NCBI GenBank assembly: GCA_964590205.1
Contig: CAZPVO010000002.1
Location: 1,005-65,004 of the forward strand
Direction of reading: 5' to 3'
Length of the DNA: 64,000 nucleotides
Source of the DNA: an uncultured Candidatus Saccharibacteria bacterium
GTDB taxonomy: Bacteria > Patescibacteriota > Saccharimonadia > Saccharimonadales > JAGQNJ01
Shown here: one piece after another, positions 1 to 64,000 of the stretch
Position numbering within the stretch: position 1 is the first letter of the stretch
How the letters are laid out: each line of letters opens with the position of its first letter
Made by a program: the position numbers and the translations under genes
Notes under the pieces: generated by a model
Seen by the model: only the letters and a program-made list of their open reading frames with translations
Told to the model about the DNA's origin: nothing
Databases searched by the model: none

Positions 1-155
1 ATAAAATACGCTGCCTGGTATTTCGGTGCGGTTTCACTCAGAACAATTTCAAAACCTTTTTGCTCATAATACTGAAGCAAACCGATAGCGTCTTTTGCCA
101 AAGAAATTGGAAAGTCATGCAAATTGGCCGTCGTTATTTTCTCAACATGCATCAT
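1..155 (-). CDS. hypothetical protein, 5' fragment (gene runs off the window start)
   Basis: Minus-strand ATGATG at 155/152, open to position 1 (MMHVEKITTANLHDFPISLAKDAIGLLQYYEQKGFEIVLSETAPKYQAAY...). Absent from the ORF track because it is truncated. No family recognised. Confidence 0.3.
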   Translation of the reverse strand, partial: MMHVEKITTANLHDFPISLAKDAIGLLQYYEQKGFEIVLSETAPKYQAAYF

Positions 156-200
156 GGCCATATGGTACCCCACTTACAACAGTAGTGAAAGCACAAAATT

Positions 201-314
201 TTACTTGGAGTGGAGAACGCGCAGGTATACGAAAACAATGGCAACCACGATCAGAAGAACCATAAAAATAATCAGCGGAATAAAGCCATATTGGTTTTGC
301 TTAAGTTTTGTCAT
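201..314 (-). CDS. small single-pass membrane protein (37 aa)
   Basis: Own translation: MTKLKQNQYGFIPLIIFMVLLIVVAIVFVYLRVLHSK, with one clear hydrophobic helix. Below the ORF-track size cut-off. Lies in the gap before the GGDEF gene. Confidence 0.3.
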   Translation of the reverse strand: MTKLKQNQYGFIPLIIFMVLLIVVAIVFVYLRVLHSK

Positions 315-365
315 GTTGATATTATTATAGATAGAAAATTAAAAAATAAAAACTTCATTACGCTT

Positions 366-1199
366 ATGATGACTGATGATCAACCCAATACTAACGAACT
401 CCACCGCATCGCCGATATGGGTATTGATATGCCGGCAGATAATGTGTCACCAACTCCCGATCGTTTTGGGGATGGATCAGTAATGGAACAACAGGCATAT
501 GAAATGGCTTTTAGAGGCGCAAAAGCAATTGTTGATGGTATGCAGTCCAAGAAGGAATTGGAACAACTGCAGAGTGAAGGCGAAGAAAAAGACGCCATTA
601 TTGGTTTGCACGAGATTGAAAAAGCAGACCTTGAATACAAGGCAACACACGATCGGCAAACTGATATTTTGAACCGTGCTGCTTTTCTAGAACAAGCCAG
701 TCGTAGGATAGGTCACGTACGGCGACGAGAAGATCGCGGTCGTAAGCATACCCTGGCAATCTGTGATCTTGATAATTTTAAAGGCGTAAATGATACATAC
801 GGGCACAGTGGCGGTGACGAAGTTCTTGATAAAACAGTTAAGGTTCTGGTTTCTCAACTTCATCAGGCCATTCGTGAAGGGCTAATTTCTGACGGACTTG
901 TTTGTCGGTTTGGTGGAGACGAACTTAGTTTACTGCTTCAAGATGCCCCAAGAGAAAGTTCTGAAAAAGTATTAAAGCGAATTCAAAAGCTCGTGAATGC
1001 AATCTCTATTCGAGAAAAAAGAGGTATTGGTCTAACTATTGGCGCGATCGAGGCAGACCAAGGTGCCCGCGTTTCTGATATGCTCGATGAAGCTGACACT
1101 GCGTTATATAAAGGCAAGCGGACAAACGGGAAAAATCAAGTTATATTCGTAAACCCCAATGGTGATGATGAAGATACCGGGCGTCGGCAAGGCGACTAA
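366..1199 (+). CDS. GGDEF-domain diguanylate cyclase (GGDEL variant)
   Basis: [21 protein letters not shown] and [11 protein letters not shown] motifs. Start moved to the ATGATG at 366 because the upstream part of the track ORF is low-complexity and overlaps a minus-strand small ORF. Confidence 0.8.
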
Positions 1200-2308
1200 T
1201 TCCAGAGTTTGCCTTTGTGATTTTCAAATTCTTCGAGTAATTCGCGCTGCTTGCGAGTTAACTTTTGAGGTGTGTCGACGATCACAGTCACAATGTGAGC
1301 ACCGCGATTTTTTGAATTTATGTGTGGTACACCGTGTCCTGACAATTTAAAGTCGGTGCCGCTGTGCGTACCTGTCGGAATTTTCATCGTGACTGGACCA
1401 TCAACTGTGGCGACTTCAATTTCTGTGCCAAGTGCCGCATCAATCATGCTGATGTGCTGTTCGCTCAAAATCAAATCGCCTTCACGCGTGAACTTTTTAT
1501 CCGGCTTAACACGTATATTCACGTACAGGTCACCCTTTGGTCCGTTGGCAACAGCTTCGCCGCGTTCGCGAAGTCGAATTGTTGCACCATCATCAATACC
1601 GGCTGGAACTTTGAGTTTGATTTCTTGTTTCTTAGGCTGAACACCTTTACCGTGACAAACTGTGCAGACTTTTTCAGGAACTTTTCCTGCGCCATGACAA
1701 GTTGGACAAACGCTGGCTTGTTGAATATTCCCAAAAACAGTACGAGTTACTGAAACAACCTGGCCGGAACCTTTGCAGGTTTCGCATGTTTTAAGCTCAT
1801 AACCAGGTTCGACAGTTTTGCCTTTGCAATGTTCGCAGGTGTCTTCAATGTCTAGGTGCAGATCTATTTCGGTGCCAAAAACCGCTTCTTCAAATGTGAG
1901 ATCAACATTTGTCTGTATATCGTGCCCGCGCGATTGTCGCTGATTACCACGACGCCCCCCGCCAAAGCCACCACCAAAAAAGTTCTCAAAAATATCACCC
2001 AGTCCCAGATCACCAAAATCAAAGTGCATGTTCTGTCCGCCGCCACCAAATGGATTACCGCCCGCGAATGGGTTGCCGTCACTGGCCGCAGAGCTCCCTA
2101 CTCCGGCATGACCAAACTGATCATAACGTTGGCGCTTGTTTGAATCTTTTAATACTTCGTACGCTTCATTAATTTCTTTAAATTTGGCTTCGTCACCACC
2201 TTTGTCAGGATGGTGTTCAACAGCAGCCTTGCGGAAAGCCTTTTTGATTTCGTCGGCACTAGCTGATTTACCAACGCCTAAAACTTCGTAATAATCACGC
2301 TTGGCCAC
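1196..2308 (-). CDS. dnaJ: chaperone DnaJ
   Basis: J domain ([10 protein letters not shown]...HPDK), G/F-rich linker and four CxxCxGxG zinc-finger repeats. GTG start at 2308 preceded by AGGAGG; the track ATG at 2362 would add a non-J-domain extension. Confidence 0.95.
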
Positions 2309-2564
2309 CAGAAGCCTCCTGCATAATTTGATCTTCACAAATTTGAAAAGCTCGCTCGACATCTTCTGGCTCGGTTAGAGAATATTTTTCAGCAATATCA
2401 ACTGAGAGATCTGCATGGTCAGTTGTCTCAGCAATTTCTGTTGGTATTAAAAGTGTATAACCAAGGTGCAACCACTCAAGGGTACCTCGAAGTTTCGTAT
2501 CTTGAGCTGCTTCATGAACAGCAATGTCCCTAAACCTGGCTTCAAAATCAATTGCTTCAGCCAT
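2295..2564 (-). CDS. hypothetical acidic protein (89 aa) inside the heat-shock operon
   Basis: ORF starting [11 protein letters not shown]. Overlaps the dnaJ start by 14 nt and the upstream ORF by 8 nt. No family recognised. Confidence 0.45.
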
Positions 2565-2805
2565 TGTTATCTCCACGAATTGCGTCACGAGACATGTCGA
2601 ATACTTGCTGCATTTGATCTTCACTAAGCTCGAATTCAGTTCTTACTGCTTCTGCCATTCCGTAAGCATCCGGCTCATCATCAAAATCCAACCGAATTAT
2701 TTTTTTAATAAATAAGTGTCTGGCTGCTTCTTCAACCCAGTTAACAGTAGCGTCAACGTAGCGCCGTCTTGCTGCATCGTAAGCTGATTCATCAAACTTA
2801 TCCAT
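2557..2805 (-). CDS. hypothetical acidic protein (82 aa)
   Basis: ORF MDKFDESAYDAARRRY..., tightly packed between the SemiSWEET-like gene and the next small ORF. No family recognised. Confidence 0.5.
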   Translation of the reverse strand: MDKFDESAYDAARRRYVDATVNWVEEAARHLFIKKIIRLDFDDEPDAYGMAEAVRTEFELSEDQMQQVFDMSRDAIRGDNNG

Positions 2806-3070
2806 ATATTAATATTCCTACGACAATGCTCATTTGCAAAGTAAACCACAGAATTTGGGTGATCCAAACAGGCTTTAAGTTGTGCGCGATTCCATATGCT
2901 AAAAAGGCAAGCCCGAGTACTGCATATCCAGCCCAGGTAATTATAGAAAGTCCTGCCACACTCTGTGTGCTATAAACTTTCCAAACTTGTGGAACAGTCA
3001 TGAGTGGCTGAAGCACACCAGCCACTAAAGCAATTTTTTCAGTTAGTTTTTTGTAATCGCGCTCAGCCAT
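2798..3070 (-). CDS. SemiSWEET / PQ-loop family small transporter (3 TM)
   Basis: About 90 aa with three hydrophobic helices and a PQ motif (LMTVPQVWKVY). ATG at 3070 overlaps the upstream stop (ATGGCTGA). Confidence 0.6.
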   Translation of the reverse strand: MAERDYKKLTEKIALVAGVLQPLMTVPQVWKVYSTQSVAGLSIITWAGYAVLGLAFLAYGIAHNLKPVWITQILWFTLQMSIVVGILIYG

Positions 3071-3296
3071 TTTGGCATCCTTCAAGTCTGCGACGTACAC
3101 AAATCAAGCTTTCATCAATGTGTCTTGGGTCTACATCCTCAGATGCATATGCTTCTTTCAATTCTGCTTGAGCATCAGGATCGCCCAGAATACTTCTAGC
3201 AATCGTCAGCCCATGTCGCCATGTACTAATGGACGCTCTGGGACTATTCTCACAAAGCGTCCAATATTCACATTCTGAACAAGGGCTTTCAGGCAT
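3063..3296 (-). CDS. hypothetical Cys-containing protein (77 aa)
   Basis: [22 protein letters not shown]... begins directly at the dnaK stop. No family recognised. Confidence 0.5.
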   Translation of the reverse strand: MPESPCSECEYWTLCENSPRASISTWRHGLTIARSILGDPDAQAELKEAYASEDVDPRHIDESLICVRRRLEGCQNG

Positions 3297-5221
3297 TATT
3301 TTTCCTTTTTGTCGTCTGGTTTTTCATCGACGACTTCGCCTTCAACTGGTTCGTCTTTTTTATCGTCGTCCGGTTTTTCATCATCTGAATCGTCTTCTGC
3401 GCCAGCTTCTTTTTGAGCTTGTTCGTACATTTTCGCACCGATTGGCATGAGTTTGTCGTTGAGTTCTTTAGCGGCTGCCTCAAGCGCATCTTTGTCCGCA
3501 GACTCATCAGCCAAAACTTTTTTAGCTGCTTCAACCGCTTCGTCTAACGCCTTTACATCATCTTCACTCAATTTGTCTTTGTTGTCAGTCTTTAGCTTAT
3601 CGGCTTGGTAGACAGCGCCATCAAGTTGATTTCGAACTTCAATGGCTTCACGCTTTTTCTTGTCGTCCTCGGCATGAGCTTCAGCTTCTTTGGCTGCTTT
3701 TTCGATATCGTCTTTACTCAAGTTTCCGCTGTTTTGGATGGTAATACTTTGCTCTTTACCGGTTCCCTTGTCCTTGGCAGTCACATTTAAAATTCCATTG
3801 GCGTCCAGATTGAATGTAACTTCAATTTGCGGCACACCACGTGGTGCTGGAGGAATTCCATCAAGCACGAACCGTCCTAAACTTTTGTTGTCGGCAACCA
3901 TTTCGCGCTCACCTTGCACAACATGAATCTCAACCTGGTTCTGATTATCAGCCGCTGTTGAGAACACTTCGCTCTTAGATGTTGGAATAGTTGTATTGCG
4001 TTCAATCAGTTTGGTGGCAACGCTACCAAGTGTTTCAAGACCAAGACTAAGTGGTGTTACGTCGAGCAACAACACATCTTTAACGTCACCCTGCAATACG
4101 CCGCCTTGAATAGCAGCACCAACGGCAACAACTTCGTCCGGGTTCACACCCTGCTTTGGATCTTTACCAAAAATCTTCTTCACTTTTTCGATCACAGCTG
4201 GCATTCGAGTCATTCCACCAACCAAAATCACTTCGTTGATGTCTTTTGCATCAAGCTTGGCATCTTTCAAAGCTTTTTTGCATGGGTCTTCAGTTTTATC
4301 GATCATGTCTTGCACGAGTTCAACCAATTTGGCACGAGTTAGTTTGTACTCAAAGTGCTTTGGCCCCTCACTATCAGCCGTCAAGAATGGCAAGTTAATG
4401 TCAGCAACTTCAGTAGTAGATAGTTCTTTCTTGGCTTTTTCGGCTTCTTCTTTAAGCCTTTGCATAGCAGCCTTGTCTTTTTTAACGTCAATGCCGGACT
4501 CTTTTTTGAACTCATCCACAAAATGGTTCACTATCTTAAGGTCGAAATCTTCACCACCAAGATGCGTGTCACCATTGGTTGCAAGCACTTCGAACACGCC
4601 GTCACCCAACTGCAAAATAGAAACGTCGAATGTTCCACCACCAAGGTCAAACACGGCAATTTTTTCTTCTTTACCTTTGTCGAGACCGTAAGCTAGTGCA
4701 GCGGCAGTCGGTTCGTTAATAATTCGCTTAACTTCAAGACCAGCAATTTTTCCAGCATCTTTAGTAGCTTGACGCTGGGCGTCGTCAAAGTAAGCCGGCA
4801 CAGTAATGACCGCTTCACTGACTGATTCGCCCAAGAAAGCCTCGGCGTCAGCTTTGAGCTTGCCAAGGATCATAGCGCTAACTTCTTCTGGGCTATACTC
4901 TTTGTCACCCATTTTTACTTTTACGCCATTGCCGCTTTTGACAATTTCGTACGGCATCAGCTCAAGATCTTTTTGAACTTCTTTGTCAGCAAAACGCCGG
5001 CCAATCAGCCGCTTCACACCAAAAATTGTATTTTTTGGATTTGTCACACGCTGACGATTGGCAACTTGACCAACCAAGCGCTCGTTATTCTTATTAATCG
5101 CAACCACACTTGGTGTCGTGCGATTTCCCTCGCTGTTGGCAATAATTTCAGGCTTACCTGATTGCATTACAGCCATTGCTGAGTTTGTTGTTCCTAAATC
5201 AATTCCTATAATTTTTCCCAT
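3296..5221 (-). CDS. dnaK: chaperone DnaK (Hsp70)
   Basis: Full-length Hsp70 signatures ([29 protein letters not shown]), an acidic C-terminal tail, and RBS AAAGGAG upstream. Confidence 0.98.
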
Positions 5222-5236
5222 TGGTTACTCCTTTCG

Positions 5237-5506
5237 TTATGCCATGTCCCATTGATTTTCTAAACTTGCCCTGGCAGCTTGATCTGCAATATCTGCTGCT
5301 ACTTGTCCAAGATATTGTTCGTACTTAAATTGATGGTACGGTGGTAATTCACCTGATGCCATCTTGCGATGATTCTCGGCCATGTTGTCTGAAAAATAAA
5401 CTCCTCCAACGTAAAAGCCTCGAGCAGTTTCTCCACCAAGTCGAACAGGAACACCTTGTTTTATTAATGATGTTTCGGGTTCGGTACTGATTGTTTCCAT
5501 GCTCAT
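5237..5506 (-). CDS. hypothetical protein (89 aa)
   Basis: ORF with a GGAG RBS 11 nt after the upstream stop. Lies between grpE and dnaK. No family recognised. Confidence 0.5.
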   Translation of the reverse strand: MSMETISTEPETSLIKQGVPVRLGGETARGFYVGGVYFSDNMAENHRKMASGELPPYHQFKYEQYLGQVAADIADQAARASLENQWDMA

Positions 5507-5517
5507 GTTATTTCTCC

Positions 5518-5856
5518 TTAATTATTAGGTTCTTCTTTTTCAAGTAAAGATAAAACGCTATTTGATCTTCGCAATGTATAAAATCGAGGGCAGTCGCCAT
5601 TAACTATCGTCGCTGCACATCCTTTGGCGGCTATAATTTGCTCTAAGCTAAACCCTTCTCTCCGCGCAAAACGCCTTGCAGCTTCTTCGCTGACTGCGCC
5701 CTCGGTTCCTGTTAAGTTTGCAATATACTGTGATACTAGAAGTTCACTATCAAGTTCGGTAACTCCAGGATTCAGTGTCTGATTAGCCATAGAGCATAAA
5801 TTAGGGCCACAGTTGTCAGCAACACCCGGACTGTGCAATATATCCGGCCTACTCAT
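5518..5856 (-). CDS. hypothetical Cys-containing protein (112 aa)
   Basis: The ATG at 5856 forms an ATGA overlap with the upstream ORF stop (MSRPDILHSPG...). No family recognised. Confidence 0.5.
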   Translation of the reverse strand: MSRPDILHSPGVADNCGPNLCSMANQTLNPGVTELDSELLVSQYIANLTGTEGAVSEEAARRFARREGFSLEQIIAAKGCAATIVNGDCPRFYTLRRSNSVLSLLEKEEPNN

Positions 5857-6131
5857 TTTGCAACCTCTACTTGTACACGACACTCACCTAGAGCTTGCTT
5901 GGAAACACATACTGAAAGCGCATCTCCAAACTCAGCCCCTTTGTTATTGGCGGCCGCTTGGATGGCTACGAGTAGACTGCAATCATAATCTCTGCCGTCC
6001 TGCGCCAATTGCGGATCAATTTTGCTCCTAGCATCGTTGACCATGTTCAAAAAGTCATCTGGCTCCATTGTTGCTTGAGCCTCATTTAGGTAACAGCCTG
6101 GGCACGGTTTAAATTCAGCTATCGCTTTCAT
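5853..6131 (-). CDS. hypothetical Cys-containing protein (92 aa)
   Basis: Start overlaps the grpE stop by 4 nt (MKAIAEFKPCPGCY...). No family recognised. Confidence 0.5.
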   Translation of the reverse strand: MKAIAEFKPCPGCYLNEAQATMEPDDFLNMVNDARSKIDPQLAQDGRDYDCSLLVAIQAAANNKGAEFGDALSVCVSKQALGECRVQVEVAK

Positions 6132-6598
6132 TTTGCCGACTCCATTTTGACTTTGACCATAGCGTGACGAATGACTTCACCATCAACGACGTAGCCAGGT
6201 TGAAGTTCCTCTGAGACGACTTCAACTGTGCCTTCGCCTTCTTCCATGCCCACTGCTTCGTGCAGGGCAGGGTCAAACACTTCGCCGACAGTCTTAATTT
6301 TGGTCACACCAAGATCTGTTAAAACTTTGTCGAATTGCTTGACTGTACCTTCCACGCCTTTGACATAATCGTTGCCTTCCAGTTCTTTAGGCACGTGCTT
6401 GAGTGCTCGCTCTAAATTATCAATCGCTGGTAAAAGCTCGCGAATTACCTTAGCTTTTACTACATTTTGAAGCGCAGCGTATTGCTCATCGTGGCGACGA
6501 CGGATGTTCTCAGCATCGGCACGTTCGCGCTGCAATGCTTCGGTCAGCTCATCAATTCTGTCAGCCAGTTCTTCAATATCTGGTTGCTTTTTACTCAT
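6128..6598 (-). CDS. grpE: nucleotide exchange factor GrpE
   Basis: GrpE-like coiled-coil plus C-terminal beta domain (LLPAIDNLERAL, FDPALHEAV). The ATG at 6598 overlaps the hrcA stop (ATGAGTAA). Confidence 0.9.
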   Translation of the reverse strand: MSKKQPDIEELADRIDELTEALQRERADAENIRRRHDEQYAALQNVVKAKVIRELLPAIDNLERALKHVPKELEGNDYVKGVEGTVKQFDKVLTDLGVTKIKTVGEVFDPALHEAVGMEEGEGTVEVVSEELQPGYVVDGEVIRHAMVKVKMESAK

Positions 6599-7313
6599 AC
6601 AACGCTCCCTCCAAGGCTTCGCCGGCCTGGCCAACAAGACTCATGACATTGCGATAACTTTGACGGGTTGGACCAAGCACACCGATGTAACTATGATCAG
6701 AGTACGGGCTGCGGAAGCGGCTGATTATCAACGTACACTCAGCGCCACGGCCGATTGGGTTTTCTGAACCAATGTACACACTAAGTGGTTTGTTTGGCGC
6801 AGCTTCTCGTAGCCATGGCTCCAAATTGTCCAGAAGCCTCGCAACCTCCTGGACTCTCGCCGCATTCATAAATTCTGGCTGGTTGAACAAATTACTCAGA
6901 CCACTCATGTATAACTGATTGCCAATCGTGGCAATACCAAGGTTGTGAGTTAGCTCTACCAAAGTTTCGACAGCGTTACGAATAGTTTGCTCAGGCACCC
7001 CTGTGCCTGATACACGTGCTGACAGCGCACGCTCGGCACGTTTTGCTGGAGCAATTTCCGGTTGTTCCTGAACCAAATTTACATAAAATCGATAACCTTT
7101 ATCGGTTGGGATTCGTCCAGCACTGGTATGTGGCTGTTTAATTAAACCTTTTCGCTCGAGTGACGCCATTTCAGCTCTAATAGTTGCCGAACTCACATTA
7201 AAAACTTTGGCCAGCAAACTACTACCAACAGGGGCCGCAACCTCTGCGTATTGCTCGACGATAGCGGCTAGAATTTTTTGCTGACGATCGGTCAGAGTAG
7301 CACTGTTATCCAT
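6591..7313 (-). CDS. hrcA: heat-inducible transcription repressor HrcA (short, 240 aa)
   Basis: N-terminal wHTH LTDRQQKILAAIVEQY...VGSSLLA...SSATIRAEMASLERKGLI..HTSAGRIPTDKGYRFYV. A CIRCE operator lies immediately upstream. Confidence 0.85.
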   Translation of the reverse strand: MDNSATLTDRQQKILAAIVEQYAEVAAPVGSSLLAKVFNVSSATIRAEMASLERKGLIKQPHTSAGRIPTDKGYRFYVNLVQEQPEIAPAKRAERALSARVSGTGVPEQTIRNAVETLVELTHNLGIATIGNQLYMSGLSNLFNQPEFMNAARVQEVARLLDNLEPWLREAAPNKPLSVYIGSENPIGRGAECTLIISRFRSPYSDHSYIGVLGPTRQSYRNVMSLVGQAGEALEGALYE

Positions 7314-7315
7314 AC

Positions 7316-7360
7316 AGTGCTAAGTATAGTGAGTTGGCACTCGCAAGTCAAGAGTGCTAA
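7316..7360 (-). promoter_or_regulatory. CIRCE operator (TTAGCACTC-N9-GAGTGCCAA) plus a third half-site
   Basis: Minus strand reads TTAGCACTC ttgacttgc GAGTGCCAA (7360-7334). A further TTAGCACT arm follows at 7323-7316, 10 nt downstream. Confidence 0.8.
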
Positions 7361-7388
7361 ATCTACCTTGTGGCCAGGTCTTTAACAA
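7360..7388 (-). promoter_or_regulatory. putative sigma-70-type promoter of the hrcA operon
   Basis: Minus strand TTGTTA-N17-TAGATT, abutting CIRCE. The -10 overlaps the stop codon of the upstream 336-aa gene. Confidence 0.45.
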
Positions 7389-8373
7389 CTTTGTAGCTTA
7401 GGTTACGGACTACTTTTGCAAGCGCTTCGTTGCTTGCCGTACCTTCTAAAGGTGCCATTTCTATCTCCTCATAAGGGGAAGTATATTGACCGTAAGCAAC
7501 TTCAGTTACTTGACCATCCACTACTGTTACTGCAGTCTTCCCAAAAGACTCAAGCATCCCAGAACGAGGAAGCTTATATACTTCAACGAGTGCAAATGTA
7601 TCGCGATCACCAGATTCATCATCTACTACTCTTGTATACAAAACGTTAATTGCACCCTTGGTCCTGGTTTTTGAGCTGTATGTCTCTTTCCCATTCTCTC
7701 TATTAAATCGACGAAGTGAGTTAACTATGTCTGCAACGTGCTCTTCATTTTGCATTCGTTGTTTTTCTTCGCGTCTTTCTTGGCGTGTTTGATTGGCCCC
7801 CGTCGCAATAGTTGCCAACTGCAACGCTCTGACTACTCGATCTAGAGGTAATATGCCATGATCTGATTGGTCTTTCCATTCTTCAATACGGTAAGCTGTC
7901 GCTTTTACGCCACGCTTAGTGCCAAAGCGAAAATCGTCAATCCATGAATTATTGTACTCGTAGCTGTGAAGTCCAGTTACTCTCCCGCGTTGTTCATCGT
8001 GCTGTAATACAATCTGAGTGTAGAGCTTATTAGGAATTGGAAAAGCAGTACGCCACACATTTACGACTGTTTTGTCAGGAGTCTTTGACACATGCCCTCG
8101 AATACCGCCCTCTTCATCATCAGTCAACGGTTTACCTTGCCAGTCACTATGAAATGGCCCCTCTGGTAGTTTCATTGTAAGTTCACCCACGCTTTGCCAT
8201 AGATATACAGATCGGGCCTTTTCAATAGCACTTTTTACACCTTGCCAACCCTCAGAAAAGGCTTCTGTGCCGATTGCGATTGCATCCGAAAGCATTTCTG
8301 CGCCAGTGCCTAAAGCCGCAGGAACTGCAACTGCCATTTCACCACCCGCTTCAATCATTGTTTTTGCACTCAT
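7363..8373 (-). CDS. hypothetical protein (336 aa)
   Basis: Long uninterrupted ORF. No family recognised. Confidence 0.6.
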   Translation of the reverse strand: MSAKTMIEAGGEMAVAVPAALGTGAEMLSDAIAIGTEAFSEGWQGVKSAIEKARSVYLWQSVGELTMKLPEGPFHSDWQGKPLTDDEEGGIRGHVSKTPDKTVVNVWRTAFPIPNKLYTQIVLQHDEQRGRVTGLHSYEYNNSWIDDFRFGTKRGVKATAYRIEEWKDQSDHGILPLDRVVRALQLATIATGANQTRQERREEKQRMQNEEHVADIVNSLRRFNRENGKETYSSKTRTKGAINVLYTRVVDDESGDRDTFALVEVYKLPRSGMLESFGKTAVTVVDGQVTEVAYGQYTSPYEEIEMAPLEGTASNEALAKVVRNLSYKVVKDLATR

Positions 8374-8470
8374 ATGATGAGCTTATGGGGTGATCTTTAA
8401 AATTGCAAGCGTGAGCAACATAAAATTTGTATACTTGCGCCCCTGTTAGTCTTTTCGTTATAATCTATCT

Positions 8471-9100
8471 ATGAACGCTCAAGCGAGCAATACGCAAATT
8501 CAATCAATCAAAGAGTGGCTTGGCAATGGATCAATTAATATTTTTGGCCGGCCGTTTGCCGGAAAAGATACTGTTTGTCGAAAATTAGCTGAGGTACTCG
8601 CTGCTGAAATAATCGGTGGTGGCGATATTATGCGCAACACACCCGAATTTGCGGCAACCCAAGCTAAAGTAGATGATGGCAGTCTAGCCCCGAGCGATGA
8701 GTTTCTGCAGATGATTACACCCGTATTTTCAAGAGAAGATCTTCAGGGTAAATCGCTTGTTTTAAGCTCTGTTGGCCGATGGGATGGTGAACAACAAGGC
8801 GTACTGGCAGCAGCTGAAAAGTCTGGACATACAATTAAATGTGTCGTCTATGTTGATATCACGGTAAATGAACTTCACAAGCGTTGGGAAGCTTCACGAC
8901 AACTTGCCGACAGGGGTGTACGAAAAGATGACGATGAGTCAGCACTCGATAAACGCATATCCGAATTCAACAATAAAACAGTTCCTGTTTTGGATTTCTA
9001 TAAACAAAAAGGGTTACTCGTTGAAGTAAACGGCATGAACAGCCGTGAGGAAGTTTTGCAAGAAATTCTAGACAAACTCGTTAGTCGTACTTCATCATAA
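8471..9100 (+). CDS. adenylate-kinase-family nucleotide kinase (divergent P-loop)
   Basis: INIFGRPFAGKDT...LAE.L.AEIIGGGDIMR aligns with the Adk N-terminus (GxPGxGKGT...GD.LR). A TATAAT box lies about 10 nt upstream of the start. Confidence 0.55.
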   Translation: MNAQASNTQIQSIKEWLGNGSINIFGRPFAGKDTVCRKLAEVLAAEIIGGGDIMRNTPEFAATQAKVDDGSLAPSDEFLQMITPVFSREDLQGKSLVLSSVGRWDGEQQGVLAAAEKSGHTIKCVVYVDITVNELHKRWEASRQLADRGVRKDDDESALDKRISEFNNKTVPVLDFYKQKGLLVEVNGMNSREEVLQEILDKLVSRTSS

Positions 9101-9221
9101 AACCTGTAGTTACACCCCTTGCTTTTTAGATAGGCCAGCAACCATATGCTTGTGATGCACTATGGCGGTGTGTTGGTAACGATTGCCTAACAGATTGTGA
9201 TGACAGTTGTGACGTGTTACA

Positions 9222-10973
9222 TTGAGACATTGTAGTGGAGGAGACGTGGCGGAGCATCTAAATGTACCACATGGAGGGAAACTTGTAGATCTGATGGCCA
9301 GTGGATCATCAGCCGCCAAGTTAAAAAAGCAGGCTGTTAATTTCAAAAGTTGGGATTTAACTCCAAGGCAGTTATGCGATGTTGAAATGTTGGTGTCTGG
9401 CGCCTTTTCGCCCCTCACTGGCTTTATGAATAAAAAGGAGTACGAGAGCGTCTGCAAAGACATGCGCTTATCCGACGGCACTCTATGGCCCATGCCAATC
9501 ACGCTCGATGTTGATGATAAGTTTGCCAAGGACTTAAAAAAAGGTGTTCGTGTCGCGCTCCGAGATCAAGAAGGAGTCATCCTGGCCGTGCTAGAAGTTG
9601 GTGATGTGTGGAAGCCAAACAAAAGTAAAGAAGCGAAGTCAGTGTTCGGTACAAATGATCAAAATCACCCAACCGTGCAATACTTGCACCACAAATCACA
9701 CGACACATATGTAGGCGGCAAAATAACTGGGCTAGAGCTACCTCGTTACTACGACTTCAGTGAACTGAGATATACGCCAGTCGAGCTTCGCGAACATTTC
9801 AAGAAGCTGGGCTGGACCAAGGTAGTGGCCTTTCAAACCCGAAACCCTATGCACCGAGCACACGTTGAATTAGCACTTCGGGCAGCAAAGCAAACGCAAG
9901 CAAACCTACTCATACATCCGGTTGTGGGTATGACAAAACCGGGAGACGTTGATCATTACACACGTGTGCGAGTCTACCAGGCAGTCCTAAAGAAGTTCCC
10001 CAAGTCCACGGCTATGATCTCGCTTTTGCCGCTCGCCATGCGCATGGGTGGCCCGCGAGAAGCACTCTGGCATATGATTATCCGCAAAAATTATGGAGTA
10101 ACTCATTTTATTATTGGCCGTGATCATGCCGGACCGGGTAAAAACTCAAAAGGTAATGATTTTTATGAACCATATGATGCACAGCAACTGGCAGCCAAGT
10201 ATGCCAAGGAAATAGGTGTAAAGGTAATTCCCTTCCAAATGATGGTGTTCGTACCAGAACATGACGTGTACATGCCAATTGATGAAGTTCCTGATGGAGC
10301 GGAATATCTGAGTATTTCGGGAACTGAACTCAGGGCAAGACTCGCTGATGGTCGGCCATTGCCAAAGTGGTTCACCTACCCCGAGGTGGAAGTAGAGCTT
10401 CGCAAAACCTATAAACCGCGACCCAAACAAGGCTTGGCAATATTTTTCACCGGCCTTTCTGGTGCTGGAAAATCGACAATTGCCAATGCCTTGATGGTAA
10501 AACTTATGGAACAAGGAAAGCGAACTGTGACGCTGCTTGATGGTGATCATGCCCGCAAGCATCTGTCCTCAGAACTCGGGTTTAGTAAAGAGCACCGAGA
10601 TCTTAACGTAGCACGAATTGGCTTCGTAGCGAGTGAAATCTCAAAGCATGGCGGAATCGCACTCTGCACCCCTATCGCACCCTACGATAAAATTCGCAAA
10701 AAGGTTCGTACCATGGTTCGAGAAAGTGGCGGAAACTTTGTGCTGGTATATGTCGCGACACCGCTCGAAGAATGTGAAAAAAGAGATCGCAAAGGTCTCT
10801 ATGCAGCAGCACGAACTGGTAAGCTCAAAGCATTTACCGGAGTTTCCGACCCTTACGAGACTCCGGCCGACGCCGAGCTAGTGCTTAATACTGTTGGCTT
10901 TAGTCCTGACGAACTGGCAAACCGCATCTTGCTGTATCTCGAAAAAGAAGGTTTCTTGGAGACTACAACATAA
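9222..10973 (+). CDS. bifunctional sulfate adenylyltransferase / adenylylsulfate kinase (PAPS synthesis)
   Basis: ATP-sulfurylase motifs FQTRNPMHRAH and IIGRDHAGPG. C-terminal APS-kinase motifs FFTGLSGAGKST and LLDGDHAR. The exact start is uncertain (ATG 9222 or nearby GTG). Confidence 0.9.
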   Translation: MRHCSGGDVAEHLNVPHGGKLVDLMASGSSAAKLKKQAVNFKSWDLTPRQLCDVEMLVSGAFSPLTGFMNKKEYESVCKDMRLSDGTLWPMPITLDVDDKFAKDLKKGVRVALRDQEGVILAVLEVGDVWKPNKSKEAKSVFGTNDQNHPTVQYLHHKSHDTYVGGKITGLELPRYYDFSELRYTPVELREHFKKLGWTKVVAFQTRNPMHRAHVELALRAAKQTQANLLIHPVVGMTKPGDVDHYTRVRVYQAVLKKFPKSTAMISLLPLAMRMGGPREALWHMIIRKNYGVTHFIIGRDHAGPGKNSKGNDFYEPYDAQQLAAKYAKEIGVKVIPFQMMVFVPEHDVYMPIDEVPDGAEYLSISGTELRARLADGRPLPKWFTYPEVEVELRKTYKPRPKQGLAIFFTGLSGAGKSTIANALMVKLMEQGKRTVTLLDGDHARKHLSSELGFSKEHRDLNVARIGFVASEISKHGGIALCTPIAPYDKIRKKVRTMVRESGGNFVLVYVATPLEECEKRDRKGLYAAARTGKLKAFTGVSDPYETPADAELVLNTVGFSPDELANRILLYLEKEGFLETTT

Positions 10974-11042
10974 GGTACAATAAAACATAAGCATACGAGG
11001 AACAGTTGTTGTAATGAAAGAACTTCCCAGCGAGAAACAAAT
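10974..11042 (+). promoter_or_regulatory. conserved cassette leader 1 with 10-codon uORF (MKELPSEKQI)
   Basis: GGTACAATAAAACATAAGC block. The uORF 11014-11046 has its TGA overlapping the main ATG (ATATGA). Homologous to the leaders at 13224 and 15398. Confidence 0.5.
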
Positions 11043-12344
11043 ATGAGCAGGCTTCCAACTCCTGGTAGTGACAGCGGTAATTGGGGCGATATACTTAATG
11101 ACTTTTTGAGTCAGTCTATTAGTAGTGATGGAACACTAAAATCTAGTGCGGTATCTACAGCTGGTACTAATAGCTTTGTAAGTAAAACTGGCGATACTAT
11201 GTCGGGCGGGTTGATGGTAGCTATAAAAGCAGCGGCCGGTGGGACAGAGACAGCTACGCTAGGTACTGGCTCTGCATTTGGTGCAGGATACATCAGTGCA
11301 ACCTCTGGTCGCACAGCACTTCTTAAGTCGTCTGGCCCTGGATCATGGGCAGGCGGATACGTCTCTGGGGCGAGTGGAGTCGACGCTACACTCAGGTCTG
11401 ACACTAGCCAAGCTGCTTTCTCATTTGGCTCAATCAAAAAAGGTGGTGCTATCGAATCGTTGAATGAAGGTACCTGGGCTGGAGGCTATGCTTACTCGGG
11501 CGGTGCGGTTCGAGCCATTGCACAAGGTTCACAGGCTTTTGGCTATACCTACGGATCAACCACACTAATCAGATCTAATGCTCAGGGTGGTCATGCTTCT
11601 GGTGGTGCTTGGACATCAGGATCAATCAAAGCAAGTGGGTACGGATCTATTTCTCATGGCTACTCTAAGGGTGCCAGTTCAACGGTTTATGCTTCAGGAT
11701 CAGGTGCACAAGCATGGGGTTATGCATATGCAAGTGGCTCTGTATTGGCTCAATCACAAGGGACTCAAGCCACTGGCTTTGCAAGTGGTTCAAACGCTCG
11801 AGTATCTGCAGTTGGCAGAGGAGGCTTTGCTGGTGGATATGCACGATCGTCTGGGCAAGTAAGAACTACGAATAACGGTTCCTTTTCGCATGGCTATGCT
11901 AAAAATTTAAGTGCAGTAATTGAAGCAACCGGCTGGGGCTCGTTCGCACAGGGCTACACTCTCTCTGCAGGTGTCATCACATCAAGTGGTTATGGCAGCA
12001 TGGCGAGAGGAAGCTCGATTGGTGCAAGTAGTGCCATTACAGCTAGCAATGCTGGATCCTTTGCCAGTGGCTATTCAAAAAACAGCGGTACCATTGTTGC
12101 TTCAGCCAAGGGCGCCTTTGCTCACGGCTATGCCTCATCCGGCACTACCGTTACTGCTTCAGCAGCAAACTCGTTCCAATTCGGTAAAGGTACTAACTCT
12201 ACCGCCGATTCACTTCGTGTCGGTGTAGGAATTCGATTGTTCGGCACAGTTGCAACACCGGGCTCACCGGCAAATGGCGATGTTTGGCTTGACCCAGATG
12301 GGCATGTTAAAATACGTTCAAATGGCTCAACTATCTCACTGTAA
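11043..12344 (+). CDS. tail-fibre-like repeat protein, shared N-terminal module (paralogue 1)
   Basis: N-terminus MSRLPTPGSDSGNWGDILNDFL is shared with ORFs 13291 and 15468. The body is a long run of ~19-20-aa G/S/A-rich repeats (..GS.A.GY...S......AS..). No signal peptide. Confidence 0.65.
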   Translation: MSRLPTPGSDSGNWGDILNDFLSQSISSDGTLKSSAVSTAGTNSFVSKTGDTMSGGLMVAIKAAAGGTETATLGTGSAFGAGYISATSGRTALLKSSGPGSWAGGYVSGASGVDATLRSDTSQAAFSFGSIKKGGAIESLNEGTWAGGYAYSGGAVRAIAQGSQAFGYTYGSTTLIRSNAQGGHASGGAWTSGSIKASGYGSISHGYSKGASSTVYASGSGAQAWGYAYASGSVLAQSQGTQATGFASGSNARVSAVGRGGFAGGYARSSGQVRTTNNGSFSHGYAKNLSAVIEATGWGSFAQGYTLSAGVITSSGYGSMARGSSIGASSAITASNAGSFASGYSKNSGTIVASAKGAFAHGYASSGTTVTASAANSFQFGKGTNSTADSLRVGVGIRLFGTVATPGSPANGDVWLDPDGHVKIRSNGSTISL

Positions 12345-12362
12345 TTGTGAGGGTGGGATCTT

Positions 12363-13166
12363 ATGAAGGGTATTCACATGCTCTGTGGTTTGCCGCGAGC
12401 AGGCTCAACGTTGCTTGCAAATGTACTCGAGCAGCATCCTGATCTGTGGGTATCGGGCACTTCATCTCTATCACCATGCGTCCAATCAGTTTCTCAATGT
12501 TTATCCAATAATGAAGAAGTAAAATCAGAACTTTCTGTTGATCCACAATATTATGAGCGTTACAGAACTGGTATGTGCAGTTTCGCGGAGGGCTGGTACA
12601 AAGACGTTAACTCAACAGTCATCGATAAGGGGCGCCTTTGGACCTCAATGCGACCGCTGGTAGATGAGCTTTGGCCAAAAGCAAAATTTATTGTGTGCGT
12701 CAGAGATCCCCGTGATGTGATTGCCTCTGTTGAGAGCCGACATCGTGATACGGCACTGTTTATGCAAGATGGTGACCAAACGCTTTATGAATCTGCAGAA
12801 AACTTTATGAAAAAGGACGCTATGGTTGGTGGTCCAATGTGGCATATTGAGGATCTTATTCGCAGGCAAATGACCAAAAACATTGTTTTTGTAAGATATG
12901 AGTCGTTTGTTGTTAATCCACAACTGACTATGGACGAACTTTCTGACACGCTCAAACTCAAGTCATTCAAATGGAATTTCAAGAACGTTAAAAATCGTCA
13001 GCGTGATGCTGATGCGATTTGGAAGCAAAAATTTCCACATACCGGTGATGGATCGGTCAAAGCAAAAATTGGCTCTTGGCGTGATGTAATGGATAAGGAA
13101 CTTGCCGATAAGATCGTAAACGTCTATCCCCTGTACGCAACAACCTTTGGGTACAAAGAAGACTGA
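12363..13166 (+). CDS. PAPS-dependent sulfotransferase
   Basis: 5'-PSB-like GLPRAGSTLL near the N-terminus and 3'-PB-like VRDPRDVIASV. Begins 19 nt after the fibre gene. Confidence 0.75.
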   Translation: MKGIHMLCGLPRAGSTLLANVLEQHPDLWVSGTSSLSPCVQSVSQCLSNNEEVKSELSVDPQYYERYRTGMCSFAEGWYKDVNSTVIDKGRLWTSMRPLVDELWPKAKFIVCVRDPRDVIASVESRHRDTALFMQDGDQTLYESAENFMKKDAMVGGPMWHIEDLIRRQMTKNIVFVRYESFVVNPQLTMDELSDTLKLKSFKWNFKNVKNRQRDADAIWKQKFPHTGDGSVKAKIGSWRDVMDKELADKIVNVYPLYATTFGYKED

Positions 13167-13223
13167 TCTTGAACTTAGAGAACCGTATCTGTTCATAATT
13201 GCTGGTGTGTCCTTCCTCTAGTT

Positions 13224-13290
13224 GGTACAATAAACCATAAGCTCGTGAGGGCAAATTTTGGTATGAAGAAAAAAACTTTGAGGATAATAA
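13224..13290 (+). promoter_or_regulatory. conserved cassette leader 2 with 11-codon uORF (MKKKTLRIINE)
   Basis: GGTACAATAAACCATAAGCTCGTGAGGGCA block. The uORF 13263-13298 ends 2 codons into the main ORF. SD GAGGA lies inside the uORF. Confidence 0.5.
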
Positions 13291-13941
13291 ATGAGTAGGC
13301 TACCAACACCGGGTGGTGATGCCGGTAACTGGGGTGATATTCTTAATGACTTTTTAGATCAGTCGCATAATAGTGATGGGACATTAAAAGACAGTGCTGT
13401 TTCAAGTTCCGCATTGCTGAAAAGCAATAATTTGAGTGATGTGAGTTCAACGAGCTCTGCACGCACAAATCTAGGCTTAGGTGATTCGGCCACCAAAAAT
13501 GTTGGCTCAATTGCCGGTACGGTTGCTGCCGGTAATGACAGCCGCTTAAGCGATACTCGTGTGCCGACTGATGGGTCTGTAACGCCTACTAAGTTGGACC
13601 GTGGCTACACTGAATCAAAAAACGGTGGTAAAGAGGGCATCCAAGCCCACGGCAGTACAGGATCGGCTGTCACCATTAATCTTGCCAACGGCAATGTCCA
13701 CACAGCCACCCAAAACCAATCCTGCACATACACCTTTACTGGCGCCACCAGCAGTACATCCTGTTCGTTTCTATTAATACTTGGTGGCGTAACCGGCATC
13801 CCAACCTGGCCGGTAAACGTAAAGTGGGCCAATGGCAGCATCCCAACAATATCAGGAGAATGCATTCTAACTTTTGTAACAGTTGATGGCGGAACTAATT
13901 GGTATGGGTCATTGGTAGGCAATGACTTTGCAACAGCTTAG
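13291..13941 (+). CDS. tail-fibre-like protein, shared N-terminal module (paralogue 2)
   Basis: N-terminus MSRLPTPGGDAGNWGDILNDFLDQSHNSDGTLK. The C-terminus (...ILTFVTVDGGTNWYGSLVG) resembles phage fibre or receptor-binding tips. No signal peptide. Confidence 0.65.
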   Translation: MSRLPTPGGDAGNWGDILNDFLDQSHNSDGTLKDSAVSSSALLKSNNLSDVSSTSSARTNLGLGDSATKNVGSIAGTVAAGNDSRLSDTRVPTDGSVTPTKLDRGYTESKNGGKEGIQAHGSTGSAVTINLANGNVHTATQNQSCTYTFTGATSSTSCSFLLILGGVTGIPTWPVNVKWANGSIPTISGECILTFVTVDGGTNWYGSLVGNDFATA

Positions 13942-13947
13942 TAAACA

Positions 13948-15348
13948 ATGAGAACAACTGCGCTAAAACTAATAACTTCATCGCTTCTGGCCTCGCAACG
14001 ATTTGAGAACAACGTTTTGCGGCTTAATCCAACACTTTATTTACCGATGCAAGAATCTGCGGGCGAAACAACTTATCAAGACCTGACTTACAACGGTCAC
14101 GATGCGATCGAAAAACAAGCCGGCCACCAAACAAATGGCCAAACTGGTGGCTATGGCCGGTTGGCTGTTAAGTTCGACGGCACGTCACTCTCTGGGCTAA
14201 CAATACCTGAAACGCCAGAGATTGCGATGACAGCCAGCGGGTCCGAAAAAGTCTCAGTTATGTGTTTGTTTAAGGCCAACGGCAATGGTGGTTACTTAGT
14301 AACTCAAGATAATGGTGGTAATCGGCCGTGGGTAACAAGTGTGCAGGACAAACTATACGGCTACGCCAACAACCAATCTGGACCAGGACTTTATACCGAC
14401 AATGATTATCGAAGTGACGGCAAGTTTCACCTATTTATTGCCACTATGGACGATGGCACGAATGAGTGTAAACATTACGTCGATGGATTGGCCACGACAG
14501 TACTGGGAGGAACTCTTGGCCCTTTTCAAGCAACTAATGGCTCAACGCCAATTCAGATTGGTACCAATGTGGTCAACGATTTTCGATTCGATGGCTGGAT
14601 AAGTGACGTCGCTGTTTGGTATGGCGGTATTCTCACCGAAGACAATGTAGCCGAACTGTATAAAAATCTTATATACGGCAGTGGTTCTGCGTATGCCTAC
14701 CGCACAGCCGTGCTGACCGACGCGCCCTCATACTTATGGGTTGGTGATGATGCCTCCGGTGATTTTCAGGAATACAATAACGGGCCGGCCCTCACCCACC
14801 AAACCGGCACCATTAGATATCGCTTTGATGCGATTACAGCTGGCGAGCTTGTAGCTCAAGGTAGTGGATCAGCAGGCGCGCCTTCGCACTTTTCAACCAC
14901 CAATTCAGGCCCGCCGTCGGCAATCAGTGGTTCAGAATGGACCATGGAATGCTTGTTTAGGCAGCCAGGTGGCAACGACTCCGGCAGATTAGCATTTTAT
15001 ATTGGCGATTCTAGTTCGAATGGTGCTGGTATTTATGTTAATGGGCCAAGTGCCAACTTGCCCGTCCTGGGTTTATTGGGCGGTGTGGCTTTTGTTGGCA
15101 GTTCAACAAACATCAGTAAGGGTCCGGCACATCACCTTGTTTTGCGTCGCAAAGCTGGAGTAGTTTCACTTTGGGTTGACGGAGTTTCCGTAGCCACAAG
15201 CAGTTCAACACCAAACGCTCCTAGTAACGTTACAGAAATTTATCCTCATAGCGACAATGCAAACACCTATGGAACAATCGCCTTTACGGCAGTTTATAAC
15301 TCAGCTCTCTCAGACGCCCGAATAGCCATCCACGCCGCGGCAATGTAA
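13948..15348 (+). CDS. double LamG / concanavalin-A-like lectin domain protein
   Basis: Two LamG-type terminal motifs (FDGWISDVAVWYGGILTEDNVAELY; IAFTAVYNSALSDARI). Starts 7 nt after paralogue 2. Confidence 0.6.
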   Translation: MRTTALKLITSSLLASQRFENNVLRLNPTLYLPMQESAGETTYQDLTYNGHDAIEKQAGHQTNGQTGGYGRLAVKFDGTSLSGLTIPETPEIAMTASGSEKVSVMCLFKANGNGGYLVTQDNGGNRPWVTSVQDKLYGYANNQSGPGLYTDNDYRSDGKFHLFIATMDDGTNECKHYVDGLATTVLGGTLGPFQATNGSTPIQIGTNVVNDFRFDGWISDVAVWYGGILTEDNVAELYKNLIYGSGSAYAYRTAVLTDAPSYLWVGDDASGDFQEYNNGPALTHQTGTIRYRFDAITAGELVAQGSGSAGAPSHFSTTNSGPPSAISGSEWTMECLFRQPGGNDSGRLAFYIGDSSSNGAGIYVNGPSANLPVLGLLGGVAFVGSSTNISKGPAHHLVLRRKAGVVSLWVDGVSVATSSSTPNAPSNVTEIYPHSDNANTYGTIAFTAVYNSALSDARIAIHAAAM

Positions 15349-15397
15349 CGACCGGGGAATCAACACTTATCCTAGCTCTCACTAATGTTCTCTGTTA

Positions 15398-15467
15398 GAC
15401 TAGTAACCATAAGCTCTTGAGGGCATGTTTTGCTATGAAAGAAAAAATACTTAGGATACAAAACTAG
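15398..15467 (+). promoter_or_regulatory. conserved cassette leader 3 with 10-codon uORF (MKEKILRIQN)
   Basis: TAGTAACCATAAGCTCTTGAGGGCA block. The uORF 15435-15467 has its TAG directly abutting the main ATG. Confidence 0.5.
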
Positions 15468-16820
15468 ATGAGTAGATTACCAACTCCAGGAAGTGATGCC
15501 GGTAACTGGGGTGATATTCTTAATGACTTTTTAGATCAGTCGCATAACTCTGATGGAAGTCTAAAAAGTTCAGCCGTAACAGCTGCAGGCGGTGATTCAA
15601 GCACTAAAGTTAGCAAGTCTGGCGACACCATGACAGGCGGCTTACATGTTGATGATGGGGGTGGAGCAACATCAGATCTTGAAGCTGGTGCACTATACGT
15701 TAGTACGAATGATGGTCTACATCAGGCTTCTCTTAATTCGTCATACCTTTCAATTTCCGATACCACCACCGGTAATAATGTCGGGGGCTTTTTTGGGCAG
15801 GACGGCAAAGCTCTACTCTTTGGCGCAAGTACAAGCGACTATGCCTATGTTTCGGCACTGTCGACGGATTTTCAAGTTCGCTGGCAAGTCTTGCACGACG
15901 GATCAATCAGTTGGGGTGATGGATCGGCTTCCCCCGATACGGTCATATCTCGGACGGCTGCAAACACACTGTCAATGGGAGCCGGTGACAAGCTCCAACA
16001 AAATGCAGCGCCGACTACCGGTGATGACCTGACCAATAAAACCTATGTCGATAGCACGGCTGGTTCTCCGTCAGCCGCGGTCATTCTGGCTCCTGGATCT
16101 TCCACTAGAAATATTATCCAGCCTAGCGGCAACTTTAAGCCGCTCATTGTTCGTGGTCATTCAACCCAAGCCACTTCCCTACTTGAACTTCAAAACAGTA
16201 CCCCCACAGCCCTCTTTACAGTTGCCTCTGATGGTGCAGTTACTATGGCCAGCTCAGTCACTCACAGTTTGGGTGCAAGCACCGTTGTCAATCACTCAGG
16301 AGGTTTATATCAAGGACGGCAAGTTAAAGTTGACGGGTATTTTTCTAATACTTCAGGTAATCCACCGGGTGTCGGATTAATACGCTTAAATAACGCTGAG
16401 GTTATTGCTTGGCGCAATGCCGGCAATTCTGCTGATTACACACTTACGGTTGATAGTACTGATCAACTCGTGACAACAACAGGTGTGACGGCAAGTGGAC
16501 AAGTAACTGATCATCAGAACATTAATGCACAGACCGGCACAACGTATACGCTTGTTATTGGTGACGACGGCAAAATAATTACACTGAGTAATGCCTCGGC
16601 GATTACACTGACGGTGCCAACTAATGCTTCGGTGGCCTTTCCGATAGGTACGCGTATTGATCTGATTCAAAAAGGAGCTGGACAAGTAACTGTTGCTGCT
16701 GCAGGTGGAGTAACGATTAATGCGACACCGGGGCTTAAAGCACGTGCCCAATATTCTGCCGCCACACTTATTAAAGAGGCTACGAACACTTGGTACTTGG
16801 TTGGAGACCTGAGTGCATGA
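15468..16820 (+). CDS. tail-fibre-like protein, shared N-terminal module (paralogue 3)
   Basis: N-terminus MSRLPTPGSDAGNWGDILNDFLDQSHNSDGSLK. C-terminus ...FPIGTRIDLIQKGAGQVTV...NTWYLVGDLSA is phage minor-tail-like. No signal peptide. Confidence 0.65.
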   Translation: MSRLPTPGSDAGNWGDILNDFLDQSHNSDGSLKSSAVTAAGGDSSTKVSKSGDTMTGGLHVDDGGGATSDLEAGALYVSTNDGLHQASLNSSYLSISDTTTGNNVGGFFGQDGKALLFGASTSDYAYVSALSTDFQVRWQVLHDGSISWGDGSASPDTVISRTAANTLSMGAGDKLQQNAAPTTGDDLTNKTYVDSTAGSPSAAVILAPGSSTRNIIQPSGNFKPLIVRGHSTQATSLLELQNSTPTALFTVASDGAVTMASSVTHSLGASTVVNHSGGLYQGRQVKVDGYFSNTSGNPPGVGLIRLNNAEVIAWRNAGNSADYTLTVDSTDQLVTTTGVTASGQVTDHQNINAQTGTTYTLVIGDDGKIITLSNASAITLTVPTNASVAFPIGTRIDLIQKGAGQVTVAAAGGVTINATPGLKARAQYSAATLIKEATNTWYLVGDLSA

Positions 16821-18550
16821 GTGCCTATCCACTAGGGGTAGTTGCATCTGAATTAAATCGGCACACCAATGCCCCACTCGGTCCGTGGGCCGAAGGTGGC
16901 GACGTAGTGTTCATCGACGGCTGGGAAATCCACACCTTCACTGGTAACGGCACGCTCACCGTGCTACGAGACACGAATGCTGACTATCTCGTGGTCGGTG
17001 GTGGTGGCGGAGGCAGCGTCGGTGGTGGTGGAGCCGGTGGTCTACTCACAGGTACCGACACAGTATTGGTTGGCGACCTGCCGGTCACGGTCGGAGCAGG
17101 AGGTGCAGGCGAAACGTCGTCTGCCGACAACGCTGGAACTGGCAGCAACTCGGTCTGGAACGGTCACACTGCTCTTGGGGGTGGTGCAGGAGGTTTTATC
17201 GGTAATGGCCATCCCGGAGGCTCGGGTGGCGGTGGTGGTGGCATAGGCGGAGGTGGTGGCGGAGCTGGCACTGTCGGCCAAGGCAATAATGGTGGTGGCC
17301 CTGGCGGAGGCACATGTGGAGCGGGTGGTGGTGGTTCTGGCGCAGTTGGACAGCAGGCTAATCCATCGGGTGGAGACGGGCATGGCGGTGACGGTGGCGC
17401 AGGGACGTCATCGTCAATCTCTGGTTCATCTGTCGATTATGCCGGAGGCGGGGGTGGTGGTGGCACCGCTTCCCAAGGTAATGGCGCTGCAGGGGGCGGC
17501 AACGGGGCCAATTTCGGACCAGGTGCACCGGCCGCAGCAAATACCGGTAGTGGTGGTGGTGGTATCTATTCGGCATCACCTGGTGGTGCTGGAGGAAGTG
17601 GCGTCGTAATCCTGAGGGCACTCGGTTCACCTCGCCCTGACCCACCGTCTGCGCTGGTACTCACTCCCGGAGCAACGTCGATAGACGTCGCATGGACTAA
17701 CTCTCCATCTGGCAATGTCGACCACTATGAGTACCGAGTCAGTCATGACGGCGGTTCGACATGGTCGCCTGACTGGACGACAACTCCGTCTGGCTCGCCG
17801 TTCACAATAAGTGGCCTGACAGCAGGCACCGAGTACACGGTTGCTCTGCGCGCAGTCGACACTGATGCCATTGCATCAACGGTGATCAGCGACACAGCAT
17901 CGACGCCGAGTACCTACGATGCACTCATGGCAGGGCTGATCTCCAATCCACTTGATGTTTATTACCCTATGACCGAGACAAGCGGAACCACTATTCAAGA
18001 TTCGTCGGGTAATGGACTTAATCTAACCGCCTCGGCAACAATTGTTGGAGATGGTACATCAATCCAGTTCGATGGAAATTATGACGCTTCGCGAGCATTG
18101 GCATTTACCTCAGCTTTCCATGCACCCAAAACCGAGATCGTGTGGCTCAAAACCTCAACAGTTGTTGATACGCTTGCGATGCTCATGTGGCGTACCCCTG
18201 GTGGTGGCGATGCAGGCGGTTTATTTCTTAACTTCGTCGGTGATGACGGCAACGCCGAACTGTATCTGAACAGTGGAGCTCGCGGTGCTTGGGGTGGCAA
18301 TGCACTAAATAATAACCAGTGGCATATGCTCGCTTTTGTTCATGATGTTGGATTTGACTACTCAGTCTATCTCGATGGTGTTGCCGTGCGAGCAGGTGGC
18401 GGTGACGGTATTGGTTCGAGCAATGCCACCACCTTGTTTGTCGCTAGCAACGACGGCATCCAAAAGTTCATCGGTAGCCTTCGCCGAGTGTCTGTACTAC
18501 ACACACTACTCAGTGACTCGGACATCGCCGCGTTGTGGGCTGCTGGGTAA
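16817..18550 (+). CDS. glycine-rich domain / fibronectin-III / LamG protein
   Basis: ATGA overlap with paralogue 3. DYLVVGGGGGGS... poly-Gly domain ending GGSGVVILR, an FN3 segment (...YEYRVSHDGGSTWS...TEYTVALRAVD), and a LamG-type end (FIGSLRRVSVLHTLLSDSDIAALW). Confidence 0.65.
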   Translation: MSAYPLGVVASELNRHTNAPLGPWAEGGDVVFIDGWEIHTFTGNGTLTVLRDTNADYLVVGGGGGGSVGGGGAGGLLTGTDTVLVGDLPVTVGAGGAGETSSADNAGTGSNSVWNGHTALGGGAGGFIGNGHPGGSGGGGGGIGGGGGGAGTVGQGNNGGGPGGGTCGAGGGGSGAVGQQANPSGGDGHGGDGGAGTSSSISGSSVDYAGGGGGGGTASQGNGAAGGGNGANFGPGAPAAANTGSGGGGIYSASPGGAGGSGVVILRALGSPRPDPPSALVLTPGATSIDVAWTNSPSGNVDHYEYRVSHDGGSTWSPDWTTTPSGSPFTISGLTAGTEYTVALRAVDTDAIASTVISDTASTPSTYDALMAGLISNPLDVYYPMTETSGTTIQDSSGNGLNLTASATIVGDGTSIQFDGNYDASRALAFTSAFHAPKTEIVWLKTSTVVDTLAMLMWRTPGGGDAGGLFLNFVGDDGNAELYLNSGARGAWGGNALNNNQWHMLAFVHDVGFDYSVYLDGVAVRAGGGDGIGSSNATTLFVASNDGIQKFIGSLRRVSVLHTLLSDSDIAALWAAG

Positions 18551-18556
18551 GCACAC

Positions 18557-20335
18557 TTAGTCGCGTTTGAGCATAACTGTGAATGCTTCTGATGGAATTT
18601 CAACATTGCCAAACATTTTGGCACGTGCCTTTCCGCGCTTTTGTTTCTCTAGCAGTTTCTTACGACGAGTCACGTCACCACCATATAATTTTTGGGTAAC
18701 GTCTTTGCGATAAGCACTAATGTCTTCGCGGGCAATGAATTTTCCGCCAATCGCTGCTTGCAAACTGACTTTAAAGTTTTGGCGTGGAATAACGTCTTTG
18801 AGCTTTTCAACCACTACCCGTCCTAAACTTTGAGATTCAGATCGATGCACCATGATGCTCAGCGCTTCAACAATTTCGCCTGCGACATAAAAATCGACAC
18901 GCACTAAATCCTCAGCTCGATAATCTGCTAACTCATAATTAAACGAGCCGTAGCCGGAAGTAACGCTTTTGAGCTGATCATAAAAATCAGTTAACAAGTT
19001 TGCCAATGGTGCTTCAAAATCCAGCACCGCCAACTCATCAACGTAGCTGGTATTTTTTTGCAGACCGCGTTTGCTTGAAACCAGTTGAATTACAGCTCCA
19101 AGATATTGTTTTGGCACCACAACTTCGCCTTTAATCCATGGCTCTTTGATTTCTAAAATCGTAGCCGGGTCTGGCAAATCACTGGCTGATCTTATATCAA
19201 GTTCCTGCCCGTTTTGAAGATTCACATGATAATCAGTCGATGGGTTGGTGATAATCAGTGCGATGTTGTATTCCCGCTCCAGCCGCTCCTTAATAATGTC
19301 CATGTGCAAGAGCCCCAGAAAACCAACTCGCATACCAAAGCCAAGGACTGGTGAATTTTCGGGTTCAAAACGCAGTGCCGAATCGCTAAGCGATAATTTT
19401 TCAATCGCTTCTTTGAGCAAATTGTAGTTCTCATTGCTGTCTGGAAAAAAACCAGCATACACAAACGGTTGGACATCTTTATACCCCGGCAGAGGATTGC
19501 TCGCCTTATTTTTAGTGAGCGTGATTGTATCACCAACTTTTGCTTCGCGGGTTGATTTTAGATTGGTGACAACATAGCCAATTTCGCCTTCTTTTAAGTC
19601 ACCGGTTGAAGTCATGTCAGGTTTGAGCGCACCGACTTCCAGTGCAATGCCGTCGGTACTTGTGGCCATCATGGTAATTTCGCCGTTCTTTGGAATCTGC
19701 CCGCAAAAGACTCTTACATATAAAATAACGCCACGATAATCATCGTAGTAGCTATCAAAAATCAGCGCCTTGGTTTGTTTATCAGTTTCCGCTTTGGGAG
19801 CAGGAATTTTCTCAACAATTGTATCGAGAACTTTGTCGACACCATCACCGGTTTTAGCCGAAATCATTAAAATATCTTCTTGTTTACAACCAAGTAGGGA
19901 AATTACTTCAGCGCTAACCCGTTCGACATCTGCAGCAGGTAAGTCAATTTTGTTGAGCACTGGAATGATTGTCAGGTCTTGCTCAATCGCCAAATACACA
20001 TTGGCTAGCGTCTGAGCTTGAATGCCTTGACTGGCATCAACAACTAAAAGTGCTCCCTCACAGGCCTGCAAACTTCTGGATACTTCATAGCTAAAGTCAA
20101 CATGTCCAGGTGTATCAATAAGATTTAGCTCGAAGTCTTTGTACTGCATACGAACTGGGGCGAGTTTGATGGTGATACCTTTTTCGCGTTCCAAATCCAT
20201 TCGGTCAAGCAACTGATTCTTCATTGCCCGCTTTTCAACAGTTCCGGTCAATTCGAGCAAGCGATCGGCCAAGGTAGATTTCCCGTGGTCGATGTGCGCA
20301 ATTATACAAAAATTACGGATGTGGTCCTGATTCAT
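18557..20335 (-). CDS. lepA: elongation factor 4 (LepA)
   Basis: IRNFCIIAHIDHGKSTLADRLL, DTPGHVDF, NKIDL, and a LepA C-terminal domain. Confidence 0.97.
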   Translation of the reverse strand: MNQDHIRNFCIIAHIDHGKSTLADRLLELTGTVEKRAMKNQLLDRMDLEREKGITIKLAPVRMQYKDFELNLIDTPGHVDFSYEVSRSLQACEGALLVVDASQGIQAQTLANVYLAIEQDLTIIPVLNKIDLPAADVERVSAEVISLLGCKQEDILMISAKTGDGVDKVLDTIVEKIPAPKAETDKQTKALIFDSYYDDYRGVILYVRVFCGQIPKNGEITMMATSTDGIALEVGALKPDMTSTGDLKEGEIGYVVTNLKSTREAKVGDTITLTKNKASNPLPGYKDVQPFVYAGFFPDSNENYNLLKEAIEKLSLSDSALRFEPENSPVLGFGMRVGFLGLLHMDIIKERLEREYNIALIITNPSTDYHVNLQNGQELDIRSASDLPDPATILEIKEPWIKGEVVVPKQYLGAVIQLVSSKRGLQKNTSYVDELAVLDFEAPLANLLTDFYDQLKSVTSGYGSFNYELADYRAEDLVRVDFYVAGEIVEALSIMVHRSESQSLGRVVVEKLKDVIPRQNFKVSLQAAIGGKFIAREDISAYRKDVTQKLYGGDVTRRKKLLEKQKRGKARAKMFGNVEIPSEAFTVMLKRD

Positions 20336-20459
20336 GACGACTCATTATAACAGAGAAGCCGCATTTTTATCAGGGGAGAGAGCCAGAGCAAAAATCGCAT
20401 TTTTTGCCCTGCGCGCTGAGAGGGGATATTCCCCTCTCAAAAGGCGAAGCCGCAGTTAA

Positions 20460-22052
20460 CTACCAGTCGATTTTAACTGGCTTCAAAACAATACTCTTAA
20501 TACGGTTAACAACTGGTTGCGATTCCTCAAGTCCAAACAACAGTGACATGCCCAAATAGACAGCAAAAGTCACGACAGTAATTAAGATAACTTTGGAACC
20601 GAGTGTGATAAAACCTTTGTCGGCAATCTGCAGTGGAAATATCGAAATCATCACAAACGCAGTTACAATTGCAAAACCAGTTACTGACAATATGCGGACA
20701 ATGGCACCAACGAACTCCCAGTTAAAAATATGCGGATCGCGGTACATCATGACAATGGCCAGAATACCTACTTCAACTGAAGCTACGATTGATTCAGCCA
20801 ATGCTAGGCCAGCCACACCGTATGCGTCAGCTTTGGACAAGTTAAAAGCCAGGAAAATGTTCAAGCCGATTGCAAATAGGGACACAAATAACGGTGTTAG
20901 CGTATCTTTTTGCGCATAAAAATATCTGGATAGCATCGTGTAAATTGTTCTAAATAAAATTGCACCTGTTAAAAAGCCAAAAATCAGTGCAATTTGCGGC
21001 GCGTCTTTAGCAAAAATCATACGAGCCAAATAGCCACGCGCAAAGAAACTCACCACCACGACTGGCATCGCAATCCAAATCATGGCCCGAAGTATTTTTC
21101 GAAAATCACTCCTAAAAAGATCCGGCCGATTCTGTGACATGCGCTCAGTTAAGCGCGGAAATGCGGCCGTTGAAATCGCAGTTCCGATTAGCAAAATTGG
21201 CGCCGTGTGCAATATGAAAGCGTTTTCGTAATAACTGATGTTGCCCTCACCTAGTCGACGAGCAAAGTTAGTTTCGGCAATACTGTTAATAGCGTCGACT
21301 CCCTGGTCAATCGAGCGAGGCGGCAAATTCCGAAGCACCACGTGGAAATCCTTGTTTTTAAAATCAATCTTTTTCTTATACCTAAAGCCCATGCCAAACA
21401 TACCAAAGATGGCAATGATAAGTTGAAATGACGCACCGGCCAGCGCTCCGATTCCCAAGCCCACAATGCCAATGTTATTTCGGAACACAAAAATACTAAT
21501 AATAATCGAGAGGTTGTAGACCAAAGGCGCCATAGCGTAAAAGAAGAACCGACCTTTAGTTTGTTGAATGCTCATTAAAATTCCGCCCAATGTAAACAAC
21601 AGTGGGTTAAACGCAATGATACGCATAATAGTGGCCGCATTATTGAGCTGCTCAGGCGTGAGATCAGGCGCCACAATGTAATGCAACAGTGGCTTAGCGA
21701 AGACTATAATCACTAACCCAACAATAAACATGATGATAGCCAGCAAGTTAAGCAGACTCGAGGAAATATTCCAGGCGCCTTTTTTATCGCCCTTTTCAAA
21801 ATGATCCGACAGTACTGGAATGAAAGCAACGCTCAAAGCACCCGCCGCTAGTGTTAGAAAGAAGAAGTCAGGTATTTTAAATGCCGCAAAAAAGGTGTCG
21901 GTACTTTGTGGACCAATCGCACTAAAGTTCGCGTTGATCAACTTAACCCGCAAAAAGCCCAAAATTTGACCGATCAAAGCAGTACCAATAAGCAGCGCAG
22001 CCGCACCACTTAAAGAGATCCGCTTATTCGCTCGGCTAAATAGTGACTTCAT
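20460..22052 (-). CDS. murJ: lipid II flippase MurJ (MviN family)
   Basis: 530-aa polytopic membrane protein with a MurJ-like N-terminus (...ALIGQILGFLRVKLINANF...) and about 14 TM helices. Confidence 0.8.
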   Translation of the reverse strand: MKSLFSRANKRISLSGAAALLIGTALIGQILGFLRVKLINANFSAIGPQSTDTFFAAFKIPDFFFLTLAAGALSVAFIPVLSDHFEKGDKKGAWNISSSLLNLLAIIMFIVGLVIIVFAKPLLHYIVAPDLTPEQLNNAATIMRIIAFNPLLFTLGGILMSIQQTKGRFFFYAMAPLVYNLSIIISIFVFRNNIGIVGLGIGALAGASFQLIIAIFGMFGMGFRYKKKIDFKNKDFHVVLRNLPPRSIDQGVDAINSIAETNFARRLGEGNISYYENAFILHTAPILLIGTAISTAAFPRLTERMSQNRPDLFRSDFRKILRAMIWIAMPVVVVSFFARGYLARMIFAKDAPQIALIFGFLTGAILFRTIYTMLSRYFYAQKDTLTPLFVSLFAIGLNIFLAFNLSKADAYGVAGLALAESIVASVEVGILAIVMMYRDPHIFNWEFVGAIVRILSVTGFAIVTAFVMISIFPLQIADKGFITLGSKVILITVVTFAVYLGMSLLFGLEESQPVVNRIKSIVLKPVKIDW

Positions 22053-22099
22053 TTACACCTATTATAGGGGGAGACGAAGCAAATTTAAACCGCTAAACT

Positions 22100-23971
22100 C
22101 TAATATAATGCGGCGGTATGCGGCATCTTGGAGCCTTTGAGGATTTCAATCACCTCTTCAGCCTCAACAGTTTCTTTTTTAATAAGAGCAATTTTAAGCG
22201 TTTCAAGTTTTTCGCGGTTTACTTTGAGAACTTCGCGAGCTCGGTGTGCAGCCTCAGTAATAAGCTTCTCAACTTCATCATCAATCGTTTTAGCAGTTTC
22301 GTCAGAGAATTCTCGCTCGTGTACCATTTTCTCTAGCATCATGCCTTCTTCTACGTGGAAAACCTGGTTACGTAGTTTGCCGCTGCCCATACCTTGATTC
22401 ACAATCATGTCGCGGGCAAGCTCAGCCGCTTTAGGAAGATCAGAACCAGCGCCAGTTGTAACACGGTCTTTGCCGTAAATAAGTTCCTCAGCAATACGAC
22501 CACCAAGCATCCGAGCCAAAATATCTTTGTACTCAATAATACTGTGGTAGCTTTTATCTTCTGGTGGAATAAACCACGTCACGCCGCCAGTGCCGCCACG
22601 CGGAATAATGGTAACCTTGTGAACCATGTCGCTGTCTGGTAGAACATGGCCAACAATAGCGTGTCCGGCTTCGTGGTATGCGGTTAGCTCTTTTTCATGG
22701 TCATTCATGATTTTGCTCTTACGCTCTGGACCAATGGCAACTTTTTCGAAGGCCGCGGTAACGTCAGCTTGAGAAATTTCTTTATGATTATGCCGCGCTG
22801 CAGTAATGGCAGCTTCGTTGGCGATGTTGGCTAAATCAGCCCCTGAGCTTCCAGCTGTCTTGGCAGCTAGCGCGTCAAGATCAACAGCCCTTGATAAAGG
22901 TTTTTTGGCAAAATGAACTTTTAGAATTGCTTCGCGGTCTTTGCGGTCTGGCAAACCAATGTTTACCCGACGGTCGAAACGACCAGGTCGAAGCAAGGCA
23001 GGATCCAAAACATCAGCCCGGTTAGTTGCAGCCAGCACAATTACGTTTTGGCCTTGCTCAAAACCATCCATCTCAACCAAAATTTGGTTCAAGGTTTGCT
23101 CGCGCTCATCATGACCACCGCCCATTCCAGAACCTCGGCGTCGGCCAACAGCGTCAATTTCGTCAACAAAAATAATACATGGCGCATTCTTTTTGGCTTT
23201 GGCAAACAGGTCTCGCACACGTGATGCACCAACACCCACGAACATTTCTACAAACTCAGAACCAGAAATGCTAAAGAACGGCACATTTGCTTCACCAGCA
23301 ACAGCGCGCGCCAACATCGTTTTACCAGTTCCTGGAGGACCGACTAATAGAACGCCCTTTGGAATCCGCGCTCCTATTCCCTCAAATTTTTTCGGATACT
23401 TTAAGAACTCAACAATTTCCTGAAGATCCTGCTTGGATTCTTCGCTTCCGGCAATGTCGCTAAACATGACCTTGTCTTTTTCATTGCCATACAAACGAGC
23501 TCGGCTCTTACCAAAACTCATGGCTTGATTTCCCTGACCCTGCGCGCTGCGAAGCATAAAGAACAGCGCAAAAGTTATCAGCAACACCGGTAATACTGAA
23601 ATGCCAATATTCATCCAGGTCGAACCGGCGTTTGATTCCGGTTTTACATCAACTTCAACATCTCGGTTGGTGAGCCCCTGTTCGTAAATACTTGAACCCG
23701 CCTCCTTATGTGATTCTTCAGATGGAGCTGAGTCTCCCTTTTTAGTAATGACGATATCGTTGCCAGTTATTTCAATCTTTTGAATTTCCCCACGGTTAGC
23801 TCGATTAATAACATCCGAAAAAGATGTTTCTTTCAGCTTGGTTGGCTTATATAGTGCCGCGAAGATCACTAAACCAATCAGGAGAACTAAAATAATAAAA
23901 CCAAGATTTTTAAAACCTCGTCTTTTCCCGTAATCGTTCTTTCCACTGGATTTAAATGGCTTTTTATCCAT
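22100..23971 (-). CDS. ftsH: ATP-dependent zinc metalloprotease FtsH
   Basis: Two N-terminal TM helices, AAA+ Walker A GPPGTGKT, an SRH region, and HEAGH zinc motif. Confidence 0.97.
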
Positions 23972-24009
23972 ATACGTGGCCCTATTATACAGATTGAGCG
24001 AGTTTAACG

Positions 24010-24894
24010 CTACTTCTGATTAACTTTTAGTAACAACCACTTACTCTGAACTTCCACAACCAAGTTGCCCATTACCGGAATAAGTTTGCCTTTGCCAAGG
24101 GTTTTAGCGCCAATCACAATTCGCTCAACAGTGCGCTGATCGAAGTTGCCAATTTGATTTGCTCGCAACCAACTTGCCACAATTTCACGTGCCAATGCAT
24201 GATCGGCCATGACAATTTCTTGTCGCGAGATTTTGACAATTTCTTTGCTGACATATTGAGCGAGCAATTTATCAATTTGCGGATTTCGCTTAGAAAGATC
24301 AGCATGCAATTTTAAAAACTTCTTACGATCAGTATCGGACAAATTCGGCACAAGGTTATGCCTAATCCAATTTCGTAAATAGGTTGTGTCCACATTGGTT
24401 TCGTCTTCCTGCCATTCCAAGCCATTGTCTTCAGCGTATTTAAGAATTTCTGCTTTGGTATTTTTAAGCATCGGCCGCAAAACATCTGGCTGATCTTTTA
24501 ATGCTGTAATGCCTTTGCGACCTGTACCGCGTAGTAAATTAATCATAATTGTTTCGAGCAGATCATCCTGATGATGCGCAGTAATAATTGCCTTGGCATT
24601 TTGTTTTTTGAGCACCTTACGAAGAAATTTATATCGTGCATCACGCGCAACCGCTTCACTGGCATTCGGGCCAAGTTGAGCAATTTCGTACTCATACGGC
24701 ACGGCGTACACACGAGCTAAACCTTGCACAAACATTCGATCATCTGCCGAACTTAAACGCATGCCGTGATCGATGTGCGCCACGATAAGTTCTAATTTTG
24801 GATTTTGCACGAGTAGATTCAGCAGCACTACCGAATCGACCCCACCACTCACCGCCACCACATATTTGCCAGCCGGCAGTTTCTCCAACTTCAT
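24010..24894 (-). CDS. tilS: tRNA(Ile)-lysidine synthase TilS
   Basis: PP-loop VAVSGGVDSVVLL. Conserved position upstream of ftsH. Confidence 0.85.
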   Translation of the reverse strand: MKLEKLPAGKYVVAVSGGVDSVVLLNLLVQNPKLELIVAHIDHGMRLSSADDRMFVQGLARVYAVPYEYEIAQLGPNASEAVARDARYKFLRKVLKKQNAKAIITAHHQDDLLETIMINLLRGTGRKGITALKDQPDVLRPMLKNTKAEILKYAEDNGLEWQEDETNVDTTYLRNWIRHNLVPNLSDTDRKKFLKLHADLSKRNPQIDKLLAQYVSKEIVKISRQEIVMADHALAREIVASWLRANQIGNFDQRTVERIVIGAKTLGKGKLIPVMGNLVVEVQSKWLLLKVNQK

Positions 24895-24927
24895 AATTTA
24901 GAGATTACTCTGTTTAGATAACAAATA

Positions 24928-25626
24928 TCAAGTACTAGCTTTTAGAGAGGGGTCCCAATTGGCAGGATTCCCCAAGCTTCCATTGATAAAGTCATAGCCA
25001 TCATTATTTTGAACGGTAGGTCCGTACTCAGCAAGCAACAGTATATCGCCACCCAGATCAAACCATTCGTCATGAGTTGCCTGATGCTCCATAACCAGTC
25101 CCGTAAATTGACGCATGCTACCGTCGGGTCGAACAACAAAGAAATAGCTTCGCCCGTCTATTCGTGCATTAAAGTAATCTCGACCGTTAATCGTAAGTGG
25201 CCCGGTTGGCAGTGCTTGCTCGCCACCATCTAATAACCTTCCAAGATGATGTTTGAAATGCTCGTAGCTTCTATCGGCTTCAACTCTTGTTTTAACCGGT
25301 GCACCTCGCATATCTTTTCCGTGATACTTCTCGTATACATCACGGTATTCAATAGCTTGGGTGAAATCAACAGCGTTTTCACCTCGCAAATTAAAACCTT
25401 CGGTAAATTCAGCACCTGTTAAAGTTTCATACGATGCAAACAATTCTCGAACTTTATCATGCAACACGCCAATGTCAGGAGTTTCAGACGGTTCAAAAAC
25501 AGAGTACGAGCCAAAAGGTCGTCCCAACGTTGGATACATCTGAAGATAATCAGATCGCTCCTGAATTGCTTGTGGAAATCCGAGTGCGAGTTCGGCCTGT
25601 TCTCCTGCTTCAATCGTTGCTATCAT
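24928..25626 (-). CDS. hypothetical protein (232 aa)
   Basis: Long ORF with a GGAGGG RBS. No family recognised. Confidence 0.6.
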   Translation of the reverse strand: MIATIEAGEQAELALGFPQAIQERSDYLQMYPTLGRPFGSYSVFEPSETPDIGVLHDKVRELFASYETLTGAEFTEGFNLRGENAVDFTQAIEYRDVYEKYHGKDMRGAPVKTRVEADRSYEHFKHHLGRLLDGGEQALPTGPLTINGRDYFNARIDGRSYFFVVRPDGSMRQFTGLVMEHQATHDEWFDLGGDILLLAEYGPTVQNNDGYDFINGSLGNPANWDPSLKAST

Positions 25627-25654
25627 TTTTGTCCCTCCTTTTTTGTTACAAAAA

Positions 25655-25678
25655 AATACCTCCGGCTCCGGAGGTATT
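25655..25678 (-). terminator. intrinsic terminator (perfect 11-bp stem)
   Basis: AATACCTCCGG-ct-CCGGAGGTATT followed by a T-run on the minus strand. Lies downstream of ORF 25754-26152. Confidence 0.7.
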
Positions 25679-25753
25679 ACTCATTTTCAAATTGTACGTC
25701 TCTAGTATGCATACTAGAAGTACATTATAGCAGTTACGCTTAAACCATGCAAA

Positions 25754-26152
25754 TTACTCGTTAAGTATGTCAGGAGATACACCAATGCAATGGGCGATAT
25801 ACGATAGTGGACCCGGATATGTTGTCTTTGTAGTATCCATAATAAAACGTGTTCCTTCACGAAGCTCGGTTTCCGGGTTGCACATATTAAGTACAACCGT
25901 ATCTTGATCCATTAATTCCTCATTCGTTTCTGGATCAAGGAATGTTAGCGTTACAATTTGCCCCGGTTTTGGTTGATATAGCTTAATAATCTCTGGGGCA
26001 CCAGGCGAATTACAAATTTCTTTAAAGGTTGTGGGATCACCAACAACTTCAAACACTCTTAAATCGTCAAAATTAGTATCAAGCCAGCATGCTACTTGGC
26101 CATCATGCCAAGCATGATCAGGAAACAGTTTCTCCGCAGCGGAATCACTCAT
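25754..26152 (-). CDS. hypothetical protein (132 aa)
   Basis: ORF only. No family recognised. Confidence 0.55.
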   Translation of the reverse strand: MSDSAAEKLFPDHAWHDGQVACWLDTNFDDLRVFEVVGDPTTFKEICNSPGAPEIIKLYQPKPGQIVTLTFLDPETNEELMDQDTVVLNMCNPETELREGTRFIMDTTKTTYPGPLSYIAHCIGVSPDILNE

Positions 26153-26237
26153 TGCTCGCTTATTATACTATAATTAACAGGAAATAGCAATTTCTGCTAG
26201 TAAACAGGGGCGAAATCTGTTATATTTACCGAGTTGT

Positions 26238-26314
26238 GGCGGCGTAGCTCAGCCGGTTAGAGCGCAGGACTCATAAGCCTGAGGTCACAGGTTCGATCCC
26301 TGTCGCCGCTACCA
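26238..26314 (+). tRNA. tRNA with CAT anticodon (elongator Met or lysidine-dependent Ile2)
   Basis: GGCGGCGTAGCTCAGCCGGTTAGAGCGCAGGACTCATAAGCCTGAGGTCACAGGTTCGATCCCTGTCGCCGCTACCA. Cloverleaf elements, T-loop GGTTCGATCC, encoded CCA. Confidence 0.9.
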
Positions 26315-26593
26315 CTTCCGAACAAATTGAATCCTCTCAATTTACGGGGAATACATCCGACAAATAAAAAGACCCACGCATGATGGGTCTTTTATAATTT
26401 TTAGAGATTGATTAATCTTCGCTGAGGATTTGATCTATTTCTAAAATTCTTTTATCTGTAGTTGGTAACAGTTCGTATGCTAATTCCATTTTTTGGTGCC
26501 CTTTTTATTGTTTTATTGTTTTTATTTGTTGCAACAATACCCATTATTATACACGTATTTGCTTTTTTGTCAACTATTATGTAATAAAAAGTT

Positions 26594-27988
26594 TTACAAA
26601 CCGAGTTGTTGGCGAAGCGTGTCGAGCTCAGGCGGCGTCGGCCAGATGTTAAACTTACAGCCTTCAAGATCGATAGATTCTTGTAGCATAACAGGGGCCA
26701 GTTGACCTGGACCAGGACAATGCCGGTGGGCAAAACCAAGCCAATGGCCAGTTTCGTGATTAATAGCCATCGTTCGATAATCTTCAATATTGCCACCGCT
26801 TTGATTCCACGAATCTGTGCCGTTTTTCCAGCGATCATAGTTAATCACCACGTATGGGCTGACGGTACAGCTCCAAGCCGGGTCACAAATAGAACCAAAA
26901 GTAGCCATTTGATCGGCAGATGTCAGCCAATACGAAATTGCACAGCCGCTAGCAACCTTGTCATACTCAATCTGACCGCTGAGTGACCAGCCATTGTTAC
27001 TGTTCAGAACCTGGTTAATTTTGTTGCTGAAACCCGATAGTTCACTATTATCAACTCCGCGCACATTGGCACAATAGGTGTACGTTTTTTTCGGTGCTTC
27101 AACAAGCGACGCATCAAGTGACGTTTTGTTTTGTATCGCTGCTTTTGTATCACGCGTTAGATCAGTAATATTTTTAATGCCAATGCCCCAACTTCGTCCT
27201 AGATTAATAATGAAATCTTTAACTTTAGCCTCACTCAATATATATGTATTGGCGTTTACCTCGTGCAAACTGGCGATTTCCGCTGGTGTTAATTTGTGAC
27301 TTTTATCTTTAAATTTATACAGAACTGAAACCTGTGTCCGTGAGATCAAATCTTTGGTTTGATTACTTAAATCGGATCCTTTAACCTGCGATGGAATAAC
27401 TTTGATCGGTACTGTTACATTTGCTGAGTACTGAGCAAGCGAATCTTGAATAGCTGATTGTAATTTTGATTCGTCCAGCCAATAACCATTTATTTCGTTA
27501 ACAACCGAAAACTGCCCATCTTTGAGTTGAATTCGTGCATCAATTGGCGATTGCTTGAATGTTTCGACCAGCTGTTGCGACTGATCATGAAAAGTTTGCT
27601 GGTCAATTGTAGTCTGAGCCGGAACTTTTGGCGGACTTATAAAATTATAGATCGGTAGCCATGACCTTTGCTTGACTGCTTGCTCGGCAGTTTTTTGATT
27701 GTCTTGTGTTATGCCAAGACTACCTGTTTTGATTTGCACAGTTTTATCCTGATATTTGAACGCTAGATTTTCTGGGAGCAAGGCTATTGAGCTTAAATTA
27801 TTAGTCAGCGAATTTTTCGAGACACTGCCCACCTTGTGAGTTTGAATCGTCGTACCAGGGTATGTCCGATTGTGATACACCACCAATAGGACCAAATTAA
27901 TAACTGCAAAGGCTAAAAACCCCCAACCAACTGCAAGCAATCCGCGTCGAAAGTATTTGTTCTTTTTAATTTTGCTCAAAAACTTCAT
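26594..27988 (-). CDS. membrane-anchored putative zinc metallopeptidase (HExxH)
   Basis: N-terminal TM helix and a C-terminal MAINHETGHWLGFAH motif with conserved Cys residues. The middle region was not recognised. Confidence 0.5.
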   Translation of the reverse strand: MKFLSKIKKNKYFRRGLLAVGWGFLAFAVINLVLLVVYHNRTYPGTTIQTHKVGSVSKNSLTNNLSSIALLPENLAFKYQDKTVQIKTGSLGITQDNQKTAEQAVKQRSWLPIYNFISPPKVPAQTTIDQQTFHDQSQQLVETFKQSPIDARIQLKDGQFSVVNEINGYWLDESKLQSAIQDSLAQYSANVTVPIKVIPSQVKGSDLSNQTKDLISRTQVSVLYKFKDKSHKLTPAEIASLHEVNANTYILSEAKVKDFIINLGRSWGIGIKNITDLTRDTKAAIQNKTSLDASLVEAPKKTYTYCANVRGVDNSELSGFSNKINQVLNSNNGWSLSGQIEYDKVASGCAISYWLTSADQMATFGSICDPAWSCTVSPYVVINYDRWKNGTDSWNQSGGNIEDYRTMAINHETGHWLGFAHRHCPGPGQLAPVMLQESIDLEGCKFNIWPTPPELDTLRQQLGL

Positions 27989-28063
27989 GTCTATATTGTC
28001 TTATTATATCTGACGATAGAAGTTCTGGCTTGGTCATGTTAAGTTTAATTCCGGCATTGCAAC

Positions 28064-28513
28064 TTACTTTGTTACAAACATAAGCAAACTAAAGCCTGCC
28101 ACATAAAAAATTACTTCCGGAATAACGCCCCAAGGTCGTTCGCACCATTGAATTTTTTTGTGAAAATCGGTTAAGAATGTCTTTGGTGGCTTGAGCCCTT
28201 TACGCTCAAAAAAATAATAACGGTACGGCCACTCAAAGTCTGGAGACACCGCAACAACAGAGGCCAATAAAGCCAGGTTCCAACCATAAAGTCCTGTAGA
28301 CAAAAGCAATAATAAGCCGATGATGCCGAATCCTTCCATGACAAAAATCATCTTATTCCTCATTGCTACACCATAGCCTTCGCCGTCATACCCAAAGTGT
28401 GGCAGGCTATCGAGCACAAAATGCGAAGCAAAGGCCAAAGGCAAAACAAGAGCCGGCTGCTTTATGGTTACTGCAAGTAGTGTCCCAGCTATTACATGAT
28501 TACTTGTCGTCAT
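28064..28513 (-). CDS. membrane protein, YdjM/DUF457-like metal-dependent hydrolase family
   Basis: 149 aa with 4 TM helices and His/Asp-containing SHFVLDSLPHF. Confidence 0.4.
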   Translation of the reverse strand: MTTSNHVIAGTLLAVTIKQPALVLPLAFASHFVLDSLPHFGYDGEGYGVAMRNKMIFVMEGFGIIGLLLLLSTGLYGWNLALLASVVAVSPDFEWPYRYYFFERKGLKPPKTFLTDFHKKIQWCERPWGVIPEVIFYVAGFSLLMFVTK

Positions 28514-28613
28514 GACCGCAGTATAGCAAACCAGAGGCCATTGACAGGCCTACCTCTGTTTGATAAGATTACTGGGACTAAAATTCAAAGCCTAAAAAGT
28601 TCCGTCACAACGA

Positions 28614-28688
28614 AGCGGGGTGGAGCAGCGGCAGCTCGCGTGGCTCATAACCACGAGGTCGCAGGTTCGAGTCCTGCCCCCGCAACCA
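28614..28688 (+). tRNA. initiator-type tRNA-Met (CAT)
   Basis: AGCGGGGTGGAGCAGCGGCAGCTCGCGTGGCTCATAACCACGAGGTCGCAGGTTCGAGTCCTGCCCCCGCAACCA. Closely resembles E. coli tRNA-fMet (GCGGGGTGGAGCAGC...CCCCGCAACCA) and has an unpaired 1:72 position. Confidence 0.85.
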
Positions 28689-30237
28689 AGTAAGAATTTA
28701 AAGCCCTTTCGGGGGCTTTTTGTATTGAAATACATCTGTAAAGCTCGCTTATTTCTGAGGTTCCAAACTTATGGCTTGATGAGTCATACACTACACCCCT
28801 TGGGAACAACATGCTTTGGAACCTAATTTGCAAGTCAACCTCTGAAGAAGCCCATTGCTTGTCTACATTCTCCATAACGTTTATAGCTTGCTCAATGTCG
28901 GTTTCACGAATCATTTGCTGTTGTTCTAGCTTTGTTAAGTCAGATGTCACTTCAAGCTTTTGATTATCTAGGTCGGCTATATACGCGTCTTTCTCGTCTT
29001 TTGTAAGTTCTTCAGCAACGAACTTATCAATTGCCTTACTTCGCAGTTCGGATATTTTGTTTAGCTTTTCTCTGCTCAGGCCTATCCTTACATTAAGACT
29101 ATCTAGTGCAGCATTAGACTCTTTAACAAGTACGTGCTTATAAACCTTCAAGATTTCGCTAGAGGGTTTAATTTTTTCGAGCATCTTTTCAAACTCGTTG
29201 TGTACTATGTCCGCCTTCACCGACGGAACTTTACCAACACATGACTTTCGAGCACAGTGATACCTTGGAGATGACTGTCCATTACCCGTGGTTGGTGCAG
29301 ATGAGTATAGTGATTTATTACAATTACGGCATAGCAACAAACCACGTAAAGGATACCTGCTGTTTATGTGGTCATGTCTTTCACCTTTTCGAGAGTTTTC
29401 ACCATAAAGCAGGTTATGATTTCGTTTAAAGACTTCCTCACTAATAATGGCAGGGTGCTTACCTTGGACATTTTTGTAGTTTGTAAACTTATCCGATACA
29501 TAACCTGCATACGTCGGGTTCTTTATTAGCCTATGTATACTGTCTTCGCCTAAGAATTTATCATATCGGCTCTTAAGCCCAACTTGCTTTGCATAACGTG
29601 TGAGCTCAGCCTTTGAAATATCACCAACACTAAATCTTTCCAATACACTCTTTACTTTATCAGCCATAGGTGTCTTTCTAAGTGTTGGTCTTAGCTTGCC
29701 TAAATCATTAGGAATTTTATTAGGCAAATAGCCAACAATAGGTGGGTGCTGATAGAACCCCTGCATTGCTAATGAACGCATGTTATCAATTGTCACTTCA
29801 GCTTTTCCTTCATTATCAAGTTGGCCAAGAGCAACAAGCAGATTTTCCATAAACCTCCCCTCTTTTGTGTCGTTAACAGCTGGTTCTGTTGCTGACCGAA
29901 TCGTTATCCCGCTTGCCCTCAACACGAGTTTGACGTTGGTGGTGTATGAATCGTTATCACGAGAGGCTCGCTTCATGTTGTAAACAACCCAGTGGTTTAT
30001 TTCAGACTTGTGTTTAATGCAGTAGTTCAGCAGTGCTTGTAATCCATCACGCTCTGTATTCTTGCCAGACTTAGCAATATCTTCAAACCATTTAACTATG
30101 TGTATATTGTTTAGGTCAGCAAATCTCTGAATACTGTCACGTTGCGTAATAGGACTTTCGTTATTTACCTGCCTTTGTGACGATATCCTTATGTAAGCGA
30201 CTGCTTTTTTCTTGGACTCATTCATACTTGTTTCCAT
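28645..30237 (-). CDS. large serine recombinase (integrase)
   Basis: Resolvase catalytic N-terminus AVAYIRISSQRQ, a recombinase domain, a zinc ribbon CRNC...RYHCARKSC, and a coiled-coil. The last ~15 codons are antisense to the tRNA. Confidence 0.9.
   Translation of the reverse strand: METSMNESKKKAVAYIRISSQRQVNNESPITQRDSIQRFADLNNIHIVKWFEDIAKSGKNTERDGLQALLNYCIKHKSEINHWVVYNMKRASRDNDSYTTNVKLVLRASGITIRSATEPAVNDTKEGRFMENLLVALGQLDNEGKAEVTIDNMRSLAMQGFYQHPPIVGYLPNKIPNDLGKLRPTLRKTPMADKVKSVLERFSVGDISKAELTRYAKQVGLKSRYDKFLGEDSIHRLIKNPTYAGYVSDKFTNYKNVQGKHPAIISEEVFKRNHNLLYGENSRKGERHDHINSRYPLRGLLLCRNCNKSLYSSAPTTGNGQSSPRYHCARKSCVGKVPSVKADIVHNEFEKMLEKIKPSSEILKVYKHVLVKESNAALDSLNVRIGLSREKLNKISELRSKAIDKFVAEELTKDEKDAYIADLDNQKLEVTSDLTKLEQQQMIRETDIEQAINVMENVDKQWASSEVDLQIRFQSMLFPRGVVYDSSSHKFGTSEISELYRCISIQKAPERALNSYLVAGAGLEPATSWL
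28699..28722 (+). terminator. intrinsic terminator after tRNA-fMet
   Basis: AAAGCCC-tttc-GGGGCTTT followed by TTG. Confidence 0.6.
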
Positions 30238-30262
30238 AATACACCATGTAATTTATTGGAAC

Positions 30263-30418
30263 CTATAATTTGAGTGATTTTCTAGCTATTAGGGTTAGTA
30301 CATTAACTAGTTCTTGCACTTGGTGGTCGGTTAAGTAACTATACTTGCGTCCTAGCAGTTTTTTAGCCTCTATGACGGTAGTTTTGGGAGGTTCATGCAA
30401 GTCATTGCTATTGAGCAT
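30263..30418 (-). CDS. possible small protein (51 aa), not in ORF track
   Basis: Own translation MLNSNDLHEPPKTTVIEAKKLLGRKYSYLTDHQVQELVNVLTLIARKSLKL. The ATG overlaps the upstream gene stop by 11 nt. It fills the gap before the recombinase. Confidence 0.3.
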   Translation of the reverse strand: MLNSNDLHEPPKTTVIEAKKLLGRKYSYLTDHQVQELVNVLTLIARKSLKL

Positions 30419-30713
30419 CAGAAGCCCTCACAGGGCTGCTAAATGTACGAGCCTCTTTCACATACTTGCTGAATAATTTTCCTGGGAAGTCTCCTTCTGA
30501 GGCACGCCTACGCCATTCGTTGACCTGTGCATAGCCAAAGTCTTTTACTACACCGCAATACCATTTTCGAAACTGCACATTGTTATATTCAGCAACCAAT
30601 TCGTCAGCAAGCTTATCAATGGCTTCAATTGGTAACTGTTTAATTGAAGTGTCCGATGAACTGTCTATTGGCAGTTGTTTGTTACTTAAAATATTTGAAA
30701 TGCCAGTACTCAC
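30408..30713 (-). CDS. hypothetical protein (101 aa), element-borne
   Basis: ORF only. No family recognised. Confidence 0.5.
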   Translation of the reverse strand: MSTGISNILSNKQLPIDSSSDTSIKQLPIEAIDKLADELVAEYNNVQFRKWYCGVVKDFGYAQVNEWRRRASEGDFPGKLFSKYVKEARTFSSPVRASDAQ

Positions 30714-30766
30714 ATCCCAATTGTATGTACGACTTCAGAATGTAGCTGCCCCAACAAACAAAATTA

Positions 30767-31159
30767 TTATCTGGTCTTTAAATATTTCTTATTTCTGTTG
30801 TAGTATTTTTGTAAGTCAAATTCAGTTAAGAAGGGATATTCGCCATCAAAGTATGGTATCTCGTCGTTCGCATATGCTTCATGTATGTTTTTAAATGTTA
30901 GTTTACGTTTCCTTAAGAAATACACGCCATATAGTAAAACAAGGTCTTTCGGTGGCTTCACTCTTTTATAGTGCTTTTTCCCTGTTACTTTTGCACGTGC
31001 ATCACTAAACGTATCCCATGCCTGAAGAAACTCTTCCTTCGTAGCATCAATCCCAAATGAAATAATAAATTTCTGCTTCTCAACGTCGTAGTCCATTCCT
31101 ATATTTTTATTTGGAATGTTCTTTTTCATTTTGAACCAGAGCTTTAACCGAAGCTCCAC
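30767..31159 (-). CDS. hypothetical protein (up to 130 aa), element-borne
   Basis: ORF only. The start is uncertain (internal Met at MKKNIPNK). Confidence 0.45.
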   Translation of the reverse strand: MELRLKLWFKMKKNIPNKNIGMDYDVEKQKFIISFGIDATKEEFLQAWDTFSDARAKVTGKKHYKRVKPPKDLVLLYGVYFLRKRKLTFKNIHEAYANDEIPYFDGEYPFLTEFDLQKYYNRNKKYLKTR

Positions 31160-31484
31160 CTAGTATGGGTTTTACCTCTTGTAATGTATGTTCAAAATCA
31201 TGTTTTAGACTAAATTCGTCTTTCTTTTTTCTTTCTAGATACTTTAATGCCAAGTCAGGACTTTTCTCAAACGATTTAATAACAGAAGCTCTGGCTTTAA
31301 GAATTGGCATTTCTTTTAACTGTGTTTTTCGCTCCAGAAACTTTGGGTTCTTCTCTTGAAATTTATAGAGTGTTGCGGGGGCTATATTAGCATATAAGGT
31401 GGCTTCTAAGTCTGTACAGCCTAATGCAAACGCCTCTTCAAGCTTGCTTCTCACTTCGCTTGTCATTATTGTTGGTCTACCCAT
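31107..31484 (-). CDS. HTH protein, terminase-small-subunit-like / DNA-binding
   Basis: The ATG at 31484 is preceded by AGGAGGG. MGRPTIMTSEVRSKLEEAFALGCTDLEATLYANIAPATLYKF resembles N-terminal HTH domains of phage small terminase or transposase-associated proteins. Confidence 0.45.
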   Translation of the reverse strand: MGRPTIMTSEVRSKLEEAFALGCTDLEATLYANIAPATLYKFQEKNPKFLERKTQLKEMPILKARASVIKSFEKSPDLALKYLERKKKDEFSLKHDFEHTLQEVKPILGGASVKALVQNEKEHSK

Positions 31485-31500
31485 ATTTTTAACCCTCCTA

Positions 31501-32118
31501 TTAATGCAATGTCGTAGCGATGTCAACACACTCATTAATTGCTTGAGTATTGCTAACACCAACATATGAGGTGCATTGGTTTCTAGCATTATTACTGTCT
31601 GGTATATAAAAATATACGTAAAAGTATTCAGTTATAGGCTGGGCGTAGGTCTCTTTTGTAGAGTGCCCATCGCTGTACGTACAATTTTTACTCCAGCCGT
31701 TTACACCTTGAATATGTCCAGCACCGTTTCTATATAAAGAATGTGTCTCATACTGCACATCATTGTTGTTGGTACAACTTATAAGTGTTGGGCTAGAGAT
31801 AGTTTCCTGAGTTGGAGCTGACGGATTATTGCTACTAACTGAAGGTTTAATGCTACTACTTGTTGAAGACGATTGACTATTATTATCAGATTTTGTTGTT
31901 TGTGTTGTAGGATTGGTTGTAGTTGTCTTTTCTTTAGCATTAGGTTGTTCATTTGACGTTTGATTTTGGTTGCTTTGATTATTTAATGAATCATGGGATT
32001 TTAAGGCATAGATACCTACTGGCAGGGATATTAGCAATCCGAAAAATAGACCAATTAATAGCTTGGTGTTATTTTTAGTAACTTTTTTTATACCGCTAAG
32101 ATATTTCTTCACACCCAC
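31501..32118 (-). CDS. membrane-anchored/secreted protein with S/T/N-rich linker
   Basis: N-terminal TM helix (LLIGLFFGLLISLPVGIYAL), then a low-complexity QTSN/ST-rich stretch, then a Cys-containing globular end. Confidence 0.55.
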   Translation of the reverse strand: MGVKKYLSGIKKVTKNNTKLLIGLFFGLLISLPVGIYALKSHDSLNNQSNQNQTSNEQPNAKEKTTTTNPTTQTTKSDNNSQSSSTSSSIKPSVSSNNPSAPTQETISSPTLISCTNNNDVQYETHSLYRNGAGHIQGVNGWSKNCTYSDGHSTKETYAQPITEYFYVYFYIPDSNNARNQCTSYVGVSNTQAINECVDIATTLH

Positions 32119-32327
32119 ATTATATACTTAAAAAATCAAGTACTGTTAGCATGGTTAGATACTGTATACGCCGGCGTATATGTATATACGGCAAATAATG
32201 AAGATATCCAATTAAGGAGTCTCTTTATGTTTTCGGTCAATATTGGTGATACAATCGAAATAGCAATGTGAGTATGAGTTGTATAACATCCATCGCCCAC
32301 ATGCTTATTAACAAGGTGGCAAACTCA

Positions 32328-32993
32328 CTAAGCAGCTACGGGCTTAAGCAACGATTTATCATTGTTCCTAGGGCTGTTTACGTCCCTGCTAACCTCATAG
32401 ATTTCTAGACCATTGTCTTCGAACGGAAACAGTAGTGACTCTAAGTTCTCAGGTTTGTCGTTTGATGGCTCAATCCAAGAAGCTTCGGCTTCAGGATGTA
32501 ATATCACTGGCATTCTATTGTGAATTGCCTTCATCTCTTTATTCGGTTCTGTGGTCATAATCGAATACGTTTTAATTTCATGACCATCTTTGCTTTTCCA
32601 ATTATCCCAGATCCCAGCAAAGGAATATAATTCGATCTTTTTAGGGTGAATGTAGAAGGGTATTTTGCCGTCTTTAGAAGCCCGCCACTCGTAGAAACCT
32701 GTGGCTGGCACTAAACATCGGTGATTTAGCACAGTACGCTTCCAGAAACCCCCAAAGGCCTTGTCAGCTCGAGTGTTAATAAGCTCTTTAACTAAGTCTT
32801 TTCCCAGCATACGCGGTATACCCCATTGCATGGTTTCAATACGCCGCTTTCCGGTTTCGTCTTCAATAATTACAGGCATTTCCTGTGAAGGCGACACATT
32901 GTAGTTTTCCCGAATGTCTTTCGGTTTGTTATCCACTTTAAAACGCTTCACAAGCTTTCCGGTTTTCACATCGAGTGTATAACGACCGCACAT
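32328..32993 (-). CDS. SOS-response-associated peptidase (SRAP / YedK-HMCES family)
   Basis: True start MCGRYTL (catalytic Cys2) at 32993. Family-typical ...FYEW... and ...MPVIL... motifs. Confidence 0.85.
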   Translation of the reverse strand: MCGRYTLDVKTGKLVKRFKVDNKPKDIRENYNVSPSQEMPVIIEDETGKRRIETMQWGIPRMLGKDLVKELINTRADKAFGGFWKRTVLNHRCLVPATGFYEWRASKDGKIPFYIHPKKIELYSFAGIWDNWKSKDGHEIKTYSIMTTEPNKEMKAIHNRMPVILHPEAEASWIEPSNDKPENLESLLFPFEDNGLEIYEVSRDVNSPRNNDKSLLKPVAA

Positions 32994-33019
32994 ACTACTA
33001 ATTGTACTAGGAGATTGTA

Positions 33020-33286
33020 ATGAGAGAAAAAGTAAATCAAGAAGTAAGCGTTGTGATGTACTATTCAGCCAAGAAAAAGCAGGCAGTGCCACACATGCTG
33101 TATTGGCAGAATAAGGACTATATGCTCGGCAAAGTTGATTATTACCACAACTACATGGAGGGACGGGAGAAACAACATATTTTCGAGTTGTGCGACAAAG
33201 ACACTTCGCTGTGGTTCAGGCTGAGGCTAGATAGCAGTAATTTACACTGGACGCTGGAGGCTATTAGCGATGGACTTGCAACTTAA
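33020..33286 (+). CDS. hypothetical protein (88 aa) preceding the Y-family polymerase
   Basis: ORF overlapping or abutting the polymerase start. Its position is analogous to UmuD/YolD-type accessory genes, but no motif was recognised. Confidence 0.45.
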   Translation: MREKVNQEVSVVMYYSAKKKQAVPHMLYWQNKDYMLGKVDYYHNYMEGREKQHIFELCDKDTSLWFRLRLDSSNLHWTLEAISDGLAT

Positions 33287-34505
33287 CGATATAGACCCGC
33301 TGATAATGCATGTAGACCTCAATAGTGCCTATGCAATCATTGAACAACAGGCTAATCGATTGATTAGACATAAACCTGTGGGTGTTGCAGCATATGACTC
33401 ACCTGGGGGTTTCATAATCGCCTCATCATATGAAGCAAAGCGTTTGGGCATTAAGCTCATGAGAATAAGAGAGGCACGAGATATTACCAAGGACTTAGTA
33501 ATACTTACTCCTGACCCTGAGAAATACTTTGATGCACATAGAAGGTTTAGGGAGGTATTGGAGCGATATACAAATGAAGTTACACCAAAGTCTGTCGACG
33601 AGTTTGTCGTTGAATTCACACGCTCAAAAACTGTCAGAGAGGGCAAGAGCCTTGTTGAGGCGGGGTTTAAGATAAAAAGAGATATAAAGAAGTCGCTCGG
33701 CGAATACGTGACCGTAAATATAGGAATTGCACCGAATAGATTCTTGGCTAAGGTGGCTGCCGGTATGGATAAGCCAGATGGACTTGACGTAATTACGGCC
33801 AAAGACATCCATAATATATATGGGCAATTAGACCTTATGGATTTACCAGGTATTAATCATCGCTATAAAGCACGACTGAATATTGCGGGTATATATACTC
33901 CATTAGAATTTCTAAATGCACCCATGCCAAAACTTAAGAAAGAAGTCTTCAGAAGTATCGTTGGTTACTATTGGTTTCTTCGATTACGCGGATATGAAAT
34001 CGACTCGGAAAAGTTTAAGACTAAAAGCTTCGGAAACGACTATGCAGTTGGCGATAAGACAAGTGACCCAGATAAAGTAGCAAGATTGTTAATGAAGTTG
34101 TGTGAGAAGACTGGCAGAAGGCTCCGCAAACACGACTATCAAGCTTCTGGAGTATTCCTTGGCCTTGGGTTTGAGAATGGAACTTGGTGGGGAAAGAGCA
34201 AACGTTCTAAGAGCTACTTATACTCAACACAAGATATATATTTGCATTGTGTAAGGTTGATGAGAACAGTTTCATTCCCTGCCCGTGTAGTGCATATAAA
34301 CATCTCAGTGTTTGGGCTAGTCCCAGCAACACCAGTACAGCTTGGACTATTTGATGGCACAAGGTTAGATACAAGGTCGCTCGCAATCGCGTCTGACCGT
34401 GTTAATAATAGGTATGGCGAGTATACTGTTATACCTGCAACCATGGCAAACATGCAAGATACAATAATCAAGCGAGTGCCCTTCGGAAGCGTTCGTGATA
34501 TCTAA
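33270..34505 (+). CDS. Y-family DNA polymerase (DinB/UmuC-like)
   Basis: HVDLNSAYAIIEQ (catalytic Asp block), SVDEFVVEF (SxDE block), GIAPNRFLAKVAAGMDKPDG, LPGIN. Alternative start at 33306. Confidence 0.85.
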   Translation: MDLQLNDIDPLIMHVDLNSAYAIIEQQANRLIRHKPVGVAAYDSPGGFIIASSYEAKRLGIKLMRIREARDITKDLVILTPDPEKYFDAHRRFREVLERYTNEVTPKSVDEFVVEFTRSKTVREGKSLVEAGFKIKRDIKKSLGEYVTVNIGIAPNRFLAKVAAGMDKPDGLDVITAKDIHNIYGQLDLMDLPGINHRYKARLNIAGIYTPLEFLNAPMPKLKKEVFRSIVGYYWFLRLRGYEIDSEKFKTKSFGNDYAVGDKTSDPDKVARLLMKLCEKTGRRLRKHDYQASGVFLGLGFENGTWWGKSKRSKSYLYSTQDIYLHCVRLMRTVSFPARVVHINISVFGLVPATPVQLGLFDGTRLDTRSLAIASDRVNNRYGEYTVIPATMANMQDTIIKRVPFGSVRDI

Positions 34506-34932
34506 AAACTTTGCTGTGCATAACCGTTTTCACAAGATTGAATTATGTTATATACTCAAATTAATCAAGCCAGTGGTTTGAGCGTCTAAGGAAATAAATA
34601 AACCCCAATCTAAGTGAGAGGGGTTTATTTATATCATTTTTCTTTTTTTGCCTTTCGGCCAGGAGGGTTACCAAGCTTCGACCAGCAATATCATCTAAGG
34701 AAATTAGATGGGTAACCCCCCAAAAAATAAATGTGCCCGTAAGCTTGGTGGTACTATTACTAACCACCGAGCTTATAGATACATTTGCATTTAAAAGTTT
34801 GGAATGTTTGTAATAGTTTCTGGTCGAAGAGCCACCCCTTACGACTATAGACATCATAGACTTGCAGACAAGCTAAAGCAATAACTATAACGGTGTATTA
34901 TTTAGTACATTAAGGCCGTATCAGTTCTTGAC

Positions 34933-35050
34933 GTTCTAGTCCCCTGCGGTAGAGTAACTTAACTGTAGTTTTCCCCTAGAGAGCTGTAACCATCTTACTA
35001 GCTCCCAACTGATTTGGTTCCAATTCGAGTGTACGTGGGCAACCATAAGC
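34933..35050 (+). repeat. tRNA-fMet-like 118-nt repeat, copy 1
   Basis: Aligns end to end with copies at 36426 and 37243. Ends in GGTTCCAATTCGAGTGTACGTGGGCAACCATAAGC. Confidence 0.8.
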
Positions 35051-35055
35051 ATGTT

Positions 35056-35087
35056 GACCCTTGTTCAGACAGGGGTCTTTATTTTTT
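35056..35087 (+). terminator. intrinsic terminator after repeat copy 1
   Basis: GACCC-ttgttcagaca-GGGGTC followed by TTTATTTTTT. Confidence 0.7.
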
Positions 35088-35090
35088 CAC

Positions 35091-35630
35091 TTATTGTGGC
35101 CCTAATTCTGTCCTTGGGTCTATACCCAATGCTTTGTAAATTTCAGCTCTTCGCTTTGAGTTAAAATCTACCTTTCCATGCTCGATGCGGTTAACTACAA
35201 AACGAGAGCTATCGCCTAAACGCTCCGCAAATTCTGTTTGGTTTAATCCAAGTTCCTTTCGAGTAGTTCTTACCCGCTCAGATATTTCTTCAGGGGTTTC
35301 TTGCCAATATTCATGCACAGTTACATATCTATCTAGGCCAAGAGTAGCTGTTATGTCAGCAGCCGCACGTAGCAGCTCTGCCTGGCTGGCTTCATCACCT
35401 CTAGGCAAGCCCGCTTCTCTAAACGAAAGCTCTCTTAAGATTCCGATAAGAGCTACATTATAGTCACTTACCATATCTCTCTGCATGGCTATTCTATAGT
35501 CTTCAAGATTATCTGCTACTTCTATCAGTGGGAAAACCTCATCATTGAAAGGGTGGGCCTCACATGGAATTAGGTGACTGGGGTCTAGTGGCGGCATTGA
35601 ATACGGTTTGACTTCATGTTGTTCTGGCAT
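35091..35630 (-). CDS. XRE-family HTH regulator with unknown N-terminal domain
   Basis: C-terminal LGLNQTEFAERLGDSSRFVVNRIEHGK. Divergent from ORF 35739. Confidence 0.7.
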   Translation of the reverse strand: MPEQHEVKPYSMPPLDPSHLIPCEAHPFNDEVFPLIEVADNLEDYRIAMQRDMVSDYNVALIGILRELSFREAGLPRGDEASQAELLRAAADITATLGLDRYVTVHEYWQETPEEISERVRTTRKELGLNQTEFAERLGDSSRFVVNRIEHGKVDFNSKRRAEIYKALGIDPRTELGPQ

Positions 35631-35683
35631 AGTTATTCCTTATTTCTTAACCTTGACATCCTAACAAACACATTCCATAACTA

Positions 35684-35703
35684 ATATGAATTGTTTTTCA
35701 TAT
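35684..35703. promoter_or_regulatory. inverted repeat ATATGAA-N6-TTCATAT in divergent promoter region
   Basis: Perfect 7-bp arms between the divergent XRE and wHTH genes. Candidate operator. Confidence 0.4.
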
Positions 35704-35738
35704 TTTTTGAGCTTTTTATCTAATGCTATGCTTAAGGA

Positions 35739-36416
35739 ATGGTACAAAATGCAGGCTTATTAATGCTCCGTTCATTTCAGCAACAGAACTCTCGAACATT
35801 TGTTGAACTATGCAAAGAAGCAGGTTACCCAACAGACTTGGGGGGCTATTACTTGCGTCAACTTCTGAACAGTCAATATTTGGAAAAGGGCAAGCGTGGT
35901 GAGTACCTTTTAGCTGCAAAAGGACGACAATACCTAGCCACCACAAAAGACAAGCCCAAAACAGCTCCTAGGCCACACATATTAGTGGTTCCTACTGTTG
36001 GTAAAAATTTTGTAGCTATTGAGCGTTCGGCTCAACCTTTTCTAAAAAGGAAGGAATGGCCAGCAACATTGATACACAGTGGAGAAGCAAAAGATGAAGC
36101 CGTTCACAGGTTACTAGCAAAACAACTAACTCAAACCGATAACATCACATATTGTGGGGTCTTTCGAAGATTAGATTATTACGAAGACCAGCTTTTTGAT
36201 GACAAGTTATTCTTTGTACACAAAGTTGATTTACAAGATATCCCAACACCTAACGATGCCAAGCATAAAATAGTTCAAATTAATGAGGGTGAAATAGAAA
36301 GGTTACAGAATAAATCTAGGAGCTTATTAGATATTTTGCACTTCGTAAACTCTGGAAAAAGCTACCAGGAACAAAAGTACACCCTGGAATACGATGACTT
36401 TGAACCCACCTCATAA
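35739..36416 (+). CDS. winged-helix regulator-like protein with C-terminal Nudix-like (degenerate) domain
   Basis: The N-terminus is MarR/wHTH-like (FVELCKEAGYPTDLGGYYLRQLLNSQYLEKGKRGEYLL). The C-terminal part has only a degenerate Nudix-box-like stretch (SGEAKDEAVHRLLAKQL). Confidence 0.45.
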   Translation: MVQNAGLLMLRSFQQQNSRTFVELCKEAGYPTDLGGYYLRQLLNSQYLEKGKRGEYLLAAKGRQYLATTKDKPKTAPRPHILVVPTVGKNFVAIERSAQPFLKRKEWPATLIHSGEAKDEAVHRLLAKQLTQTDNITYCGVFRRLDYYEDQLFDDKLFFVHKVDLQDIPTPNDAKHKIVQINEGEIERLQNKSRSLLDILHFVNSGKSYQEQKYTLEYDDFEPTS

Positions 36417-36425
36417 ACTTCAGAA

Positions 36426-36543
36426 GTTCTAGTCTGCTGCGGTAGAGTAACTTATCTTTGGTTCACCCCTCGAGAGCTGCAACCACCTAACTAGCTCTCT
36501 ACTGATATGGTTCCAATCCGAATGTACTTGGGCAACCATAAGC
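36426..36543 (+). repeat. tRNA-fMet-like 118-nt repeat, copy 2
   Basis: Starts 10 nt after the ORF 35739-36416 stop. Aligns with copies 1 and 3. Ends GGGCAACCATAAGC. Confidence 0.8.
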
Positions 36544-36549
36544 ATTTTG

Positions 36550-36575
36550 ACCTCTGTCTAATCGCAGAGGTTTTT
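36550..36575 (+). terminator. intrinsic terminator after repeat copy 2
   Basis: ACCTCTG-tctaatcg-CAGAGGT followed by TTTT. Confidence 0.7.
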
Positions 36576-36627
36576 CAGTAAATTATTCGAGTATTTTGAC
36601 ATATTGAGTGTGCTATTATAAAACTTA

Positions 36628-37233
36628 ATGACTAACCCAAATCAGCAAGCAGCTGAACAGCCCTCTACCCCACAGCAAGCTGCAGGTATATTCACACAAA
36701 TTGGTGAGTTGACTGCATTCCAAGGCAAGCAATACGGTGATACCCATTCTTTTAGTGATAAACAAGTCGAAGTTCCAGACAGTATTGCTACACATTTCCC
36801 TAAAGCCGAAGCCGATAGTGAAAGTATTGATACAAACATGTATGTGAGTCAACATTTTGACCGAGAGTCAGGGCAGCCTCAAAGGACTGGTGTTGTCGGC
36901 ATCGTTACATTTACCCAAAGTGAAAGACACGATGCTGATTTAATTTATGCTACGCATGTTAATTATCACGTCATCAGTGATACTGGTGAAACCTTTCGTC
37001 TGGAAAGACATGTTACAAACACTGAACATGGCCCCCATAAAGTTGCAGAACATGCACTTGGTAGAGCAGCAACTCGCGAGGATATACAACGTAAACTAGA
37101 TGAAACCAGAGAATTATTAGCTAAGGTGCGGGAATCGAGAAAAGTTGAGGCAGAGTTAGGCTTGCTGACAGTATCGTCTCGTGAAGCAGAACAAATCTTG
37201 AAGGTTCTTAGTAAATATAATGAGGCAGAATAA
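36628..37233 (+). CDS. hypothetical protein (201 aa), element-borne
   Basis: ORF only. No family recognised. Confidence 0.55.
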   Translation: MTNPNQQAAEQPSTPQQAAGIFTQIGELTAFQGKQYGDTHSFSDKQVEVPDSIATHFPKAEADSESIDTNMYVSQHFDRESGQPQRTGVVGIVTFTQSERHDADLIYATHVNYHVISDTGETFRLERHVTNTEHGPHKVAEHALGRAATREDIQRKLDETRELLAKVRESRKVEAELGLLTVSSREAEQILKVLSKYNEAE

Positions 37234-37242
37234 AGACCACAG

Positions 37243-37357
37243 GTTCTACAATTATGCGGTAGAGTATGCTAACTGATGCTCAACTCTAGAAAGCTGTAAC
37301 CACCTAACTAGCTCTCTATTGATTAGGTTCCAATTCGAATGTACCCCCGCAACCAAG
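37243..37357 (+). repeat. tRNA-fMet-like repeat, copy 3 (most tRNA-like)
   Basis: Starts 10 nt after the ORF 36628-37233 stop. Its 3' end CCCCCGCAACCAAG is identical to the tRNA-fMet 3' end plus flank. 5' TGCGG can pair with 3' CCGCA. Confidence 0.8.
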
Positions 37358-37363
37358 AAAAGA

Positions 37364-37390
37364 GTTTCACCATTATGGTGGAACTTTTTT
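37364..37390 (+). terminator. intrinsic terminator after repeat copy 3
   Basis: GTTTCACC-attat-GGTGGAAC followed by TTTTTT. Confidence 0.7.
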
Positions 37391-37442
37391 CTTTATTGGA
37401 GCAAGATTCGGTTCTGCGACTTGGCTGCTTTAGTAGACAATA

Positions 37443-37521
37443 GTCGCAGGTTCGGTCGTTAGTCTGTTGCCCGAGAGAATCTCGGCGTACAGATTAACGT
37501 GCGATTGTCCTGCCCCCGCAA
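37443..37521 (+). other. split remnant of tRNA-fMet 3' half (possible old att junction)
   Basis: GTCGCAGGTTCG ... 52-nt insert ... GTCCTGCCCCCGCAA, then AAAGTAAAAT, which resembles the tRNA flank CCAAGTAAGAAT. Confidence 0.55.
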
Positions 37522-37573
37522 AAAGTAAAATCCTCATCGTAAGATAGGGATATTATTTTGGTATGATTAGTTT

Positions 37574-38317
37574 ATGCAGATACTTGAAACGAATAACTTC
37601 GAGGTAGCAGCTAATATAAAAGGCGATCCTAATGCAAAGCAAGTCGTCATATTAATGCCAGGCCGTTTGGATACTAAGGATTATGCAAACTTTGTTAGTC
37701 ATCTAAACGTTTTAGCCAGCGAAGGTTTTTACGCAGCAGCAATAGATGTACCAGGAACCTGGGACAGTCCAGGAGACATAGCCAACTACTCAACCAGTAC
37801 ATATATACAGACCGTAAACGAGTTGATTGATTACTTTGGCAATCGCCCTACCGTACTTCTTGGGCACAGCCGTGGTGGCGCGACAGCAATGTTAGCATCT
37901 GAAAATCCAAACGTTGTGGGCCTTGTGCTGGTAAATGCGGCCTACGGCAATCCATCAGCCCCAGATCAGGCAAGTGTTGAAAGCAATGTACATCCAGAAG
38001 GCAGAGACCTGCCACCTGGAAATGTGCGTACTAAAGAGCAAAAACATTTTGACCTACCAATGAACTATTTTGAAGATGGGGCTAAATATAATCCGTCGCA
38101 GGCGCTTGCTAATTTCGACGGCCTTCGACTTTTAATTCACGGGACAAAAGACGAATTTGTTCCCATAGACAAAGTGAAATCAATTTACAGCAGCTTATCT
38201 GATCCTAAAATGTTTCTTGAAGTTGACAGCGCACACGATTATCGCTTATACCCAGAAGTTATTGAAGAAGTAAACGAAGCATTGCGAGATTTTATTGGTA
38301 AGTTGGTTGTGGGTTAG
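37574..38317 (+). CDS. alpha/beta hydrolase
   Basis: Nucleophile elbow GHSRGG and C-terminal acid/His region (...GTKDEFV...SAHDY). Confidence 0.7.
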   Translation: MQILETNNFEVAANIKGDPNAKQVVILMPGRLDTKDYANFVSHLNVLASEGFYAAAIDVPGTWDSPGDIANYSTSTYIQTVNELIDYFGNRPTVLLGHSRGGATAMLASENPNVVGLVLVNAAYGNPSAPDQASVESNVHPEGRDLPPGNVRTKEQKHFDLPMNYFEDGAKYNPSQALANFDGLRLLIHGTKDEFVPIDKVKSIYSSLSDPKMFLEVDSAHDYRLYPEVIEEVNEALRDFIGKLVVG

Positions 38318-38372
38318 ATTAAAGTACTGGCTAAAAAAAGCGTACAATATAAATAACTAACTAGGAGTTTTT

Positions 38373-38609
38373 ATGTTCGAAGCAGTTTCATTACTAGGTT
38401 TTACGCTCAGCACCGTTTGGGCAATTATTATTTTGATCGTTTGGATCGCAATTGCTTTTTGGCCTGCTCGCGTAGCCGCTCGAAAAGGTTATAGCTTTCT
38501 GCTCTTTTTCATTCTGAGTCTATTCTGTTTTTTCTTGTCACTTTTGGTCGCATATTTGATGCCTCGTAAAAACCCACCGGTCGCTCCTGCGGCTCCAACT
38601 GAAGGCTAA
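38373..38609 (+). CDS. small membrane protein (78 aa)
   Basis: Two hydrophobic helices. RBS AGGAG upstream. Confidence 0.55.
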   Translation: MFEAVSLLGFTLSTVWAIIILIVWIAIAFWPARVAARKGYSFLLFFILSLFCFFLSLLVAYLMPRKNPPVAPAAPTEG

Positions 38610-38624
38610 TTCGCTCGACAAAGT

Positions 38625-38900
38625 ATGGTAAAGCTCCGTCTAGGCATTATATTGATGATTGTTTCCTGGCTCCCTTTTGCTCAGGTAATTATTCTTGTAG
38701 CTCAAAGCAATGGTCAGCTCACCTCAGCCAGTGCGGCAAGTGAATTTCGACTCAGTGTTTGGGCGATTCAAATCGTTATTGGTATTATCGGTGTTTTCTT
38801 AGTTGGCAAAATTGCTGTTGCAGTCGCTAAAAAAGATGGCTGGCGAAAAACACCTCGAAACTTGTGGAAACTATTTAAGCAAGGTCCGCAGGAAGAGTAG
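38625..38900 (+). CDS. small membrane protein (91 aa)
   Basis: Two hydrophobic helices. Confidence 0.5.
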   Translation: MVKLRLGIILMIVSWLPFAQVIILVAQSNGQLTSASAASEFRLSVWAIQIVIGIIGVFLVGKIAVAVAKKDGWRKTPRNLWKLFKQGPQEE

Positions 38901-40073
38901 CTAGTTTTTTGCTTTGACAGGTCGTTTAGCCAAATTGTATTGAGGTTTTGGCATGTGTGCGTGAAGTTCAAGCAGCAGTGAGCCAACACCAATCCATACA
39001 GTGGCAGCAAGCACGAAAATGCCGATTATCGGTACAAACAATAATACGAGTAAAACTGCTGAGCCAACGAGCATTATGAGCAGGGCATTTGTTGAACCCC
39101 TTAACATCAATCGACCAAAGTAATAGGCCGCGACGGGACCACAAAGCAGCATAATGACTAGCCATACCAGTCCTCCAAGAATCGCTAACGGAATTCCAAT
39201 GATTGTAACAGCAATCAAAAATAGCACCGGTGGTACCACGATCTGGGCGACAAGTCCTACTAACAAGGCTTTCCAAGGTCGAGGCATTGCCCGGCTGCTG
39301 GCGTTATCGAAGAATCGAGGCATGATCAGTACCAAAATCATTGCCGTGAAGAACATGGCAAAAAATGCATAAATCACAAAGGCAAGCTTTATACCCGTGC
39401 CAATCACAAGCAAATTCGGGCCATTGTCCTTCTGCTGTTTTGGAATTGTCTGATTGACAGCTCCGCCAACCGTTGCACCATTATCCTTAGTCAATAAATT
39501 GCTACTTGTGTAATCAACATTGCCGCCAATGTGTGCTGTAGAAGTTAAATGCAAATCATCTGTCGAAGTTTTAACATTTCGGCCAACATTGCCAGCAATC
39601 GTTAAGCTTCCGCTGCCAGCTACCACATCCCTGCCCACAGAACCATTAAGATTTGCCATAGCGTTTCCAAGAGTTAGATCACCGCCAATTTTGGCATTTG
39701 AGTCAAGCACAAATGATTGTGCAATAACTGTAGCATTGCCGCTAACATCACCAAGGAGATTAACAGTTTGGCCAGCAACACGAATATTACCGTTAATCTT
39801 GCCGCTAACTGTTACAGTTTGGCCGGCGCAAATAATGTCGCCATTAACTGTCCCCGAAACCGTAACTGTTTGGCCAGCGCAGTAGATGTCGCCATTAACC
39901 TGGTTGCTAACCGTAACCGTGTTACCAGCTGCATAAACACTCGAATCCGTTACTGGCTGATTTACATCCGCATTACTTCCCGAATAAAAACTCTGCGCGC
40001 TAGCCATGCCAACAATTGACATACCCAGCACTATTGTTAGTGCAGCTGCGAGGGCCACTAATAATCTCTTCAT
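38901..40073 (-). CDS. secreted beta-helical repeat (bactofilin-like) protein with C-terminal multi-TM anchor
   Basis: Signal peptide, then repeated NGDI.CAGQTVTVSG.VNG units, then about 4 C-terminal TM helices. Confidence 0.55.
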   Translation of the reverse strand: MKRLLVALAAALTIVLGMSIVGMASAQSFYSGSNADVNQPVTDSSVYAAGNTVTVSNQVNGDIYCAGQTVTVSGTVNGDIICAGQTVTVSGKINGNIRVAGQTVNLLGDVSGNATVIAQSFVLDSNAKIGGDLTLGNAMANLNGSVGRDVVAGSGSLTIAGNVGRNVKTSTDDLHLTSTAHIGGNVDYTSSNLLTKDNGATVGGAVNQTIPKQQKDNGPNLLVIGTGIKLAFVIYAFFAMFFTAMILVLIMPRFFDNASSRAMPRPWKALLVGLVAQIVVPPVLFLIAVTIIGIPLAILGGLVWLVIMLLCGPVAAYYFGRLMLRGSTNALLIMLVGSAVLLVLLFVPIIGIFVLAATVWIGVGSLLLELHAHMPKPQYNLAKRPVKAKN

Positions 40074-40165
40074 AATTCCCCCTTGTTTATATTTGTATTG
40101 TACACCTGTATATTGTGAAATTGCAGCTATTTATCGACCATGTTTTGCGTTATTACAATATTTTG

Positions 40166-40345
40166 TTGACAAGAAGATTTAAAAGAGTACATTACAAAAC
40201 ATGGTATCAATTAACCTTTGTGCTCTTAAGTCAATGCCGGCGGCCACGATTGTGGTAGTAGCGGGGAGTGCCTAGGTTTTTGCCAGTTTAAATTAATCAA
40301 TTCGAGCGAACCAAGCCTCCCCACCAAAATCGGGGAGGTTTTTAT
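40166..40345 (+). promoter_or_regulatory. promoter plus ~150-nt structured leader ending in an intrinsic terminator (attenuator/riboswitch-like)
   Basis: TTGACA-N16-TACATT at 40166-40193. Terminator GCCTCCCC-accaaaatc-GGGGAGGT + TTTTTATTT at 40315-40345. Upstream GGGGAG (40263-40268) could alternatively pair with CTCCCC. Confidence 0.45.
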
Positions 40346-40367
40346 TTGCCGAGAGAGGAGAACAAAA

Positions 40368-40664
40368 GTGCCTTTGCCAGAAGTTCCTGAAATTCCACTG
40401 GAACGCGAATTCGAGTATATTCAGCGTGCCGAACTAATTGTGAATGAAGCCTGCGAGCCGGTCATTAAGGAAATGGCCGCACGGCTCATACGCAATACCG
40501 AGCGAGAATTGAGCGAACCGACTCGACCGATAAATGTTCTTCGTTTTTTATGGAAAAATTTTTGGGGTAACCAAAATATCCCTGATGTTGGTAATAATTT
40601 TGAAGGGCATAACATCAAAGAATGGACCGCTGTTCAGGATCCATCCTTTGACGTGCGTGGTTAG
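40368..40664 (+). CDS. hypothetical protein (98 aa)
   Basis: GTG start preceded by GAGAGGAG. No family recognised. Confidence 0.5.
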   Translation: MPLPEVPEIPLEREFEYIQRAELIVNEACEPVIKEMAARLIRNTERELSEPTRPINVLRFLWKNFWGNQNIPDVGNNFEGHNIKEWTAVQDPSFDVRG

Positions 40665-41125
40665 TTACCAAAAAGCTGCCTGTTTAGTTCATCTCTATCA
40701 TTCGCGCTTAGCACATAAATGTCTTGATCTAATTTAGTGGACTCGTTGAGCGAATTTTCAAATACATTTACAATTTCGCTTTCTAGATCATCTCTAGCTA
40801 TGCGGTTGATAGAAATCTTTTGGCAACCTCGGCAATGGTGAATCAGCATGATCTCACCTTGCTTGCCAAACCCCTCATGTTTAAAGGTTAGCCCAATTGG
40901 CTCCATACCACCGTGACATGTTTCACGCCTATCACCTGGTTTGTTATCGACATGCTTTGACCACAAGCATACATTGCAGTGGTTACGATTGTTGGTTCCC
41001 ATGAATGGATCAAAACCAACCCAAATTTTGCAATGACTACAGCGGAAGCCGCCAGCTTTTTCTTCACTTTTTTGTTGGCGTGCTTTTTGTTTTTCAAAAT
41101 TAAAATCATAGTTAGAATTCCTCAT
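40661..41125 (-). CDS. RNHCP-domain zinc-ribbon protein
   Basis: CSHCK...NNRNHCNVC...HHCRGC motif pattern typical of the RNHCP domain. ATG at 41125 preferred over the track GTG at 41143. Confidence 0.55.
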   Translation of the reverse strand: MRNSNYDFNFEKQKARQQKSEEKAGGFRCSHCKIWVGFDPFMGTNNRNHCNVCLWSKHVDNKPGDRRETCHGGMEPIGLTFKHEGFGKQGEIMLIHHCRGCQKISINRIARDDLESEIVNVFENSLNESTKLDQDIYVLSANDRDELNRQLFGN

Positions 41126-41390
41126 GTTAATTTCCAATCTCACGAAAAAAACCAGCCTCTCGGCTGGTCTTAAAAAGCAAGATAGAAATTAAAGTCTGGT
41201 TTAAACTAGCGTGATCAACTTAGTGACAATATTTTAGACATCAGCCAAGAGGATCCCCGAACTTCGGGGCATTGCAATTGCTGAACGGTGGCCTAAATTA
41301 TTGCTAACCATAGGAGGTAGATTAGAATATTTATTCAATTATGTCAACTATATTGCTTGTGTTTGCACTTAGTGAGAGAATTAAAACAAT

Positions 41391-42134
41391 ATGAGTGACG
41401 AAAAACAAGAAAACAAAACTTCACATTCTGAACCAACATCTGTGCATCATCCGCATCATGAAGAAACTGACACAATGTCTATTGTTGCATTAGTAGCTTC
41501 TTTCATTATGCCACCGGCTGGTCTGGCACTCGGTATTGTTGCCAACGCTGAACTAAAGAAAAAACAGGTTCAAAACAGAAGTTTGGCAGTTGCGAGTATT
41601 ATCATTTCCAGCATTCTTACAGGACTAATGGTGTTATTCCTTATTTTCTTCTTCATTGTCTGGGGCATTGTGCTCCACACCTTTACACATACCGTTGATA
41701 ACAATATACAGCAAGCCCAAAAGCAAAGTGATGTCGAAACTCAACAAGTTAATTCGACCAGCAATGCATTTATGCGAGCACTTCAAAACAAAGACTATTC
41801 AAGTGCCTATTTGCTCCTTGATGAAGATGCGCGTGTCGCAGCTGGTTCAGTCGATGCGTTCCAAAAAACACTCGTCGGTAAGGATATTAAGTCATACACA
41901 CTCGACACGCCAAAAAAGGTACCATCTAGTGATCCGCGGCCAACCCCAAGTTACTCAGGCGAACCCGTCAATACTATGCATATGCACCATTCACCAAGTG
42001 AATATGACGTCAGTGGTACTATTGTCTATACCGACGGCAAGGCTGGCACGGTGCAGTTAACGCTTGGGGGCAACTCACCAGCTCCGAATGCCACTAACTT
42101 CACAATAAGCTACTACAGTTTCATAAAAGACTAG
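41391..42134 (+). CDS. membrane protein (DUF4190-like N-terminus)
   Basis: Two TM helices (SIVALVASFIMPPAGLALGIVA...) followed by an extracytoplasmic domain. Confidence 0.55.
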   Translation: MSDEKQENKTSHSEPTSVHHPHHEETDTMSIVALVASFIMPPAGLALGIVANAELKKKQVQNRSLAVASIIISSILTGLMVLFLIFFFIVWGIVLHTFTHTVDNNIQQAQKQSDVETQQVNSTSNAFMRALQNKDYSSAYLLLDEDARVAAGSVDAFQKTLVGKDIKSYTLDTPKKVPSSDPRPTPSYSGEPVNTMHMHHSPSEYDVSGTIVYTDGKAGTVQLTLGGNSPAPNATNFTISYYSFIKD

Positions 42135-42577
42135 TTATCAGTGCGGAAGAAAAAGTTTCGCCATGCTTCGAGGTTTTGCTCGTAACCTGGTTGCTGAGTT
42201 TCTGTTTTAGGTTTTGTTTTTGCGCTAGCCGGTTGCCAATCAATTGAATGCGCCAACGCCACACTGGTTGGTACAATTAACGCCTTCTCACCAGGCGCAG
42301 CTTTGCCTAACTGCCGGCGTGCTTCGATCTCTAAAAACTGGTCTGTTTGTAAATAAGTATTTTTTAGCTTTTGGTTTTCATTTTGCAATTTACTTACTTC
42401 GTTTTCCTGCTGTAATTTAGAAATCTGATTTTGCAGATCAGCATTTGTTTGGATAGCTTTGACGCAGCTCCAACTCACCAACAAAACCAAAATCCCAAAA
42501 GCCACTTGACCAATCACCCGAACATCGGTGATGTTATGGATTATATAGTTGGTTTGATTTTTGATTTTTTCAAACAT
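42131..42577 (-). CDS. septum formation initiator (FtsB/DivIC family)
   Basis: Single TM helix, then a coiled-coil (LQNQISKLQQENEVSKLQNENQKLKN), then EIEARRQLG. Confidence 0.65.
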   Translation of the reverse strand: MFEKIKNQTNYIIHNITDVRVIGQVAFGILVLLVSWSCVKAIQTNADLQNQISKLQQENEVSKLQNENQKLKNTYLQTDQFLEIEARRQLGKAAPGEKALIVPTSVALAHSIDWQPASAKTKPKTETQQPGYEQNLEAWRNFFFRTDN

Positions 42578-42634
42578 TTTGTACCCACTATTATACAACC
42601 CTTACCAATATTCTGTTATACTCACATCTGTTAC

Positions 42635-42710
<76 letters not shown>

Positions 42711-42831
42711 CGTCAGACATCACGACAACCTCACCCTAATTTTGGTAATCGAGTGGCCAAAATCTGGTGAGGTCTTTTTGTGCCTTCCTTTTCCACAAAT
42801 TGAATCCCCTCAATTTGCGGGGTCAAGTTTC

Positions 42832-44418
42832 TTAGGCTGGTTTTTTGTTGGGAAGATTTTTTGAAAGCATAAATGACAGCAAGGCGATAGCCACTACAAA
42901 GAACATCGCTTCTTCCAGCCCTTTTATTTGGGCATCAGTATAAGTTTGCGAAACTTGTTCGGCATCTTCTGGCGATAAGCCTTTATCAAGCGCAATACTG
43001 TAAGCCTGTTGCTCGCTCACAATTTGTACACCTGACTGAGAATTTTCACTAATGGTTGATTTTACATCAGAGGGCAGGGAAGTTTGATTAATTGAACTCA
43101 CGAACCCTGTTGATAATGACATAATGAAAATTGAACCAAGCAGTGCTGTACCGAGTGACGAACCAAGATTCTGAAATGTTCCTTGTAAACCCCCGCCTTC
43201 GGCTGAGTTTTCTGCTCCAACAGCTGTCATATTCACGTTACCGAGCTGCGAGGCCAACAAACCAAGTCCTGCACCAACCGTAAACATGCCTAGCGCAAAC
43301 GTTGCACCTTTTAGTTCAGGATTTATAGCCGCCAGTAGCAACAAACTACCGAACACCAAAGCTATTTGACCAATGCGCGCAATTTTGCGCGGCGAATGCT
43401 TGAGCGTCAGTTTGGTTCCAACAATCGAGAACACAATCAGTGCAACGGACAGCGGAAAGATTTTCATGCCCGTGTGCAGCGCATCCAAACCCAAAATGGT
43501 TTGCAAGTACACTGGAATCACAAAGAAAATCGCCGCCGTAATTAAATACTGCGACATCAGTACAGACAAACCGCTGCGCAGCTCAGCGATTTTGAATAAC
43601 GAAACTTTAAGTAGTGCTGGCTTGCCTTCTGATTCCATTCTGGCTTGTCGCTTGTAGAATCGCCACAGAATAATAACGCCAAACAAAATCATCCAGGCAA
43701 CCAGTGAAATACCAAATGGTGTAACTGGTTTGCCATTAAGCTGTGGCGCGCTAAGCGGTTGCACCCAGCCCCAAACTTTACTTTGCAAGATTCCAAGAAC
43801 TAAAACGCCCATGCCAACAGTCGAAAGAATTACGCTTGGCACATCAAGTTTTGGTGGAGATTTAATTTTCTCGTCAGCAATCTTATTTGTCACCAGCAAG
43901 ACGAAGGCCATAATAATCGTTTCACCAATAAACACATATCGCCATGATAGGTAAGTCGTCATAAAGCCCCCAATTAATGGACCGGCGGCTGCAGCTGCAC
44001 CAGAAACACCACCAATAAGCGCAAAAGCCACGACACGGTCTTTTCCCCTATAATTTACGGCTGCTAAAGCGGCGATCGCTGGGATTACCAGTACGGCACC
44101 TAAACCTTCAACAATGGACCAACCAAGCAGTAAAATTGTTAAATTCGGTGCCAAGCCAGTCGTGAGAGACCCAATACCATAGACAACTGCGCCAATTTTA
44201 AAAGCTTTACGCCTGCCCCAAATATCGCCAAGTTTCCCGCCAGTTAACATCAATGCAGCCATTGTCAGCGTGTAGAGCGTGATCGCTACTTGCATGCCAG
44301 TAATTGTGGTGTGCAGATCGGCCGCCACAGTAGACAGCGACACATTCATAACCGTGCTGTCTAGCACCATCACAAATTGCGCTAGCGCCAGTATGGCAAT
44401 CACCGTCCACTTTTTCAT
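42832..44418 (-). CDS. MFS transporter, DHA2 (EmrB/QacA-like, 14 TM)
   Basis: 528 aa with the MFS motif GKLGDIWGRRK and about 14 predicted TM helices. Confidence 0.8.
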   Translation of the reverse strand: MKKWTVIAILALAQFVMVLDSTVMNVSLSTVAADLHTTITGMQVAITLYTLTMAALMLTGGKLGDIWGRRKAFKIGAVVYGIGSLTTGLAPNLTILLLGWSIVEGLGAVLVIPAIAALAAVNYRGKDRVVAFALIGGVSGAAAAAGPLIGGFMTTYLSWRYVFIGETIIMAFVLLVTNKIADEKIKSPPKLDVPSVILSTVGMGVLVLGILQSKVWGWVQPLSAPQLNGKPVTPFGISLVAWMILFGVIILWRFYKRQARMESEGKPALLKVSLFKIAELRSGLSVLMSQYLITAAIFFVIPVYLQTILGLDALHTGMKIFPLSVALIVFSIVGTKLTLKHSPRKIARIGQIALVFGSLLLLAAINPELKGATFALGMFTVGAGLGLLASQLGNVNMTAVGAENSAEGGGLQGTFQNLGSSLGTALLGSIFIMSLSTGFVSSINQTSLPSDVKSTISENSQSGVQIVSEQQAYSIALDKGLSPEDAEQVSQTYTDAQIKGLEEAMFFVVAIALLSFMLSKNLPNKKPA

Positions 44419-44482
44419 ACCCTAACTTTCGCTTAATCAAACAATAAAAGCAAGCTGGAGCTCAATGGATTTGAATCAATGA

Positions 44483-44857
44483 TTAAACTTCGGCGTGTCG
44501 ATTACCAACAGTTACCAGTCGCATTAACAGCCATGTCAACAATGCATAGGCTGCGATGGCAATGAGTGTCTCAAACTCAAAGTGAACGATTCCGTATTTG
44601 GCCGTGTAATTAAAGATTCCGAAAAAAGGCGCCACAAATGGAGTTGTCAGTGTATAGATAAAATTAACCAGCGCGTTTGCTGAGTTGGCGCCCAACAACA
44701 CTAGTACAAACCTAATTAGTAGCAACCCGATAATTACTGAACCGATGGTATTAATAATTCGCGCCGCCACATTTGTGGTGTGGTCGACATCGTCTTCATA
44801 ATAATCCCTACCATCATCTCTGTGAATTACTCTAGTTTCTCTTACTGTGTGTGCCAT
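44483..44857 (-). CDS. membrane protein (YggT-like)
   Basis: Two or three TM helices. Weak resemblance only. Confidence 0.4.
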   Translation of the reverse strand: MAHTVRETRVIHRDDGRDYYEDDVDHTTNVAARIINTIGSVIIGLLLIRFVLVLLGANSANALVNFIYTLTTPFVAPFFGIFNYTAKYGIVHFEFETLIAIAAYALLTWLLMRLVTVGNRHAEV

Positions 44858-44964
44858 GGTTAAAGTCCTCCTTAAACAACTTCAGTATAGGAGTTAATAA
44901 CAAAGCCTGCAGTTAGGATTTTTGAGTTTGGTTTTATATAAATTTACAGATTGAAGTTAAAAAT

Positions 44965-45534
44965 TTAACTCTGACTGCGGTTCGCTTTGAGAGTTTGCGC
45001 CCACCATGTCAAATTGGCAATTAGTCCATCAAGATTACCGGTAACGGCTGTTTCATCTACTGATCCGTCTTTGTGAATCGCATCCCATGGATGCACTATG
45101 CTGACAAATGTTTTACTGAGTGGTGCCATGCCGACTTTGGCTGTCACGTTTACCAGCTGTTCGACTGCTCGAGTTGCACCGTAAGTGCCGTAGCCAATAA
45201 ATGCGACTGGTTTACGGTCCCACTCATGATAGATCGTATCAAATGCATTTTTGAGTGGCGCAGGAATTCCATTGTTATACTCTGCCGTGATAAAAACAAA
45301 ACCATCCAGGCCTTCAACTTTCTTGCTCCAGGCAATTACCTTATCCTGCGTGTAGTGGCCGGTTGATGGTGATTCAGGTTCGCTCAAAAAAGGTAAATCA
45401 ACTTCTTTTAAGTCAATTAGTTCAAATTCTAAATCAGGATTACCAGAAACTTTTTGCATAAACCAGTTAGCGACGTGATGGCCAACTCGGGTAGGGCGGG
45501 TAGTAGAAATAACAACACCTATCTTCATACTCAT
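44965..45534 (-). CDS. NAD(P)H-dependent FMN reductase
   Basis: MKIGVVISTTRPTRVG...FVFITAEYNNGIPAPLKNAFD pattern of the FMN_red family. Confidence 0.75.
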   Translation of the reverse strand: MSMKIGVVISTTRPTRVGHHVANWFMQKVSGNPDLEFELIDLKEVDLPFLSEPESPSTGHYTQDKVIAWSKKVEGLDGFVFITAEYNNGIPAPLKNAFDTIYHEWDRKPVAFIGYGTYGATRAVEQLVNVTAKVGMAPLSKTFVSIVHPWDAIHKDGSVDETAVTGNLDGLIANLTWWAQTLKANRSQS

Positions 45535-45626
45535 AATTTATAGACTCCGTATTTTATTATCAACTCACTTTACAATATATAGTAACTAGCTATACTTTGT
45601 AAAGTCACTTTGTTACAATTAATTTA

Positions 45627-45941
45627 ATGCCTGTAAAAAATCTATCAAAACCTGGTTGCCTGGAATGCACGCTAAAGATTGTAGGCGATAAATGGACCCC
45701 TCTCATTCTGCGTGATTTGACTGTGAATAGTTCCTCGTTCAGCCAGCTCGAAAAGTCCTTAATTGGTATTAGTCCTCGTACGCTCAGCCAGCGCCTCAAT
45801 AAGCTTGAATCTGAGCAAATCATATCTAAAAGATTATATGTGGAACGACCACGAAGATACCGATATGAACTGACACAAAAGGGGAAAGAGCTCCACACAA
45901 TTTTGCTTAAAATGGCCGACTGGGGCGCTCAATATTCATAA
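45627..45941 (+). CDS. HxlR-family transcriptional regulator
   Basis: C.ECTLKIVGDKWTPLILRDL...SPRTLSQRLNKLE. Divergent from the FMN reductase, a typical pairing. Confidence 0.85.
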   Translation: MPVKNLSKPGCLECTLKIVGDKWTPLILRDLTVNSSSFSQLEKSLIGISPRTLSQRLNKLESEQIISKRLYVERPRRYRYELTQKGKELHTILLKMADWGAQYS

Positions 45942-46128
45942 GACCTAAAACTTTTGCATAATAGTTAACACGTTAAGTATTAATTTCTTTACACTTGGGG
46001 CTTAAACTGTTCCTATTTACTGCCTAAAGAGAAGATGAGCGTATCAACCCCTTCTAACAGAGGTGACTACTGTTTTACTCCCCTGCTAGTCCCCTACTAA
46101 TCTGTTAGCCAGAGAGCAACAGAGTATA

Positions 46129-46617
46129 TTAGTGGGCTGATGGTAATTTTGAGGGATCTACTGGTCGTGGAGGGCTTAATGGAACAACTTTGCTCGCACG
46201 GACCTCACGGAGTGTGTCTCGAGAATCATCAAATGGCTTTGGCATGGTTTCAGATATAACTTCCTCTGATGTTTCTGGTTTGGAATCAAAGTCCATTACA
46301 AGTTGGTCAGCAACCGGTGTATGACCAAAAGCCTTTTCGCGAGCTTCGCGTACACCTTCCGCTTGTTGATCTAGCTGTTCCCTTGTGCGTCCTTTTAGAT
46401 CGCGTGGACCGCTTCCAAGCTCTGAACCATAACGCTCTTTTCGCTCACGCTGAAATGCACTTCTCAAAACTGCTTTGTCAGATTGAGGTGGTTTGGGCTT
46501 GGAGTCATTTTCTTTTTTTGGGCCAAAGGTAGGTCTTTCAACCGGAGCCTCGTCATCAATAATGCGCCAAGGGCTGGCTTCGTAATCTTGGTCTGGGTTA
46601 TATCTTTGGCTTGACAT
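46129..46617 (-). CDS. hypothetical basic/acidic low-complexity protein
   Basis: ORF with start moved to MSSQRYNPDQ at 46617. No family recognised. Confidence 0.45.
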   Translation of the reverse strand: MSSQRYNPDQDYEASPWRIIDDEAPVERPTFGPKKENDSKPKPPQSDKAVLRSAFQRERKERYGSELGSGPRDLKGRTREQLDQQAEGVREAREKAFGHTPVADQLVMDFDSKPETSEEVISETMPKPFDDSRDTLREVRASKVVPLSPPRPVDPSKLPSAH

Positions 46618-46696
46618 GATAGATTGTATTATACCACAAGAAACCAAATTTTACAACCTTGAGCATGATTTCAAACTTTGTGCAATAATTGTAGGA

Positions 46697-47422
46697 ATGG
46701 CTATTTTACCGACGACATTGGCTACTGCTGTTTTTGGCTTTGAAGTTCCTTTAACTCAGCTTTTTACTTACGGTGCTGGCATCTTTGTGATTATTTTTGC
46801 TATACCATCATGGGTGTCCTTGATACGACAACGTGGAATATTTATGGGTGTGATGTTGGTTATTTTGTTGGGCATCATGGCAGTTGCCTTCGAAACATTT
46901 GCGACCAAAACAGGATTACCTTACGGAAAATACGCCTATGACAACGTTTTGGGCAATAAAGTGCTTGGTGGAGCACCGTGGACAATTGGCATTGCTTATC
47001 CATTGTTATTGCTCGCTGCTTTTTGGCTAGCCAGTAAAATCACCGGAGGTTTTTTCAGGCCACTGCTTGCCGCTATATTTACCGTTGCAACAACGCTCGT
47101 TCTTGATCCAGCATCTGTGAAGCTTCAACTATGGAAATGGGAAACACCCGGCCATTACTTTGGCGCACCGTACACCCATTTGGTTGGCTGGTTTGTAGCC
47201 GGTTTGCTTGGAGCTTGGTTCATTCAGCTGTTTTGGGGTGATCGTCGAGTCCGCCGTGGTGTAGCATTCAGTGGTGTACTCATGCTTTGGTTCTGGACCG
47301 GTGTTAATTTAGGTGTCAAATATTGGATTCCGGCTGCAATCGGCGCCGCTTTTAGCATTTTGATATTTATGATTATGATCTGGGAACGCCGAGCCGAGAA
47401 AAAACAAAAAGAAGAAGATTAG
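46697..47422 (+). CDS. membrane protein, carotenoid-biosynthesis-protein (DUF422/CruF-like) family
   Basis: Seven TM helices. GLPYGKYAYDNVLG...APWTIGIAYPLL resembles the family signature. Start at MAILPTT. Confidence 0.45.
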   Translation: MAILPTTLATAVFGFEVPLTQLFTYGAGIFVIIFAIPSWVSLIRQRGIFMGVMLVILLGIMAVAFETFATKTGLPYGKYAYDNVLGNKVLGGAPWTIGIAYPLLLLAAFWLASKITGGFFRPLLAAIFTVATTLVLDPASVKLQLWKWETPGHYFGAPYTHLVGWFVAGLLGAWFIQLFWGDRRVRRGVAFSGVLMLWFWTGVNLGVKYWIPAAIGAAFSILIFMIMIWERRAEKKQKEED

Positions 47423-47862
47423 CTTACATAGCCGTTTTCTAGTAAGAACTTATCCTGCACATCATGCATATTGTCTGGTAATTTGTTAAACCATTCACCA
47501 TGAGCAGTCTCTTTATTAAACATAAAGTCGCCGCTGTATTTTTCGACTTCATACACGATGCTAACTGGATGATCAAAACTATGCTCAACATGATTTGAGA
47601 AATCTATAACCGCAACTTGCTTGGCCTTTTCAATCACAATTCCAAGCTCCCGTTCGGCCACGCGTCTAACGGCTTGCTCTAATGTTTCGTCAAAGAATAC
47701 CGTACCTCCAGGTATATGCCACTGGCCTTTGCATGGCTCGATGTCGCGCAAAGTCAGGTAAACACCTTTTGGGCTCTTTAAAACAATGTCGACACACAAA
47801 CGTGGTACCTTTGAATAAATTGACTTGAACTCTTCAGGCGTTAGCGGATAATCTTTGTTCAT
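47419..47862 (-). CDS. Nudix hydrolase
   Basis: Nudix box GGTVFFDETLEQAVRRVAERELG. Confidence 0.8.
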   Translation of the reverse strand: MNKDYPLTPEEFKSIYSKVPRLCVDIVLKSPKGVYLTLRDIEPCKGQWHIPGGTVFFDETLEQAVRRVAERELGIVIEKAKQVAVIDFSNHVEHSFDHPVSIVYEVEKYSGDFMFNKETAHGEWFNKLPDNMHDVQDKFLLENGYVS

Positions 47863-47895
47863 CAGCTAATTCTAGCAGGCTGGCTGACAGAAAGC

Positions 47896-49005
47896 TCACT
47901 CCCAGCGGAAAACTCTAAAGGCGATGAAGTAGATAACAATCATCCACACGCCAATCAGAAGCAATTGCGGTCCAAGTTGCGTGAGGTGTTTACCTTCAGT
48001 GGCGATAAGTCGAATACCGTCAATCACCGGTGTCAGTGGCAAAAAGTTAGATACTGTCTGGAGCCACTCTGGCATCAAAAAGCGCGGGAAGAATGTACCC
48101 GACAGGAACATCATCGGGAAAACTACCATGTTCGCTAGTGGCGCCGCCTGACGTTCATTCTTCGCCCAACCACCTATACCTAAACCTATACCTAAAATGA
48201 GCGTAATACCCAGCACAATAAACAGCACCAATTCAATGTAATTACCAACTACATTGAGATGAAAGATAGTTATGGCCACAATAAACATGACAGCAATTGA
48301 CATGAGCCCTACGACCGCTTGAGAAGTCATATTTGCCGCAAAGAACTGCCAAACTTTGAGTGGTGTCGTGTGAAGGCGACGAAGGACGCCCTGCTTTTTG
48401 AGCTCAGGAAATACATTAACCGGGCCAAAAATTCCCATGCCGATTATGCTAAAGCCTAGTAATCCGGCAAAGGTGTAATCAAATTGCGTCAGTGCCTGTT
48501 GGCTACTCTGTTCCGTCGTCACGGTAAATGGCACATACGTATCAACGAACTTAGAATTAATACCCTCAAATTCTGATTGCAAAATCGAACCCAAGGCTTT
48601 CCCTGCTTCTAGGTTATTTTGAGTATAAATTACTTTAGCCTGACCCGAAGGATATTGTTGTCCTTGCTGTATTTGCCCAAATTCTGGGGGTAAAATAATG
48701 GTGGCATCGAGTTGGCCACGACTCATTTTTGCGTTTGCTTTTTCAATAGTGGTTGATTGCCCATCTATCTTAAGCACTTTTTGCTGGTGAGCTTCTTGTT
48801 CGAATTGCTTCGCAAACTCGGTGTTTGACTGATTAATAAATGCTACGCGGAACGAAGTATCGTGGCTACCACCAAAAATGCTACCAAACACAAACAAGAA
48901 AATAAGTGGGAACAAAAAGATAAAGAAGATAGCTGTTTTGTCACGAAACGCTCGCCTAATAGAAATTTTGGCAAAAACTCGTACTGGTAAAAATTTTTTC
49001 TTCAT
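47896..49005 (-). CDS. ABC-2 type exporter permease
   Basis: N-terminal TM helix, a large extracytoplasmic loop and five C-terminal TM helices. Overlaps the ATPase gene stop. Confidence 0.75.
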   Translation of the reverse strand: MKKKFLPVRVFAKISIRRAFRDKTAIFFIFLFPLIFLFVFGSIFGGSHDTSFRVAFINQSNTEFAKQFEQEAHQQKVLKIDGQSTTIEKANAKMSRGQLDATIILPPEFGQIQQGQQYPSGQAKVIYTQNNLEAGKALGSILQSEFEGINSKFVDTYVPFTVTTEQSSQQALTQFDYTFAGLLGFSIIGMGIFGPVNVFPELKKQGVLRRLHTTPLKVWQFFAANMTSQAVVGLMSIAVMFIVAITIFHLNVVGNYIELVLFIVLGITLILGIGLGIGGWAKNERQAAPLANMVVFPMMFLSGTFFPRFLMPEWLQTVSNFLPLTPVIDGIRLIATEGKHLTQLGPQLLLIGVWMIVIYFIAFRVFRWE

Positions 49006-49763
49006 TAGTCGCGTAGTTCCTTCCCTGTCAGATCAATAAAGACATCTTCAAGATTTGCCTGTTCAACATGTTGCTCTTTCGTGAAGCCTTTTTTCAGTAG
49101 TTGCTTAACCAGATTCTTTGGCGTGTCGAGGGCAATAATCTTGCCGTTATCCATAATCGCTACACGATCGCAAAGCATTTCAGCCTCTTCCATATAATGA
49201 GTTGTCAAAATAACTGTCACACCCTTTTTGTTGATGTCCTGCACAAGTTCCCAGAGGTTACGACGAGCCTGTGGATCAAGTCCAGTAGTTGGTTCGTCCA
49301 TAAAGAACACAATTGGTTTGTGCACAAGTGAAGCAACAATACTAAAGCGTTGCTTTTGGCCTCCAGAAAGATTTTCTACGTACGAACTGGCTTTATCCAG
49401 TAAACCAACTTCTTCGAGTAAATGCTTAGCCTGAACTCGTTGCCCATAGGCTGAAGCTAACTGTTCAAGCTGTTCAGTCAACTTAACCTTGTCCATAAAA
49501 GCCGGGCTTTGTGGTTGTACACCAATGATGTGCTTTACCTTTTGAGGTTCTTTACTAACATCGAGACCATTCACGATGGCTGAGCCACCATCAATTTCGC
49601 GAATGGTTTCAATCATTTCCAGCGTAGTTGTCTTGCCGGCACCATTTGGTCCTAAAATGCCAAAGATCTCGCCTTCTGCAACCTCAAAACTAATATCTTT
49701 AACGACAGGCTTGCCGTCGTACTCCTTGCGAAGCTTTTTTACAACTAAGATTGGTTTAGACAT
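49005..49763 (-). CDS. ABC transporter ATP-binding protein
   Basis: Walker A GPNGAGKTT, signature LSGGQKQR, Walker B FFMDEP. Start at MSKPILVV. Confidence 0.9.
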   Translation of the reverse strand: MSKPILVVKKLRKEYDGKPVVKDISFEVAEGEIFGILGPNGAGKTTTLEMIETIREIDGGSAIVNGLDVSKEPQKVKHIIGVQPQSPAFMDKVKLTEQLEQLASAYGQRVQAKHLLEEVGLLDKASSYVENLSGGQKQRFSIVASLVHKPIVFFMDEPTTGLDPQARRNLWELVQDINKKGVTVILTTHYMEEAEMLCDRVAIMDNGKIIALDTPKNLVKQLLKKGFTKEQHVEQANLEDVFIDLTGKELRD

Positions 49764-49834
49764 AGTCGCTAGTATACAAATAAAAAACACCCCCTGCAAT
49801 CAGGGGGTGTTCTTGTCCGACTTCTCGGGCGACT

Positions 49835-50032
49835 TTAGGCGCCTTTTTTAACAGTCAAGAAACCGTTACGTGGGTTTTCGTTAACTGAGTAACCATCAGG
49901 AAGGTCGCAAGCCTCTGGGCGTTGGTCCTTACTGAAGTAATAAATTCGTTGTTGTTTGCCGCCACGAAGTGTAACGTCTTTGCAGTTTAAGTAGTATGTA
50001 ACACCCTTACTATTTGTGTGCTTGTAAGCCAT
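49835..50032 (-). CDS. small conserved hypothetical protein (65 aa)
   Basis: MAYKHTNSKGVTYYLN...RIYYFSK. GAGGGAG RBS upstream. Confidence 0.55.
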   Translation of the reverse strand: MAYKHTNSKGVTYYLNCKDVTLRGGKQQRIYYFSKDQRPEACDLPDGYSVNENPRNGFLTVKKGA

Positions 50033-50313
50033 CTTAGATAACTCTCCCTCTTAGGTTAACGATAGTACCCCTACGATACTCTGGGGGGTTTTTGTTTGTC
50101 AACCCTGTTAACTGACTTTATTAAATTTTTTAACACCTTAGAATAATTTTTACCTCTGTTGAAAGCGAGCGGTTTGTTGTAAAAGTTTGTACTTGCCAGA
50201 GATAGCTTTTCATACTCTGGTAAGTATGCGTCGGAAATCCATATTGCGTCGTCCCATGCTTATGCTTTACACTAGTTGATGTATCAATAAACAAAATAGA
50301 GGTAGGGATAAAT

Positions 50314-50889
50314 ATGGATTTTTCTCAGCGTACGAGTCGTCCCGCATCGACTAGTGATCATTCCAGTCCGGAGGGTTCGTCAAAATCAAAAAATAAAAAG
50401 TCACGTTTTTGGGGTAACTTACCGGTTCTCTCAATTGTGTTGCTGTATTCTTTGACTATTCTTATTATTGCTTTGGCAATTTACGCTTTTGTCATTGGTA
50501 ATCGTGTAAATGGTCAAGATAAATATGTAGCTAAAGATAAATATCAAGCTGTGTTCTTAAACGGTGGCCAAGTTTACTTTGGTAAAGTTACTACCGCCAA
50601 CAGCAAATATCTAACTTTGAATGACATTTACTATCTCAAAGTTAACCAAGCTGTTCAGCCTGGTCAGGAACCAAAGAGCAGTGATATCAGCCTTGTAAAA
50701 CTTGGTTGTGAACTTCACGGTCCATATGACCAAATGGTTATCAACAATGATCAGGTTATCTTCTGGGAAAACTTGAAGGATGATGGACAAGTTGTCAAAG
50801 CTGTTAAACAGTTCCAGCAACAGAATCCAAATGGTCTGAAGTGTGACACTGCTGCGCCAGCTGCAAGCCAAGGAAATACAAAGCCTTAG
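50314..50889 (+). CDS. membrane-anchored hypothetical protein
   Basis: A Ser/Lys-rich N-terminus, one TM helix and an extracytoplasmic domain. Confidence 0.55.
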   Translation: MDFSQRTSRPASTSDHSSPEGSSKSKNKKSRFWGNLPVLSIVLLYSLTILIIALAIYAFVIGNRVNGQDKYVAKDKYQAVFLNGGQVYFGKVTTANSKYLTLNDIYYLKVNQAVQPGQEPKSSDISLVKLGCELHGPYDQMVINNDQVIFWENLKDDGQVVKAVKQFQQQNPNGLKCDTAAPAASQGNTKP

Positions 50890-50939
50890 CGTTTAGATTC
50901 ACGCAAATAAAAACAGCTCCTCAAAACCAGGAGCTGTTT

Positions 50940-51551
50940 TTATAAGTGTTGTTTGAGATCGTGACGAATAAACTTCTCGACGGCAAAGCGAATTACAAAA
51001 AGAATAAAGAAAATAACGCTAAGCAGCAGACTAAAACCAGCAAGATCAGGTGACCATCGTGGCGATGTAAAGCTAAATTTATAGAGTGAATCTGGAATTG
51101 GCCGCTCTTTCTCACCATGCGTCGTCACATATTCAGTAATGCAAGGCACTCGTGGTCCACCAGAGAAACTGCCAGGATATTGAGCTTCGCATATTGCCTG
51201 CGCATCGCTATAAACTTTATTGTTCGCTGTATCAACTCTGGCTTTTTCGGCAGCAACAAGTCTTTCATAGCGATATTTAAGCTGTACTGGTTGTTGAATG
51301 GAAGTTCCGGTAGAAAGATCGGTGTTCATATGCGCGTACACATACTCACGAAGCTGGCGCAGTGCTGTTTCGACATCGCCATTATCTTTATCTACTTGGA
51401 CAACGTGATCACGCAGTTTAACTGCATGCAGGTTGTTTTGACGCATTGCAAATATACCAATGACCCCAAAGATAATGGCGAAAGCTAAAAAGTGCCAGTA
51501 CGTTATGGGACGAAGTTTACGCCAATAGTGATGCAATTTAGCTTTATCCAT
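50940..51551 (-). CDS. membrane protein (two TM, large loop)
   Basis: TM helices near both ends. No family recognised. Confidence 0.55.
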   Translation of the reverse strand: MDKAKLHHYWRKLRPITYWHFLAFAIIFGVIGIFAMRQNNLHAVKLRDHVVQVDKDNGDVETALRQLREYVYAHMNTDLSTGTSIQQPVQLKYRYERLVAAEKARVDTANNKVYSDAQAICEAQYPGSFSGGPRVPCITEYVTTHGEKERPIPDSLYKFSFTSPRWSPDLAGFSLLLSVIFFILFVIRFAVEKFIRHDLKQHL

Positions 51552-51610
51552 ATGTTTATTTTAATGCTTTTACAAATACCATTGTATCACCTATCTGTTA
51601 GACTATTGAT

Positions 51611-52909
51611 ATGCATCTATATGTTTCAGGTATTGGCGGTGCCGGCGTGGGACCATTAGCCCAAGTTGCTAAAGCTGCTGGCTATGATGTTTCGGGCTCC
51701 GATAAACAAGATTCTCAATATATTCAGTATCTAAAAAAGCATGGCATTACCGATATTCATATCGGTCAAACCAAGGAAGCTATCGCTGAACTTCATGCCA
51801 AAAATCCGATTGATTGGATCGTGTTTAGCTCCGCCGTAGAAAAAGAAAACGCCAAGCATCCTGAGATGGAATTTGCCCGCGAGCAAGATATTAAGTTCAG
51901 TAAACGCGACGTATTTTTAACGCAATTTTTGAGTGATCACAAGCTCAAACTGGTGGCGATCGCCGGAACCCAAGGTAAAACCACTACCACTGCGATGGCG
52001 GTCTGGATGTTCAAACAATTAGACCTCCCCGTAAGTTTTATTCTGCCGGCCAAAACCAGTTTTGCTGACATGGGTGAGTTCGATCCGAAATCTGAGTATT
52101 TTGTGTACGAGTGTGATGAGTTTGATCGCAATTTTCTGGCCTTTGAGCCTTTTATTAGTCTAATTACTGGTGTTAGTTGGGATCACCACGAAATTTTTCC
52201 AACCCGCGAAGATTACCAGGATGCATTCAAAGAATTTATCAGCCAATCTGAACATACTATTTTATGGGAAGAAGACGCCCAATATCTTGGCTTGCAACCA
52301 AACGACACGCTGAACATTCAAGACCCACGAATTATTGAAACCACAAAGGCCGAAATTGACTTGCCCGGGATGTTTAACCGACTCGATGCGTGGTTGGTCG
52401 TGCAATCCATGCAGCGCATCACCGACAAATCTGTCGAGGAACTGGTAGCCATCGTCAATAAATTCCCTGGCCTGCAGCGTCGCATGGAAGAAATCGTGGA
52501 AAACCTGTACAGCGATTACGCGCACACGCCCGAAAAAATTCGTGGCGGATTATCTGTTGCGACTGAGCTGGCCGCCAAAACCGGTCAAAAAGTAGTTATC
52601 GTATACGAACCCCTGACCAACCGTCGTCAACACTACATGATAGATGATTACAAAGATTGCTTTGATGGCGCTGATAAAGTGTATTGGATCCCGAGTTATC
52701 TGGCCCGTGAAGATCCTAGCCAGCGGGTTATTTCACCAGAAGAGTTAATTTCGCATTTATCAAATCCCGAAATTGCTGAGCCAATGGACCGTAATGAGAA
52801 ACTCAAAGAGACAATCCAAAAACATCTGAGTGCGGGTGATATGGTCGTTGGCATGGCTGGCGGTGGTGGTGATAGTTTAGACGAATGGTTAAGGAAGGAA
52901 TTCAAGTAA
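51611..52909 (+). CDS. murC: Mur ligase, UDP-N-acetylmuramate--L-alanine ligase (MurC/Mpl-like)
   Basis: N-terminus GIGGAGVGPLAQVAKAAGYDVSGSD and ATP-binding IAGTQGKTTTT. Confidence 0.75.
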   Translation: MHLYVSGIGGAGVGPLAQVAKAAGYDVSGSDKQDSQYIQYLKKHGITDIHIGQTKEAIAELHAKNPIDWIVFSSAVEKENAKHPEMEFAREQDIKFSKRDVFLTQFLSDHKLKLVAIAGTQGKTTTTAMAVWMFKQLDLPVSFILPAKTSFADMGEFDPKSEYFVYECDEFDRNFLAFEPFISLITGVSWDHHEIFPTREDYQDAFKEFISQSEHTILWEEDAQYLGLQPNDTLNIQDPRIIETTKAEIDLPGMFNRLDAWLVVQSMQRITDKSVEELVAIVNKFPGLQRRMEEIVENLYSDYAHTPEKIRGGLSVATELAAKTGQKVVIVYEPLTNRRQHYMIDDYKDCFDGADKVYWIPSYLAREDPSQRVISPEELISHLSNPEIAEPMDRNEKLKETIQKHLSAGDMVVGMAGGGGDSLDEWLRKEFK

Positions 52910-53235
52910 TGGTTCAAAAAGTTGTTACGTATAGTGTTAAAAGTGACGCACTCGAAGCCGCAATTGGTGTTTTAAAAGAATTCGTTGAAGGCGTCCGCAA
53001 AAACGAGCCGCAAACCAACTATCACATTTATCAAGTAAGAGATAATAAAGTTCAATTCATTCATATGGCTGGTTTTGCTGATGAGCAGGCTGAGAAAAAA
53101 CATCACCAAGCTGAATACACCCAAAAGTTCTTAGCCGATCTTAAGGACCTTTGCGAAACACAACCAATAGCCACCGATATCGATGTTGTGGCCTTCACTA
53201 AAGGCGACGGTGTTGTCGACTGGGCTAACGAATAA
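52909..53235 (+). CDS. antibiotic-biosynthesis-monooxygenase (ABM)-like small protein
   Basis: About 108 aa with a ferredoxin-like pattern. ATG overlaps the murC stop (TAATG). Weak call. Confidence 0.4.
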   Translation: MVQKVVTYSVKSDALEAAIGVLKEFVEGVRKNEPQTNYHIYQVRDNKVQFIHMAGFADEQAEKKHHQAEYTQKFLADLKDLCETQPIATDIDVVAFTKGDGVVDWANE

Positions 53236-53728
53236 CCTTGTAGTGGTTTTGAATAATCCCGTTTACTACTGGTTTACTGCTAAGTAGTTCGAGTTTTATA
53301 TCGATATTGTAATCACCGAATAGTCTGATACCCTCGCCCAAAGTAAATGGATAGATGCTGATGATTATTTCGTCAATAAGCCCAGCTTCAGCAAAACGTC
53401 CATTGGTGTCGCCACCGCCAGAAAGAACTGTTGAACTAAAACCGCGTTTTTCAATTTCTTCTAATACTTTGGCTGGCTCAGCATTTACAAAAACAACCTT
53501 GTCAGTGTCGTCTTCTGGATGAGTCGTACAAACAAACGTAACTCTACCATCTTCTTCAAAGTCTTCTTTGTATTGGTCATATGTAACTCTACCGACTATG
53601 CAACAACCAGCTTTTTCAATTTCTTTTCGATATAGTGCATCGTCTTGCTCATCTACCCAATCAGAACCACCTCCTGCCTCGGCGATATAGCCATCCAAAC
53701 TTATTGCTGGATAAAAAATTACTTTCAT
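53225..53728 (-). CDS. dihydrofolate-reductase-like protein (RibD C-terminal domain family)
   Basis: MKVIFYPAISLDGYIA...GRVTY...LSGGG. ATGA overlap with the upstream gene. Confidence 0.65.
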   Translation of the reverse strand: MKVIFYPAISLDGYIAEAGGGSDWVDEQDDALYRKEIEKAGCCIVGRVTYDQYKEDFEEDGRVTFVCTTHPEDDTDKVVFVNAEPAKVLEEIEKRGFSSTVLSGGGDTNGRFAEAGLIDEIIISIYPFTLGEGIRLFGDYNIDIKLELLSSKPVVNGIIQNHYKVIR

Positions 53729-54186
53729 TTGCTGAGAGTCCATTCTTGGCGAGGTTTTTCAGGGAAGTCTTTGTTATCAAACAGCACAAACTTGGTTGGC
53801 TCGAGCACGTAAACTTTGTGTGGATTTTCGCCTGATACCACTGCATCTAAAAATGGCTTGCTGCTGCCGTGCTTTTTGCGATACTTTTCGATGATATCTT
53901 CGTACTTGTGCCAATCAACTTTTTTGGCCTGGCCTTCAATTGAAATACCTACGACGTAATCTTGTGCCTTGGTGTTTTCGTGCACCATTATTACGGCCGA
54001 AGCTCGTGGATTGATTTCAAGCTCTTTAGAATGTCGACGTTCTGGCGTGCTCAGCCAATATAAATTCAAATCGTCATCTGAAACATAATGAAGATTGCAA
54101 ACCCACGGCTGGTTGTTAGTGCAGCTAGCAAATTGCATCACATTAACTTTTGGGATTGATTCTCGGATAATTTCTTCTACATTCAT
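53725..54186 (-). CDS. pyridoxamine 5'-phosphate oxidase family protein
   Basis: Size and split-barrel-like pattern (...ASAVIMVHE...). Moderate resemblance only. Confidence 0.5.
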   Translation of the reverse strand: MNVEEIIRESIPKVNVMQFASCTNNQPWVCNLHYVSDDDLNLYWLSTPERRHSKELEINPRASAVIMVHENTKAQDYVVGISIEGQAKKVDWHKYEDIIEKYRKKHGSSKPFLDAVVSGENPHKVYVLEPTKFVLFDNKDFPEKPRQEWTLSK

Positions 54187-54524
54187 CGATTGTCGCCTTT
54201 CCCTTTTATAACGTCGCGTTTTTTTCGGTCTTGCAGTTTTTTAACATTAAGTTCCATGATTTCATCAAAAGATAAGCCTAGACTGTGTGCTAATACGGCG
54301 ATGTACCATACAATGTCGCCAAGTTCTTTCTTCATATCAGCCAAAAACTCATCAGTAATTTTGCCTTCGTTATAGGCAACCATCTTTTTCCATTTCTCGA
54401 TCACTTCGCCTGACTCACCAACAATGCCCATCGCCCAAATAGTTTTGTCCATTAATGTGTCCTCGTATTTTGGATTGGTGTAGGCCGTAGTTAGAGCTTG
54501 TTTTTGATATTCATCGAAGGTCAT
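54183..54524 (-). CDS. MazG-like nucleotide pyrophosphohydrolase
   Basis: FDEYQ..A..TA, GIVGESGEV and ELGDIVWY motifs. Confidence 0.8.
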   Translation of the reverse strand: MTFDEYQKQALTTAYTNPKYEDTLMDKTIWAMGIVGESGEVIEKWKKMVAYNEGKITDEFLADMKKELGDIVWYIAVLAHSLGLSFDEIMELNVKKLQDRKKRDVIKGKGDNR

Positions 54525-55111
54525 GTTGTAATTCTACCATTTTCATCGATCTTAATTGCACCTGGCCGAACAACTTCAATAGCGTCATCAATAATACGAA
54601 TAATGGTTGAAGGCGGTCTGTTACTGAGGTCACCGCCATCCACATAAAAGTCTACTTTATCGCCAAAGTATTTTTTGGCCTCGCTAACATTATTTGCTGG
54701 CGGATCGCCGGGTGTGTTCGCACTACTTGTTACAAGTACGCCAGTTTTCTCGAGTAGTTTCTGTAAGTCATTATCTTTTGGGATGCGAATTGCCAGACTC
54801 ATTTTGCCTTGGTGCAAATAGTTCAAAGTTGGGCCAGTTGGAATAATAATACTGATTGGATTTGGCCAATATTGCTCAACGGCCGTTAAGTAGCGTCGTT
54901 TAATGCCAAGGTTTTCAAGCTGTTCAATGCTGGCAGCAATCAAGGTACCGGGTTTTTGTTCGCGTTCTTTGAGCTCATACAATCGAGCCACAGCAGCCTC
55001 ATCTGCTGCAGGCGCCACCACACCATAAATCGTATCACTCGGGATTACACCAATTTTGCCCGTACTCAGCAGTTCAATTAGTTTTGGATCGCTCAATGAT
55101 TTTATGTCCAT
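54521..55111 (-). CDS. tsaC: L-threonylcarbamoyladenylate synthase (TsaC/YrdC)
   Basis: YrdC-domain motifs IGVIPSDTIYGV, KPGTLIA and TSSANTPG. Confidence 0.85.
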   Translation of the reverse strand: MDIKSLSDPKLIELLSTGKIGVIPSDTIYGVVAPAADEAAVARLYELKEREQKPGTLIAASIEQLENLGIKRRYLTAVEQYWPNPISIIIPTGPTLNYLHQGKMSLAIRIPKDNDLQKLLEKTGVLVTSSANTPGDPPANNVSEAKKYFGDKVDFYVDGGDLSNRPPSTIIRIIDDAIEVVRPGAIKIDENGRITT

Positions 55112-55146
55112 TAATACCTCTTATGGTTTATACTATCTCTGAATAT

Positions 55147-56043
55147 ATGTTACAAAACTTTTTAGAAAAACGAGTGGATCATCTTCACTATTTAGTGAAT
55201 TCAATCGCGAATTGGTTCGATCAACACCTTATCAATATTTTGATAATTCTTATTTTGTGCTGGGTTTTGCGCAAGTTCGGAACGAAATTCTTTAGTACCG
55301 TTATTCATAAAACAGTTCGTGCCGATCTATACCCAACAGAAGCAGACCGAAAGAAACGAATAAAAACGTTGGATAATCTTATTGCGGCCATCATGAAAGT
55401 TGTAACTTGGCTGGTTGCTATTTTTATGATCATTAGCGAACTCGGCATCAATACAGCACCGTTACTCGCAAGTGCTGGTGTAATCGGCTTGGCAGTTGGC
55501 TTCGGAGCACAATCACTCGTAAAAGATTTTGTGACAGGCATTTTTATTATCACCGAGCACCAGTACCGCGTCGGCGACATTGTGCAAATTGGTCAGGTTT
55601 TAGGAACAGTTGAAGCCATTACAATTAGAACCACTATAATCCGAGAGCTCAATGGCGATCTTCATCACGTACCAAACGGCTCGATTGTCGTGACAACTAA
55701 CAAAACCATGGGTCACGGCTCAATTAATGAAGATGTAACTGTTAGCCGCGATACAGATATTAATGAAGTCGAGCACATTATTAATCATGTTGGAGAAGAA
55801 GTTGCTGCAATGCCCGAGCTGAAACACATGGTTAAAGAGCCTCCTCATATGTCGAGTGTTAAAGGCTATGATGCTTCAGGTATCGTACTAAAAATCCTTG
55901 CCAAAACAACAACTGGGGACGCTTGGCGCGTAAAAAGTGTGTTTTACAAGCGCCTATTCAAAGCTTTTGATCAGCACAACATTGAAGTTCCATACCAAAA
56001 GATGGTCGTTTATCAGGCATCACCTAAGTCTAAAAAAACTTAG
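55147..56043 (+). CDS. small-conductance mechanosensitive channel (MscS family)
   Basis: Three TM helices, then GAQSLVKDFVTGIFIITEHQYRVGDIV. Start moved to MLQNFLEK to clear the divergent tsaC start. Confidence 0.85.
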   Translation: MLQNFLEKRVDHLHYLVNSIANWFDQHLINILIILILCWVLRKFGTKFFSTVIHKTVRADLYPTEADRKKRIKTLDNLIAAIMKVVTWLVAIFMIISELGINTAPLLASAGVIGLAVGFGAQSLVKDFVTGIFIITEHQYRVGDIVQIGQVLGTVEAITIRTTIIRELNGDLHHVPNGSIVVTTNKTMGHGSINEDVTVSRDTDINEVEHIINHVGEEVAAMPELKHMVKEPPHMSSVKGYDASGIVLKILAKTTTGDAWRVKSVFYKRLFKAFDQHNIEVPYQKMVVYQASPKSKKT

Positions 56044-56052
56044 AACTAATTA

Positions 56053-56484
56053 CTAAAGCCCGAGAGTTTGGTTTGTCAGATCATCAACCCGAAAATCAGT
56101 TGAGTCGCTAATATTCGTAAGATTTTTGTCGATATCGCCTTTGACGTTTTCAACATCATCAGGCGATACACGATTTGAGGCAGTCGTATTTTGATTATTG
56201 TTTTGAACAGGTTTAGGTGCAGGTTTTTTTCTGGAAAGTACAAAAATCGCTGTTGTCAGTCCAATTAATACAAGTGCAACAGAGATTGCAATAATTATCG
56301 GCACCATTGGTAGTTTTTTATGATTCTTTGGTTTCTTCATAGACATCTCCATAGGCAGCGTTGGGACATCGGTTGAGTTCATGGGTGTTTGTGGCGCTGG
56401 CAAAGAATTCAATTTATCTGCCGCAGCTTCAGGTGCCGAAATGTCTGGATTCACTTGTCTGGCCCTGGGATCATTGATATCCAT
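56053..56484 (-). CDS. membrane-anchored hypothetical protein
   Basis: Central TM helix. No family recognised. Confidence 0.5.
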   Translation of the reverse strand: MDINDPRARQVNPDISAPEAAADKLNSLPAPQTPMNSTDVPTLPMEMSMKKPKNHKKLPMVPIIIAISVALVLIGLTTAIFVLSRKKPAPKPVQNNNQNTTASNRVSPDDVENVKGDIDKNLTNISDSTDFRVDDLTNQTLGL

Positions 56485-57098
56485 TATTGTCCTGCTCCTG
56501 TCGTGTTACCACTGCTGAGTCGCTGTTTGATATCATCGAGCGTTGCTTTAACAGTCGTTGTTGCATAGTTACGGACATCTGTAACGTCTGGCGTTAAATG
56601 ATCGTGATATAAACGAGCTGTTTCCAGCGCACCAGCAAAACCAAGTGGATCTGCTGCGCAGTCTACCGTCACTGCATCAGAGACCGCCTGTTTATAAGCA
56701 GCCATGTCAGCAGTATAGATTGCAACCTTTGCATTGTATGTATCGGTTACATTTTTTAGCGTCGTCGTTTCGAAAGCTTGATCGTTCAATCGTTTCTGAA
56801 GGTTAGCCAGCGAGTCAGCAATATTTTGATACGCTGTTTTGTGGCTAGTCTCCGCTGATAGAATTCTAACTTGCAACGTTTTCATCGCTGCTTGCGCTAC
56901 TGGACATCGTAACTTTATGCCTTGGGTGTTTTGATGCGTGTCAATATTACGATCTTTTTTATATTGATCCAGTCGTTGTTGCAAAGTTGTAGTGGGGGTT
57001 GCAGTTTGAGCACTAGCTGCAAACGGCATCCATGAACTTGCGGTGAATGTCGTCAAAAAAAGTCCCAAAACTAGAATAAATTGAAGCTGTTTTTTCAT
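56484..57098 (-). CDS. secreted hypothetical protein
   Basis: Clear signal peptide MKKQLQFILVLGLFLTTFTASSW...ASAQ. Confidence 0.55.
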   Translation of the reverse strand: MKKQLQFILVLGLFLTTFTASSWMPFAASAQTATPTTTLQQRLDQYKKDRNIDTHQNTQGIKLRCPVAQAAMKTLQVRILSAETSHKTAYQNIADSLANLQKRLNDQAFETTTLKNVTDTYNAKVAIYTADMAAYKQAVSDAVTVDCAADPLGFAGALETARLYHDHLTPDVTDVRNYATTTVKATLDDIKQRLSSGNTTGAGQ

Positions 57099-57101
57099 GC
57101 C

Positions 57102-57914
57102 CTAATTAGTTTCATTTATGAAAACCCGTAAACCTAAAGAGAAGAGGTGTGGGTTTTTGATAATTAAGTGCTCACGGACAAGATCATTTAGCACTCTTGA
57201 TAAGCGCTCGTCACTGATTACTTGCTTAAGCTCATTGAGTGTATAAGGTTTGTCGCTAAGTTGCTTCAAAACTTTACCGCGAACTTGGCGCAAGCTACCT
57301 TCAAACTTTGATTGCTTGGCATAATGTTTACTGTTACTAATATTATTTCTTTGGGTTTTTAAGTAACTACCGTAGTCCATAAGTGCCCAATAAAACTCGC
57401 GTGGGTTTTTCTGATCGAGAGTTTTTTCGATCAATGGAACTAGTTCACGATCAGAAACATCGGTTCTACCATGAAAAAAATGATAAATAAAAACGCTGCG
57501 AACATTGGTCTCAATAAAAACCACCTGTTGATTAAATGCATATACCATAATTGCACCAGCCGTGTTTTTGCCAACACCTGGCAAGGTTGTCAGCTCTTCA
57601 ACTTTTTGTGGAAATTTGCTGCCAAAATCACTAACTAACTTTTTTGCAGCCGCGTGCAAATATTTTGCTCGCCGATTATAGCCAAGCCCATTCCAAATTT
57701 TTAGAACATCTCCCAAAGGTGCTTGTGCCAACTTTTGGGCGCTTGGAAATTTAGATAAAAACTCTTGGTACTTCGGAATTACTCTACTAACCTGCGTTTG
57801 TTGCAGCATAATCTCGGAAACAAGAATTTTATAGGGATCATTAGTGTGGCGCCAGGGTAAATTACGCCCATGCGAATCATAATACTCCCAAAGAGTTTTC
57901 TGAAAGTCGTTCAC
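57102..57914 (-). CDS. HhH-GPD adenine DNA glycosylase (MutY-like, short)
   Basis: LPWRHTNDPYKILVSEIMLQQTQV, HhH LPGVGKNTAGAI. No four-Cys FeS cluster loop and no C-terminal Nudix-like domain seen. Confidence 0.7.
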   Translation of the reverse strand: MNDFQKTLWEYYDSHGRNLPWRHTNDPYKILVSEIMLQQTQVSRVIPKYQEFLSKFPSAQKLAQAPLGDVLKIWNGLGYNRRAKYLHAAAKKLVSDFGSKFPQKVEELTTLPGVGKNTAGAIMVYAFNQQVVFIETNVRSVFIYHFFHGRTDVSDRELVPLIEKTLDQKNPREFYWALMDYGSYLKTQRNNISNSKHYAKQSKFEGSLRQVRGKVLKQLSDKPYTLNELKQVISDERLSRVLNDLVREHLIIKNPHLFSLGLRVFINETN

Positions 57915-57939
57915 AAATCTATTTTAACAGGCTAGCGTG

Positions 57940-58194
57940 TCAGGAAGTTTTGGAGGCGACGTATGTCATAACGACTGTTGCTGCCACAAATTGTGGAAAT
58001 ACCACCATCAGATATCCAAAAAATGTATCTTGAGTATTAAAGGCTACGATTAACACCGCAACTAGATACAAAATAAACGGCACATAGGTGAGCCAACCCT
58101 GCCAACTTGCTGGCAAGTAGCTTCCACGTACCTTTTTAAACCATATGTCTCTTTTAACTTTTTTAGCTCGTGATTTTGTCGATTTCTTTGGCAA
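57940..58194 (-). CDS. small membrane protein (84 aa)
   Basis: A basic N-terminus and two TM helices. Confidence 0.5.
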   Translation of the reverse strand: MPKKSTKSRAKKVKRDIWFKKVRGSYLPASWQGWLTYVPFILYLVAVLIVAFNTQDTFFGYLMVVFPQFVAATVVMTYVASKTS

Positions 58195-58393
58195 GGTCTT
58201 TATCCTTTTCTGTTATCTTTTGTTCGCTATGAGTAAACAATAGCACTTTTACCCTCCCCCAGCCAAGTTCTACATCTGGGTGATGATTATTTTTTTCAGC
58301 AATTGCACCCACCTTATTCACAAACTCAAGTGCCGACTTAAAATCGTCAAACTTGAATTCTTTCGCTAGTTTTCCGTTCTCCTCACTCCACAT
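58163..58393 (-). CDS. pterin-4-alpha-carbinolamine dehydratase
   Basis: FKSALEFVNKVGAIAEKNNHHPDVELGWGRVKVLLFTHS. Confidence 0.8.
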   Translation of the reverse strand: MWSEENGKLAKEFKFDDFKSALEFVNKVGAIAEKNNHHPDVELGWGRVKVLLFTHSEQKITEKDKDLAKEIDKITS

Positions 58394-58401
58394 GCGTCTA
58401 A

Positions 58402-58962
58402 TTATAGGCCAAATTTAGCTTGGATGGCCCGAACGAGTTCAGGAAATGCAAGCATTTCTTGTTTATCGCTCCCATAATGACCCTTATTGGAATCCTCAAA
58501 GTATTCAGTTTTTAAGTTTTTATTAATATGCCGTGCTTCCTCAATTGGAATATAAGGATCATCGGTCGAAGCGTACTGTAAAATCCAGTTTTGGTTGGCT
58601 TTAATTTTATCCCATTGCCATGGTCGATTATAGTATCCGCTCTTAATTTCGTGCTCATCGCCAAGATCGGTATAACATGCACCGACTAGTACTGAACCGT
58701 AAAGTTTATTACTCTCTGCATAACGCATCGCTGCAACTGCACCTGACGAATGACCAATAATAACCGTGTTTTCATCGGCTTTTAATTTGTCTTTAAGAAA
58801 CGGCAGCCAATATTTTTCTCGTGCCAAGTCATTGTCTGGCATTGTGGGTGCTAATACCTCAAAACCCAGTTTTTCCAGCTCTTTCTTTACTTGAGGAAAC
58901 CAGTTGTCGCTACCAGTACCGCCAAAATTTCCATGAACTAAAATAACTTTGGGTAATTTCAT
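58402..58962 (-). CDS. alpha/beta serine hydrolase (YdeN/RBBP9-like)
   Basis: ILVHG... and GHSSGA nucleophile elbow. About 186 aa. Confidence 0.65.
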   Translation of the reverse strand: MKLPKVILVHGNFGGTGSDNWFPQVKKELEKLGFEVLAPTMPDNDLAREKYWLPFLKDKLKADENTVIIGHSSGAVAAMRYAESNKLYGSVLVGACYTDLGDEHEIKSGYYNRPWQWDKIKANQNWILQYASTDDPYIPIEEARHINKNLKTEYFEDSNKGHYGSDKQEMLAFPELVRAIQAKFGL

Positions 58963-59270
58963 GCTAGTGCTCCGTCGATGTAATCTTTTAGTTCTTGGTT
59001 CAAATCATCAATTACTACAAAGGTAATCATTGGAACTTCTTCAACACTGGTTTGTCTTACATCCTGAATCAATTTGTCTTTTTGTCTGTCGGTCGTAAAA
59101 GAAGTAAAGGTCATATAATCCATATCTGTCACTTTGCCCTTCCATAAATACCGAGCCGGCAGCGCTATAAATTGTCCACCAGTTGCCAGTTTTTTCTCAA
59201 GCAGAGAGTTCAAAATTTTATCAGCTTGCTGTTGATTTTCTGCACTAATTTTTACTTCGTAATAAGTCAT
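58959..59270 (-). CDS. cutA: divalent-cation tolerance protein CutA
   Basis: Size and motifs (...YLWKGKV...) match the CutA1 family. Confidence 0.65.
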   Translation of the reverse strand: MTYYEVKISAENQQQADKILNSLLEKKLATGGQFIALPARYLWKGKVTDMDYMTFTSFTTDRQKDKLIQDVRQTSVEEVPMITFVVIDDLNQELKDYIDGALA

Positions 59271-59737
59271 AGGTCTTTGGTGAGCCTTTCGTACTGGTCT
59301 TTATCAAATTTGAATTCTTCGCTGGTTTCAGAAATCTCAATACAGTTTTCTGGCTTGAATGGCGGCGTGTTAATTGCAACTATCATTAAATCTTTTGTTG
59401 GAATTGCGTAGTGTGTTGTGTTTGGTGGTGTTACAACAACCGAACCTTTTTGAATTTTATCTTCAATGCCACCATGAACTGCTAGACCTTCACCGGCTAT
59501 TACAAAGTAAATTTCACTTGTTCTATTGGTGTGATAATGAGGTGAAGCAACTTTTACGTTTCGCATATCTACAACCGCAAAATCCTCATTCGGCCGATTT
59601 GGAATTGGGTTCGGCATTTCATAAACTGGCCCACAGTAGGTATCTTTGGGTTCCACATTTTTTACAAGTTCCTGCCAATCCGTAATCGAATCACAGTATT
59701 CTTTCCAAACTTTAACTACTTCATCTATATCAGCCAT
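59267..59737 (-). CDS. cupin-domain protein
   Basis: Cupin motifs PHYH...EIYFVIAGEG and PPNTTHY. Confidence 0.65.
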   Translation of the reverse strand: MADIDEVVKVWKEYCDSITDWQELVKNVEPKDTYCGPVYEMPNPIPNRPNEDFAVVDMRNVKVASPHYHTNRTSEIYFVIAGEGLAVHGGIEDKIQKGSVVVTPPNTTHYAIPTKDLMIVAINTPPFKPENCIEISETSEEFKFDKDQYERLTKDL

Positions 59738-60669
59738 TAGTTCACCTTATTAGTTGGTTTTTCGTTTAGGAAATTCTTGATGTTATCAATGTAGATTCGC
59801 TTTTTGAGTTGGCTAGCTTCCCGAGTCATATAGCCAATGGCTGGATAAATTCGGCATGTAGGAAGTGGCTTTAGTTGTTTTAGCTGATCCTCAGTCATTT
59901 CATCGCTATGATCAAGCATAAACACAATCCCATTTTTCTTTAGTCGCGCAACTAGCGCATCAAAGTCGATTAATTCCATAGGGCTCGGATTTATAACAAT
60001 GGCATTTTGTTTTAATTTGCCGATTCGCTCAGCGTTAATAATGTCTTTGGTTTCAGGATTGAGTGCTAAGTTTAAGGTAATGATGTCAGAATTTTCTAGC
60101 AGATCGTCGAGCTCGACATATTTTATACCTTGAGCCTCAGCATCATCTTTGCGATTGCGGGACCAGTATGAAACGTCGGCGCCAAAAGCCTGTGCAAGCT
60201 GTGCCGTTCGTTTGCCAATATCTCCGAGGCCAACTACACCAAACTTTTTACCCTTGATTTCCATGCCCGGCTTATCATCTTCATATGCACCACCCCAAGC
60301 TAACTTTAGCCCTCGGCCAAGACCGCGGCACCATTCAATCAAAATACCGAACGTGAATTCAGCTACTGCTTCGGTGGCGTAATCAGCAATATTTGTGACG
60401 GTAATGCCTTTGCTAGCTGCGTACTGTACATCGATACCACCATAACCCGTGCCGAGCATACCGATATATTTTAAGTTTGGCAGCTTGTCGATTAATTCTT
60501 TTGGAATTTTTGCGCCAAGTTTTACAAGCAGTGCGTCGGTATCTTTATCAAGCTCGTCTTCAGTTTTTATCAGCACGCGCTTCTCAGCTAATTCATCTAG
60601 TTCTTTCCAATAACTGTCTTCGAGCTCATCACCCGAAAACCCCAAGCATGCAATTTTTCGTAACTTCAT
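59737..60669 (-). CDS. D-isomer-specific 2-hydroxyacid dehydrogenase
   Basis: NAD-binding VGLGDIGKRTA. Catalytic-domain pattern. Start at MKLRKIACLG. Confidence 0.8.
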   Translation of the reverse strand: MKLRKIACLGFSGDELEDSYWKELDELAEKRVLIKTEDELDKDTDALLVKLGAKIPKELIDKLPNLKYIGMLGTGYGGIDVQYAASKGITVTNIADYATEAVAEFTFGILIEWCRGLGRGLKLAWGGAYEDDKPGMEIKGKKFGVVGLGDIGKRTAQLAQAFGADVSYWSRNRKDDAEAQGIKYVELDDLLENSDIITLNLALNPETKDIINAERIGKLKQNAIVINPSPMELIDFDALVARLKKNGIVFMLDHSDEMTEDQLKQLKPLPTCRIYPAIGYMTREASQLKKRIYIDNIKNFLNEKPTNKVN

Positions 60670-60743
60670 AGCTACATCATAGCAAACGAACACTCTTGAA
60701 ACATGGTTTTGCTTAAAAGCGAGCAGCATGTTTAAGTACAGGT

Positions 60744-61091
60744 ATGGGAATAGATATTCGCAATCTCAGTTATGATCAAGCGCGTGATGCTGTCTGGAAA
60801 GGACGGAATACCGGAAACAGAGCCGAGACTTTAAGTATTGAAGGGTTCGATGCATTAGTTACTTTTGCCACTGACGAAGCTGTCAGAGAATTGCACCGAC
60901 ATGATGATGACTATATAGATGATGATAGCGACGATATAAAAAATCCCGACTGGGAAACAATAGCTGAAGAAGCAGCAAAAATAGCGGCACAAGTAATTTG
61001 TGATGCGCTTTTAGTACTTGATAAAGAAGCCACGGCGTCAGTTACTTCAACAGAAATTCCTCAGGCTACCTGGCACGACAACGAACCATAA
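60744..61091 (+). CDS. hypothetical acidic protein (115 aa)
   Basis: ORF only. Confidence 0.5.
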   Translation: MGIDIRNLSYDQARDAVWKGRNTGNRAETLSIEGFDALVTFATDEAVRELHRHDDDYIDDDSDDIKNPDWETIAEEAAKIAAQVICDALLVLDKEATASVTSTEIPQATWHDNEP

Positions 61092-61302
61092 ATAATCTGA
61101 CAACCCGAGAGCAAAAATCACACAGTAGCAGCGCACTAGCGTGCTGTGCTTGAGTGCTCTGTGTTGGTGAAAATGAAGCACGGAACAAGCCGTACAAGTG
61201 GTACGGTGACGTGAGTACTGGAGTTTTCAACAGCGCAGAGCGTCAAGAGTGCCGGTGGAGTTTCTGGCTCTGCCAGAAAACAGACCGGCATGGCACAGTG
61301 CG

Positions 61303-63255
61303 CTAGTAGTAGTACCATTTGTCGATGCCACCAGTATTGGTCACATCTTTGATCTTGCGCGGTTGGCCACCTTCAACATTCAGCACATAGTCAGCTGTTT
61401 CTTGATCAGTGTTAATTCGATACACAAGCGTGTTATCTGACACCCAAGACACTGGATATTTGAGCCCGCTTTGGGTTTGCAGCGTTGTTTCTTTTTTGTC
61501 ATCAACATTATAAATAATAAGAGCGCCCTTGCCGTCGCGCTGATCAACCCAAACACTTCGTTTATTTGCGGGGTTGTTAATATACACACGAGTTTTAGGA
61601 TTTGCGGGCGGTACAATTTTTGTTGGCTGCGTATTTGAGCCAATATTGTACTGGAACCAGTCCTGCTGTGCTGCAAAAATCATTTGATCGTAGTTAGTCC
61701 TAAAAATATTCCAGGTTTCTTTTTGATAAACAGTTTGCCTATTATTGCCGTCAGGATCAACCTTAAATAAACTGGTGTCTGAACCATTTTGGAAGGCTGC
61801 AGCCGGTGCGTAGTAAATAGTATTCGCAACCAGTGCTACGTCGTTAAAGTAATTCGCTGCCGCAAGTTCTTTGAGTTCTTTTTTGTCGGGATCATAGCTC
61901 ATAAGTCGCTGACGTTTTGGATTATTTCCGCTAGCGCCTTGAGCAATTTGCACAAACACAAATTTACCATCTGCCCAACCGACGACTTGAATTTGCTCAC
62001 TCGTCGCAATCGTACTCACTTTGTTATCATCCAGGTTAACCAGATTTAAGTTGCTGAGCAAAAAACCTTCGTTGTTACGTTGATTGTCGTGAGTCGACAC
62101 GACCGCGACCAAATTTTGACTTGGGTGTGGTGCGAGCACCATGTCATCACGCTCAGTTCCACTACCAGCAAAAGCAACTTGTTCATTCGTGCCATCAACA
62201 TCAATTTTGTAAACATCGTATTTGCCAGAACGCTTAGAAACAAAAGCATGTTTATGTGACGGTACCATTTTCACTGAAACTTTTTGCTCGACATTGTCAC
62301 TCAGCGGCAATTGTTCATCACGATATTTATCGGCAGTGATTTTTACGCTGCTGGCATTGACGTCGGACTGGTCTAGTGTAAGAACAATCTTACCGTCTTT
62401 ATCCGAAAATGCACTCGATTCACCACTTGATGCTTCGGCTTTTTCAATCGGCTTGTTCGACAAAAAGTCAGTGGTGTAAAACGTATATTGCACGCCGGTT
62501 GGATCGACTTTTTGTTGGCCCAGTGGATTGCTACCCCAACCCACGGTAACTTCTTTTGTAATTGGCGCAAAGGCTCGCTTTTTAACCACCAAATTTGTTT
62601 TGCCAAGTTTTACTTTTTGCAATTGCACATAACCATTGTCGTCAGTTTTGCCAGTTTGATTAGCAACCGTTACCTCAACGTTTTTGAGTGGTTGTTGCGT
62701 GCTATTATCTAAAACGGTGACCGAAGCTTTGCTGCGAACAGTTGCCAAATTCAACAAATAATAACGTGAGGTCGGATAAACTGCCAGCCCGGCAATGATG
62801 AGCATCATAATAATAAGTGTGGCATTGCGAGCTTTGGGATTTCCCCACCATGCTTTGAAGAAATCTTTAATTTTTTCGCCCGTGGTGCGTTTAGGCGGAG
62901 GTGCAGCATCACGCTCGCGTTCTTGATCTTCGGCTAAAAGCACTTCATCGCTATCACTGGCGGCAATGTCATCAACAGCTTCGTCCAATTCTTCATCTTT
63001 TGGTCCTTCACTAACCGCGGCGTCTGTTTTTGTAGAGTCTGGCTTGATAACCTCTGCTGGTTTTGGCGCAGGTGTTTCGGGTTTTTCCTTAGCTGGCGTT
63101 TGCGTAACAAGTGGCGCAGTCCCCGGCATATTTGTTTCATCGTATGGTTTTTCGCCGCTTTGGGTCGGACCCATAATTGACTCAATCTTTTGATTGAGCT
63201 CTTCTTGGTGCTTTTTAAACTGGTCGTCTTTTTTGTTCATGAGAAATTTCTGCAT
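61303..63255 (-). CDS. membrane-anchored protein with carboxypeptidase-regulatory-like and TolB-like beta-propeller regions
   Basis: A charged N-terminus, one TM helix, VTVLDNSTQQPLKNVEVTV...TDDNGYV (CarboxypepD_reg-like), then repeated propeller-like segments. Confidence 0.55.
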   Translation of the reverse strand: MQKFLMNKKDDQFKKHQEELNQKIESIMGPTQSGEKPYDETNMPGTAPLVTQTPAKEKPETPAPKPAEVIKPDSTKTDAAVSEGPKDEELDEAVDDIAASDSDEVLLAEDQERERDAAPPPKRTTGEKIKDFFKAWWGNPKARNATLIIMMLIIAGLAVYPTSRYYLLNLATVRSKASVTVLDNSTQQPLKNVEVTVANQTGKTDDNGYVQLQKVKLGKTNLVVKKRAFAPITKEVTVGWGSNPLGQQKVDPTGVQYTFYTTDFLSNKPIEKAEASSGESSAFSDKDGKIVLTLDQSDVNASSVKITADKYRDEQLPLSDNVEQKVSVKMVPSHKHAFVSKRSGKYDVYKIDVDGTNEQVAFAGSGTERDDMVLAPHPSQNLVAVVSTHDNQRNNEGFLLSNLNLVNLDDNKVSTIATSEQIQVVGWADGKFVFVQIAQGASGNNPKRQRLMSYDPDKKELKELAAANYFNDVALVANTIYYAPAAAFQNGSDTSLFKVDPDGNNRQTVYQKETWNIFRTNYDQMIFAAQQDWFQYNIGSNTQPTKIVPPANPKTRVYINNPANKRSVWVDQRDGKGALIIYNVDDKKETTLQTQSGLKYPVSWVSDNTLVYRINTDQETADYVLNVEGGQPRKIKDVTNTGGIDKWYYY

Positions 63256-63304
63256 TCATTTTAGCAAAAAATGCTCATGCTTTATAGAGGTATTTAAACT
63301 ATGT

Positions 63305-63661
63305 TTATCGTTTTGCCTTTGGTGACAGCTTTTTAAAAATTAAAAAACTACCGACGACAATGAGAATCGCCACGCTGCAAAGGAAAAGTACGTTCATAAG
63401 GGTATGGTTACTTGGACTATTATTTGGAGCAGCTTCGCTGGCTAAGAGTGATTCAATGCTTGAACCATTCGTTTGGACTGTAATGGTTGCGCTTGAGTTT
63501 GGATTGCTAAATAAACTCTGCGTGTTCACAACGTTTTGCAAATTGCTGTTGTTGGCAACGTTTGGTTGTAAATTTGTGGGTGCAGAGCTTTGCGGATTCT
63601 GTGTTTGCACACCAGAACTTGCCGCTTGATCCTGAATTGACCCTTGTTCTACAGTAACCAT
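63305..63661 (-). CDS. hypothetical protein with C-terminal TM anchor, N/S/Q-rich
   Basis: A low-complexity N-terminus and one C-terminal TM helix. Confidence 0.45.
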   Translation of the reverse strand: MVTVEQGSIQDQAASSGVQTQNPQSSAPTNLQPNVANNSNLQNVVNTQSLFSNPNSSATITVQTNGSSIESLLASEAAPNNSPSNHTLMNVLFLCSVAILIVVGSFLIFKKLSPKAKR

Positions 63662-63681
63662 GTCTATTAATACTACCTTTT

Positions 63682-64000
63682 CTATCCCTCACTCGCCAGT
63701 AATTTATCTAGTTCTGGCTTTACAAGCGAATAGATTAATTCATGCCCAGCGTCATTCGGGTGTAAATCATCCTCAAAAAAAAGTTTTGATTTATCACGAC
63801 TTTCAAATTCTGATAAGACATCGGCCTTACTTATATGATTTTTTTCGGCCACTTCGCTAATGATTGCATCATACTTTTTAATTCGCTCAACAAGGAAGTA
63901 GAGATTTTTGAATTTAGTTTGATCTTCCACGACTGAGTTTGGACTAACGAATAGTATTTTGTCGCCGTGGCGTTTACATACCTCGATTATCTTTTGAAGA
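63682..64000 (-). CDS. SGNH/GDSL hydrolase, 3' part (gene runs off window end)
   Basis: Block V DDLHPNDAGH. The frame stays open upstream of the track GTG (63930) to the window edge (...KILFVSPNSVVEDQ...). Confidence 0.6.
   Translation of the reverse strand, partial: LQKIIEVCKRHGDKILFVSPNSVVEDQTKFKNLYFLVERIKKYDAIISEVAEKNHISKADVLSEFESRDKSKLFFEDDLHPNDAGHELIYSLVKPELDKLLASEG

Follow-up and report, generated by a model that had tools for sequence, protein, structure and literature searches.

The 10-mer and its copies in the window

The window, by which we mean the whole 64-kb stretch of Saccharibacteria DNA analyzed here, contains the 10-mer AACCATAAGC in four exact copies, at 13233, 15405, 35041 and 36534, all on the + strand, just as the initial annotation had reported; shuffles of the window gave a mean of 0.19 copies, and none of 100 shuffles gave four. 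A one-mismatch form, AAACATAAGC, is present at 10983, also as reported, and occurs again at 28076, along with four further one-mismatch forms elsewhere in the window. Taken as a whole, one-mismatch matches are not enriched (10 observed versus 4.95 expected). Each copy had been placed just after a + strand gene, which is correct for 10983, 13233, 15405 and 36534 but not for 35041, where the nearest + strand gene (33270-34505) ends 536 nt before the site and a minus-strand HTH gene abuts it. Judged by their surroundings, the copies split into two unrelated repeat families, designated A and B, and the excess of the 10-mer arises because each of the two families gives two exact copies.

Leaders of the fibre-like genes

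Family A is found at the starts of three fibre-like genes, with the following features:

10983-10992, + strand: one-mismatch copy AAACATAAGC, in the leader of the fibre-like gene starting at 11043
13224-13403, + strand: family A block, made up of a promoter-like box, a leader of about 50 nt and N-terminal coding sequence (MSRLPTPG...)
13233-13242, + strand: 10-mer copy, in the leader of the fibre-like gene starting at 13291
15405-15414, + strand: 10-mer copy, in the leader of the fibre-like gene starting at 15468

Blocks paralogous to that at 13224-13403 are present at 10974-11155 and 15396-15580 (repeat families D2/D5/D8). In these leaders the 10-mer stands 1-3 nt past a -10-like box (at 13233, 1 nt past the extended -10-like TGGTACAAT), within a block that runs on into coding sequence. 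Family A is a duplicated block, promoter/leader plus N-terminal coding sequence, shared by three fibre-like genes that are paralogues, and it is this paralogy that preserves the 10-mer at 10983, 13233 and 15405. A promoter scan of the fibre leaders gave fewer sigma-70-like matches than the shuffle mean.

The fibre homologue contexts that we collected (L114-L125) contain only eight distinct leaders. The pattern (A/G)TAAG(C/A) is present in fibre leaders of three other genomes, at a variable distance from the -10 box, and is missing from two of the eight leaders. In another genome (locus L064), a fibre gene adjoining a tRNA-fMet array has TAACCATAAG in its leader; a functional motif in fibre leaders, or an old insertion scar, is conceivable.

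Family B and the array at 28-38 kb

The remaining two exact copies lie in an array that begins with an initiator-type tRNA-Met gene:

28614-28688, + strand: initiator-type tRNA-Met gene, ending in the 7-nt GCAACCA (28682-28688), which is the putative chromosomal attachment core, attL here
28645-30237, - strand: large serine recombinase, matching PF00239 (E 5e-20), PF07508 (1e-7) and PF13408 (4e-5)
34930-35045, + strand: family B copy 1, body plus core GCAACCA (35039-35045); the 10-mer (35041-35050) is core end plus trailer
35056-35087, + strand: intrinsic terminator after copy 1, with which a terminator scan agrees
36423-36538, + strand: family B copy 2, body plus core (36532-36538); 10-mer at 36534-36543
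36550-36576, + strand: terminator after copy 2, hairpin ACCTCTG...CAGAGGT plus T run
37240-37355, + strand: family B copy 3, closing the unit of a 201-aa gene
37364-37393, + strand: terminator after copy 3, hairpin plus T run
37406-37534, + strand: element T, structured and gene-less, closing the array

The order in the window is therefore the tRNA, the recombinase element as far as copy 1, the units of copies 2 and 3, and the gene-less unit T. Family B was detected as a 135-nt repeat at 34930, 36423 and 37240 (repeat family D1); the element itself is about 115 nt and is followed by a terminator, giving about 150 nt with trailer and terminator included. Copy 1 is likely the right end (attR) of the recombinase element, and its trailer and terminator are of the type that related genomes have behind their initiator tRNA-Met gene. 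Copy 2 closes a unit consisting of the HTH gene (35091-35630, minus strand) and a 225-aa gene (35739-36416). Copy 3 has ACCAAGAAAA where the other copies have the 10-mer, and the left side of its core is tRNA-like, which a simple model does not foresee. Element T contains a hairpin and a tRNA-like T-arm into which 52 nt are inserted; its 3' end resembles that of tRNA-Met, but the CCA is mutated (GCAAAAAG). Family B copies in which ACCAAG continues past the core show an inverted repeat, CTTGG-GCWA-CCAAG.

Homology between family B and the tRNA gene covers the last 7 nt and the trailer only. A tRNA search of the window (ARAGORN and Rfam RF00005) found only three true tRNA-Met genes and no match to family B, and Rfam as a whole, searched against the window at gathering scores and against 34500-37700 at E <= 10, returned the three tRNA-Met genes plus noise, with no tRNA in 34500-37700. 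A possible colinear match of four blocks between family B and the whole tRNA (GCGGYAG, TAACCAY, GGTTC..GART and GCAACCA) was noticed and set aside.

Linkage of family B to the initiator tRNA-Met gene

Family B is widespread among Saccharibacteria. A 19-mer from its core matched 33 genome loci with homologous flanks, about 26 of them in Saccharibacteria; a search of viral contigs did not find the core. The family B profile extended this to 187 copies, spread over 107 loci and arranged on the same strand in arrays that reach 7 copies, usually with one gene per unit. Neighbouring cassettes in the arrays include pilins, hydrolases, transporters and DNA-damage tolerance genes. All 75 tRNAs predicted in family B loci are tRNA-Met, and in nearly all loci having both, the initiator tRNA-Met precedes family B by 0.3-3 kb and shares its strand, a frequency that may be inflated because the loci were gathered with family B as bait. 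Most of these sequences are metagenome-assembled genomes, in which repeats are prone to misassembly. A conserved RRM-protein gene is found upstream of the tRNA in array loci. An apparent enrichment of A[AC]CATAAG (105 distinct contexts in 656 kb) was rejected, since the loci had been selected for family B. Our search of the literature found no paper describing these family B arrays.

The tRNA and family B have trailer and terminator types in common (for example in L012), and the exact 10-mer stands directly after the tRNA itself in four loci (L007, L037, L062 and L102). Trailers differ widely between genomes (AGTAAG..., AAATAAG..., TGAAAA...). In family B, the 10-mer consists of the final five tRNA bases (A-ACCA) and the first five bases of the trailer, and so would span the recombination core GCWACCA: AACCA comprises the closing base of the acceptor stem, the discriminator base and the terminal CCA, forming the right part of the core, and TAAGC is the start of the trailer, with the terminator next, as normally found behind an initiator tRNA-Met gene. 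At 35041 and 36534, then, the 10-mer would span the attachment core of integrative elements that target the 3' end of initiator tRNA-Met in Saccharibacteria, and family B (about 105 nt to the left of the core) would be the element-side arm of attP, and of attR after integration.

Two C-termini of the recombinase

The recombinase encoded next to the tRNA has Resolvase, Recombinase and Zn-ribbon domains, the same set being found in 205 homologue clusters. Its last 14 codons (LVAGAGLEPATSWL, followed by the stop) are read from the strand opposite the 3' part of the tRNA gene, and its stop codon is antisense to the anticodon loop. The overlap between the gene and the tRNA 3' end is 44 nt in all five homologue loci, with family B 5.5-9.8 kb further along, and the integrated copies have the C-terminus ...LVAGAGLEPATSWL, read antisense to the tRNA.

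Two C-terminal forms of the recombinase exist, as do circular contigs carrying it. Short homologues, which adjoin the tRNA in the loci examined, end in ...SYLVAGAGLEPATSWL; the long ones have ...SFLVAQVHSNWNLILEELSRWLQLNREVTGLVYSTAAD or a similar C-terminus. Two of the long forms are on circular contigs, one represented by identical 8,432-bp circles assembled in three different rotations and the other by a 6.3-kb contig with a 127-nt terminal overlap. On these circles (6.2 and 8.4 kb), the recombinase has the C-terminus ...LVAQVHSNWN...YSTAAD, antisense to family B, and neither of them (8,432 bp, about 6.2 kb) carries an initiator tRNA-Met gene. An in silico fusion of the window recombinase with copy 1, made at the core, yields an ORF of 552 aa with the long tail. 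The long tail ends in YSTA(A/G)D, with no obvious ssrA-like LAA. Since the recombinase frame crosses the core into family B, the circular form ends in a long tail; after integration at the tRNA, an 11-residue tail beyond the common LVA is read from the antisense strand of the tRNA. The tail swap might have a regulatory role.

Cassette mobility at the core

One pilin cassette occurs in two settings (93% identity): in L049 it follows the tRNA, in L006 a family B copy. The homology between the two begins exactly at GCTACCA and stops at the next core. A 3.7-kb block of units in L006 is missing in L054, and its edges are two family B copies with their cores. As read from these genome comparisons, cassette gain, loss and relocation break at the core that the 10-mer spans. 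From the homology breakpoints at GCWACCA we infer the position of the crossover to within a few bases, and the large serine recombinase is presumably the enzyme catalyzing these events. Repeated insertion at the tRNA core, along with recombination at family B cores, would give arrays of mostly single-gene units, each of which would end in family B, core and terminator.

A phmmer search with all ORFs of at least 120 aa from 113 loci identified a single tyrosine integrase, in L013, and a single serine recombinase, in L010; a recombinase gene lies within the fetched flanks in 2 of the 113 loci. Most arrays have no recombinase in these flanks. The gene-only units may move in trans, and homologous recombination between repeats could have produced some of the gains and losses of units.

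Are the fibre junctions related to family B?

The initial annotation held that a single repeat family bounds the fibre cassettes and the units of the element, with similarity extending into the flanks, and that this links the two loci, suggesting a shared recombination mechanism or a shared transcript boundary. Locally aligned with family B, the fibre junctions match over the 10-mer and only 2-6 nt more (p = 0.02-0.07 per pair). When the flanks are anchored on the 10-mer, both upstream and downstream, their scores are at chance level, with a best p of 0.066 (15405 versus 36534) and p = 0.12-0.93 for the other pairs. A family B profile built from 31 copies out of other genomes recovers all three window copies (E about 1e-29 to 1e-31) and gives no match at the fibre junctions at 10983, 13233 and 15405 (nhmmer --max, E <= 100). 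The similarity claimed beyond the 10-mer is accordingly what chance would give. The units of the integrative element do appear to end in family B, and a recombination role is upheld on that side, with family B as the probable element-side arm of the attachment site and breakpoints at the core; neither statement carries over to the fibre cassettes, which have only the 10-mer in common with family B, inside a duplicated leader. The proposed link between the fibre locus and the element should be dropped, and the fibre locus needs a separate explanation.

The identity of the 10-mer between the fibre leaders and the attachment core is most likely a coincidence. From the repeat lengths, a rough prior for repeats of about 60 nt and about 150 nt having a 10-mer in common is about 0.7%, and coincidence is plausible only because many pairs of repeats were open to the initial annotation. 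We consider it highly probable that AACCATAAGC represents two unrelated families, one being the attachment site of a tRNA-targeting serine recombinase element (35-37 kb) and the other a duplicated fibre leader.

We find it improbable that the fibre 10-mers represent degraded remnants of attachment sites, or secondary (pseudo-att) sites, for this recombinase, left by old insertions that promoter and leader evolution has overwritten. Such an origin would fit the position of the 10-mer at the 5' edge of every duplicated fibre module, and the f3 junction has CTAGCTCTC in common with family B, with the order kept; use of pseudo-attB sites by large serine recombinases is also known (PMC5937489). However, neither half-site keeps significant similarity, the displaced tRNA fragment and the terminator are absent, and the three junctions are mutually paralogous, so that they amount to one event rather than three.

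The single family with a single mobilization mechanism for both loci, as originally proposed, strikes us as quite improbable. The exact 10-mer is indeed common to both loci, on the same strand and at gene junctions, an extra block (15371-15386 versus 36491-36510, 22 of 27 matches with gaps) is suggestive, and the leader of the L064 fibre gene by the tRNA-fMet array could be taken the same way. Against it, in addition to the blank profile search and the chance-level flanks, the fibre junctions are without the GC of the core, a family B or tRNA-like arm, the recombinase-tail frame and a terminator, and their 10-mer follows a -10-like box in a block that extends into coding sequence.

Very little probability attaches to the motif being an RNA-level processing or boundary signal, ACCA/UAAGC, at tRNA 3' trailers and fibre mRNA 5' ends. 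The same sequence does follow the CCA end of tRNA-fMet in several genomes, and (A/G)TAAG(C/A) recurs in the three other genomes mentioned above, but the wide variation of the trailer between genomes argues that ACCA/UAAGC is not a conserved processing signal, and the leader cases are few, the motif short and a quarter of the leaders (two of eight) without it.

Coding capacity of the family B minus strand

On its minus strand, each family B copy in the window contains an open frame:

34936-35046, - strand: predicted alternative recombinase tail frame of copy 1, (M)VAHVHSNWNQISWELVRWLQLSRGKLQLSYSTAGD then stop; in frame with the recombinase across the core
36429-36539, - strand: tail frame of copy 2, (M)VAQVHSDWNHISRELVRWLQLSRGEPKISYSTAAD then stop
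37252-37356, - strand: tail frame of copy 3, (L)VAGVHSNWNLINRELVRWLQLSRVEHQLAYSTA then stop

Over about 33 residues this frame has the consensus QVHSNWNLILAELSRWLQL.R......YSTA.D, and it shares its phase with the recombinase gene, which runs across the core. Stops number 0 in the tail frame and 20-41 in the other frames. At position 18, all six Arg codons are used, while Trp19 is TGG in 69 of 71 copies, and column entropy over codons 11-25 increases from position 2 to position 1 to position 3. The family B minus strand encodes an alternative C-terminus for the large serine recombinase (28645-30237).

The same clear coding signature would be expected of an independent 36-aa gene, for instance a type I toxin or small regulator, convergent with the upstream gene; gene callers predict proteins of 30-92 aa here, and some copies have an ATG with GAGG 5 nt upstream. 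We regard such a gene as very unlikely. The commonest "start" is TTG (38 of 71 copies), without a ribosome-binding site, and 11 of the 71 copies have no ATG, TTG or GTG at all; the peptide is amphipathic rather than hydrophobic, and no Pfam or PHROG family was found for it. The independent gene, including a type I toxin-antitoxin system, was dropped on the strength of the frame, which runs on from the recombinase ORF in long-form homologues and circular contigs, its start, ribosome-binding site and hydrophobicity being likewise not those of such a gene.

A + strand non-coding RNA or 3' UTR element, such as a tRNA-like transcript end, is extremely unlikely even though family B is in every case located after the stop codon of a gene and before an intrinsic terminator on the + strand, and its 3' end is tRNA-like (a TTCGAAT loop-like sequence and GCAACCA), as there is no Rfam or tRNA-model match and the variation tracks codons of the opposite strand. 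A structured + strand RNA was rejected: the three window copies gave a weak fold, and 25 copies gave no consensus structure, only 4 trivial pairs at -0.45 kcal/mol (RNAalifold).

A possible gene-capture platform

Returning to the recombinase tail, we tentatively put forward a wider proposal, which we would not yet expect to hold in full: that an integron-like gene-capture platform, driven by the large serine recombinase, might operate at the initiator tRNA-Met of Saccharibacteria. The C-terminus of the enzyme would be rewritten at each event, with a long family B tail when the element is circular or joined to family B and a short tRNA-antisense tail at the tRNA, and the swap might act as an integration sensor that sets directionality or stability. 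Any family B copy could then be a partner site, and circles could move neighbouring cassettes between cells. Gene exchange by the recombinase agrees with the circular form observed and with the arrays, made up as they are of small captured cassettes.

Saccharibacteria, whose genomes are tiny and which rely on host bacteria, are difficult subjects for genetic manipulation. Their exchange of surface and accessory genes would be explained by a widespread recombinase that has one defined, universal target, namely the end of the initiator tRNA gene. As its short attP and attB sites can be read from sequence, the recombinase is also a candidate tool for integrating DNA into these organisms. A recombinase with a C-terminus that depends on its own integration would be a compact, testable switch, related to, yet distinct from, the phage BPs repressor and the archaeal integrases with an internal att site.

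Comparison with known systems

With large serine recombinase elements, the element in the window shares the Resolvase, Recombinase and Zn-ribbon domains, the position of the gene beside the attachment site, the short core, the presence of both integrated and circular (excised) forms, and a small element with a terminase-small-subunit-like gene. It departs from them in its target, the 3' end of a tRNA gene, and in the ORF crossing the core, which places attP within the 3' end of the recombinase gene itself. The Islander database (PMC4383910) describes tyrosine integrases as the enzymes that catalyze integration at tRNA genes.

In mycobacteriophage BPs, attP also lies inside an ORF, and the viral form of the product is 33 residues longer (PMC4557955); the element in the window gains about 22 residues in its circular form. 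Where attP is inside an ORF, integration alters the C-terminus of the product, and integrated and free forms do encode different C-termini in our case. The gene affected in BPs is the repressor, the integrase being separate, and its long tail serves as a degradation tag of the ssrA-like kind, with a demonstrated effect (PMC4557955), whereas here it is the serine recombinase itself that changes, and the short tail comes from the tRNA antisense strand. The archaeal SSV-type "suicidal" integrases are tyrosine recombinases with a gene disrupted by integration, and are found in archaea only (PMC8371274). The enzyme described here, by contrast, is a bacterial serine recombinase that keeps all of its domains and has only its last residues swapped.

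The resemblance to integrons lies in the cassette array with 3' recombination sites: mostly single-gene units each end in a conserved site of about 115 nt, a single fixed position on the chromosome serves as anchor for the array, and the same cassette stands at different array positions between genomes, with breakpoints inside the conserved site. Unlike integrons, these arrays have no IntI tyrosine recombinase beside them (phmmer, 113 loci), family B is not a folded imperfect palindrome of the attC hairpin kind (RNAalifold, 25 copies), each unit has its own terminator and apparently its own promoter, and the anchor is a tRNA gene.

Tandem islands at tRNA genes (Islander, PMC4383910) are similar in their repeated insertion at one tRNA, and in having a regenerated tRNA and displaced 3' fragments with trailer at the unit boundaries. 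Compared with that account, the units here are only 0.55-1.5 kb and mostly without an integrase, just 7 nt of the tRNA and the trailer are repeated, and the fragments are fused to a conserved arm that also encodes a recombinase tail.

The 10-mer and two repeat families

The 10-mer AACCATAAGC has four exact matches in the window, all on the + strand (13233, 15405, 35041 and 36534), as the initial annotation had correctly located and counted them. In dinucleotide-preserving shuffles it is expected 0.19 times per window on average and four copies were never reached; with one mismatch allowed, the window gives 10 hits against about five expected, and one such form, AAACATAAGC, lies at 10983 and again at 28076. 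Site reading and a repeat finder show that two repeat families account for the excess:

Family A: upstream of three paralogous fibre-like genes starting MSRLPTPG..., with ATG at 11043, 13291 and 15468
Family B: 135-nt repeat at 34930 (copy 1), 36423 (copy 2) and 37240 (copy 3), with a hairpin and T run after each copy

Family A copies become homologous at a -10-like box, GGTACAAT (the third copy has TAGACT), which precedes the 10-mer by a few bases, and stay so through a leader of ~50 nt into coding sequence. Copy 3 of family B reads ...CCCCCGCAACCAAGAAAAG, without the 10-mer.

It had been proposed that a single repeat family bounds both the fibre cassettes and the units of the integrative element, with similarity extending into the flanks. 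Three tests of this were negative. A family B profile built from 31 copies of other genomes recovers all three window copies (E about 1e-29 to 1e-31) and finds no match at the fibre junctions even at E <= 100 with all filters off. When each fibre junction was locally aligned to each family B copy, only the 10-mer and a few bases aligned (p = 0.02-0.07). When alignments were anchored on the 10-mer, scores for the 70 nt upstream and 50 nt downstream were at chance level, the best value (p = 0.066) coming from the very block at 15371 that had been cited for flanking similarity. Because the profile, local-alignment and anchored-flank tests are all negative, neither the common family nor the extended flanks can be upheld.

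Family B and the initiator tRNA-Met gene

The array containing family B in the window begins at the 3' end of an initiator tRNA-Met gene (28614-28688) and is laid out as follows:

28682-88: tRNA core (GCWACCA), start of the array
tRNA core to copy 1: recombinase element, with recombinase, terminase-small-subunit-like gene, SRAP peptidase and Y-family polymerase
Unit ending in copy 2: HTH gene and 225-aa gene
Unit ending in copy 3: 201-aa gene
Unit T: gene-less and structured, last in the array

ARAGORN, run on all loci, called 75 tRNAs, every one of them tRNA-Met (75/75). In nearly all loci having both features, family B is preceded at 0.3-3 kb, on the same strand, by a tRNA of initiator type (...TCGAGTCCTGCCCCCGCWACCA). 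The trailer and terminator types that follow the tRNA CCA match those that follow family B, and are nearly identical in L012, one of the loci fetched from other genomes and metagenomes. In four such loci (L007, L037, L062 and L102) the tRNA is followed by TAAGCAYT(T/A)TGACCTC..., and thus the exact AACCATAAGC is a tRNA end plus its trailer. The tRNA locus and family B become homologous precisely at GCWACCA. The trailer of the window tRNA differs, since the recombinase element now comes next, and the type found after the tRNA in relatives is retained behind copies 1 and 2.

The three tRNA genes of the window are all tRNA-Met (CAT), at 26238-26314, 28614-28688 and 42635-42710, and two or three CAT-anticodon tRNAs are clustered around the array in many related loci too. 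A gene for an RRM-domain protein adjoins the initiator tRNA-Met gene in several inspected loci (L006, L012, L017, L129 and L130). In one genome (L013:2251-3162) the gene that overlaps this initiator tRNA-Met at its 3' end encodes a tyrosine integrase and not a serine recombinase, and it too reads through the tRNA antisense; therefore at least two recombinase classes target this 3' end.

The recombinase and its two tails

The ORF at 28645-30237 (minus strand) encodes what is, by domain content, an ordinary large serine recombinase, and overlaps the tRNA gene over its final 44 nt. Its product has the C-terminus ...ALNSY-LVA-GAGLEPATSWL* (P0167), with LVA encoded by the core and the residues after it by the tRNA antisense strand. 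Homologues form at least 205 clusters. In all five of the homologue loci fetched, the recombinase gene overlaps the tRNA-fMet 3' end as in the window, with the first copy of family B 5.5-9.8 kb beyond it on the tRNA strand.

Two C-terminal forms are found among the homologues. The short form ends ...SYLVAG(A/P)GLEP(A/G)TSWL and has about 525-530 aa (up to 542 aa with a longer predicted N-terminus), and the long form has about 541-550 aa and ends, for example, ...SFLVAQVHSNWNLILEELSRWLQLNREVTGLVYSTAAD. One long form is encoded on 8,462-bp contigs from three samples; once a terminal overlap of 30 nt is trimmed, they are circles of 8,432 bp, identical (8432/8432) apart from their assembly rotation. 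Another is on a contig of 6,325 bp whose ends overlap by 127 nt. The circle and the 6,325-bp contig both lack an initiator tRNA-Met gene, and on each the recombinase ORF continues across the core into family B, whose frame has the same register relative to the core as the recombinase frame. Fused in silico at the core, the window recombinase and copy 1 form an ORF of 552 aa with the long tail. The tail forms, the circular contigs and this fusion argue that family B is the element-side arm of attP (attR once integrated) and also encodes the recombinase tail when the element is circular. Steps of the mechanism beyond this architecture are ones that we infer.

On the minus strand family B reads (M/L)VAQVHSNWNLILAELSRW.QL.R......YSTA.D*, and this frame has a clear coding signature. 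Across 71 distinct copies collected by codon-degenerate search, all six Arg codons occur at Arg18, and 69 of the 71 have TGG for Trp19. Column entropy over codons 11-25 is lowest at position 2, then position 1, then position 3. The frame has 0 stops vs 20-41 in other frames (in 20 copies chosen for an open frame), and its pN/pS is 0.61 vs 0.72-1.47. We rejected family B as an independent gene: most copies begin with TTG and have no ribosome-binding site, some copies have no start codon, and codons 1-10 are kept even at third positions (TCG 68/71, AAT 68/71, AAC 69/71), which also counts against it. Such nucleotide-level conservation beside the core would fit a recombinase half-site. No conserved RNA fold was detected in family B.

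One short element in the arm is nearly invariant, beyond what codons require:

35018-35025 (window example): 8-bp palindrome ATTCGAAT, containing TTCGAA, a restriction-type site; about 15 nt from the core; seen across all loci

The 8,432-bp circle (L131) also has an FtsK/SpoIIIE-like (DUF87) gene, a DUF3761 gene and, at 345-436, an odd 92-nt tRNA-Trp called by ARAGORN. Two more partial family B copies follow cargo genes on it, so circles can hold more than one unit.

Arrays and their cargo

The window belongs to a Saccharibacteria (candidate phyla radiation) genome, and in a search of one genome per species the invariant 19-mer of family B matched 33 loci, about 26 of them Saccharibacteria/Saccharimonadales with homologous flanks and several copies per locus. 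A metagenome scan with the peptide pattern added 80 further loci; viral contigs gave no match, and an Rfam search returned no family. The profile finds 187 copies across 107 loci, in a sample for which family B or the recombinase served as bait and which consists mostly of metagenome assemblies. Copies form same-strand arrays of up to seven, spaced 0.55-1.5 kb, mostly with one gene between them. The cargo is varied: type IV pilin-like genes are numerous, and short-chain dehydrogenases, hydrolases, transporters and kinases also occur.

L049 and L006 share a pilin cassette (93% identity): in L049 it immediately follows the tRNA, in L006 the third family B copy. The homology begins exactly at GCTACCA, preceded by tRNA sequence in the former and family B sequence in the latter, takes in the trailer and terminator, a promoter-like box, the gene and the body of the next family B copy, and ends at the next core. 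A 3.7-kb block of units in L006, bounded by two family B copies and cores, is absent from L054. Most arrays have no recombinase gene nearby; their gene-only units may either have been moved in trans or have been left after loss of the recombinase module.

Within the window's recombinase element, 31107-31589 (-) matches phage small terminase subunits (phrog_4102, E 2e-16) with no other phage structural genes near it, resembling phage satellites. Divergent genes for an SOS-response-associated peptidase and a Y-family DNA polymerase (32328-34505) are syntenic in another genome (L016/L130), which has a 454-aa SLFN/AlbA_2-domain gene between polymerase and family B. Its window counterpart is a 425-nt ORF-poor gap (34506-34929) that looks like a deletion.

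The simple model does not explain the tRNA-like core of copy 3 or element T. The usual sequence there is (C/T)TGGGCWACCA; the copy 3 site (37344-37357) departs from it and may be a hybrid from a recombination event or gene conversion. Element T (37406-37534, +) represents another conserved family, for which a profile gives 27 hits across the window and the fetched loci. Its 5' hairpin pairs CGGTTCTG(C/G)GAC with tRNA-like GTC(G/C)CAGGTTCG, and is followed by a structured insert of 50-60 nt in T-loop-like sequence and then a tRNA-fMet-like 3' end and trailer. Among 11 copies, compensatory changes occur in 10 of 24 predicted pairs. In the flanks inspected the element directly follows a terminator with no gene between, and the CCA end of the window copy is mutated. 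A decoy or spare attB is one possible role, a structured RNA another.

Comparison with known systems

What is unusual here is the tRNA-gene target, the very small array units and the placing of attP inside the recombinase's own 3' end, so that the tail is swapped on integration. In mycobacteriophage BPs, attP lies inside the repressor gene, with a 33-residue C-terminal difference and a demonstrated regulatory role (PMC4557955), and archaeal SSV-type integrases have the att site within int (PMC8371274). Islands accrete at tRNA genes and displaced tRNA fragments mark their ends, in the account of PMC4383910. Integrons are the closest known system in array logic, although their defining recombinase and folded attC are absent from the Saccharibacteria arrays. 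The searchable literature yielded no account of these arrays, which is not proof of absence.

The fibre junctions

In family A the 10-mer sits 1-3 nt 3' of the -10-like box, within a block duplicated with the N-terminal coding sequence of the gene. The second and third leaders are 80% identical, and therefore a perfectly kept 10-mer is unremarkable. Leaders of homologous genes elsewhere read TAACCATAAG (L064), GCGTAAGCGAGG (L121) and AGTAAGCATAATAGG (L125), and one in L120 has CCTATAAAC aligned to the window's CCATAAGC; the 10-mer is possibly part of a short leader or promoter motif in fibre genes. The fibre junctions have no core GC, family B arm, tail frame or terminator, and we found no evidence for recombination at them. 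Our reading is that their match to the attachment core is a coincidence, one that could be found because the initial annotation had many repeat pairs to compare; that it is instead a relic, a pseudo-site or a shared signal seems unlikely, even taking the three jointly.

Between 9222 and 18550 the three fibre-like genes are interspersed with sulfation and carbohydrate-related genes, which suggests modified surface fibres. Features of this region include:

9222-10973: fused ATP sulfurylase/APS kinase
12363-13166: sulfotransferase
13948-15348: LamG-domain protein
16790-18550: glycine-rich/fibronectin type III protein

Phage-like contigs (L123, with a terminase gene) also encode homologues of the fibre N-terminal domain.

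Follow-up and report, generated by a model that had tools for sequence, protein, structure and literature searches.

The chromosome of an uncultured Candidatus Saccharibacteria bacterium encodes proteins whose C-terminal ends look like the distal tips of phage tail proteins, and the question is what such parts do there. Cultivated Saccharibacteria grow on Actinobacteria, and the mechanisms by which they identify their hosts are described in these sources as largely unknown (PMC10633639; 10.1101/2024.11.25.624915). A preliminary description had proposed that a Saccharibacteria-like epibiont may have domesticated phage receptor-binding modules for host recognition. We analyzed the window, that is, the complete stretch of 64,000 nucleotides. 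Both open reading frames on which the proposal was built, 13291–13941 (216 aa) and 15468–16820 (450 aa), and the C-terminal sequences quoted for them were confirmed.

A chromosomal cluster of three fibre and partner gene pairs

Positions 11043–18550 of the window hold a chromosomal cluster of three pairs of fibre and partner genes (Table 1). The fibres are designated A, B (ORF 13291), and C (ORF 15468). Each begins at residue 1 with an N-terminal module (N-module), followed by a phage-type shaft and a distinct phage-type C-terminal tip. In paralogue A, the N-module is followed by a KTGDTMSGGL motif, a repeat body rich in Gly, Ser, Ala, and Tyr, and the C-terminal end ...GDVWLDPDGHVKIRSNG; Pfam, PHROG, and cultured-phage searches with this body gave no match. 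A is the only cluster gene without a PHROG family match. The sulfotransferase gene starts 18 nt 3′ of A, and the partner gene of B, encoding two LamG/concanavalin-like domains, starts 6 nt 3′ of B. The start codon of the C partner overlaps the stop codon of C (ATGA). The C-terminal region of the C partner appeared LamG-like by eye and had no profile match. The leaders of B and C are 80% identical. That of B holds TGGTATGAA, possibly an extended −10 element, and AGGAT, possibly a ribosome-binding site. The variable island opens with a sulfate adenylyltransferase/APS kinase gene, whose product makes PAPS and which we regard as an associated gene rather than a fibre gene; a homologue was found in 0 of 38 related loci.

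Table 1. Coordinates of the cluster features within the window
Feature	Position	Strand	Assignment
Bifunctional sulfate adenylyltransferase/APS kinase	9222..10973	+	NCBIfam NF004040, E 2.2e-275
Paralogue A, 433 aa	11043..12344	+	N-module aa 1–37; repeat family D2
Sulfotransferase, partner of A	12363..13166	+	Sulfotransfer_1 E 2.6e-17; phrog_27463 E 8.5e-28
Leader of B	13233..13290	+	conserved; repeat family D4
N-module of B, aa 1–37, MSRLPTPGGDAGNWGDILNDFLDQSHNSDGTLKDSAV	13291..13401	+	shared by paralogues
Tail-fibre repeat of B, aa 57–102, ARTNLGLG...GNDSRLSDTRVPTDGSV	13459..13596	+	phage tail-fibre identity
Tip of B, aa 117–213, beta-sandwich	13639..13929	+	phrog_9017; PF26209 in homologues
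Partner of B, 466 aa	13948..15348	+	Laminin_G_3 E 9e-17, two stretches; phrog_3545 E 7.5e-8
Leader of C, second copy of B leader	15405..15467	+	conserved
N-module of C, aa 1–37	15468..15578	+	shared by paralogues
Paralogue C, 450 aa	15468..16820	+	N-module, KSGDTMTGGL motif, shaft, tip
Tip of C, aa 350–450, NAQTGTTYTL...TNTWYLVGDLSA	16515..16817	+	phrog_8780; Gordonia phages
Partner of C, 577 aa	16817..18550	+	Gly_rich_2 PF21722 E 2.7e-16; fn3 E 4.2e-8; phrog_2295 E 1e-38

The source organism is a Saccharibacterium, as the proposal presupposed: flanking core proteins are 75–81% identical to those of Ca. Saccharibacteria/Nanosynbacter MAGs. The cluster is flanked by housekeeping genes, HrcA/GrpE/adk-like on one side and LepA/MurJ/FtsH on the other; TilS also lies in a flank. 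Comparable neighbourhoods with N-module fibre genes occur in four relatives. In L033 and L054, the LepA-MurJ-FtsH-TilS block adjoins such a gene, in L007 the same holds for MurJ-FtsH-TilS without LepA, and in L021 an adk-like gene is followed by a fibre gene ~550 bp on. No sulfate adenylyltransferase/APS kinase homologue was found on the short contig of L021. The evidence supports the conclusion that the window is Saccharibacterial chromosome and that the fibre genes have long been resident in it.

Phage relatives of the tips and the shaft repeat

The end of ORF 15468 had been likened to the tips of actinobacteriophage minor tail proteins, and the PHROG, Gordonia phage, and BFVD matches confirm this. 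Its tip (aa ~350–450) matches phrog_8780 ‘minor tail protein’ (E 9.7e-22) and phrog_21510 (E 7e-26). A tblastn search with the tip yielded 226 phage records with 45–55% identity over ~100–120 aa; Gordonia phages make up 211 of these. The similarity links the last ~100 aa of ORF 15468 to the extreme C-termini of minor tail proteins such as Jambalaya gp35, where the matching part is the last ~98 residues, and EMoore gp36. With the EMoore protein, up to 260 aa can be aligned (residues 189–448 of ORF 15468, 32% identity, E 2e-9). In BFVD, 169 viral models match ORF 15468 at E ≤ 1e-3; among those that align to the tip only (~100 columns), the best deviate from the predicted tip (AF2 pLDDT 96–98) by an rmsd of about 0.6–1 Å, and the predicted tips of the Gordonia minor tail proteins superpose with 0.6–1 Å. 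The Gordonia proteins, however, have N-termini of their own, and their genes belong to a tail module, with tape-measure and lysis genes as neighbours, whereas ORF 15468 is a solitary chromosomal gene whose product bears the Saccharibacterial N-module.

Homologues of this tip number more than 1,865 proteins with many different N-termini, and stand-alone and tandem tips were found as well. One phage protein in BFVD (A0A6J5QL15) combines a glycine-rich domain and an ORF 15468-type tip in a single chain. The nearest tips (66–78% identical) belong to a protein architecture that occurs on an uncultured phage contig (62.5% GC); the contig also encodes a 1,618-aa protein of tape-measure size, along with a capsid and a LamG protein. 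The cultured-phage matches of this capsid are essentially only Streptomyces phage capsids. The tip of ORF 15468 is common to Gordonia phages and a phage contig with a Streptomyces-phage-like capsid, and its occurrence in both phages and a Saccharibacterium would be explained most simply if both bound receptors of one kind.

For ORF 13291, the same assignment has to be narrowed. Its end (aa ~117–213) is a phage tail-fibre tip, with a PHROG match to phrog_9017 ‘tail fiber’ (E 1.9e-11), but it is not specific to actinophages, since it resembles mostly phages of Gram-negative hosts. The cultured-phage matches comprise Roseobacter, Klebsiella, Salmonella, and Cronobacter phages and a Halorubrum virus (32–45% identity). 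The family PF26209 (Phage_phiTE_241_C), which includes Cronobacter GAP31-like and Salmonella phage tail fibres, was assigned through homologues of 37–53% identity that carry it at the equivalent place, not from ORF 13291 itself. In contrast to those phage fibres, the tip domain of ORF 13291 follows the Saccharibacterial N-module, a combination seen in 69 of the best 120 hits. In the AF2 model, aa 121–210 have a pLDDT of 90–97, and the best solved-structure matches are the phage virion proteins 9ny6_C, 24qj, and 7rej_A.

The actinophage similarity of ORF 13291 resides in the NLGLG...GNDSRL repeat (aa 57–102), which is 63–72% identical to Gordonia phage proteins and 52–69% identical to the tail fibres of Escherichia phage PHB10 and Yersinia phage phiR1-37. 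The repeat is also present in the short tail fibre gp92 (PDB 9zd7) and the tail collar fibre gp4 (9d93). Mycobacterium phages account for 67 of the 142 records matching ORF 13291, none of them among the matches listed.

The shared N-terminal module defines a large family

The three paralogues (11043, 13291, and 15468) have 30 of their first 37 residues in common, with the consensus M-S-R-L-P-T-P-G-x-D-x-G-N-W-G-D-I-L-N-D-F-L... and, in the AF2 model of B, a helix at aa 13–25. At E ≤ 1e-3, at least 5,889 representative proteins begin with the module (2,848 at E ≤ 1e-10), and the match begins at residue 1–4 in nearly all of the best 150. In GTDB, we found ~50 such genes in 38 loci, mostly titled Saccharibacteria, Saccharimonadia, or Patescibacteria, with up to 7 loci per genome. 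One protein, P0130, is identical on at least 24 contigs. The N-module defines a very large, undescribed protein family, mostly of Saccharimonadia, with several copies per genome.

According to a Pfam/PHROG census, the bodies behind the module include DUF5907 repeats, BppL_N, collagen, SGNH esterase, pectate-lyase-like spikes, GDPD, and carbohydrate-binding modules. Judged by these domains, the family members are assemblies of parts of phage receptor-binding proteins, both fibres and spikes. They share with the lactococcal BppL type (N-terminal shoulder, neck, swappable head) a constant N-terminal attachment and exchangeable distal parts, and BppL_N matches occur in 17 of 110 members. In A and C, neither of which matches BppL_N, a K-x-GDTM(T/S)GGL motif of similar appearance comes after the N-module. 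The Saccharibacterial cluster differs in having no baseplate genes and in the 37-aa module, for which there is no Pfam model, preceding the motif.

The shared N-terminus had been likened to those of phage or hyaluronidase-like tail proteins. The former likeness holds for a few cultured phages and, in a divergent form of the module, for phage contigs. Among cultured phages, the N-module is restricted to six Streptomyces-phage records, corresponding to 4 to 5 distinct BRock-group phages, and a divergent version heads tail-spike-like proteins on 25 IMG/VR contigs. On phage contigs, the gene for the divergent form lies directly 3′ of the tape-measure gene, a position consistent with tail-tip attachment. 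The exact Saccharibacterial form is absent from 2.9 million IMG/VR contigs. The latter likeness did not hold: assignment to Mtd_N, which we take to be the hyaluronidase-like N-terminus, was rejected because the Pfam search with the module gave no match.

The N-module is under strong purifying selection. Among the paralogues, pN/pS is 0.07–0.18 (pS 0.64–0.92, pN 0.05–0.11), with synonymous sites near saturation. This weighs against the view that the genes are decaying, functionless remnants of old prophages, which would fit the phage-like nature of all domains and the G+C content of the island, somewhat above that of the flanks (0.49 vs 0.43–0.45). Every ORF is intact, however, the GC3 of the cluster (0.34–0.47) equals that of the flanking genes, and both the leaders and the translational coupling show conservation. 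Family members that are intact and start at residue 1 number in the thousands, and comparable positions recur across related genomes. Small CPR genomes keep little junk, and we attach next to no credence to decay.

That the cluster encodes domesticated phage receptor-binding proteins is, by contrast, well supported by these comparisons: the PHROG profiles matched the tips of both ORFs, and tips, shafts, and even the N-terminal adaptor are parts of such proteins.

Possible roles of the fibres and their partners

A role of the fibres in host recognition is plausible. We give about even credence to the explanation that chromosomal fibres made of phage parts, docked by the N-module, engage together with their partners the glycans of an actinobacterial host. 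The fibres would be trimeric, like phage fibres, and the constant N-module would dock them onto one conserved, putative Saccharibacterial structure. The variable distal end and the co-translated partner would bind and locally modify cell-wall glycans of the putative actinobacterial host. By analogy with tail-fibre swapping in phages, the fibre repertoire might set or widen the host range.

A tightly coupled gene (gap −4 to +20 nt) stands 3′ of about twenty of 55 fibre genes, and each of the three fibre genes in the window has one. The identifiable partners are glycan-binding or glycan-modifying proteins: LamG proteins (window, L053, L057), a DUF4082/PKD protein (L054), two sulfatases (L014), a GH16 protein (L016), and a sulfotransferase (window). 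Such coupling is also what would be expected if the C-terminal tips were docking platforms for the downstream-encoded protein (LamG, PKD, Gly-rich/FN3, enzymes), itself the true ligand-binding part, in a branched complex like the CBA120/G7C tailspike assemblies. The best solved-structure matches of both tips include, weakly, the beta-sandwich of the N-terminal XD domains of CBA120 TSP4 (PDB 7rej, E 6.5e-4), and a phage KP1 baseplate protein (9f4b) is also among the matches. XD domains presumably serve to dock other tailspikes, and the tips may therefore hold a partner protein instead of a receptor. In Jambalaya, another minor tail protein gene follows gp35 after 3 nt, and stand-alone and tandem tip proteins point the same way. 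The structural matches are weak, however (TM 0.2–0.3, rmsd ~4 Å), and many tip-bearing fibres lack a coupled partner. Moreover, the phage tip domain forms the very end of a distal minor tail protein, the usual receptor-binding site. XD domains are N-terminal, whereas the cluster tip is C-terminal and its complex putative. Docking of a partner, a variant compatible with glycan engagement by the fibres, is possible, though somewhat unlikely. The XD-like fold counts against tips that engage host glycans, as does the resemblance of the ORF 13291 tip to tips from phages of Gram-negative hosts.

Signal peptide, lipobox, and transmembrane segment or membrane anchor are all absent from the six cluster proteins, whose maximum 19-residue hydropathy is ≤1.47 compared to 2.45–3.13 in membrane/exported controls. 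The partner enzymes of relatives have N-termini without an obvious signal sequence, as judged by eye. Surface display would therefore need some other route. The lack of signals is as expected of virion proteins put together in the cytoplasm and fits fibres that belong not to the cell surface but to a phage-derived particle (phage, satellite, tailocin, or gene-transfer-agent-like element). They would then serve such an element as spare or alternative receptor-binding proteins: synthesized in the cytoplasm, they would attach by the N-module to a tail tip encoded at another place in the genome and be set free by lysis. Real phages use the N-module next to the tape-measure gene, and the PHROG matches of every cluster gene but A fit as well. 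Some 10 kb from the cluster, next to tRNA-Met, genes for a large serine recombinase and a small-terminase-like protein occur together with a phrog_1599 gene, so phage-related elements visit this genome. The R-type pyocin and RcGTA fibres are likewise phage fibres encoded on the host chromosome without secretion signals, with constant N-terminal and variable distal parts, and the RcGTA tail fibres and head spikes are encoded away from the main cluster.

The N-module family differs from these systems in that no particle genes were found nearby and in its much higher copy number and diversity per genome. The cluster has no virion genes beside it, and none (capsid, portal, tail-tube, tape-measure) was found in the scan of the window, which covered a subset of its roughly 80 ORFs; within this scope, the earlier statement that the window holds no other phage structural genes stands for virion proteins, with the recombinase, terminase-like, and phrog_1599 genes as a qualification. 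No recurrent phage genes adjoin the fibre genes of relatives: 150 neighbours in 34 loci (the 38 related loci minus four binned outside Patescibacteria) fall into 142 Pfam families, and phage structural families, including capsid, portal, tail-tube, and tape-measure, are absent from the 25 commonest. Also against a particle are the scatter of several copies, all with leaders of their own, over a genome of ~1 Mb, the lack of the exact module in IMG/VR, and the tip shared with phages of Actinobacteria, which would be odd for a particle targeting Saccharibacteria. In the annotation tables of the Southlakia Tn-seq study, a text search found neither ‘capsid’ nor phage terminase. Tail-fibre terms were not found there either, so that study yields no genetic evidence. 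We regard a particle as unlikely.

The missing export signals and the sulfation and desulfation enzymes linked to the fibres might also suit proteins that act intracellularly or in defence, as decoys for incoming phage parts or as scaffolds of sulfated-glycan metabolism. PADLOC defence families gave no match above noise, and we know of no precedent. To our knowledge, collagen, beta-helix spike, and carbohydrate-binding-module fibres are extracellular devices wherever their function is known, which makes this reading highly improbable.

Fibres that engage host glycans would resemble the DGR-diversified Mtd-like/C-type-lectin proteins of CPR bacteria, also phage receptor-binding-type proteins kept by episymbionts and presumed to mediate attachment. 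Here, however, the tips are not C-type lectin folds, and variation comes from paralogues and module exchange rather than mutagenic retrohoming. No DGR template/variable repeat pair was found in the window, and the window genes scanned included no reverse transcriptase gene. If host-glycan engagement by these fibres proves true, the family may explain how parasitic Saccharibacteria find their bacterial hosts.

Fibre gene cluster and the phage-type tips of its products

The cluster comprises three paralogous fibre genes, here called A, B, and C (ORFs 11043, 13291, and 15468), and a partner gene close behind each of them (see the table). B, the 466-aa ORF, and C have the same direction and all lie within 13291-16820, and ORFs 13291 and 15468 exist with the C-terminal sequences quoted in the preliminary description. 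All three fibre proteins begin with MSRLPTPG(S/G)D(A/S)GNWGDILNDFL..., and 30 of the 37 residues of this N-terminal module (N-module) are invariant. B and C are preceded by a 59-nt leader that is 80% identical between them and conserved above the level of the synonymous sites of the N-module coding region behind it; the upstream paralogue A has a partly similar stretch, TTG.TAATGAAAGAA. The leader could be a promoter or a 5' UTR element. It matched no Rfam family, and promoter and terminator scans gave hits at chance level only.

Coordinates of features in the window and in related loci
Feature	Sequence	Position	Strand	Remarks
Bifunctional sulfate adenylyltransferase/APS kinase	window	9222-10973	+	NF004040, E 2.2e-275; first gene of the island
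Fibre A	window	11043-12344	+	433 aa; upstream of B and C
Sulfotransferase, partner of A	window	12363-13166	+	Pfam Sulfotransfer_1, E 2.6e-17
Leader of B	window	13233-13291
Fibre B	window	13291-13941	+	216 aa; N-module, repeat aa 57-102, tip aa ~117-213
Two-LamG-domain protein, partner of B	window	13948-15348	+	466 aa; PF13385, E 9e-17
Leader of C	window	15405-15463
Fibre C	window	15468-16820	+	450 aa; N-module, shaft, tip aa ~350-450
Gly_rich_2 + fibronectin III protein, partner of C	window	ATG at 16817	+	start overlaps stop codon of C
tRNA-Met, first	window	26238-26314
28-nt repeat, copy 1	window	26322-26349
Mobile element	window	28614-33092		perhaps to ~35.6 kb
tRNA-Met, second	window	28614-28688
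Large serine recombinase	window	28645-30237	-	overlaps second tRNA-Met
Small-terminase-like gene	window	31107-31589		phrog_4102, E 2e-16
phrog_1599 gene	window	32328-33092		E 2e-58
135-nt repeat, copy 1	window	34930-35064
HTH repressor-like gene	window	35091-35630
135-nt repeat, copy 2	window	36423-36557
135-nt repeat, copy 3	window	37240-37374
tRNA-Met, third	window	42635-42710
28-nt repeat, copy 2	window	42795-42822
Stand-alone tip protein	L003	10247-11497
Stand-alone tip protein	L004	7268-7696
Fibre/sulfatase gene site, first	L014	9997-11472		fibre gene with a sulfatase gene behind it
Fibre/sulfatase gene site, second	L014	13322-14755		fibre gene with a sulfatase gene behind it
N-module gene, apparently frameshifted	L035	10001-11376		NZ_PCOY01000038.1

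In profile searches against PHROGs, the C-terminal domains (tips) of both B and C matched phage tail families significantly. The tip of C hit phrog_8780 ("minor tail protein", E 9.7e-22) and phrog_21510 (E 7e-26). A tblastn search against 50,697 phage records yielded 226 matching records, of which 211 are Gordonia phages and none is a Mycobacterium phage, with 45-55% identity over ~100-120 aa. The tip corresponds to the extreme C-terminus of gp35 of Gordonia phage Jambalaya, a 754-aa minor tail protein whose gene closes the tail module; the alignment with EMoore was longer and covered aa 189-448. ORF 15468 had no match by sequence in the PDB. AlphaFold2 monomer models were of low confidence for the shafts, the parts between N-module and tip, and reached a pLDDT of 96-98 for the tip of C, which matched 169 viral models of the BFVD at E<=1e-3 in a Foldseek search. 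These comprised minor tail proteins of Gordonia phages and fibres of phages of Alpha- and Betaproteobacteria, and the best tip-only matches (~100 aligned columns) had an rmsd of about 0.6-1 Å. With the PHROG assignment and the 211 Gordonia phage records, the preliminary description was fully right in regarding the ORF 15468 tip as of the actinophage minor-tail type.

The result for B is different. Its tip matched phrog_9017 ("tail fiber", E 1.9e-11) as well as tail fibres of Roseobacter, Klebsiella, Salmonella, and Cronobacter phages and a Halorubrum virus, with 32-45% identity. In total, 142 records of cultured phages matched B; 67 are from Mycobacterium phages, none of which is among the matches listed. 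The segment aa 57-102 is a widespread fibre repeat (NLGLG...GNDSRL), also present in the solved fibres 9zd7 and 9d93, and is 63-72% identical to Gordonia phage proteins. The actinophage similarity of B sits in this repeat; given the phages that it matches, the tip is not actinophage-like. Thus, the proposed phage tail-fibre character of the ORF 13291 tip stands, whereas its attribution to actinophages does not, the phages listed being mostly those of Gram-negative hosts. The Pfam model PF26209 (Phage_phiTE_241_C in contig annotations) is recorded on homologues of B that are 37-53% identical, such as P0122, P0130, and P0134; no such hit is recorded for ORF 13291, for which the Pfam set scanned lacked that model.

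Both tips were modelled with a pLDDT above 90, and their best PDB matches, with modest scores, were all phage virion proteins: the capsid spike of Pa223 (9ny6_C), a baseplate protein of KP1 (9f4b_FA), and the N-terminal XD domains of CBA120 TSP4 (7rej).

The N-module family and its phage counterparts

We defined the N-module family by the pattern M-x-R-L-P-x-P-G-x-D-x-G-x-W-G-x-x-L-N-D-[FY]-L...D-G-[TS]-L-K at residue 1 in combination with a phage-fibre-type body, a definition under which A, B, and C all fall. A scan of GTDB with one genome per species revealed 38 loci, mostly with Saccharibacteria, Saccharimonadia, or Patescibacteria in their titles; seven of them come from a single MAG, MGCS01. 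About 50 genes carry the N-module at residue 1, followed by mutually unrelated bodies of 135-1,364 aa. With a 45-position profile of the module, 5,889 representatives of 50%-identity protein clusters were retrieved at E<=1e-3, or 2,848 when the cut-off was E<=1e-10, and in nearly all of the best 150 of the 5,889 proteins the match starts at residue 1-4. Neither Pfam nor NCBIfam contains a model of the N-module.

A domain census of 110 family members with Pfam and PHROG identified DUF5907 repeats (29 members), BppL_N (17), GDSL/SGNH esterases (9), pectate-lyase-like spikes (7), collagen (5), and PTR (4), along with single cases of T4 Gp10_C, Phage_tail_C, GDPD, polysaccharide deacetylase, CBM6, CBM5/12, and a marginal DUF4185. 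Where the PHROG families matched carry an annotation, it reads minor tail, tail fibre, tail spike, or virion structural protein. From this census, the N-module family is built from parts of phage receptor-binding proteins. Several of the enzyme types found act on cell-envelope polymers. The marginal DUF4185 match has an E of 5e-4; DUF4185/GH183 proteins are endo-D-arabinanases of the mycobacterial cell wall and also occur in actinophage lysis cassettes and in Mycosynbacter amalyticus (PMC10115798).

The tip of C is found in more than 1,865 proteins, behind many different N-termini. Its nearest relatives (74-78%) are carried behind N-termini other than the N-module, several of them in a 369-376-aa architecture beginning with MADTKIS.... 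One protein of this architecture, P0009, has a 68% identical tip and is encoded in the tail region of a 43.7-kb phage contig (62.5% GC). The cultured-phage matches of the major capsid protein of this contig are essentially confined to capsids of Streptomyces phages (29 of 34 records, ~40% identity). The other N-module proteins with a C-type tip form a separate group, being 72-97% identical to one another, and the C-type tip was thus probably linked to the N-module on more than one occasion. Stand-alone tip proteins, beginning with MGSPGVGG... or MSFSPAGGNISGADDV..., were also seen (L003, L004, and P0187). In L003 and L004, the separate tip protein is encoded directly after an N-module fibre gene, which suggests that some fibres are assembled from two chains.

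Among cultured phages, the N-module is confined to six Streptomyces phage records that correspond to four to five different BRock-group phages; the protein that it begins in BRock is annotated as collagen triple helix repeat-containing. Strict DNA patterns for the Saccharibacterial form gave no hits in IMG/VR. A looser, profile-derived pattern, however, retrieved 25 viral contigs (GC 42 to 70%) with a divergent form, M(S/A)RLPTVG.D.NTWG.VLNDFL.VAHNADG.(I/L)K, and the notion that phages lack the N-module was dropped. On the siphophage-like contig L064, which also carries a major head and a major tail gene, the divergent N-module protein is encoded directly after the tape-measure gene and matches tail-spike PHROGs. 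In phages, the adaptor thus occupies a position where a tail-tip attachment part would be expected. When viral sequences were scanned for the N-terminal 100 aa of ORF 15468, most of the matches listed lay downstream of the N-module, around a GDTMTG motif. Apart from fibres, no protein of the viral contigs had a homologue in the cellular loci compared, and this comparison thus yielded no docking partner of the N-module. The BRock-group records and the 25 viral contigs agree with the earlier impression that the shared N-terminus is phage-like. Since the N-module occurs in phages and the shafts and tips are of phage type, the whole architecture of adaptor, shaft, and tip appears to be phage-derived. 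In tblastn searches against cultured phages, paralogue A gave a hit with the N-module only and the Gly-rich partner of C gave no match; low-complexity filtering is possibly responsible in both cases.

Chromosomal setting and partner genes

The cluster is flanked by genes for HrcA, GrpE, a DnaK-sized protein, an adk-like protein, LepA, MurJ, FtsH, and TilS, whose products share 75-81% identity with their counterparts in Candidatus Saccharibacteria and Nanosynbacter MAGs (L021, L025, L007, and L033). These housekeeping flanks and their identity place the window on a Saccharibacterial chromosome and bear out the Saccharibacteria-like organism of the preliminary description. In L021, an N-module gene lies about 550 bp after the adk-like gene; in L033 and L054, one is located beside the LepA-MurJ-FtsH-TilS block, and in L007 beside MurJ-FtsH-TilS without LepA. 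At third codon positions, GC is the same in the fibre genes (0.34-0.47) as in the flanks (0.33-0.46), as opposed to an overall GC of 62.5% in the phage contig with the nearest tips and 67% in Jambalaya, which argues for long residence. Between the paralogues, the 37-codon module has a pS of 0.64-0.92 and a pN of 0.05-0.11. Thus, the duplicates are old and under purifying selection, and recent gene conversion does not explain their similarity.

Within 9222-18550, we found no integrase, attachment repeats, packaging genes, or virion genes. A census covered the 150 genes that lie up to three positions from a fibre gene in 34 of the 38 loci, four being left out as binned outside Patescibacteria. 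It recorded 142 Pfam families, with ABC transporters, methyltransferases, TatC, AAA proteases, and GH57 the most frequent; the 25 most frequent include no phage structural family. Virion genes did not turn up in these surroundings of the fibre genes, in line with the absence of other phage structural genes stated earlier. Judged by their sequences, the fibre genes appear to derive from phage receptor-binding proteins and have long resided, under selection, on the chromosome.

About 10 kb from the fibre cluster, the window contains a small mobile element with a recombinase and a terminase-like gene, which looks like a small integrated satellite or prophage remnant. The GC content falls to 0.37 at 30-32 kb, and the genes for LepA, MurJ, FtsH, and TilS lie between the element and the cluster. 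Direct repeats of at least 45 nt in the window are restricted to the N-module, the leader, the tRNAs, and one intergenic repeat family. The latter is a 135-nt repeat whose three copies share 68-84% identity and precede, at a short distance, three consecutive genes on the + strand, one copy per gene. Three tRNA-Met genes within 17 kb were the only hits of an Rfam scan of the window; the first and third are followed, at a distance of a few to ~85 nt, by a 28-nt repeat that is 93% identical between its copies. The repeats include no template/variable pair and the genes scanned contain no reverse transcriptase, so that variable proteins of a diversity-generating retroelement (DGR) are not supported. 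A polymorphic-toxin reading was considered for the fibres and is not supported, and neither is an anti-phage defence reading, for which the PADLOC hits were at noise level (E>=4e-4). In the cultured actinobacterium Microbacterium sp. MYb62 (L035), an N-module gene runs into an SGNH-hydrolase-like region, with a DNA methyltransferase-like gene about 6.6 kb away; in what may be a host lineage, it could represent a prophage remnant or a mobile element.

About twenty of 55 fibre genes are followed by a co-directional gene at a distance of -4 to +20 nt. The partners identified encode LamG proteins (the window, L053, and L057), a DUF4082/PKD protein (L054), two sulfatases (L014), a GH16 protein (L016), proteins with weak GH42-like and LamG-like matches, and the sulfotransferase of the window, upstream of which lies the PAPS-synthesis gene. 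Targets that recur may be glycans or proteins bearing sulfate. The PAPS-synthesis gene and the sulfotransferase gene sit inside the fibre cluster of a reduced-genome epibiont, and neither has a homologue among the 38 related loci. In the Patescibacteria MAG of L014, each of two fibre genes has a sulfatase gene behind it. One phage protein of the BFVD unites a glycine-rich domain with a C-type tip, and on the phage contig of P0009 the fibre gene with the tip is preceded, two genes upstream, by a LamG gene. These cases indicate that the partners, too, belong to the phage toolkit.

Export and possible roles of the fibres

None of the six cluster proteins (A, B, C, and their partners) has a signal peptide or membrane segment according to a hydropathy scan. 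Their maximal 19-residue hydropathy was at most 1.47, compared to 2.45-3.13 for MurJ and a putative peptidoglycan-binding protein. The features of Sec-exported or wall-anchored Gram-positive adhesins, such as a signal peptide, a lipobox, a C-terminal LPXTG sorting signal, or a membrane anchor, are lacking. About 50 homologues also have the conserved start at residue 1. The partner enzymes of relatives, judged by eye, likewise start without an obvious signal sequence. Missing export signals are normal in virion proteins and odd in adhesins, and this is the strongest argument for assigning the fibres to a phage-derived particle rather than to the cell surface. We nevertheless consider such a particle rather unlikely, because virion genes were not seen near the fibre genes and the copies are dispersed, each with its own leader. 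Moreover, on a particle aimed at Saccharibacteria, a tip shared with actinobacterial phages would be odd.

Tat export was rejected as a candidate. TatC is encoded near the fibre genes in four loci (within 10 kb in L011, L014, L025, and L027) and some partners start with ...ARRLQR, but the arginines are not followed by a hydrophobic region, and the proximity of TatC is a weak association. Genes for PilB, PilC, PilM, or PilN occur within 10 kb of N-module fibre genes in L013, L011, L038, and L054, and pilin genes are located nearby in L017, L018, and L020, in L018 between two fibre genes. A tie of the fibres to type IV pili is a weak lead; the association with TatC and pilus genes, too slight for interpretation, may have a bearing on export.

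The preliminary description had proposed that a Saccharibacteria-like epibiont of Actinobacteria may have domesticated phage receptor-binding modules for host recognition. This proposal is supported in part. The probable phage origin, age, selection, and chromosomal residence of the fibre genes favour the domestication; a role in host recognition would fit the biology and the glycan-directed partners. According to two reports (PMC10633639; 10.1101/2024.11.25.624915), the way in which CPR/Patescibacteria episymbionts choose and hold their hosts is an open question, and the only candidates named there are type IV pili and a few lectin-like proteins. In M. amalyticus, a parasite of Gordonia, cryo-ET of cells on Gordonia amarae revealed a tubular lance with a width of about 9 nm and a length of 70 nm (PMC11880426). 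The lance, a structure of unknown composition, extends from the inner membrane to the outside, has a barbed density at its tip, and may become a conduit into the host (PMC11880426).

The N-module fibres might form the distal "barb" of a phage-tail-tip-like organelle in Saccharibacteria, an idea we regard as a long shot. Fibres made in the cytoplasm would dock via the constant 37-aa module onto the tip of the lance tube and be exported along with it. The exchangeable tips, which actinobacterial phages share, would then select a host cell whose wall would be breached by the partner enzymes. Docking on the tube tip and transport with the tube would, speculatively, account for fibres and partner enzymes without secretion signals. 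If so, the hosts of uncultured Saccharibacteria could be predicted from tip sequences through the hosts of phages with the same tips.

A literature search for work linking Saccharibacteria or Patescibacteria with tail-fibre-like proteins found none, and the annotation tables of the Southlakia Tn-seq study contain no tail-fibre terms. New here are cell-kept phage fibres as a large family behind a constant adaptor. Saccharibacteria keep repertoires of phage-type receptor-binding fibres paired with glycan-binding or glycan-modifying proteins. If the fibres instead belong to an unseen phage-derived particle, this would likewise be new for the phylum. If they serve host recognition, they would represent a modular tail-fibre system used by a cell rather than a virus, provide concrete genes for knock-out or swap in genetically tractable strains, and possibly allow the hosts of uncultured lineages to be deduced from shared phage tips.

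Follow-up and report, generated by a model that had tools for sequence, protein, structure and literature searches.

The stretch of DNA analysed here, a window of 64,000 nucleotides from a Candidatus Saccharibacteria genome, very probably carries at 28689-37355 an integrated composite mobile element that was inserted at tRNA-fMet by a large serine recombinase (LSR). The most interesting point is that the reading frame of the recombinase crosses the attachment site and continues into the tRNA, an arrangement that recurs family-wide. The coordinates of all features are given in Table 1.

Table 1 Features of the integrated element and of its chromosomal flanks (window coordinates).
Feature	Position	Strand	Remarks
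Promoter-like site 5' of tRNA-fMet	28541-28569	+	TTGACA-17-TAAGAT with TG; chromosomal, outside the insert
Initiator-type tRNA-Met(CAT)	28614-28688	+	ARAGORN; Rfam 60.3 bits, mismatch at pair 1:72
LSR, integrated form, 530 aa	28645-30237	-	Pfam and conserved residues
attL core	28677-28690		14-nt block common to attR
Inserted DNA	28689-37355		8,667 bp
Intrinsic-terminator-like hairpin directly 3' of tRNA-fMet	28700-28719	+	AAAGCCCTTTCGGGGGCTTT, then T-rich tail
101-aa protein directly upstream of the integrase	30408-30713	-	Uncharacterised family
130-aa backbone ORF	30767-31159	-	Weak similarity to a 189-aa ORF at the same position of circle L002
160-aa HTH protein resembling terminase small subunit	31107-31589	-	phrog_4102, 2e-16
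205-aa low-complexity ORF	31501-32118	-	Secreted-looking
SRAP (SOS-response-associated peptidase), cargo	32328-33092	-	2.8e-64
88-aa ORF and Y-family DNA polymerase (33270-34505), cargo	33020-34505	+	IMS 4e-29, IMS_C 5e-13
r1, internal attP-like junction	34930-35064	-	Tail-coding P arm, core GCAACCA, ACCATAAGCAT and hairpin
Module B, without integrase	35065-36422		XRE-family regulator 35091-35630 (-), 225-aa ORF 35739-36416 (+)
r2, second internal attP-like junction	36423-36557	-	
Module C, without integrase	36558-37239	+	201-aa ORF 36628-37233
r3, attR site	37240-37357	-	P arm joined to the 14-nt shared block 37344-37357
Native B' flank, the tRNA-fMet's own terminator hairpin	37358-37399	+	GTTTCACCATTATGGTGGAAC, then T run; chromosomal
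Native structure like a tRNA 3' half	37400-37522	+	Insert at T-loop position; contains the 15-nt repeat

The LSR has the parts of a serine integrase, namely a catalytic domain, a recombinase domain with a four-Cys zinc ribbon, and an inserted coiled coil. Pfam searches returned Resolvase (PF00239, 5.2e-20), Recombinase (PF07508, 1.4e-7) and Zn_ribbon_recom (PF13408, 3.6e-5), the last with 24.5 bits and thus slightly below the cut-off of 25.3. The protein contains the motif YIRISSQRQ, and an alignment of 40 sequences showed that Y15, R17, S19, S20, Q23, R90, S92, R93 and D94 are invariant, as are C303, C306, C328 and C333 of the zinc ribbon. These matches and residues bear out the sequence-only reading of this DNA, which had named a large serine recombinase with that motif and a zinc ribbon. 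Profile matches in the PDB were to 3guv, TP901-1 integrase, TnpX and a 500-aa integrase (9iu2, a weak match of 3.4e-5 with the alignment profile), and the single LSR protein matched just one PDB catalytic domain, that of 3guv. The AF2 model shows a catalytic domain, helix E, a recombinase domain, a zinc ribbon and a long coiled coil; in the model of the relative P0051 the coiled coil is formed by helices 358-405 and 411-452, which lie between the zinc-ribbon strands with a pLDDT of ~80-95.

The recombinase gene had been described as lying head-to-tail against tRNA-fMet, but the genes are convergent, with an overlap of 44 nt. The antisense strand of the tRNA provides the last 11 codons of the LSR (GAGLEPATSWL, after ...SYLVA) and also its stop, a TGA that is the complement of the anticodon-loop bases U33-C34-A35. 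The earlier reading made no mention of an ORF that crosses the attachment site into the tRNA. The tRNA gene is intact in the integrated state (attL), with its 3' part forming the B arm of the attachment site. Its original downstream flank has been replaced by element DNA, the P' arm, whose opposite strand codes for the last recombinase residues before "LVA". The hairpin directly 3' of the tRNA is supplied by the element as part of the P' arm; its opposite strand codes for the integrase residues KAPERAL, and the terminator lies within the integrase ORF. Relatives have an equivalent hairpin at the same position 3' of the tRNA.

Two exact repeats of the tRNA 3' end had been reported some distance from the tRNA, and both are present: the sole copies of the 14-mer CCCCCGCAACCAAG are at 28677-28690 and 37344-37357 (chance expectation 0.01), and those of the 15-mer GTCCTGCCCCCGCAA at 28671-28685 and 37507-37521 (chance expectation 0.00). 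Of the two, the 14-nt repeat at 37344-37357 represents the true attR and alone marks the element end, which lies at 37355 and not at 37521 as had been proposed. The 15-nt repeat is not an element end because the native structure that contains it is also present at empty sites. That the segment is a classical tRNA island of a tyrosine integrase, in which the serine recombinase is carried along and the 15-nt repeat, as the displaced tRNA fragment, marks the true end, is hardly credible. The 3' ends of tRNA genes are the classical targets of tyrosine integrases, and a tRNA-derived fragment does exist at 37443-37525, but no ORF of 28689-37355 has a tyrosine-recombinase (Phage_integrase-type) domain. 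Moreover, the fragment is part of a structure found downstream of the tRNA at empty sites as well and is absent from circular elements, and the recombinase ORF changes precisely at the junction.

Family comparison narrowed the crossover to CAACCA at 28683-28688 (tRNA positions 71-76). The insertion took place through site-specific recombination by the LSR within the last six bases of tRNA-fMet, C71-A76. The block shared by attL and attR measures 6-14 nt in relatives, with TGGT[T/A]G always inside it. The attP core is palindromic (TACTTGG-GCAA-CCAAGTA). The predicted attP is GGTTCCAATTCGAATGTACCCCCGCAACCAAGTAAGAATTTAAAGCCC, and the predicted attB is GGTTCGAGTCCTGCCCCCGCAACCAAGAAAAGAGTTTCACC.

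The gene end is antisense tRNA in 106 of 120 homologues. Another 11, among them all three circular elements, have after "LVA" an alternative tail, the conserved helix VHSNWN.I..EL.RW. Since "LVA" is followed by this tail in circles and by antisense tRNA when integrated, attP lies within the integrase gene; as read from these sequences, the recombinase gene spans attP. The recombinase of the circular form has ~545-550 aa and ends in the helix, whereas in the integrated state the tail-coding P arm is found 8.7 kb away at attR and the gene reads the 11 antisense-tRNA codons instead. DNA coding for the helix is present in the window at attR and at the two internal junctions. The P arm of r3 codes for the alternative integrase C-terminus LVAGVHSNWNLINRELVRWLQLSRVEHQLAYSTA and a stop codon (37252-37356), an intact ORF that would restore a protein of 550 aa, the length of the circle form. 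Proteins with the alternative tail are interspersed among those with the tRNA tail at 77-83% identity; the two types are states of the same lineages and do not form separate clades.

Mobility is evident for the family. The integrase overlaps an antisense tRNA-Met in 20 and an antisense tRNA-Glu in 13 of 45 genome loci, the remaining loci running off the contig or having the attP form. Relatives of more than 50% identity target tRNA-fMet, and a sister clade at 41-44% identity targets tRNA-Glu. At 17 related tRNA-fMet loci the attR carries a tail-coding P arm that has the orientation of the integrase and lies 3.7-11.4 kb upstream of it, and the elements of the family have sizes of 3.7-11.4 kb. 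By these comparisons the same architecture is shared across a family almost confined to Saccharibacteria. The empty sites and circular junctions that the sequence-only reading had proposed to look for were both found in relatives: ~22 Saccharibacteria-type empty tRNA-fMet sites in related genomes match the architecture of the reconstructed attB, and three related elements are circular contigs of 4.5, 8.4 and 9.8 kb, all with the alternative tail. L003, L004 and L005, which come from three sequencing runs, represent one and the same sequence of 8,432 bp in exact circular permutation, and circles L002 and L015 have terminal overlaps of 30 and 127 nt, respectively. At family level, 33 occupied loci, ~22 empty sites and three circles thus characterize an integrative element.

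Exact-protein look-ups found the window element itself in the integrated configuration alone, and its modules B and C have neither integrase nor homologues. Both observations would fit a fixed, immobile remnant whose recombinase is decaying or domesticated and in which the reading on into the tRNA reflects degradation. We regard such a remnant as very unlikely, because the LSR ORF has its full length and keeps every catalytic and zinc-binding residue, the intact attR tail ORF would restore the longer form, and the family has circles and empty sites. The read-through is found in so large a share of the homologues that it must be the normal integrated state.

The insert is a composite with three P-arm-bearing junctions. 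Its part next to the integrase corresponds to the common backbone of the family elements, which consists of an HTH protein, an ORF of 130-190 aa, a 101-aa protein and the integrase. The 101-aa protein, for which no Pfam, PHROG or PDB fold match was obtained, occupies the same place in circle L002 and in L006, L008, L028 and L030. An HTH-type ORF stands at the same position as the 160-aa protein in the 4.5-kb circle L015, a likeness judged by eye and unscored. The 205-aa ORF has no homologue among the fetched loci. The cargo is shared with the related L008 element, whose copies of SRAP, the 88-aa ORF and the Y-family polymerase are 68%, 79% and 81% identical, respectively. Among the accessory genes named earlier, SRAP, the Y-family polymerase and the XRE-type HTH regulator were recovered, and the presumed wHTH regulator was not; the 225-aa ORF has a weak NUDIX match. 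No homologue of module B or of module C was found in any related locus. Junction r1 holds a free-standing ORF of 38 codons (34936-35052, start MLMVAHVHSNWN...), and r2 holds another (36429-36545, start MLMVAQVHSDWN...) with GAGG 5 nt before the ATG; junctions of the r2 type are present twice in L008. Both r1 and r2 would mark the tandem accretion of two small integrase-less modules that used the same recombinase, although a duplication may also have produced them. The GC and tetranucleotide scan agrees with the AT-richness claimed relative to the flanks, as the element has 39.9% GC (the whole window, 43.5%) and ranks lowest among 277 sliding windows of 8.67 kb, with a tetranucleotide distance of 0.028 against 0.015 +/- 0.004 elsewhere.

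Among the ORFs of the window element there is no recognisable gene for replication, conjugation or a directionality factor and no member of a known RDF family, nor is there a relaxase with a type IV system or a translocase of the FtsK type. The terminase-small-subunit-like HTH protein, the match of the integrase to the phage integrase family phrog_95 (7.8e-59), and a size and XRE regulator that recall phage-inducible islands might point to a phage satellite or to a cryptic miniature prophage that moves by being packaged, and not to an integrative plasmid. This origin is improbable, since capsid, portal, tail, large terminase and lysis genes are all absent from the element, and both a single-protein scan and an alignment scan of IMG/VR found no relative of the recombinase. 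In addition, circle L003 encodes a weak FtsK/HerA-like ATPase, a trait that brings it closer to the small integrative plasmids found in actinomycetes. The absence of capsid, portal and tail genes had been noted before, and the resulting view of a small integrative element at the initiator tRNA, bearing a serine recombinase and not a prophage, is supported.

The exchanged C-terminus appears to be under selection at the protein level. Across tail codons 11-22, pairwise differences amount to 0.43, 0.30 and 0.51 at codon positions 1, 2 and 3, with a pN/pS of 0.51, and R18 is retained in 24 of 28 tails through at least 5 different Arg codons. Tail codons 4-10, in contrast to these, are conserved including their third positions (CAA in 21/28, TCG in 16/28 and AAC in 28/28), so the first 10 codons are also constrained as DNA and part of the conservation reflects a binding site. 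It is therefore possible, though we consider it the less likely case, that the overlap of attP and integrase is mere genome compaction, that the tail peptide is functionless and conserved for the DNA of the P half-site, and that directionality depends, as with other serine integrases, on a separate RDF, perhaps the 101-aa neighbour. Such third-position conservation is as expected of a DNA site bound by protein, AF2 confidence is low for the tail (pLDDT 50-61) and the linker before it (below 50), and a conserved small protein adjoins the integrase in every backbone examined. Compaction does not account well for conservation that extends 31-66 nt from the core, past the usual reach of a serine-integrase half-site, and that carries there a coding signature, in which third positions vary most and synonymous changes leave R18, W19, E15 and L22 in place. 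The tail motif is also kept in the tRNA-Glu clade despite its different core sequence, and each of the 29 tails examined has an open frame of at least 18 codons.

Loss of the tail on integration would change the activity or directionality of the recombinase, and we infer that the tail swap controls directionality. Transcription convergent with a strongly expressed tRNA would damp the expression of the integrase, and both effects together would stabilise the integrated state. We found no description in the literature of an integrase that spans attP and swaps its tail in this manner.

In enzyme class and domain order the LSR agrees with large serine integrases from phages and conjugative elements (phiC31, Bxb1, TP901-1, A118, SPbeta SprA and TnpX/TndX), while its family is distant by sequence from the solved structures. 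It shares with these integrases short att sites in which attP and attB have little sequence in common (here 6-14 nt). It differs from them in that the target is a tRNA gene, that attP lies within the integrase ORF so that integration alters the C-terminus, and that the P' arm doubles as the terminator of the target gene. P4-type tRNA islands (Islander) likewise insert at a tRNA 3' end, restore the gene with their own sequence and leave a short direct repeat at their distal end, whereas here the recombinase is of the serine type and the duplication comprises just the last 6-14 nt of the tRNA. The AICEs (pSAM2, SLP1) resemble the family in their size of 5-15 kb, in their free circles and tRNA-gene integration, and, as far as circle L003 is concerned, in the FtsK/HerA-like ATPase. 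They use tyrosine integrases and possess replication genes that can be recognised, whereas no such replication gene was recognised here, and the window element has no translocase.

Two further parallels concern the position of the site. The "suicidal" integrases of SSV1, pTN3 and pT26-2 also have the site within the integrase gene, a tRNA as target and a gene that is altered by integration. According to a 2021 review, suicidal tyrosine integrases of the SSV type occur exclusively in archaea (PMC8371274), whereas here a serine recombinase is found in Candidatus Saccharibacteria hosts. The SSV-type gene is split into two inactive parts; here attP is likewise inside the integrase ORF, but the C-terminal tail alone is displaced, the catalytic and DNA-binding domains staying intact while a tail of ~30 aa is exchanged. 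In the mycobacteriophages BPs and Brujita, attP lies in a coding sequence and the C-termini of the free and integrated forms differ, which acts as a switch (PMC3694055). The split gene of these phages is the repressor, which loses a degradation tag, and their enzyme is a tyrosine integrase, whereas in the element described here the split gene is that of the recombinase itself.

The sequence-only reading placed a large serine recombinase (LSR) at an initiator tRNA, which ARAGORN, Rfam and domain matches bear out. The tRNA is close in sequence to E. coli tRNA-fMet, and its 1:72 pair is mismatched in the Rfam alignment. The catalytic residues of the LSR and four cysteines are invariant among the aligned homologues; an exact look-up with the 530-aa ORF gave no match, since the gene is catalogued four codons shorter, as protein P0001. 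The two genes had been described as lying head-to-tail, whereas they are convergent and overlap by 44 nt. The LSR C-terminus reads SYLVA-GAGLEPATSWL*, and its TGA stop codon is the complement of tRNA bases U33-C34-A35. The window tRNA begins with A, giving an A1.A72 mismatch; C1 is the first base in 19/19 integrase-adjacent related tRNA-fMet genes and also in the Saccharibacteria-type empty sites with a fetched 5' end. Three CAT-anticodon tRNA genes lie within 16.5 kb, two of elongator type (Met or Ile2) and the third the initiator, and the 28-nt stretches directly downstream of the outer two are 93% identical. Rfam returned only these three tRNAs in the window, its other matches being weak and far under the gathering scores; one of these, to SAM-SAH, was rejected.

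Coordinates of features in the window and in related loci (L numbers)
Feature	Position	Strand	Remark
tRNA-Met(CAT)	28614-28688	+	ARAGORN and Rfam
LSR ORF, 530 aa	28645-30237	-	Resolvase, Recombinase and zinc-ribbon domains
P' arm hairpin	28700-28719		terminator-like, 12 nt past the tRNA
101-aa protein	30408-30713	-	directly upstream of the integrase
SRAP vs 88-aa ORF and Y-family polymerase	32328-34505; L008:3145-5330		divergent pair, different species
r1, 135-nt direct repeat	34930-35064		tail coded on -
r2, 135-nt direct repeat	36423-36557		tail coded on -
r3, 135-nt direct repeat	37240-37374		tail coded on -
Free-standing tail ORF (r1)	34936-35052	-
Free-standing tail ORF (r2)	36429-36545	-
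Free-standing tail ORFs, L008	near 1050, 1601
Module B	35065-36557		no integrase
Module C	36558-37355		no integrase
Rejected SAM-SAH match	37361-37403
Downstream structure	37400-37522; L010:6982-7119; L022:2725-2853; subset of L051-L080		empty and occupied sites
Outer CAT tRNAs	26238-26314; 42635-42710
28-nt stretches	26322-26349; 42795-42822
Bactofilin-like/DUF8173 gene, 390 aa	38901-40073	-
16-nt repeats in that gene	39572-39878		51-nt spacing
tRNA-Trp(CCA), 92 nt	L003:345-436		8.4-kb circle, ARAGORN
DNA methylase and NgoPII-type endonuclease	L002:3137-5167		9.8-kb circle
Two downstream-structure copies around a 1.3-kb insert without integrase	L067:2527-4243 (same as L074)		P arm at L067:3967-4062

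Among the best 120 homologues of the recombinase, 106 share 51-100% identity, are about 525-530 aa long and have LVAG.G[LF]EP.T.WL at the C-terminus; the variable residues of this motif track the covariation of the tRNA T stem. Judging from these sequences, members of the family normally have an ORF that reads into an antisense tRNA. Another 11 of the 120 are 538-556 aa long and share a conserved sequence after LVA, [QEL]VHSNWN.I..EL.RW.... These long proteins are scattered among the tRNA-ending ones at 77-83% identity and therefore represent a second state, not a second clade. Three sequencing runs yielded 8,462-bp contigs with the gene for the homologous recombinase P0051; the contig ends overlap by 30 nt (k-1), and with this overlap trimmed the contigs are exact circular permutations of one another (3/3). 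The 9,845-bp contig carrying P0034 has a terminal overlap of the same kind, and in a 4,668-bp contig (L015) the ends overlap by 127 nt and the long-form gene encodes 545 aa. The long-form recombinase gene is the circular (attP) form.

The DNA of the circles around LVA reads CTTGGTAGC followed by CCAAGTACATTCGAATTGGAAC. In the window, the minus strand of each repeat r1-r3 encodes the alternative C-terminus (the tail), ..VA[HQG]VHS[ND]WN...RELVRWLQLSR..YSTA*, and r3 is joined to CCCCCGCAACCAAG, the 14-nt repeat. When the r3 tail is attached to the window integrase after LVA, the product is 550 aa, the same length as P0051. Therefore r3 is attR and the insert spans 28689-37355. The predicted attP and attB junctions are GGTTCCAATTCGAATGTACCCCCGCAACCAAGTAAGAATTTAAAGCCC and GGTTCGAGTCCTGCCCCCGCAACCAAGAAAAGAGTTTCACC, respectively, and the window P' arm combined with a typical P arm of the r1/r2 type gives a palindromic core, TACTTGG-GCAA-CCAAGTA. 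Alternative circles closed through r1 or r2 would measure 6,357 and 7,850 bp, respectively. In 17 related tRNA-fMet loci, a P arm that codes for the tail is found 3.7-11.4 kb upstream of the integrase and with the same orientation. The block common to attL and attR is 6-14 nt long and in every case includes TGGT[T/A]G (tRNA positions 71-76), with the position-72 A/T variant agreeing between both ends in 22/22 junctions. The predicted crossover dinucleotide is CA at tRNA positions 71-72, in which case the position-72 variant would have to match between recombining partners. A tRNA-like fold of the P arm was rejected after inspection of the aligned 135-nt repeats by eye revealed no consistent acceptor pairing between copies.

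The 14-mer and 15-mer noted in the sequence-only reading each occur exactly twice in the window, against chance expectations of 0.01 and 0.00. The 15-nt repeat is not an end: it belongs to the native downstream structure, which comes after the tRNA in empty sites too and is missing in the circles. Empty sites, for which a comparison of related genomes had been proposed, were sought in JGI metagenomes as a tRNA-fMet 3' end followed 75-105 nt on by GTCGCAGGTTCG. About 22 of the 30 loci returned are of Saccharibacteria type, with the architecture of window positions 28614-28688 joined to 37356-37585, which by sequence comparison confirms the right boundary of the insert. The order at these sites is the tRNA, a palindromic terminator, a hairpin GGTTCTGCGAC-loop-GTCGCAGGTTCG, a structured insert of 50-70 nt, GTCCTGCCCCCGC[A/T]ACCA and a second terminator. 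Exact look-ups of the hydrolase, the 201-aa ORF and a 149-aa protein of the left flank recovered nothing but short contigs from this genome, all in the integrated state; one such contig ends within the tRNA, which we attribute to tRNA sequence shared between species and not to a junction. The earlier interpretation of a real integrative element at the initiator tRNA is supported.

The downstream structure is conserved at Saccharibacteria tRNA-fMet genes. It duplicates the T arm and acceptor 3' strand of the tRNA and carries the 50-70 nt insert in the T-loop position. Within that insert lies a hairpin with compensatory changes in 9/21 predicted pairs, and at its 3' end the structure varies with the host tRNA, down to the position-72 A/T variant. 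Rfam holds no family for it; candidate explanations are an ncRNA, an attB (second or decoy) and a scar. In one locus (L067/L074), two copies flank an insert without integrase that ends in a P arm, which suggests that the structure itself may be usable as an integration site.

A family scan based on an alignment and limited to one genome per species returned 45 loci, which come almost entirely from Candidatus Saccharibacteria or Saccharimonadales. The integrase gene overlaps an antisense tRNA-Met(CAT) in 20 of them (integrase identity at least 50%) and overlaps or abuts an antisense tRNA-Glu in 13, comprising 12 at 38-44% identity and one at 31% from a Planctomycetaceae MAG; the remaining 12 reach the contig edge or have the attP form. 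The tRNA-Glu sister clade (L030-L038, L042, L044, L046, L049 and L050) has anticodon CTC or TTC, and the tail was found in L030, L034 and L048 as the related sequence LVTLIEANWNLICEEILRW. The family consists of serine integrases that target tRNA genes and carry attP inside the integrase gene. IMG/VR scans with a single protein and with an alignment returned no recombinase relative, so a viral origin has no support. No tyrosine integrase was found among the ORFs searched in the segment.

The segment had been judged AT-rich. Its GC content is 39.9% against 43.5% for the window, the lowest of any 8.67-kb stretch there, and it is a tetranucleotide outlier. Domain matches likewise agree with the SRAP protein, Y-family polymerase and XRE regulator named before. 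A backbone gene order (HTH protein, 130-190 aa ORF, 101-aa protein, integrase) recurs in the circles L002, with sequence similarity for the 101-aa and 130-aa ORFs, and L015, where correspondence was judged by eye. Copies of SRAP, the 88-aa ORF and the polymerase that are 68-81% identical lie inside the L008 element and therefore represent cargo; the SRAP/polymerase pair is a mobile DNA-damage-tolerance module. As to other gene content, the L002 circle carries a restriction-modification pair and an HTH protein of MerR/excisionase type, and the tRNA-Trp that ARAGORN calls in the L003 circle has a long extra segment. The repeats in the bactofilin-like gene of the window probably reflect a repeated protein motif.

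Modules B and C each close with a P arm and have no homologues in the fetched related loci. At the r1 and r2 junctions the sequence runs ...hairpin-ATGCTTATGGTTGCC..., a layout shared with two junctions of L008; we read it as probable tandem accretion, in which a newer element's P arm was joined to an older element's P' arm. Junctions of this type form free-standing 38-codon ORFs, MLMVA[QH]VHS.WN..., with an ATG preceded 5-6 nt upstream by GAGG (r2) or AAGG (r1). They were seen only in two related arrays, the window and L008, and a 41-aa query gave no candidate for such free-standing peptides in the protein collection.

The P' arm hairpin encodes KAPERAL on its opposite strand, and relatives have an equivalent hairpin at the matching position; the chromosomal B' arm, like the P' arm, consists of CTTGGT, a T-rich spacer and a hairpin. 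One DNA stretch thus serves as integrase coding sequence, recombination half-site and tRNA terminator. AF2 models the circular-form protein with the KAPERAL region in a low-confidence linker (503-526) and the tail as a helix (523-538, pLDDT 50-61). Across 28 tails, codons 4-10 are conserved down to third positions, which fits the recombinase's P half-site. Over codons 11-22, codon positions 1, 2 and 3 show differences of 0.43, 0.30 and 0.51, respectively, and pN/pS is 0.51; R18 is kept in 24/28 tails through at least five Arg codons, W19 in 27/28 and E15 in 25/28. The tRNA-Glu clade shares the motif. By this pattern the tail is selected as protein.

The site, both forms of the protein, the circles and empty sites, and the tail's conservation are established. 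We tentatively propose, at somewhat less than even chances, that the C-terminal swap is a directionality switch of the serine integrase itself. The tail helix may be needed for one reaction direction. The full-length enzyme of the circular form, with its NWN..EL.RW helix, would integrate the element, and severing of the helix by integration would lock it in place; convergent transcription against the initiator tRNA would reinforce the locked state. Integration would thereby remove a functional helix and set the gene against the tRNA promoter, both of which would favour stable integration. Excision, or capture of integrase-less modules, would need the helix in trans, and the free-standing tail ORFs could supply it. 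Also less likely than not is the rival view that the overlap reflects genome compaction only and that a separate directionality factor acts. The 101-aa protein is a candidate directionality or replication factor. It has 73 homologues, all unannotated, no Pfam or PHROG match and no Foldseek hit against the PDB below E = 2.8, and AF2 gives a four-helix model (pLDDT 72).

Genome engineering relies heavily on serine integrases, which also serve as models of unidirectional recombination. Saccharibacteria are hard to manipulate and lack genetic tools, and we know of few mobile elements defined in the candidate phyla radiation. For organisms without genetic tools, the elements offer natural modules for integration at a gene that is both universal and essential; if the tail is indeed the switch, tRNA-specific integration tools for Saccharibacteria would follow. 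The two protein forms (550 and 530 aa) and four predicted att sites make the mechanism testable in vitro.

We found no description of such a system in an incomplete survey of the literature, and earlier work is possible. Serine integrases were not known to target tRNA genes according to the Islander database paper (PMC4383910), and a 2021 review (PMC8371274) describes recombinases whose own gene is changed by integration as exclusive to archaea. The present family combines both properties in bacteria of the candidate phyla radiation. A switch in the C-terminus would make it the equivalent, among bacterial serine recombinases, of the 'suicidal' integrases of archaea, with directionality set by the tail of the enzyme itself and not by another protein. 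The nearest bacterial analogue is integration-dependent immunity in mycobacteriophages, where the split gene is the repressor (PMC3694055).
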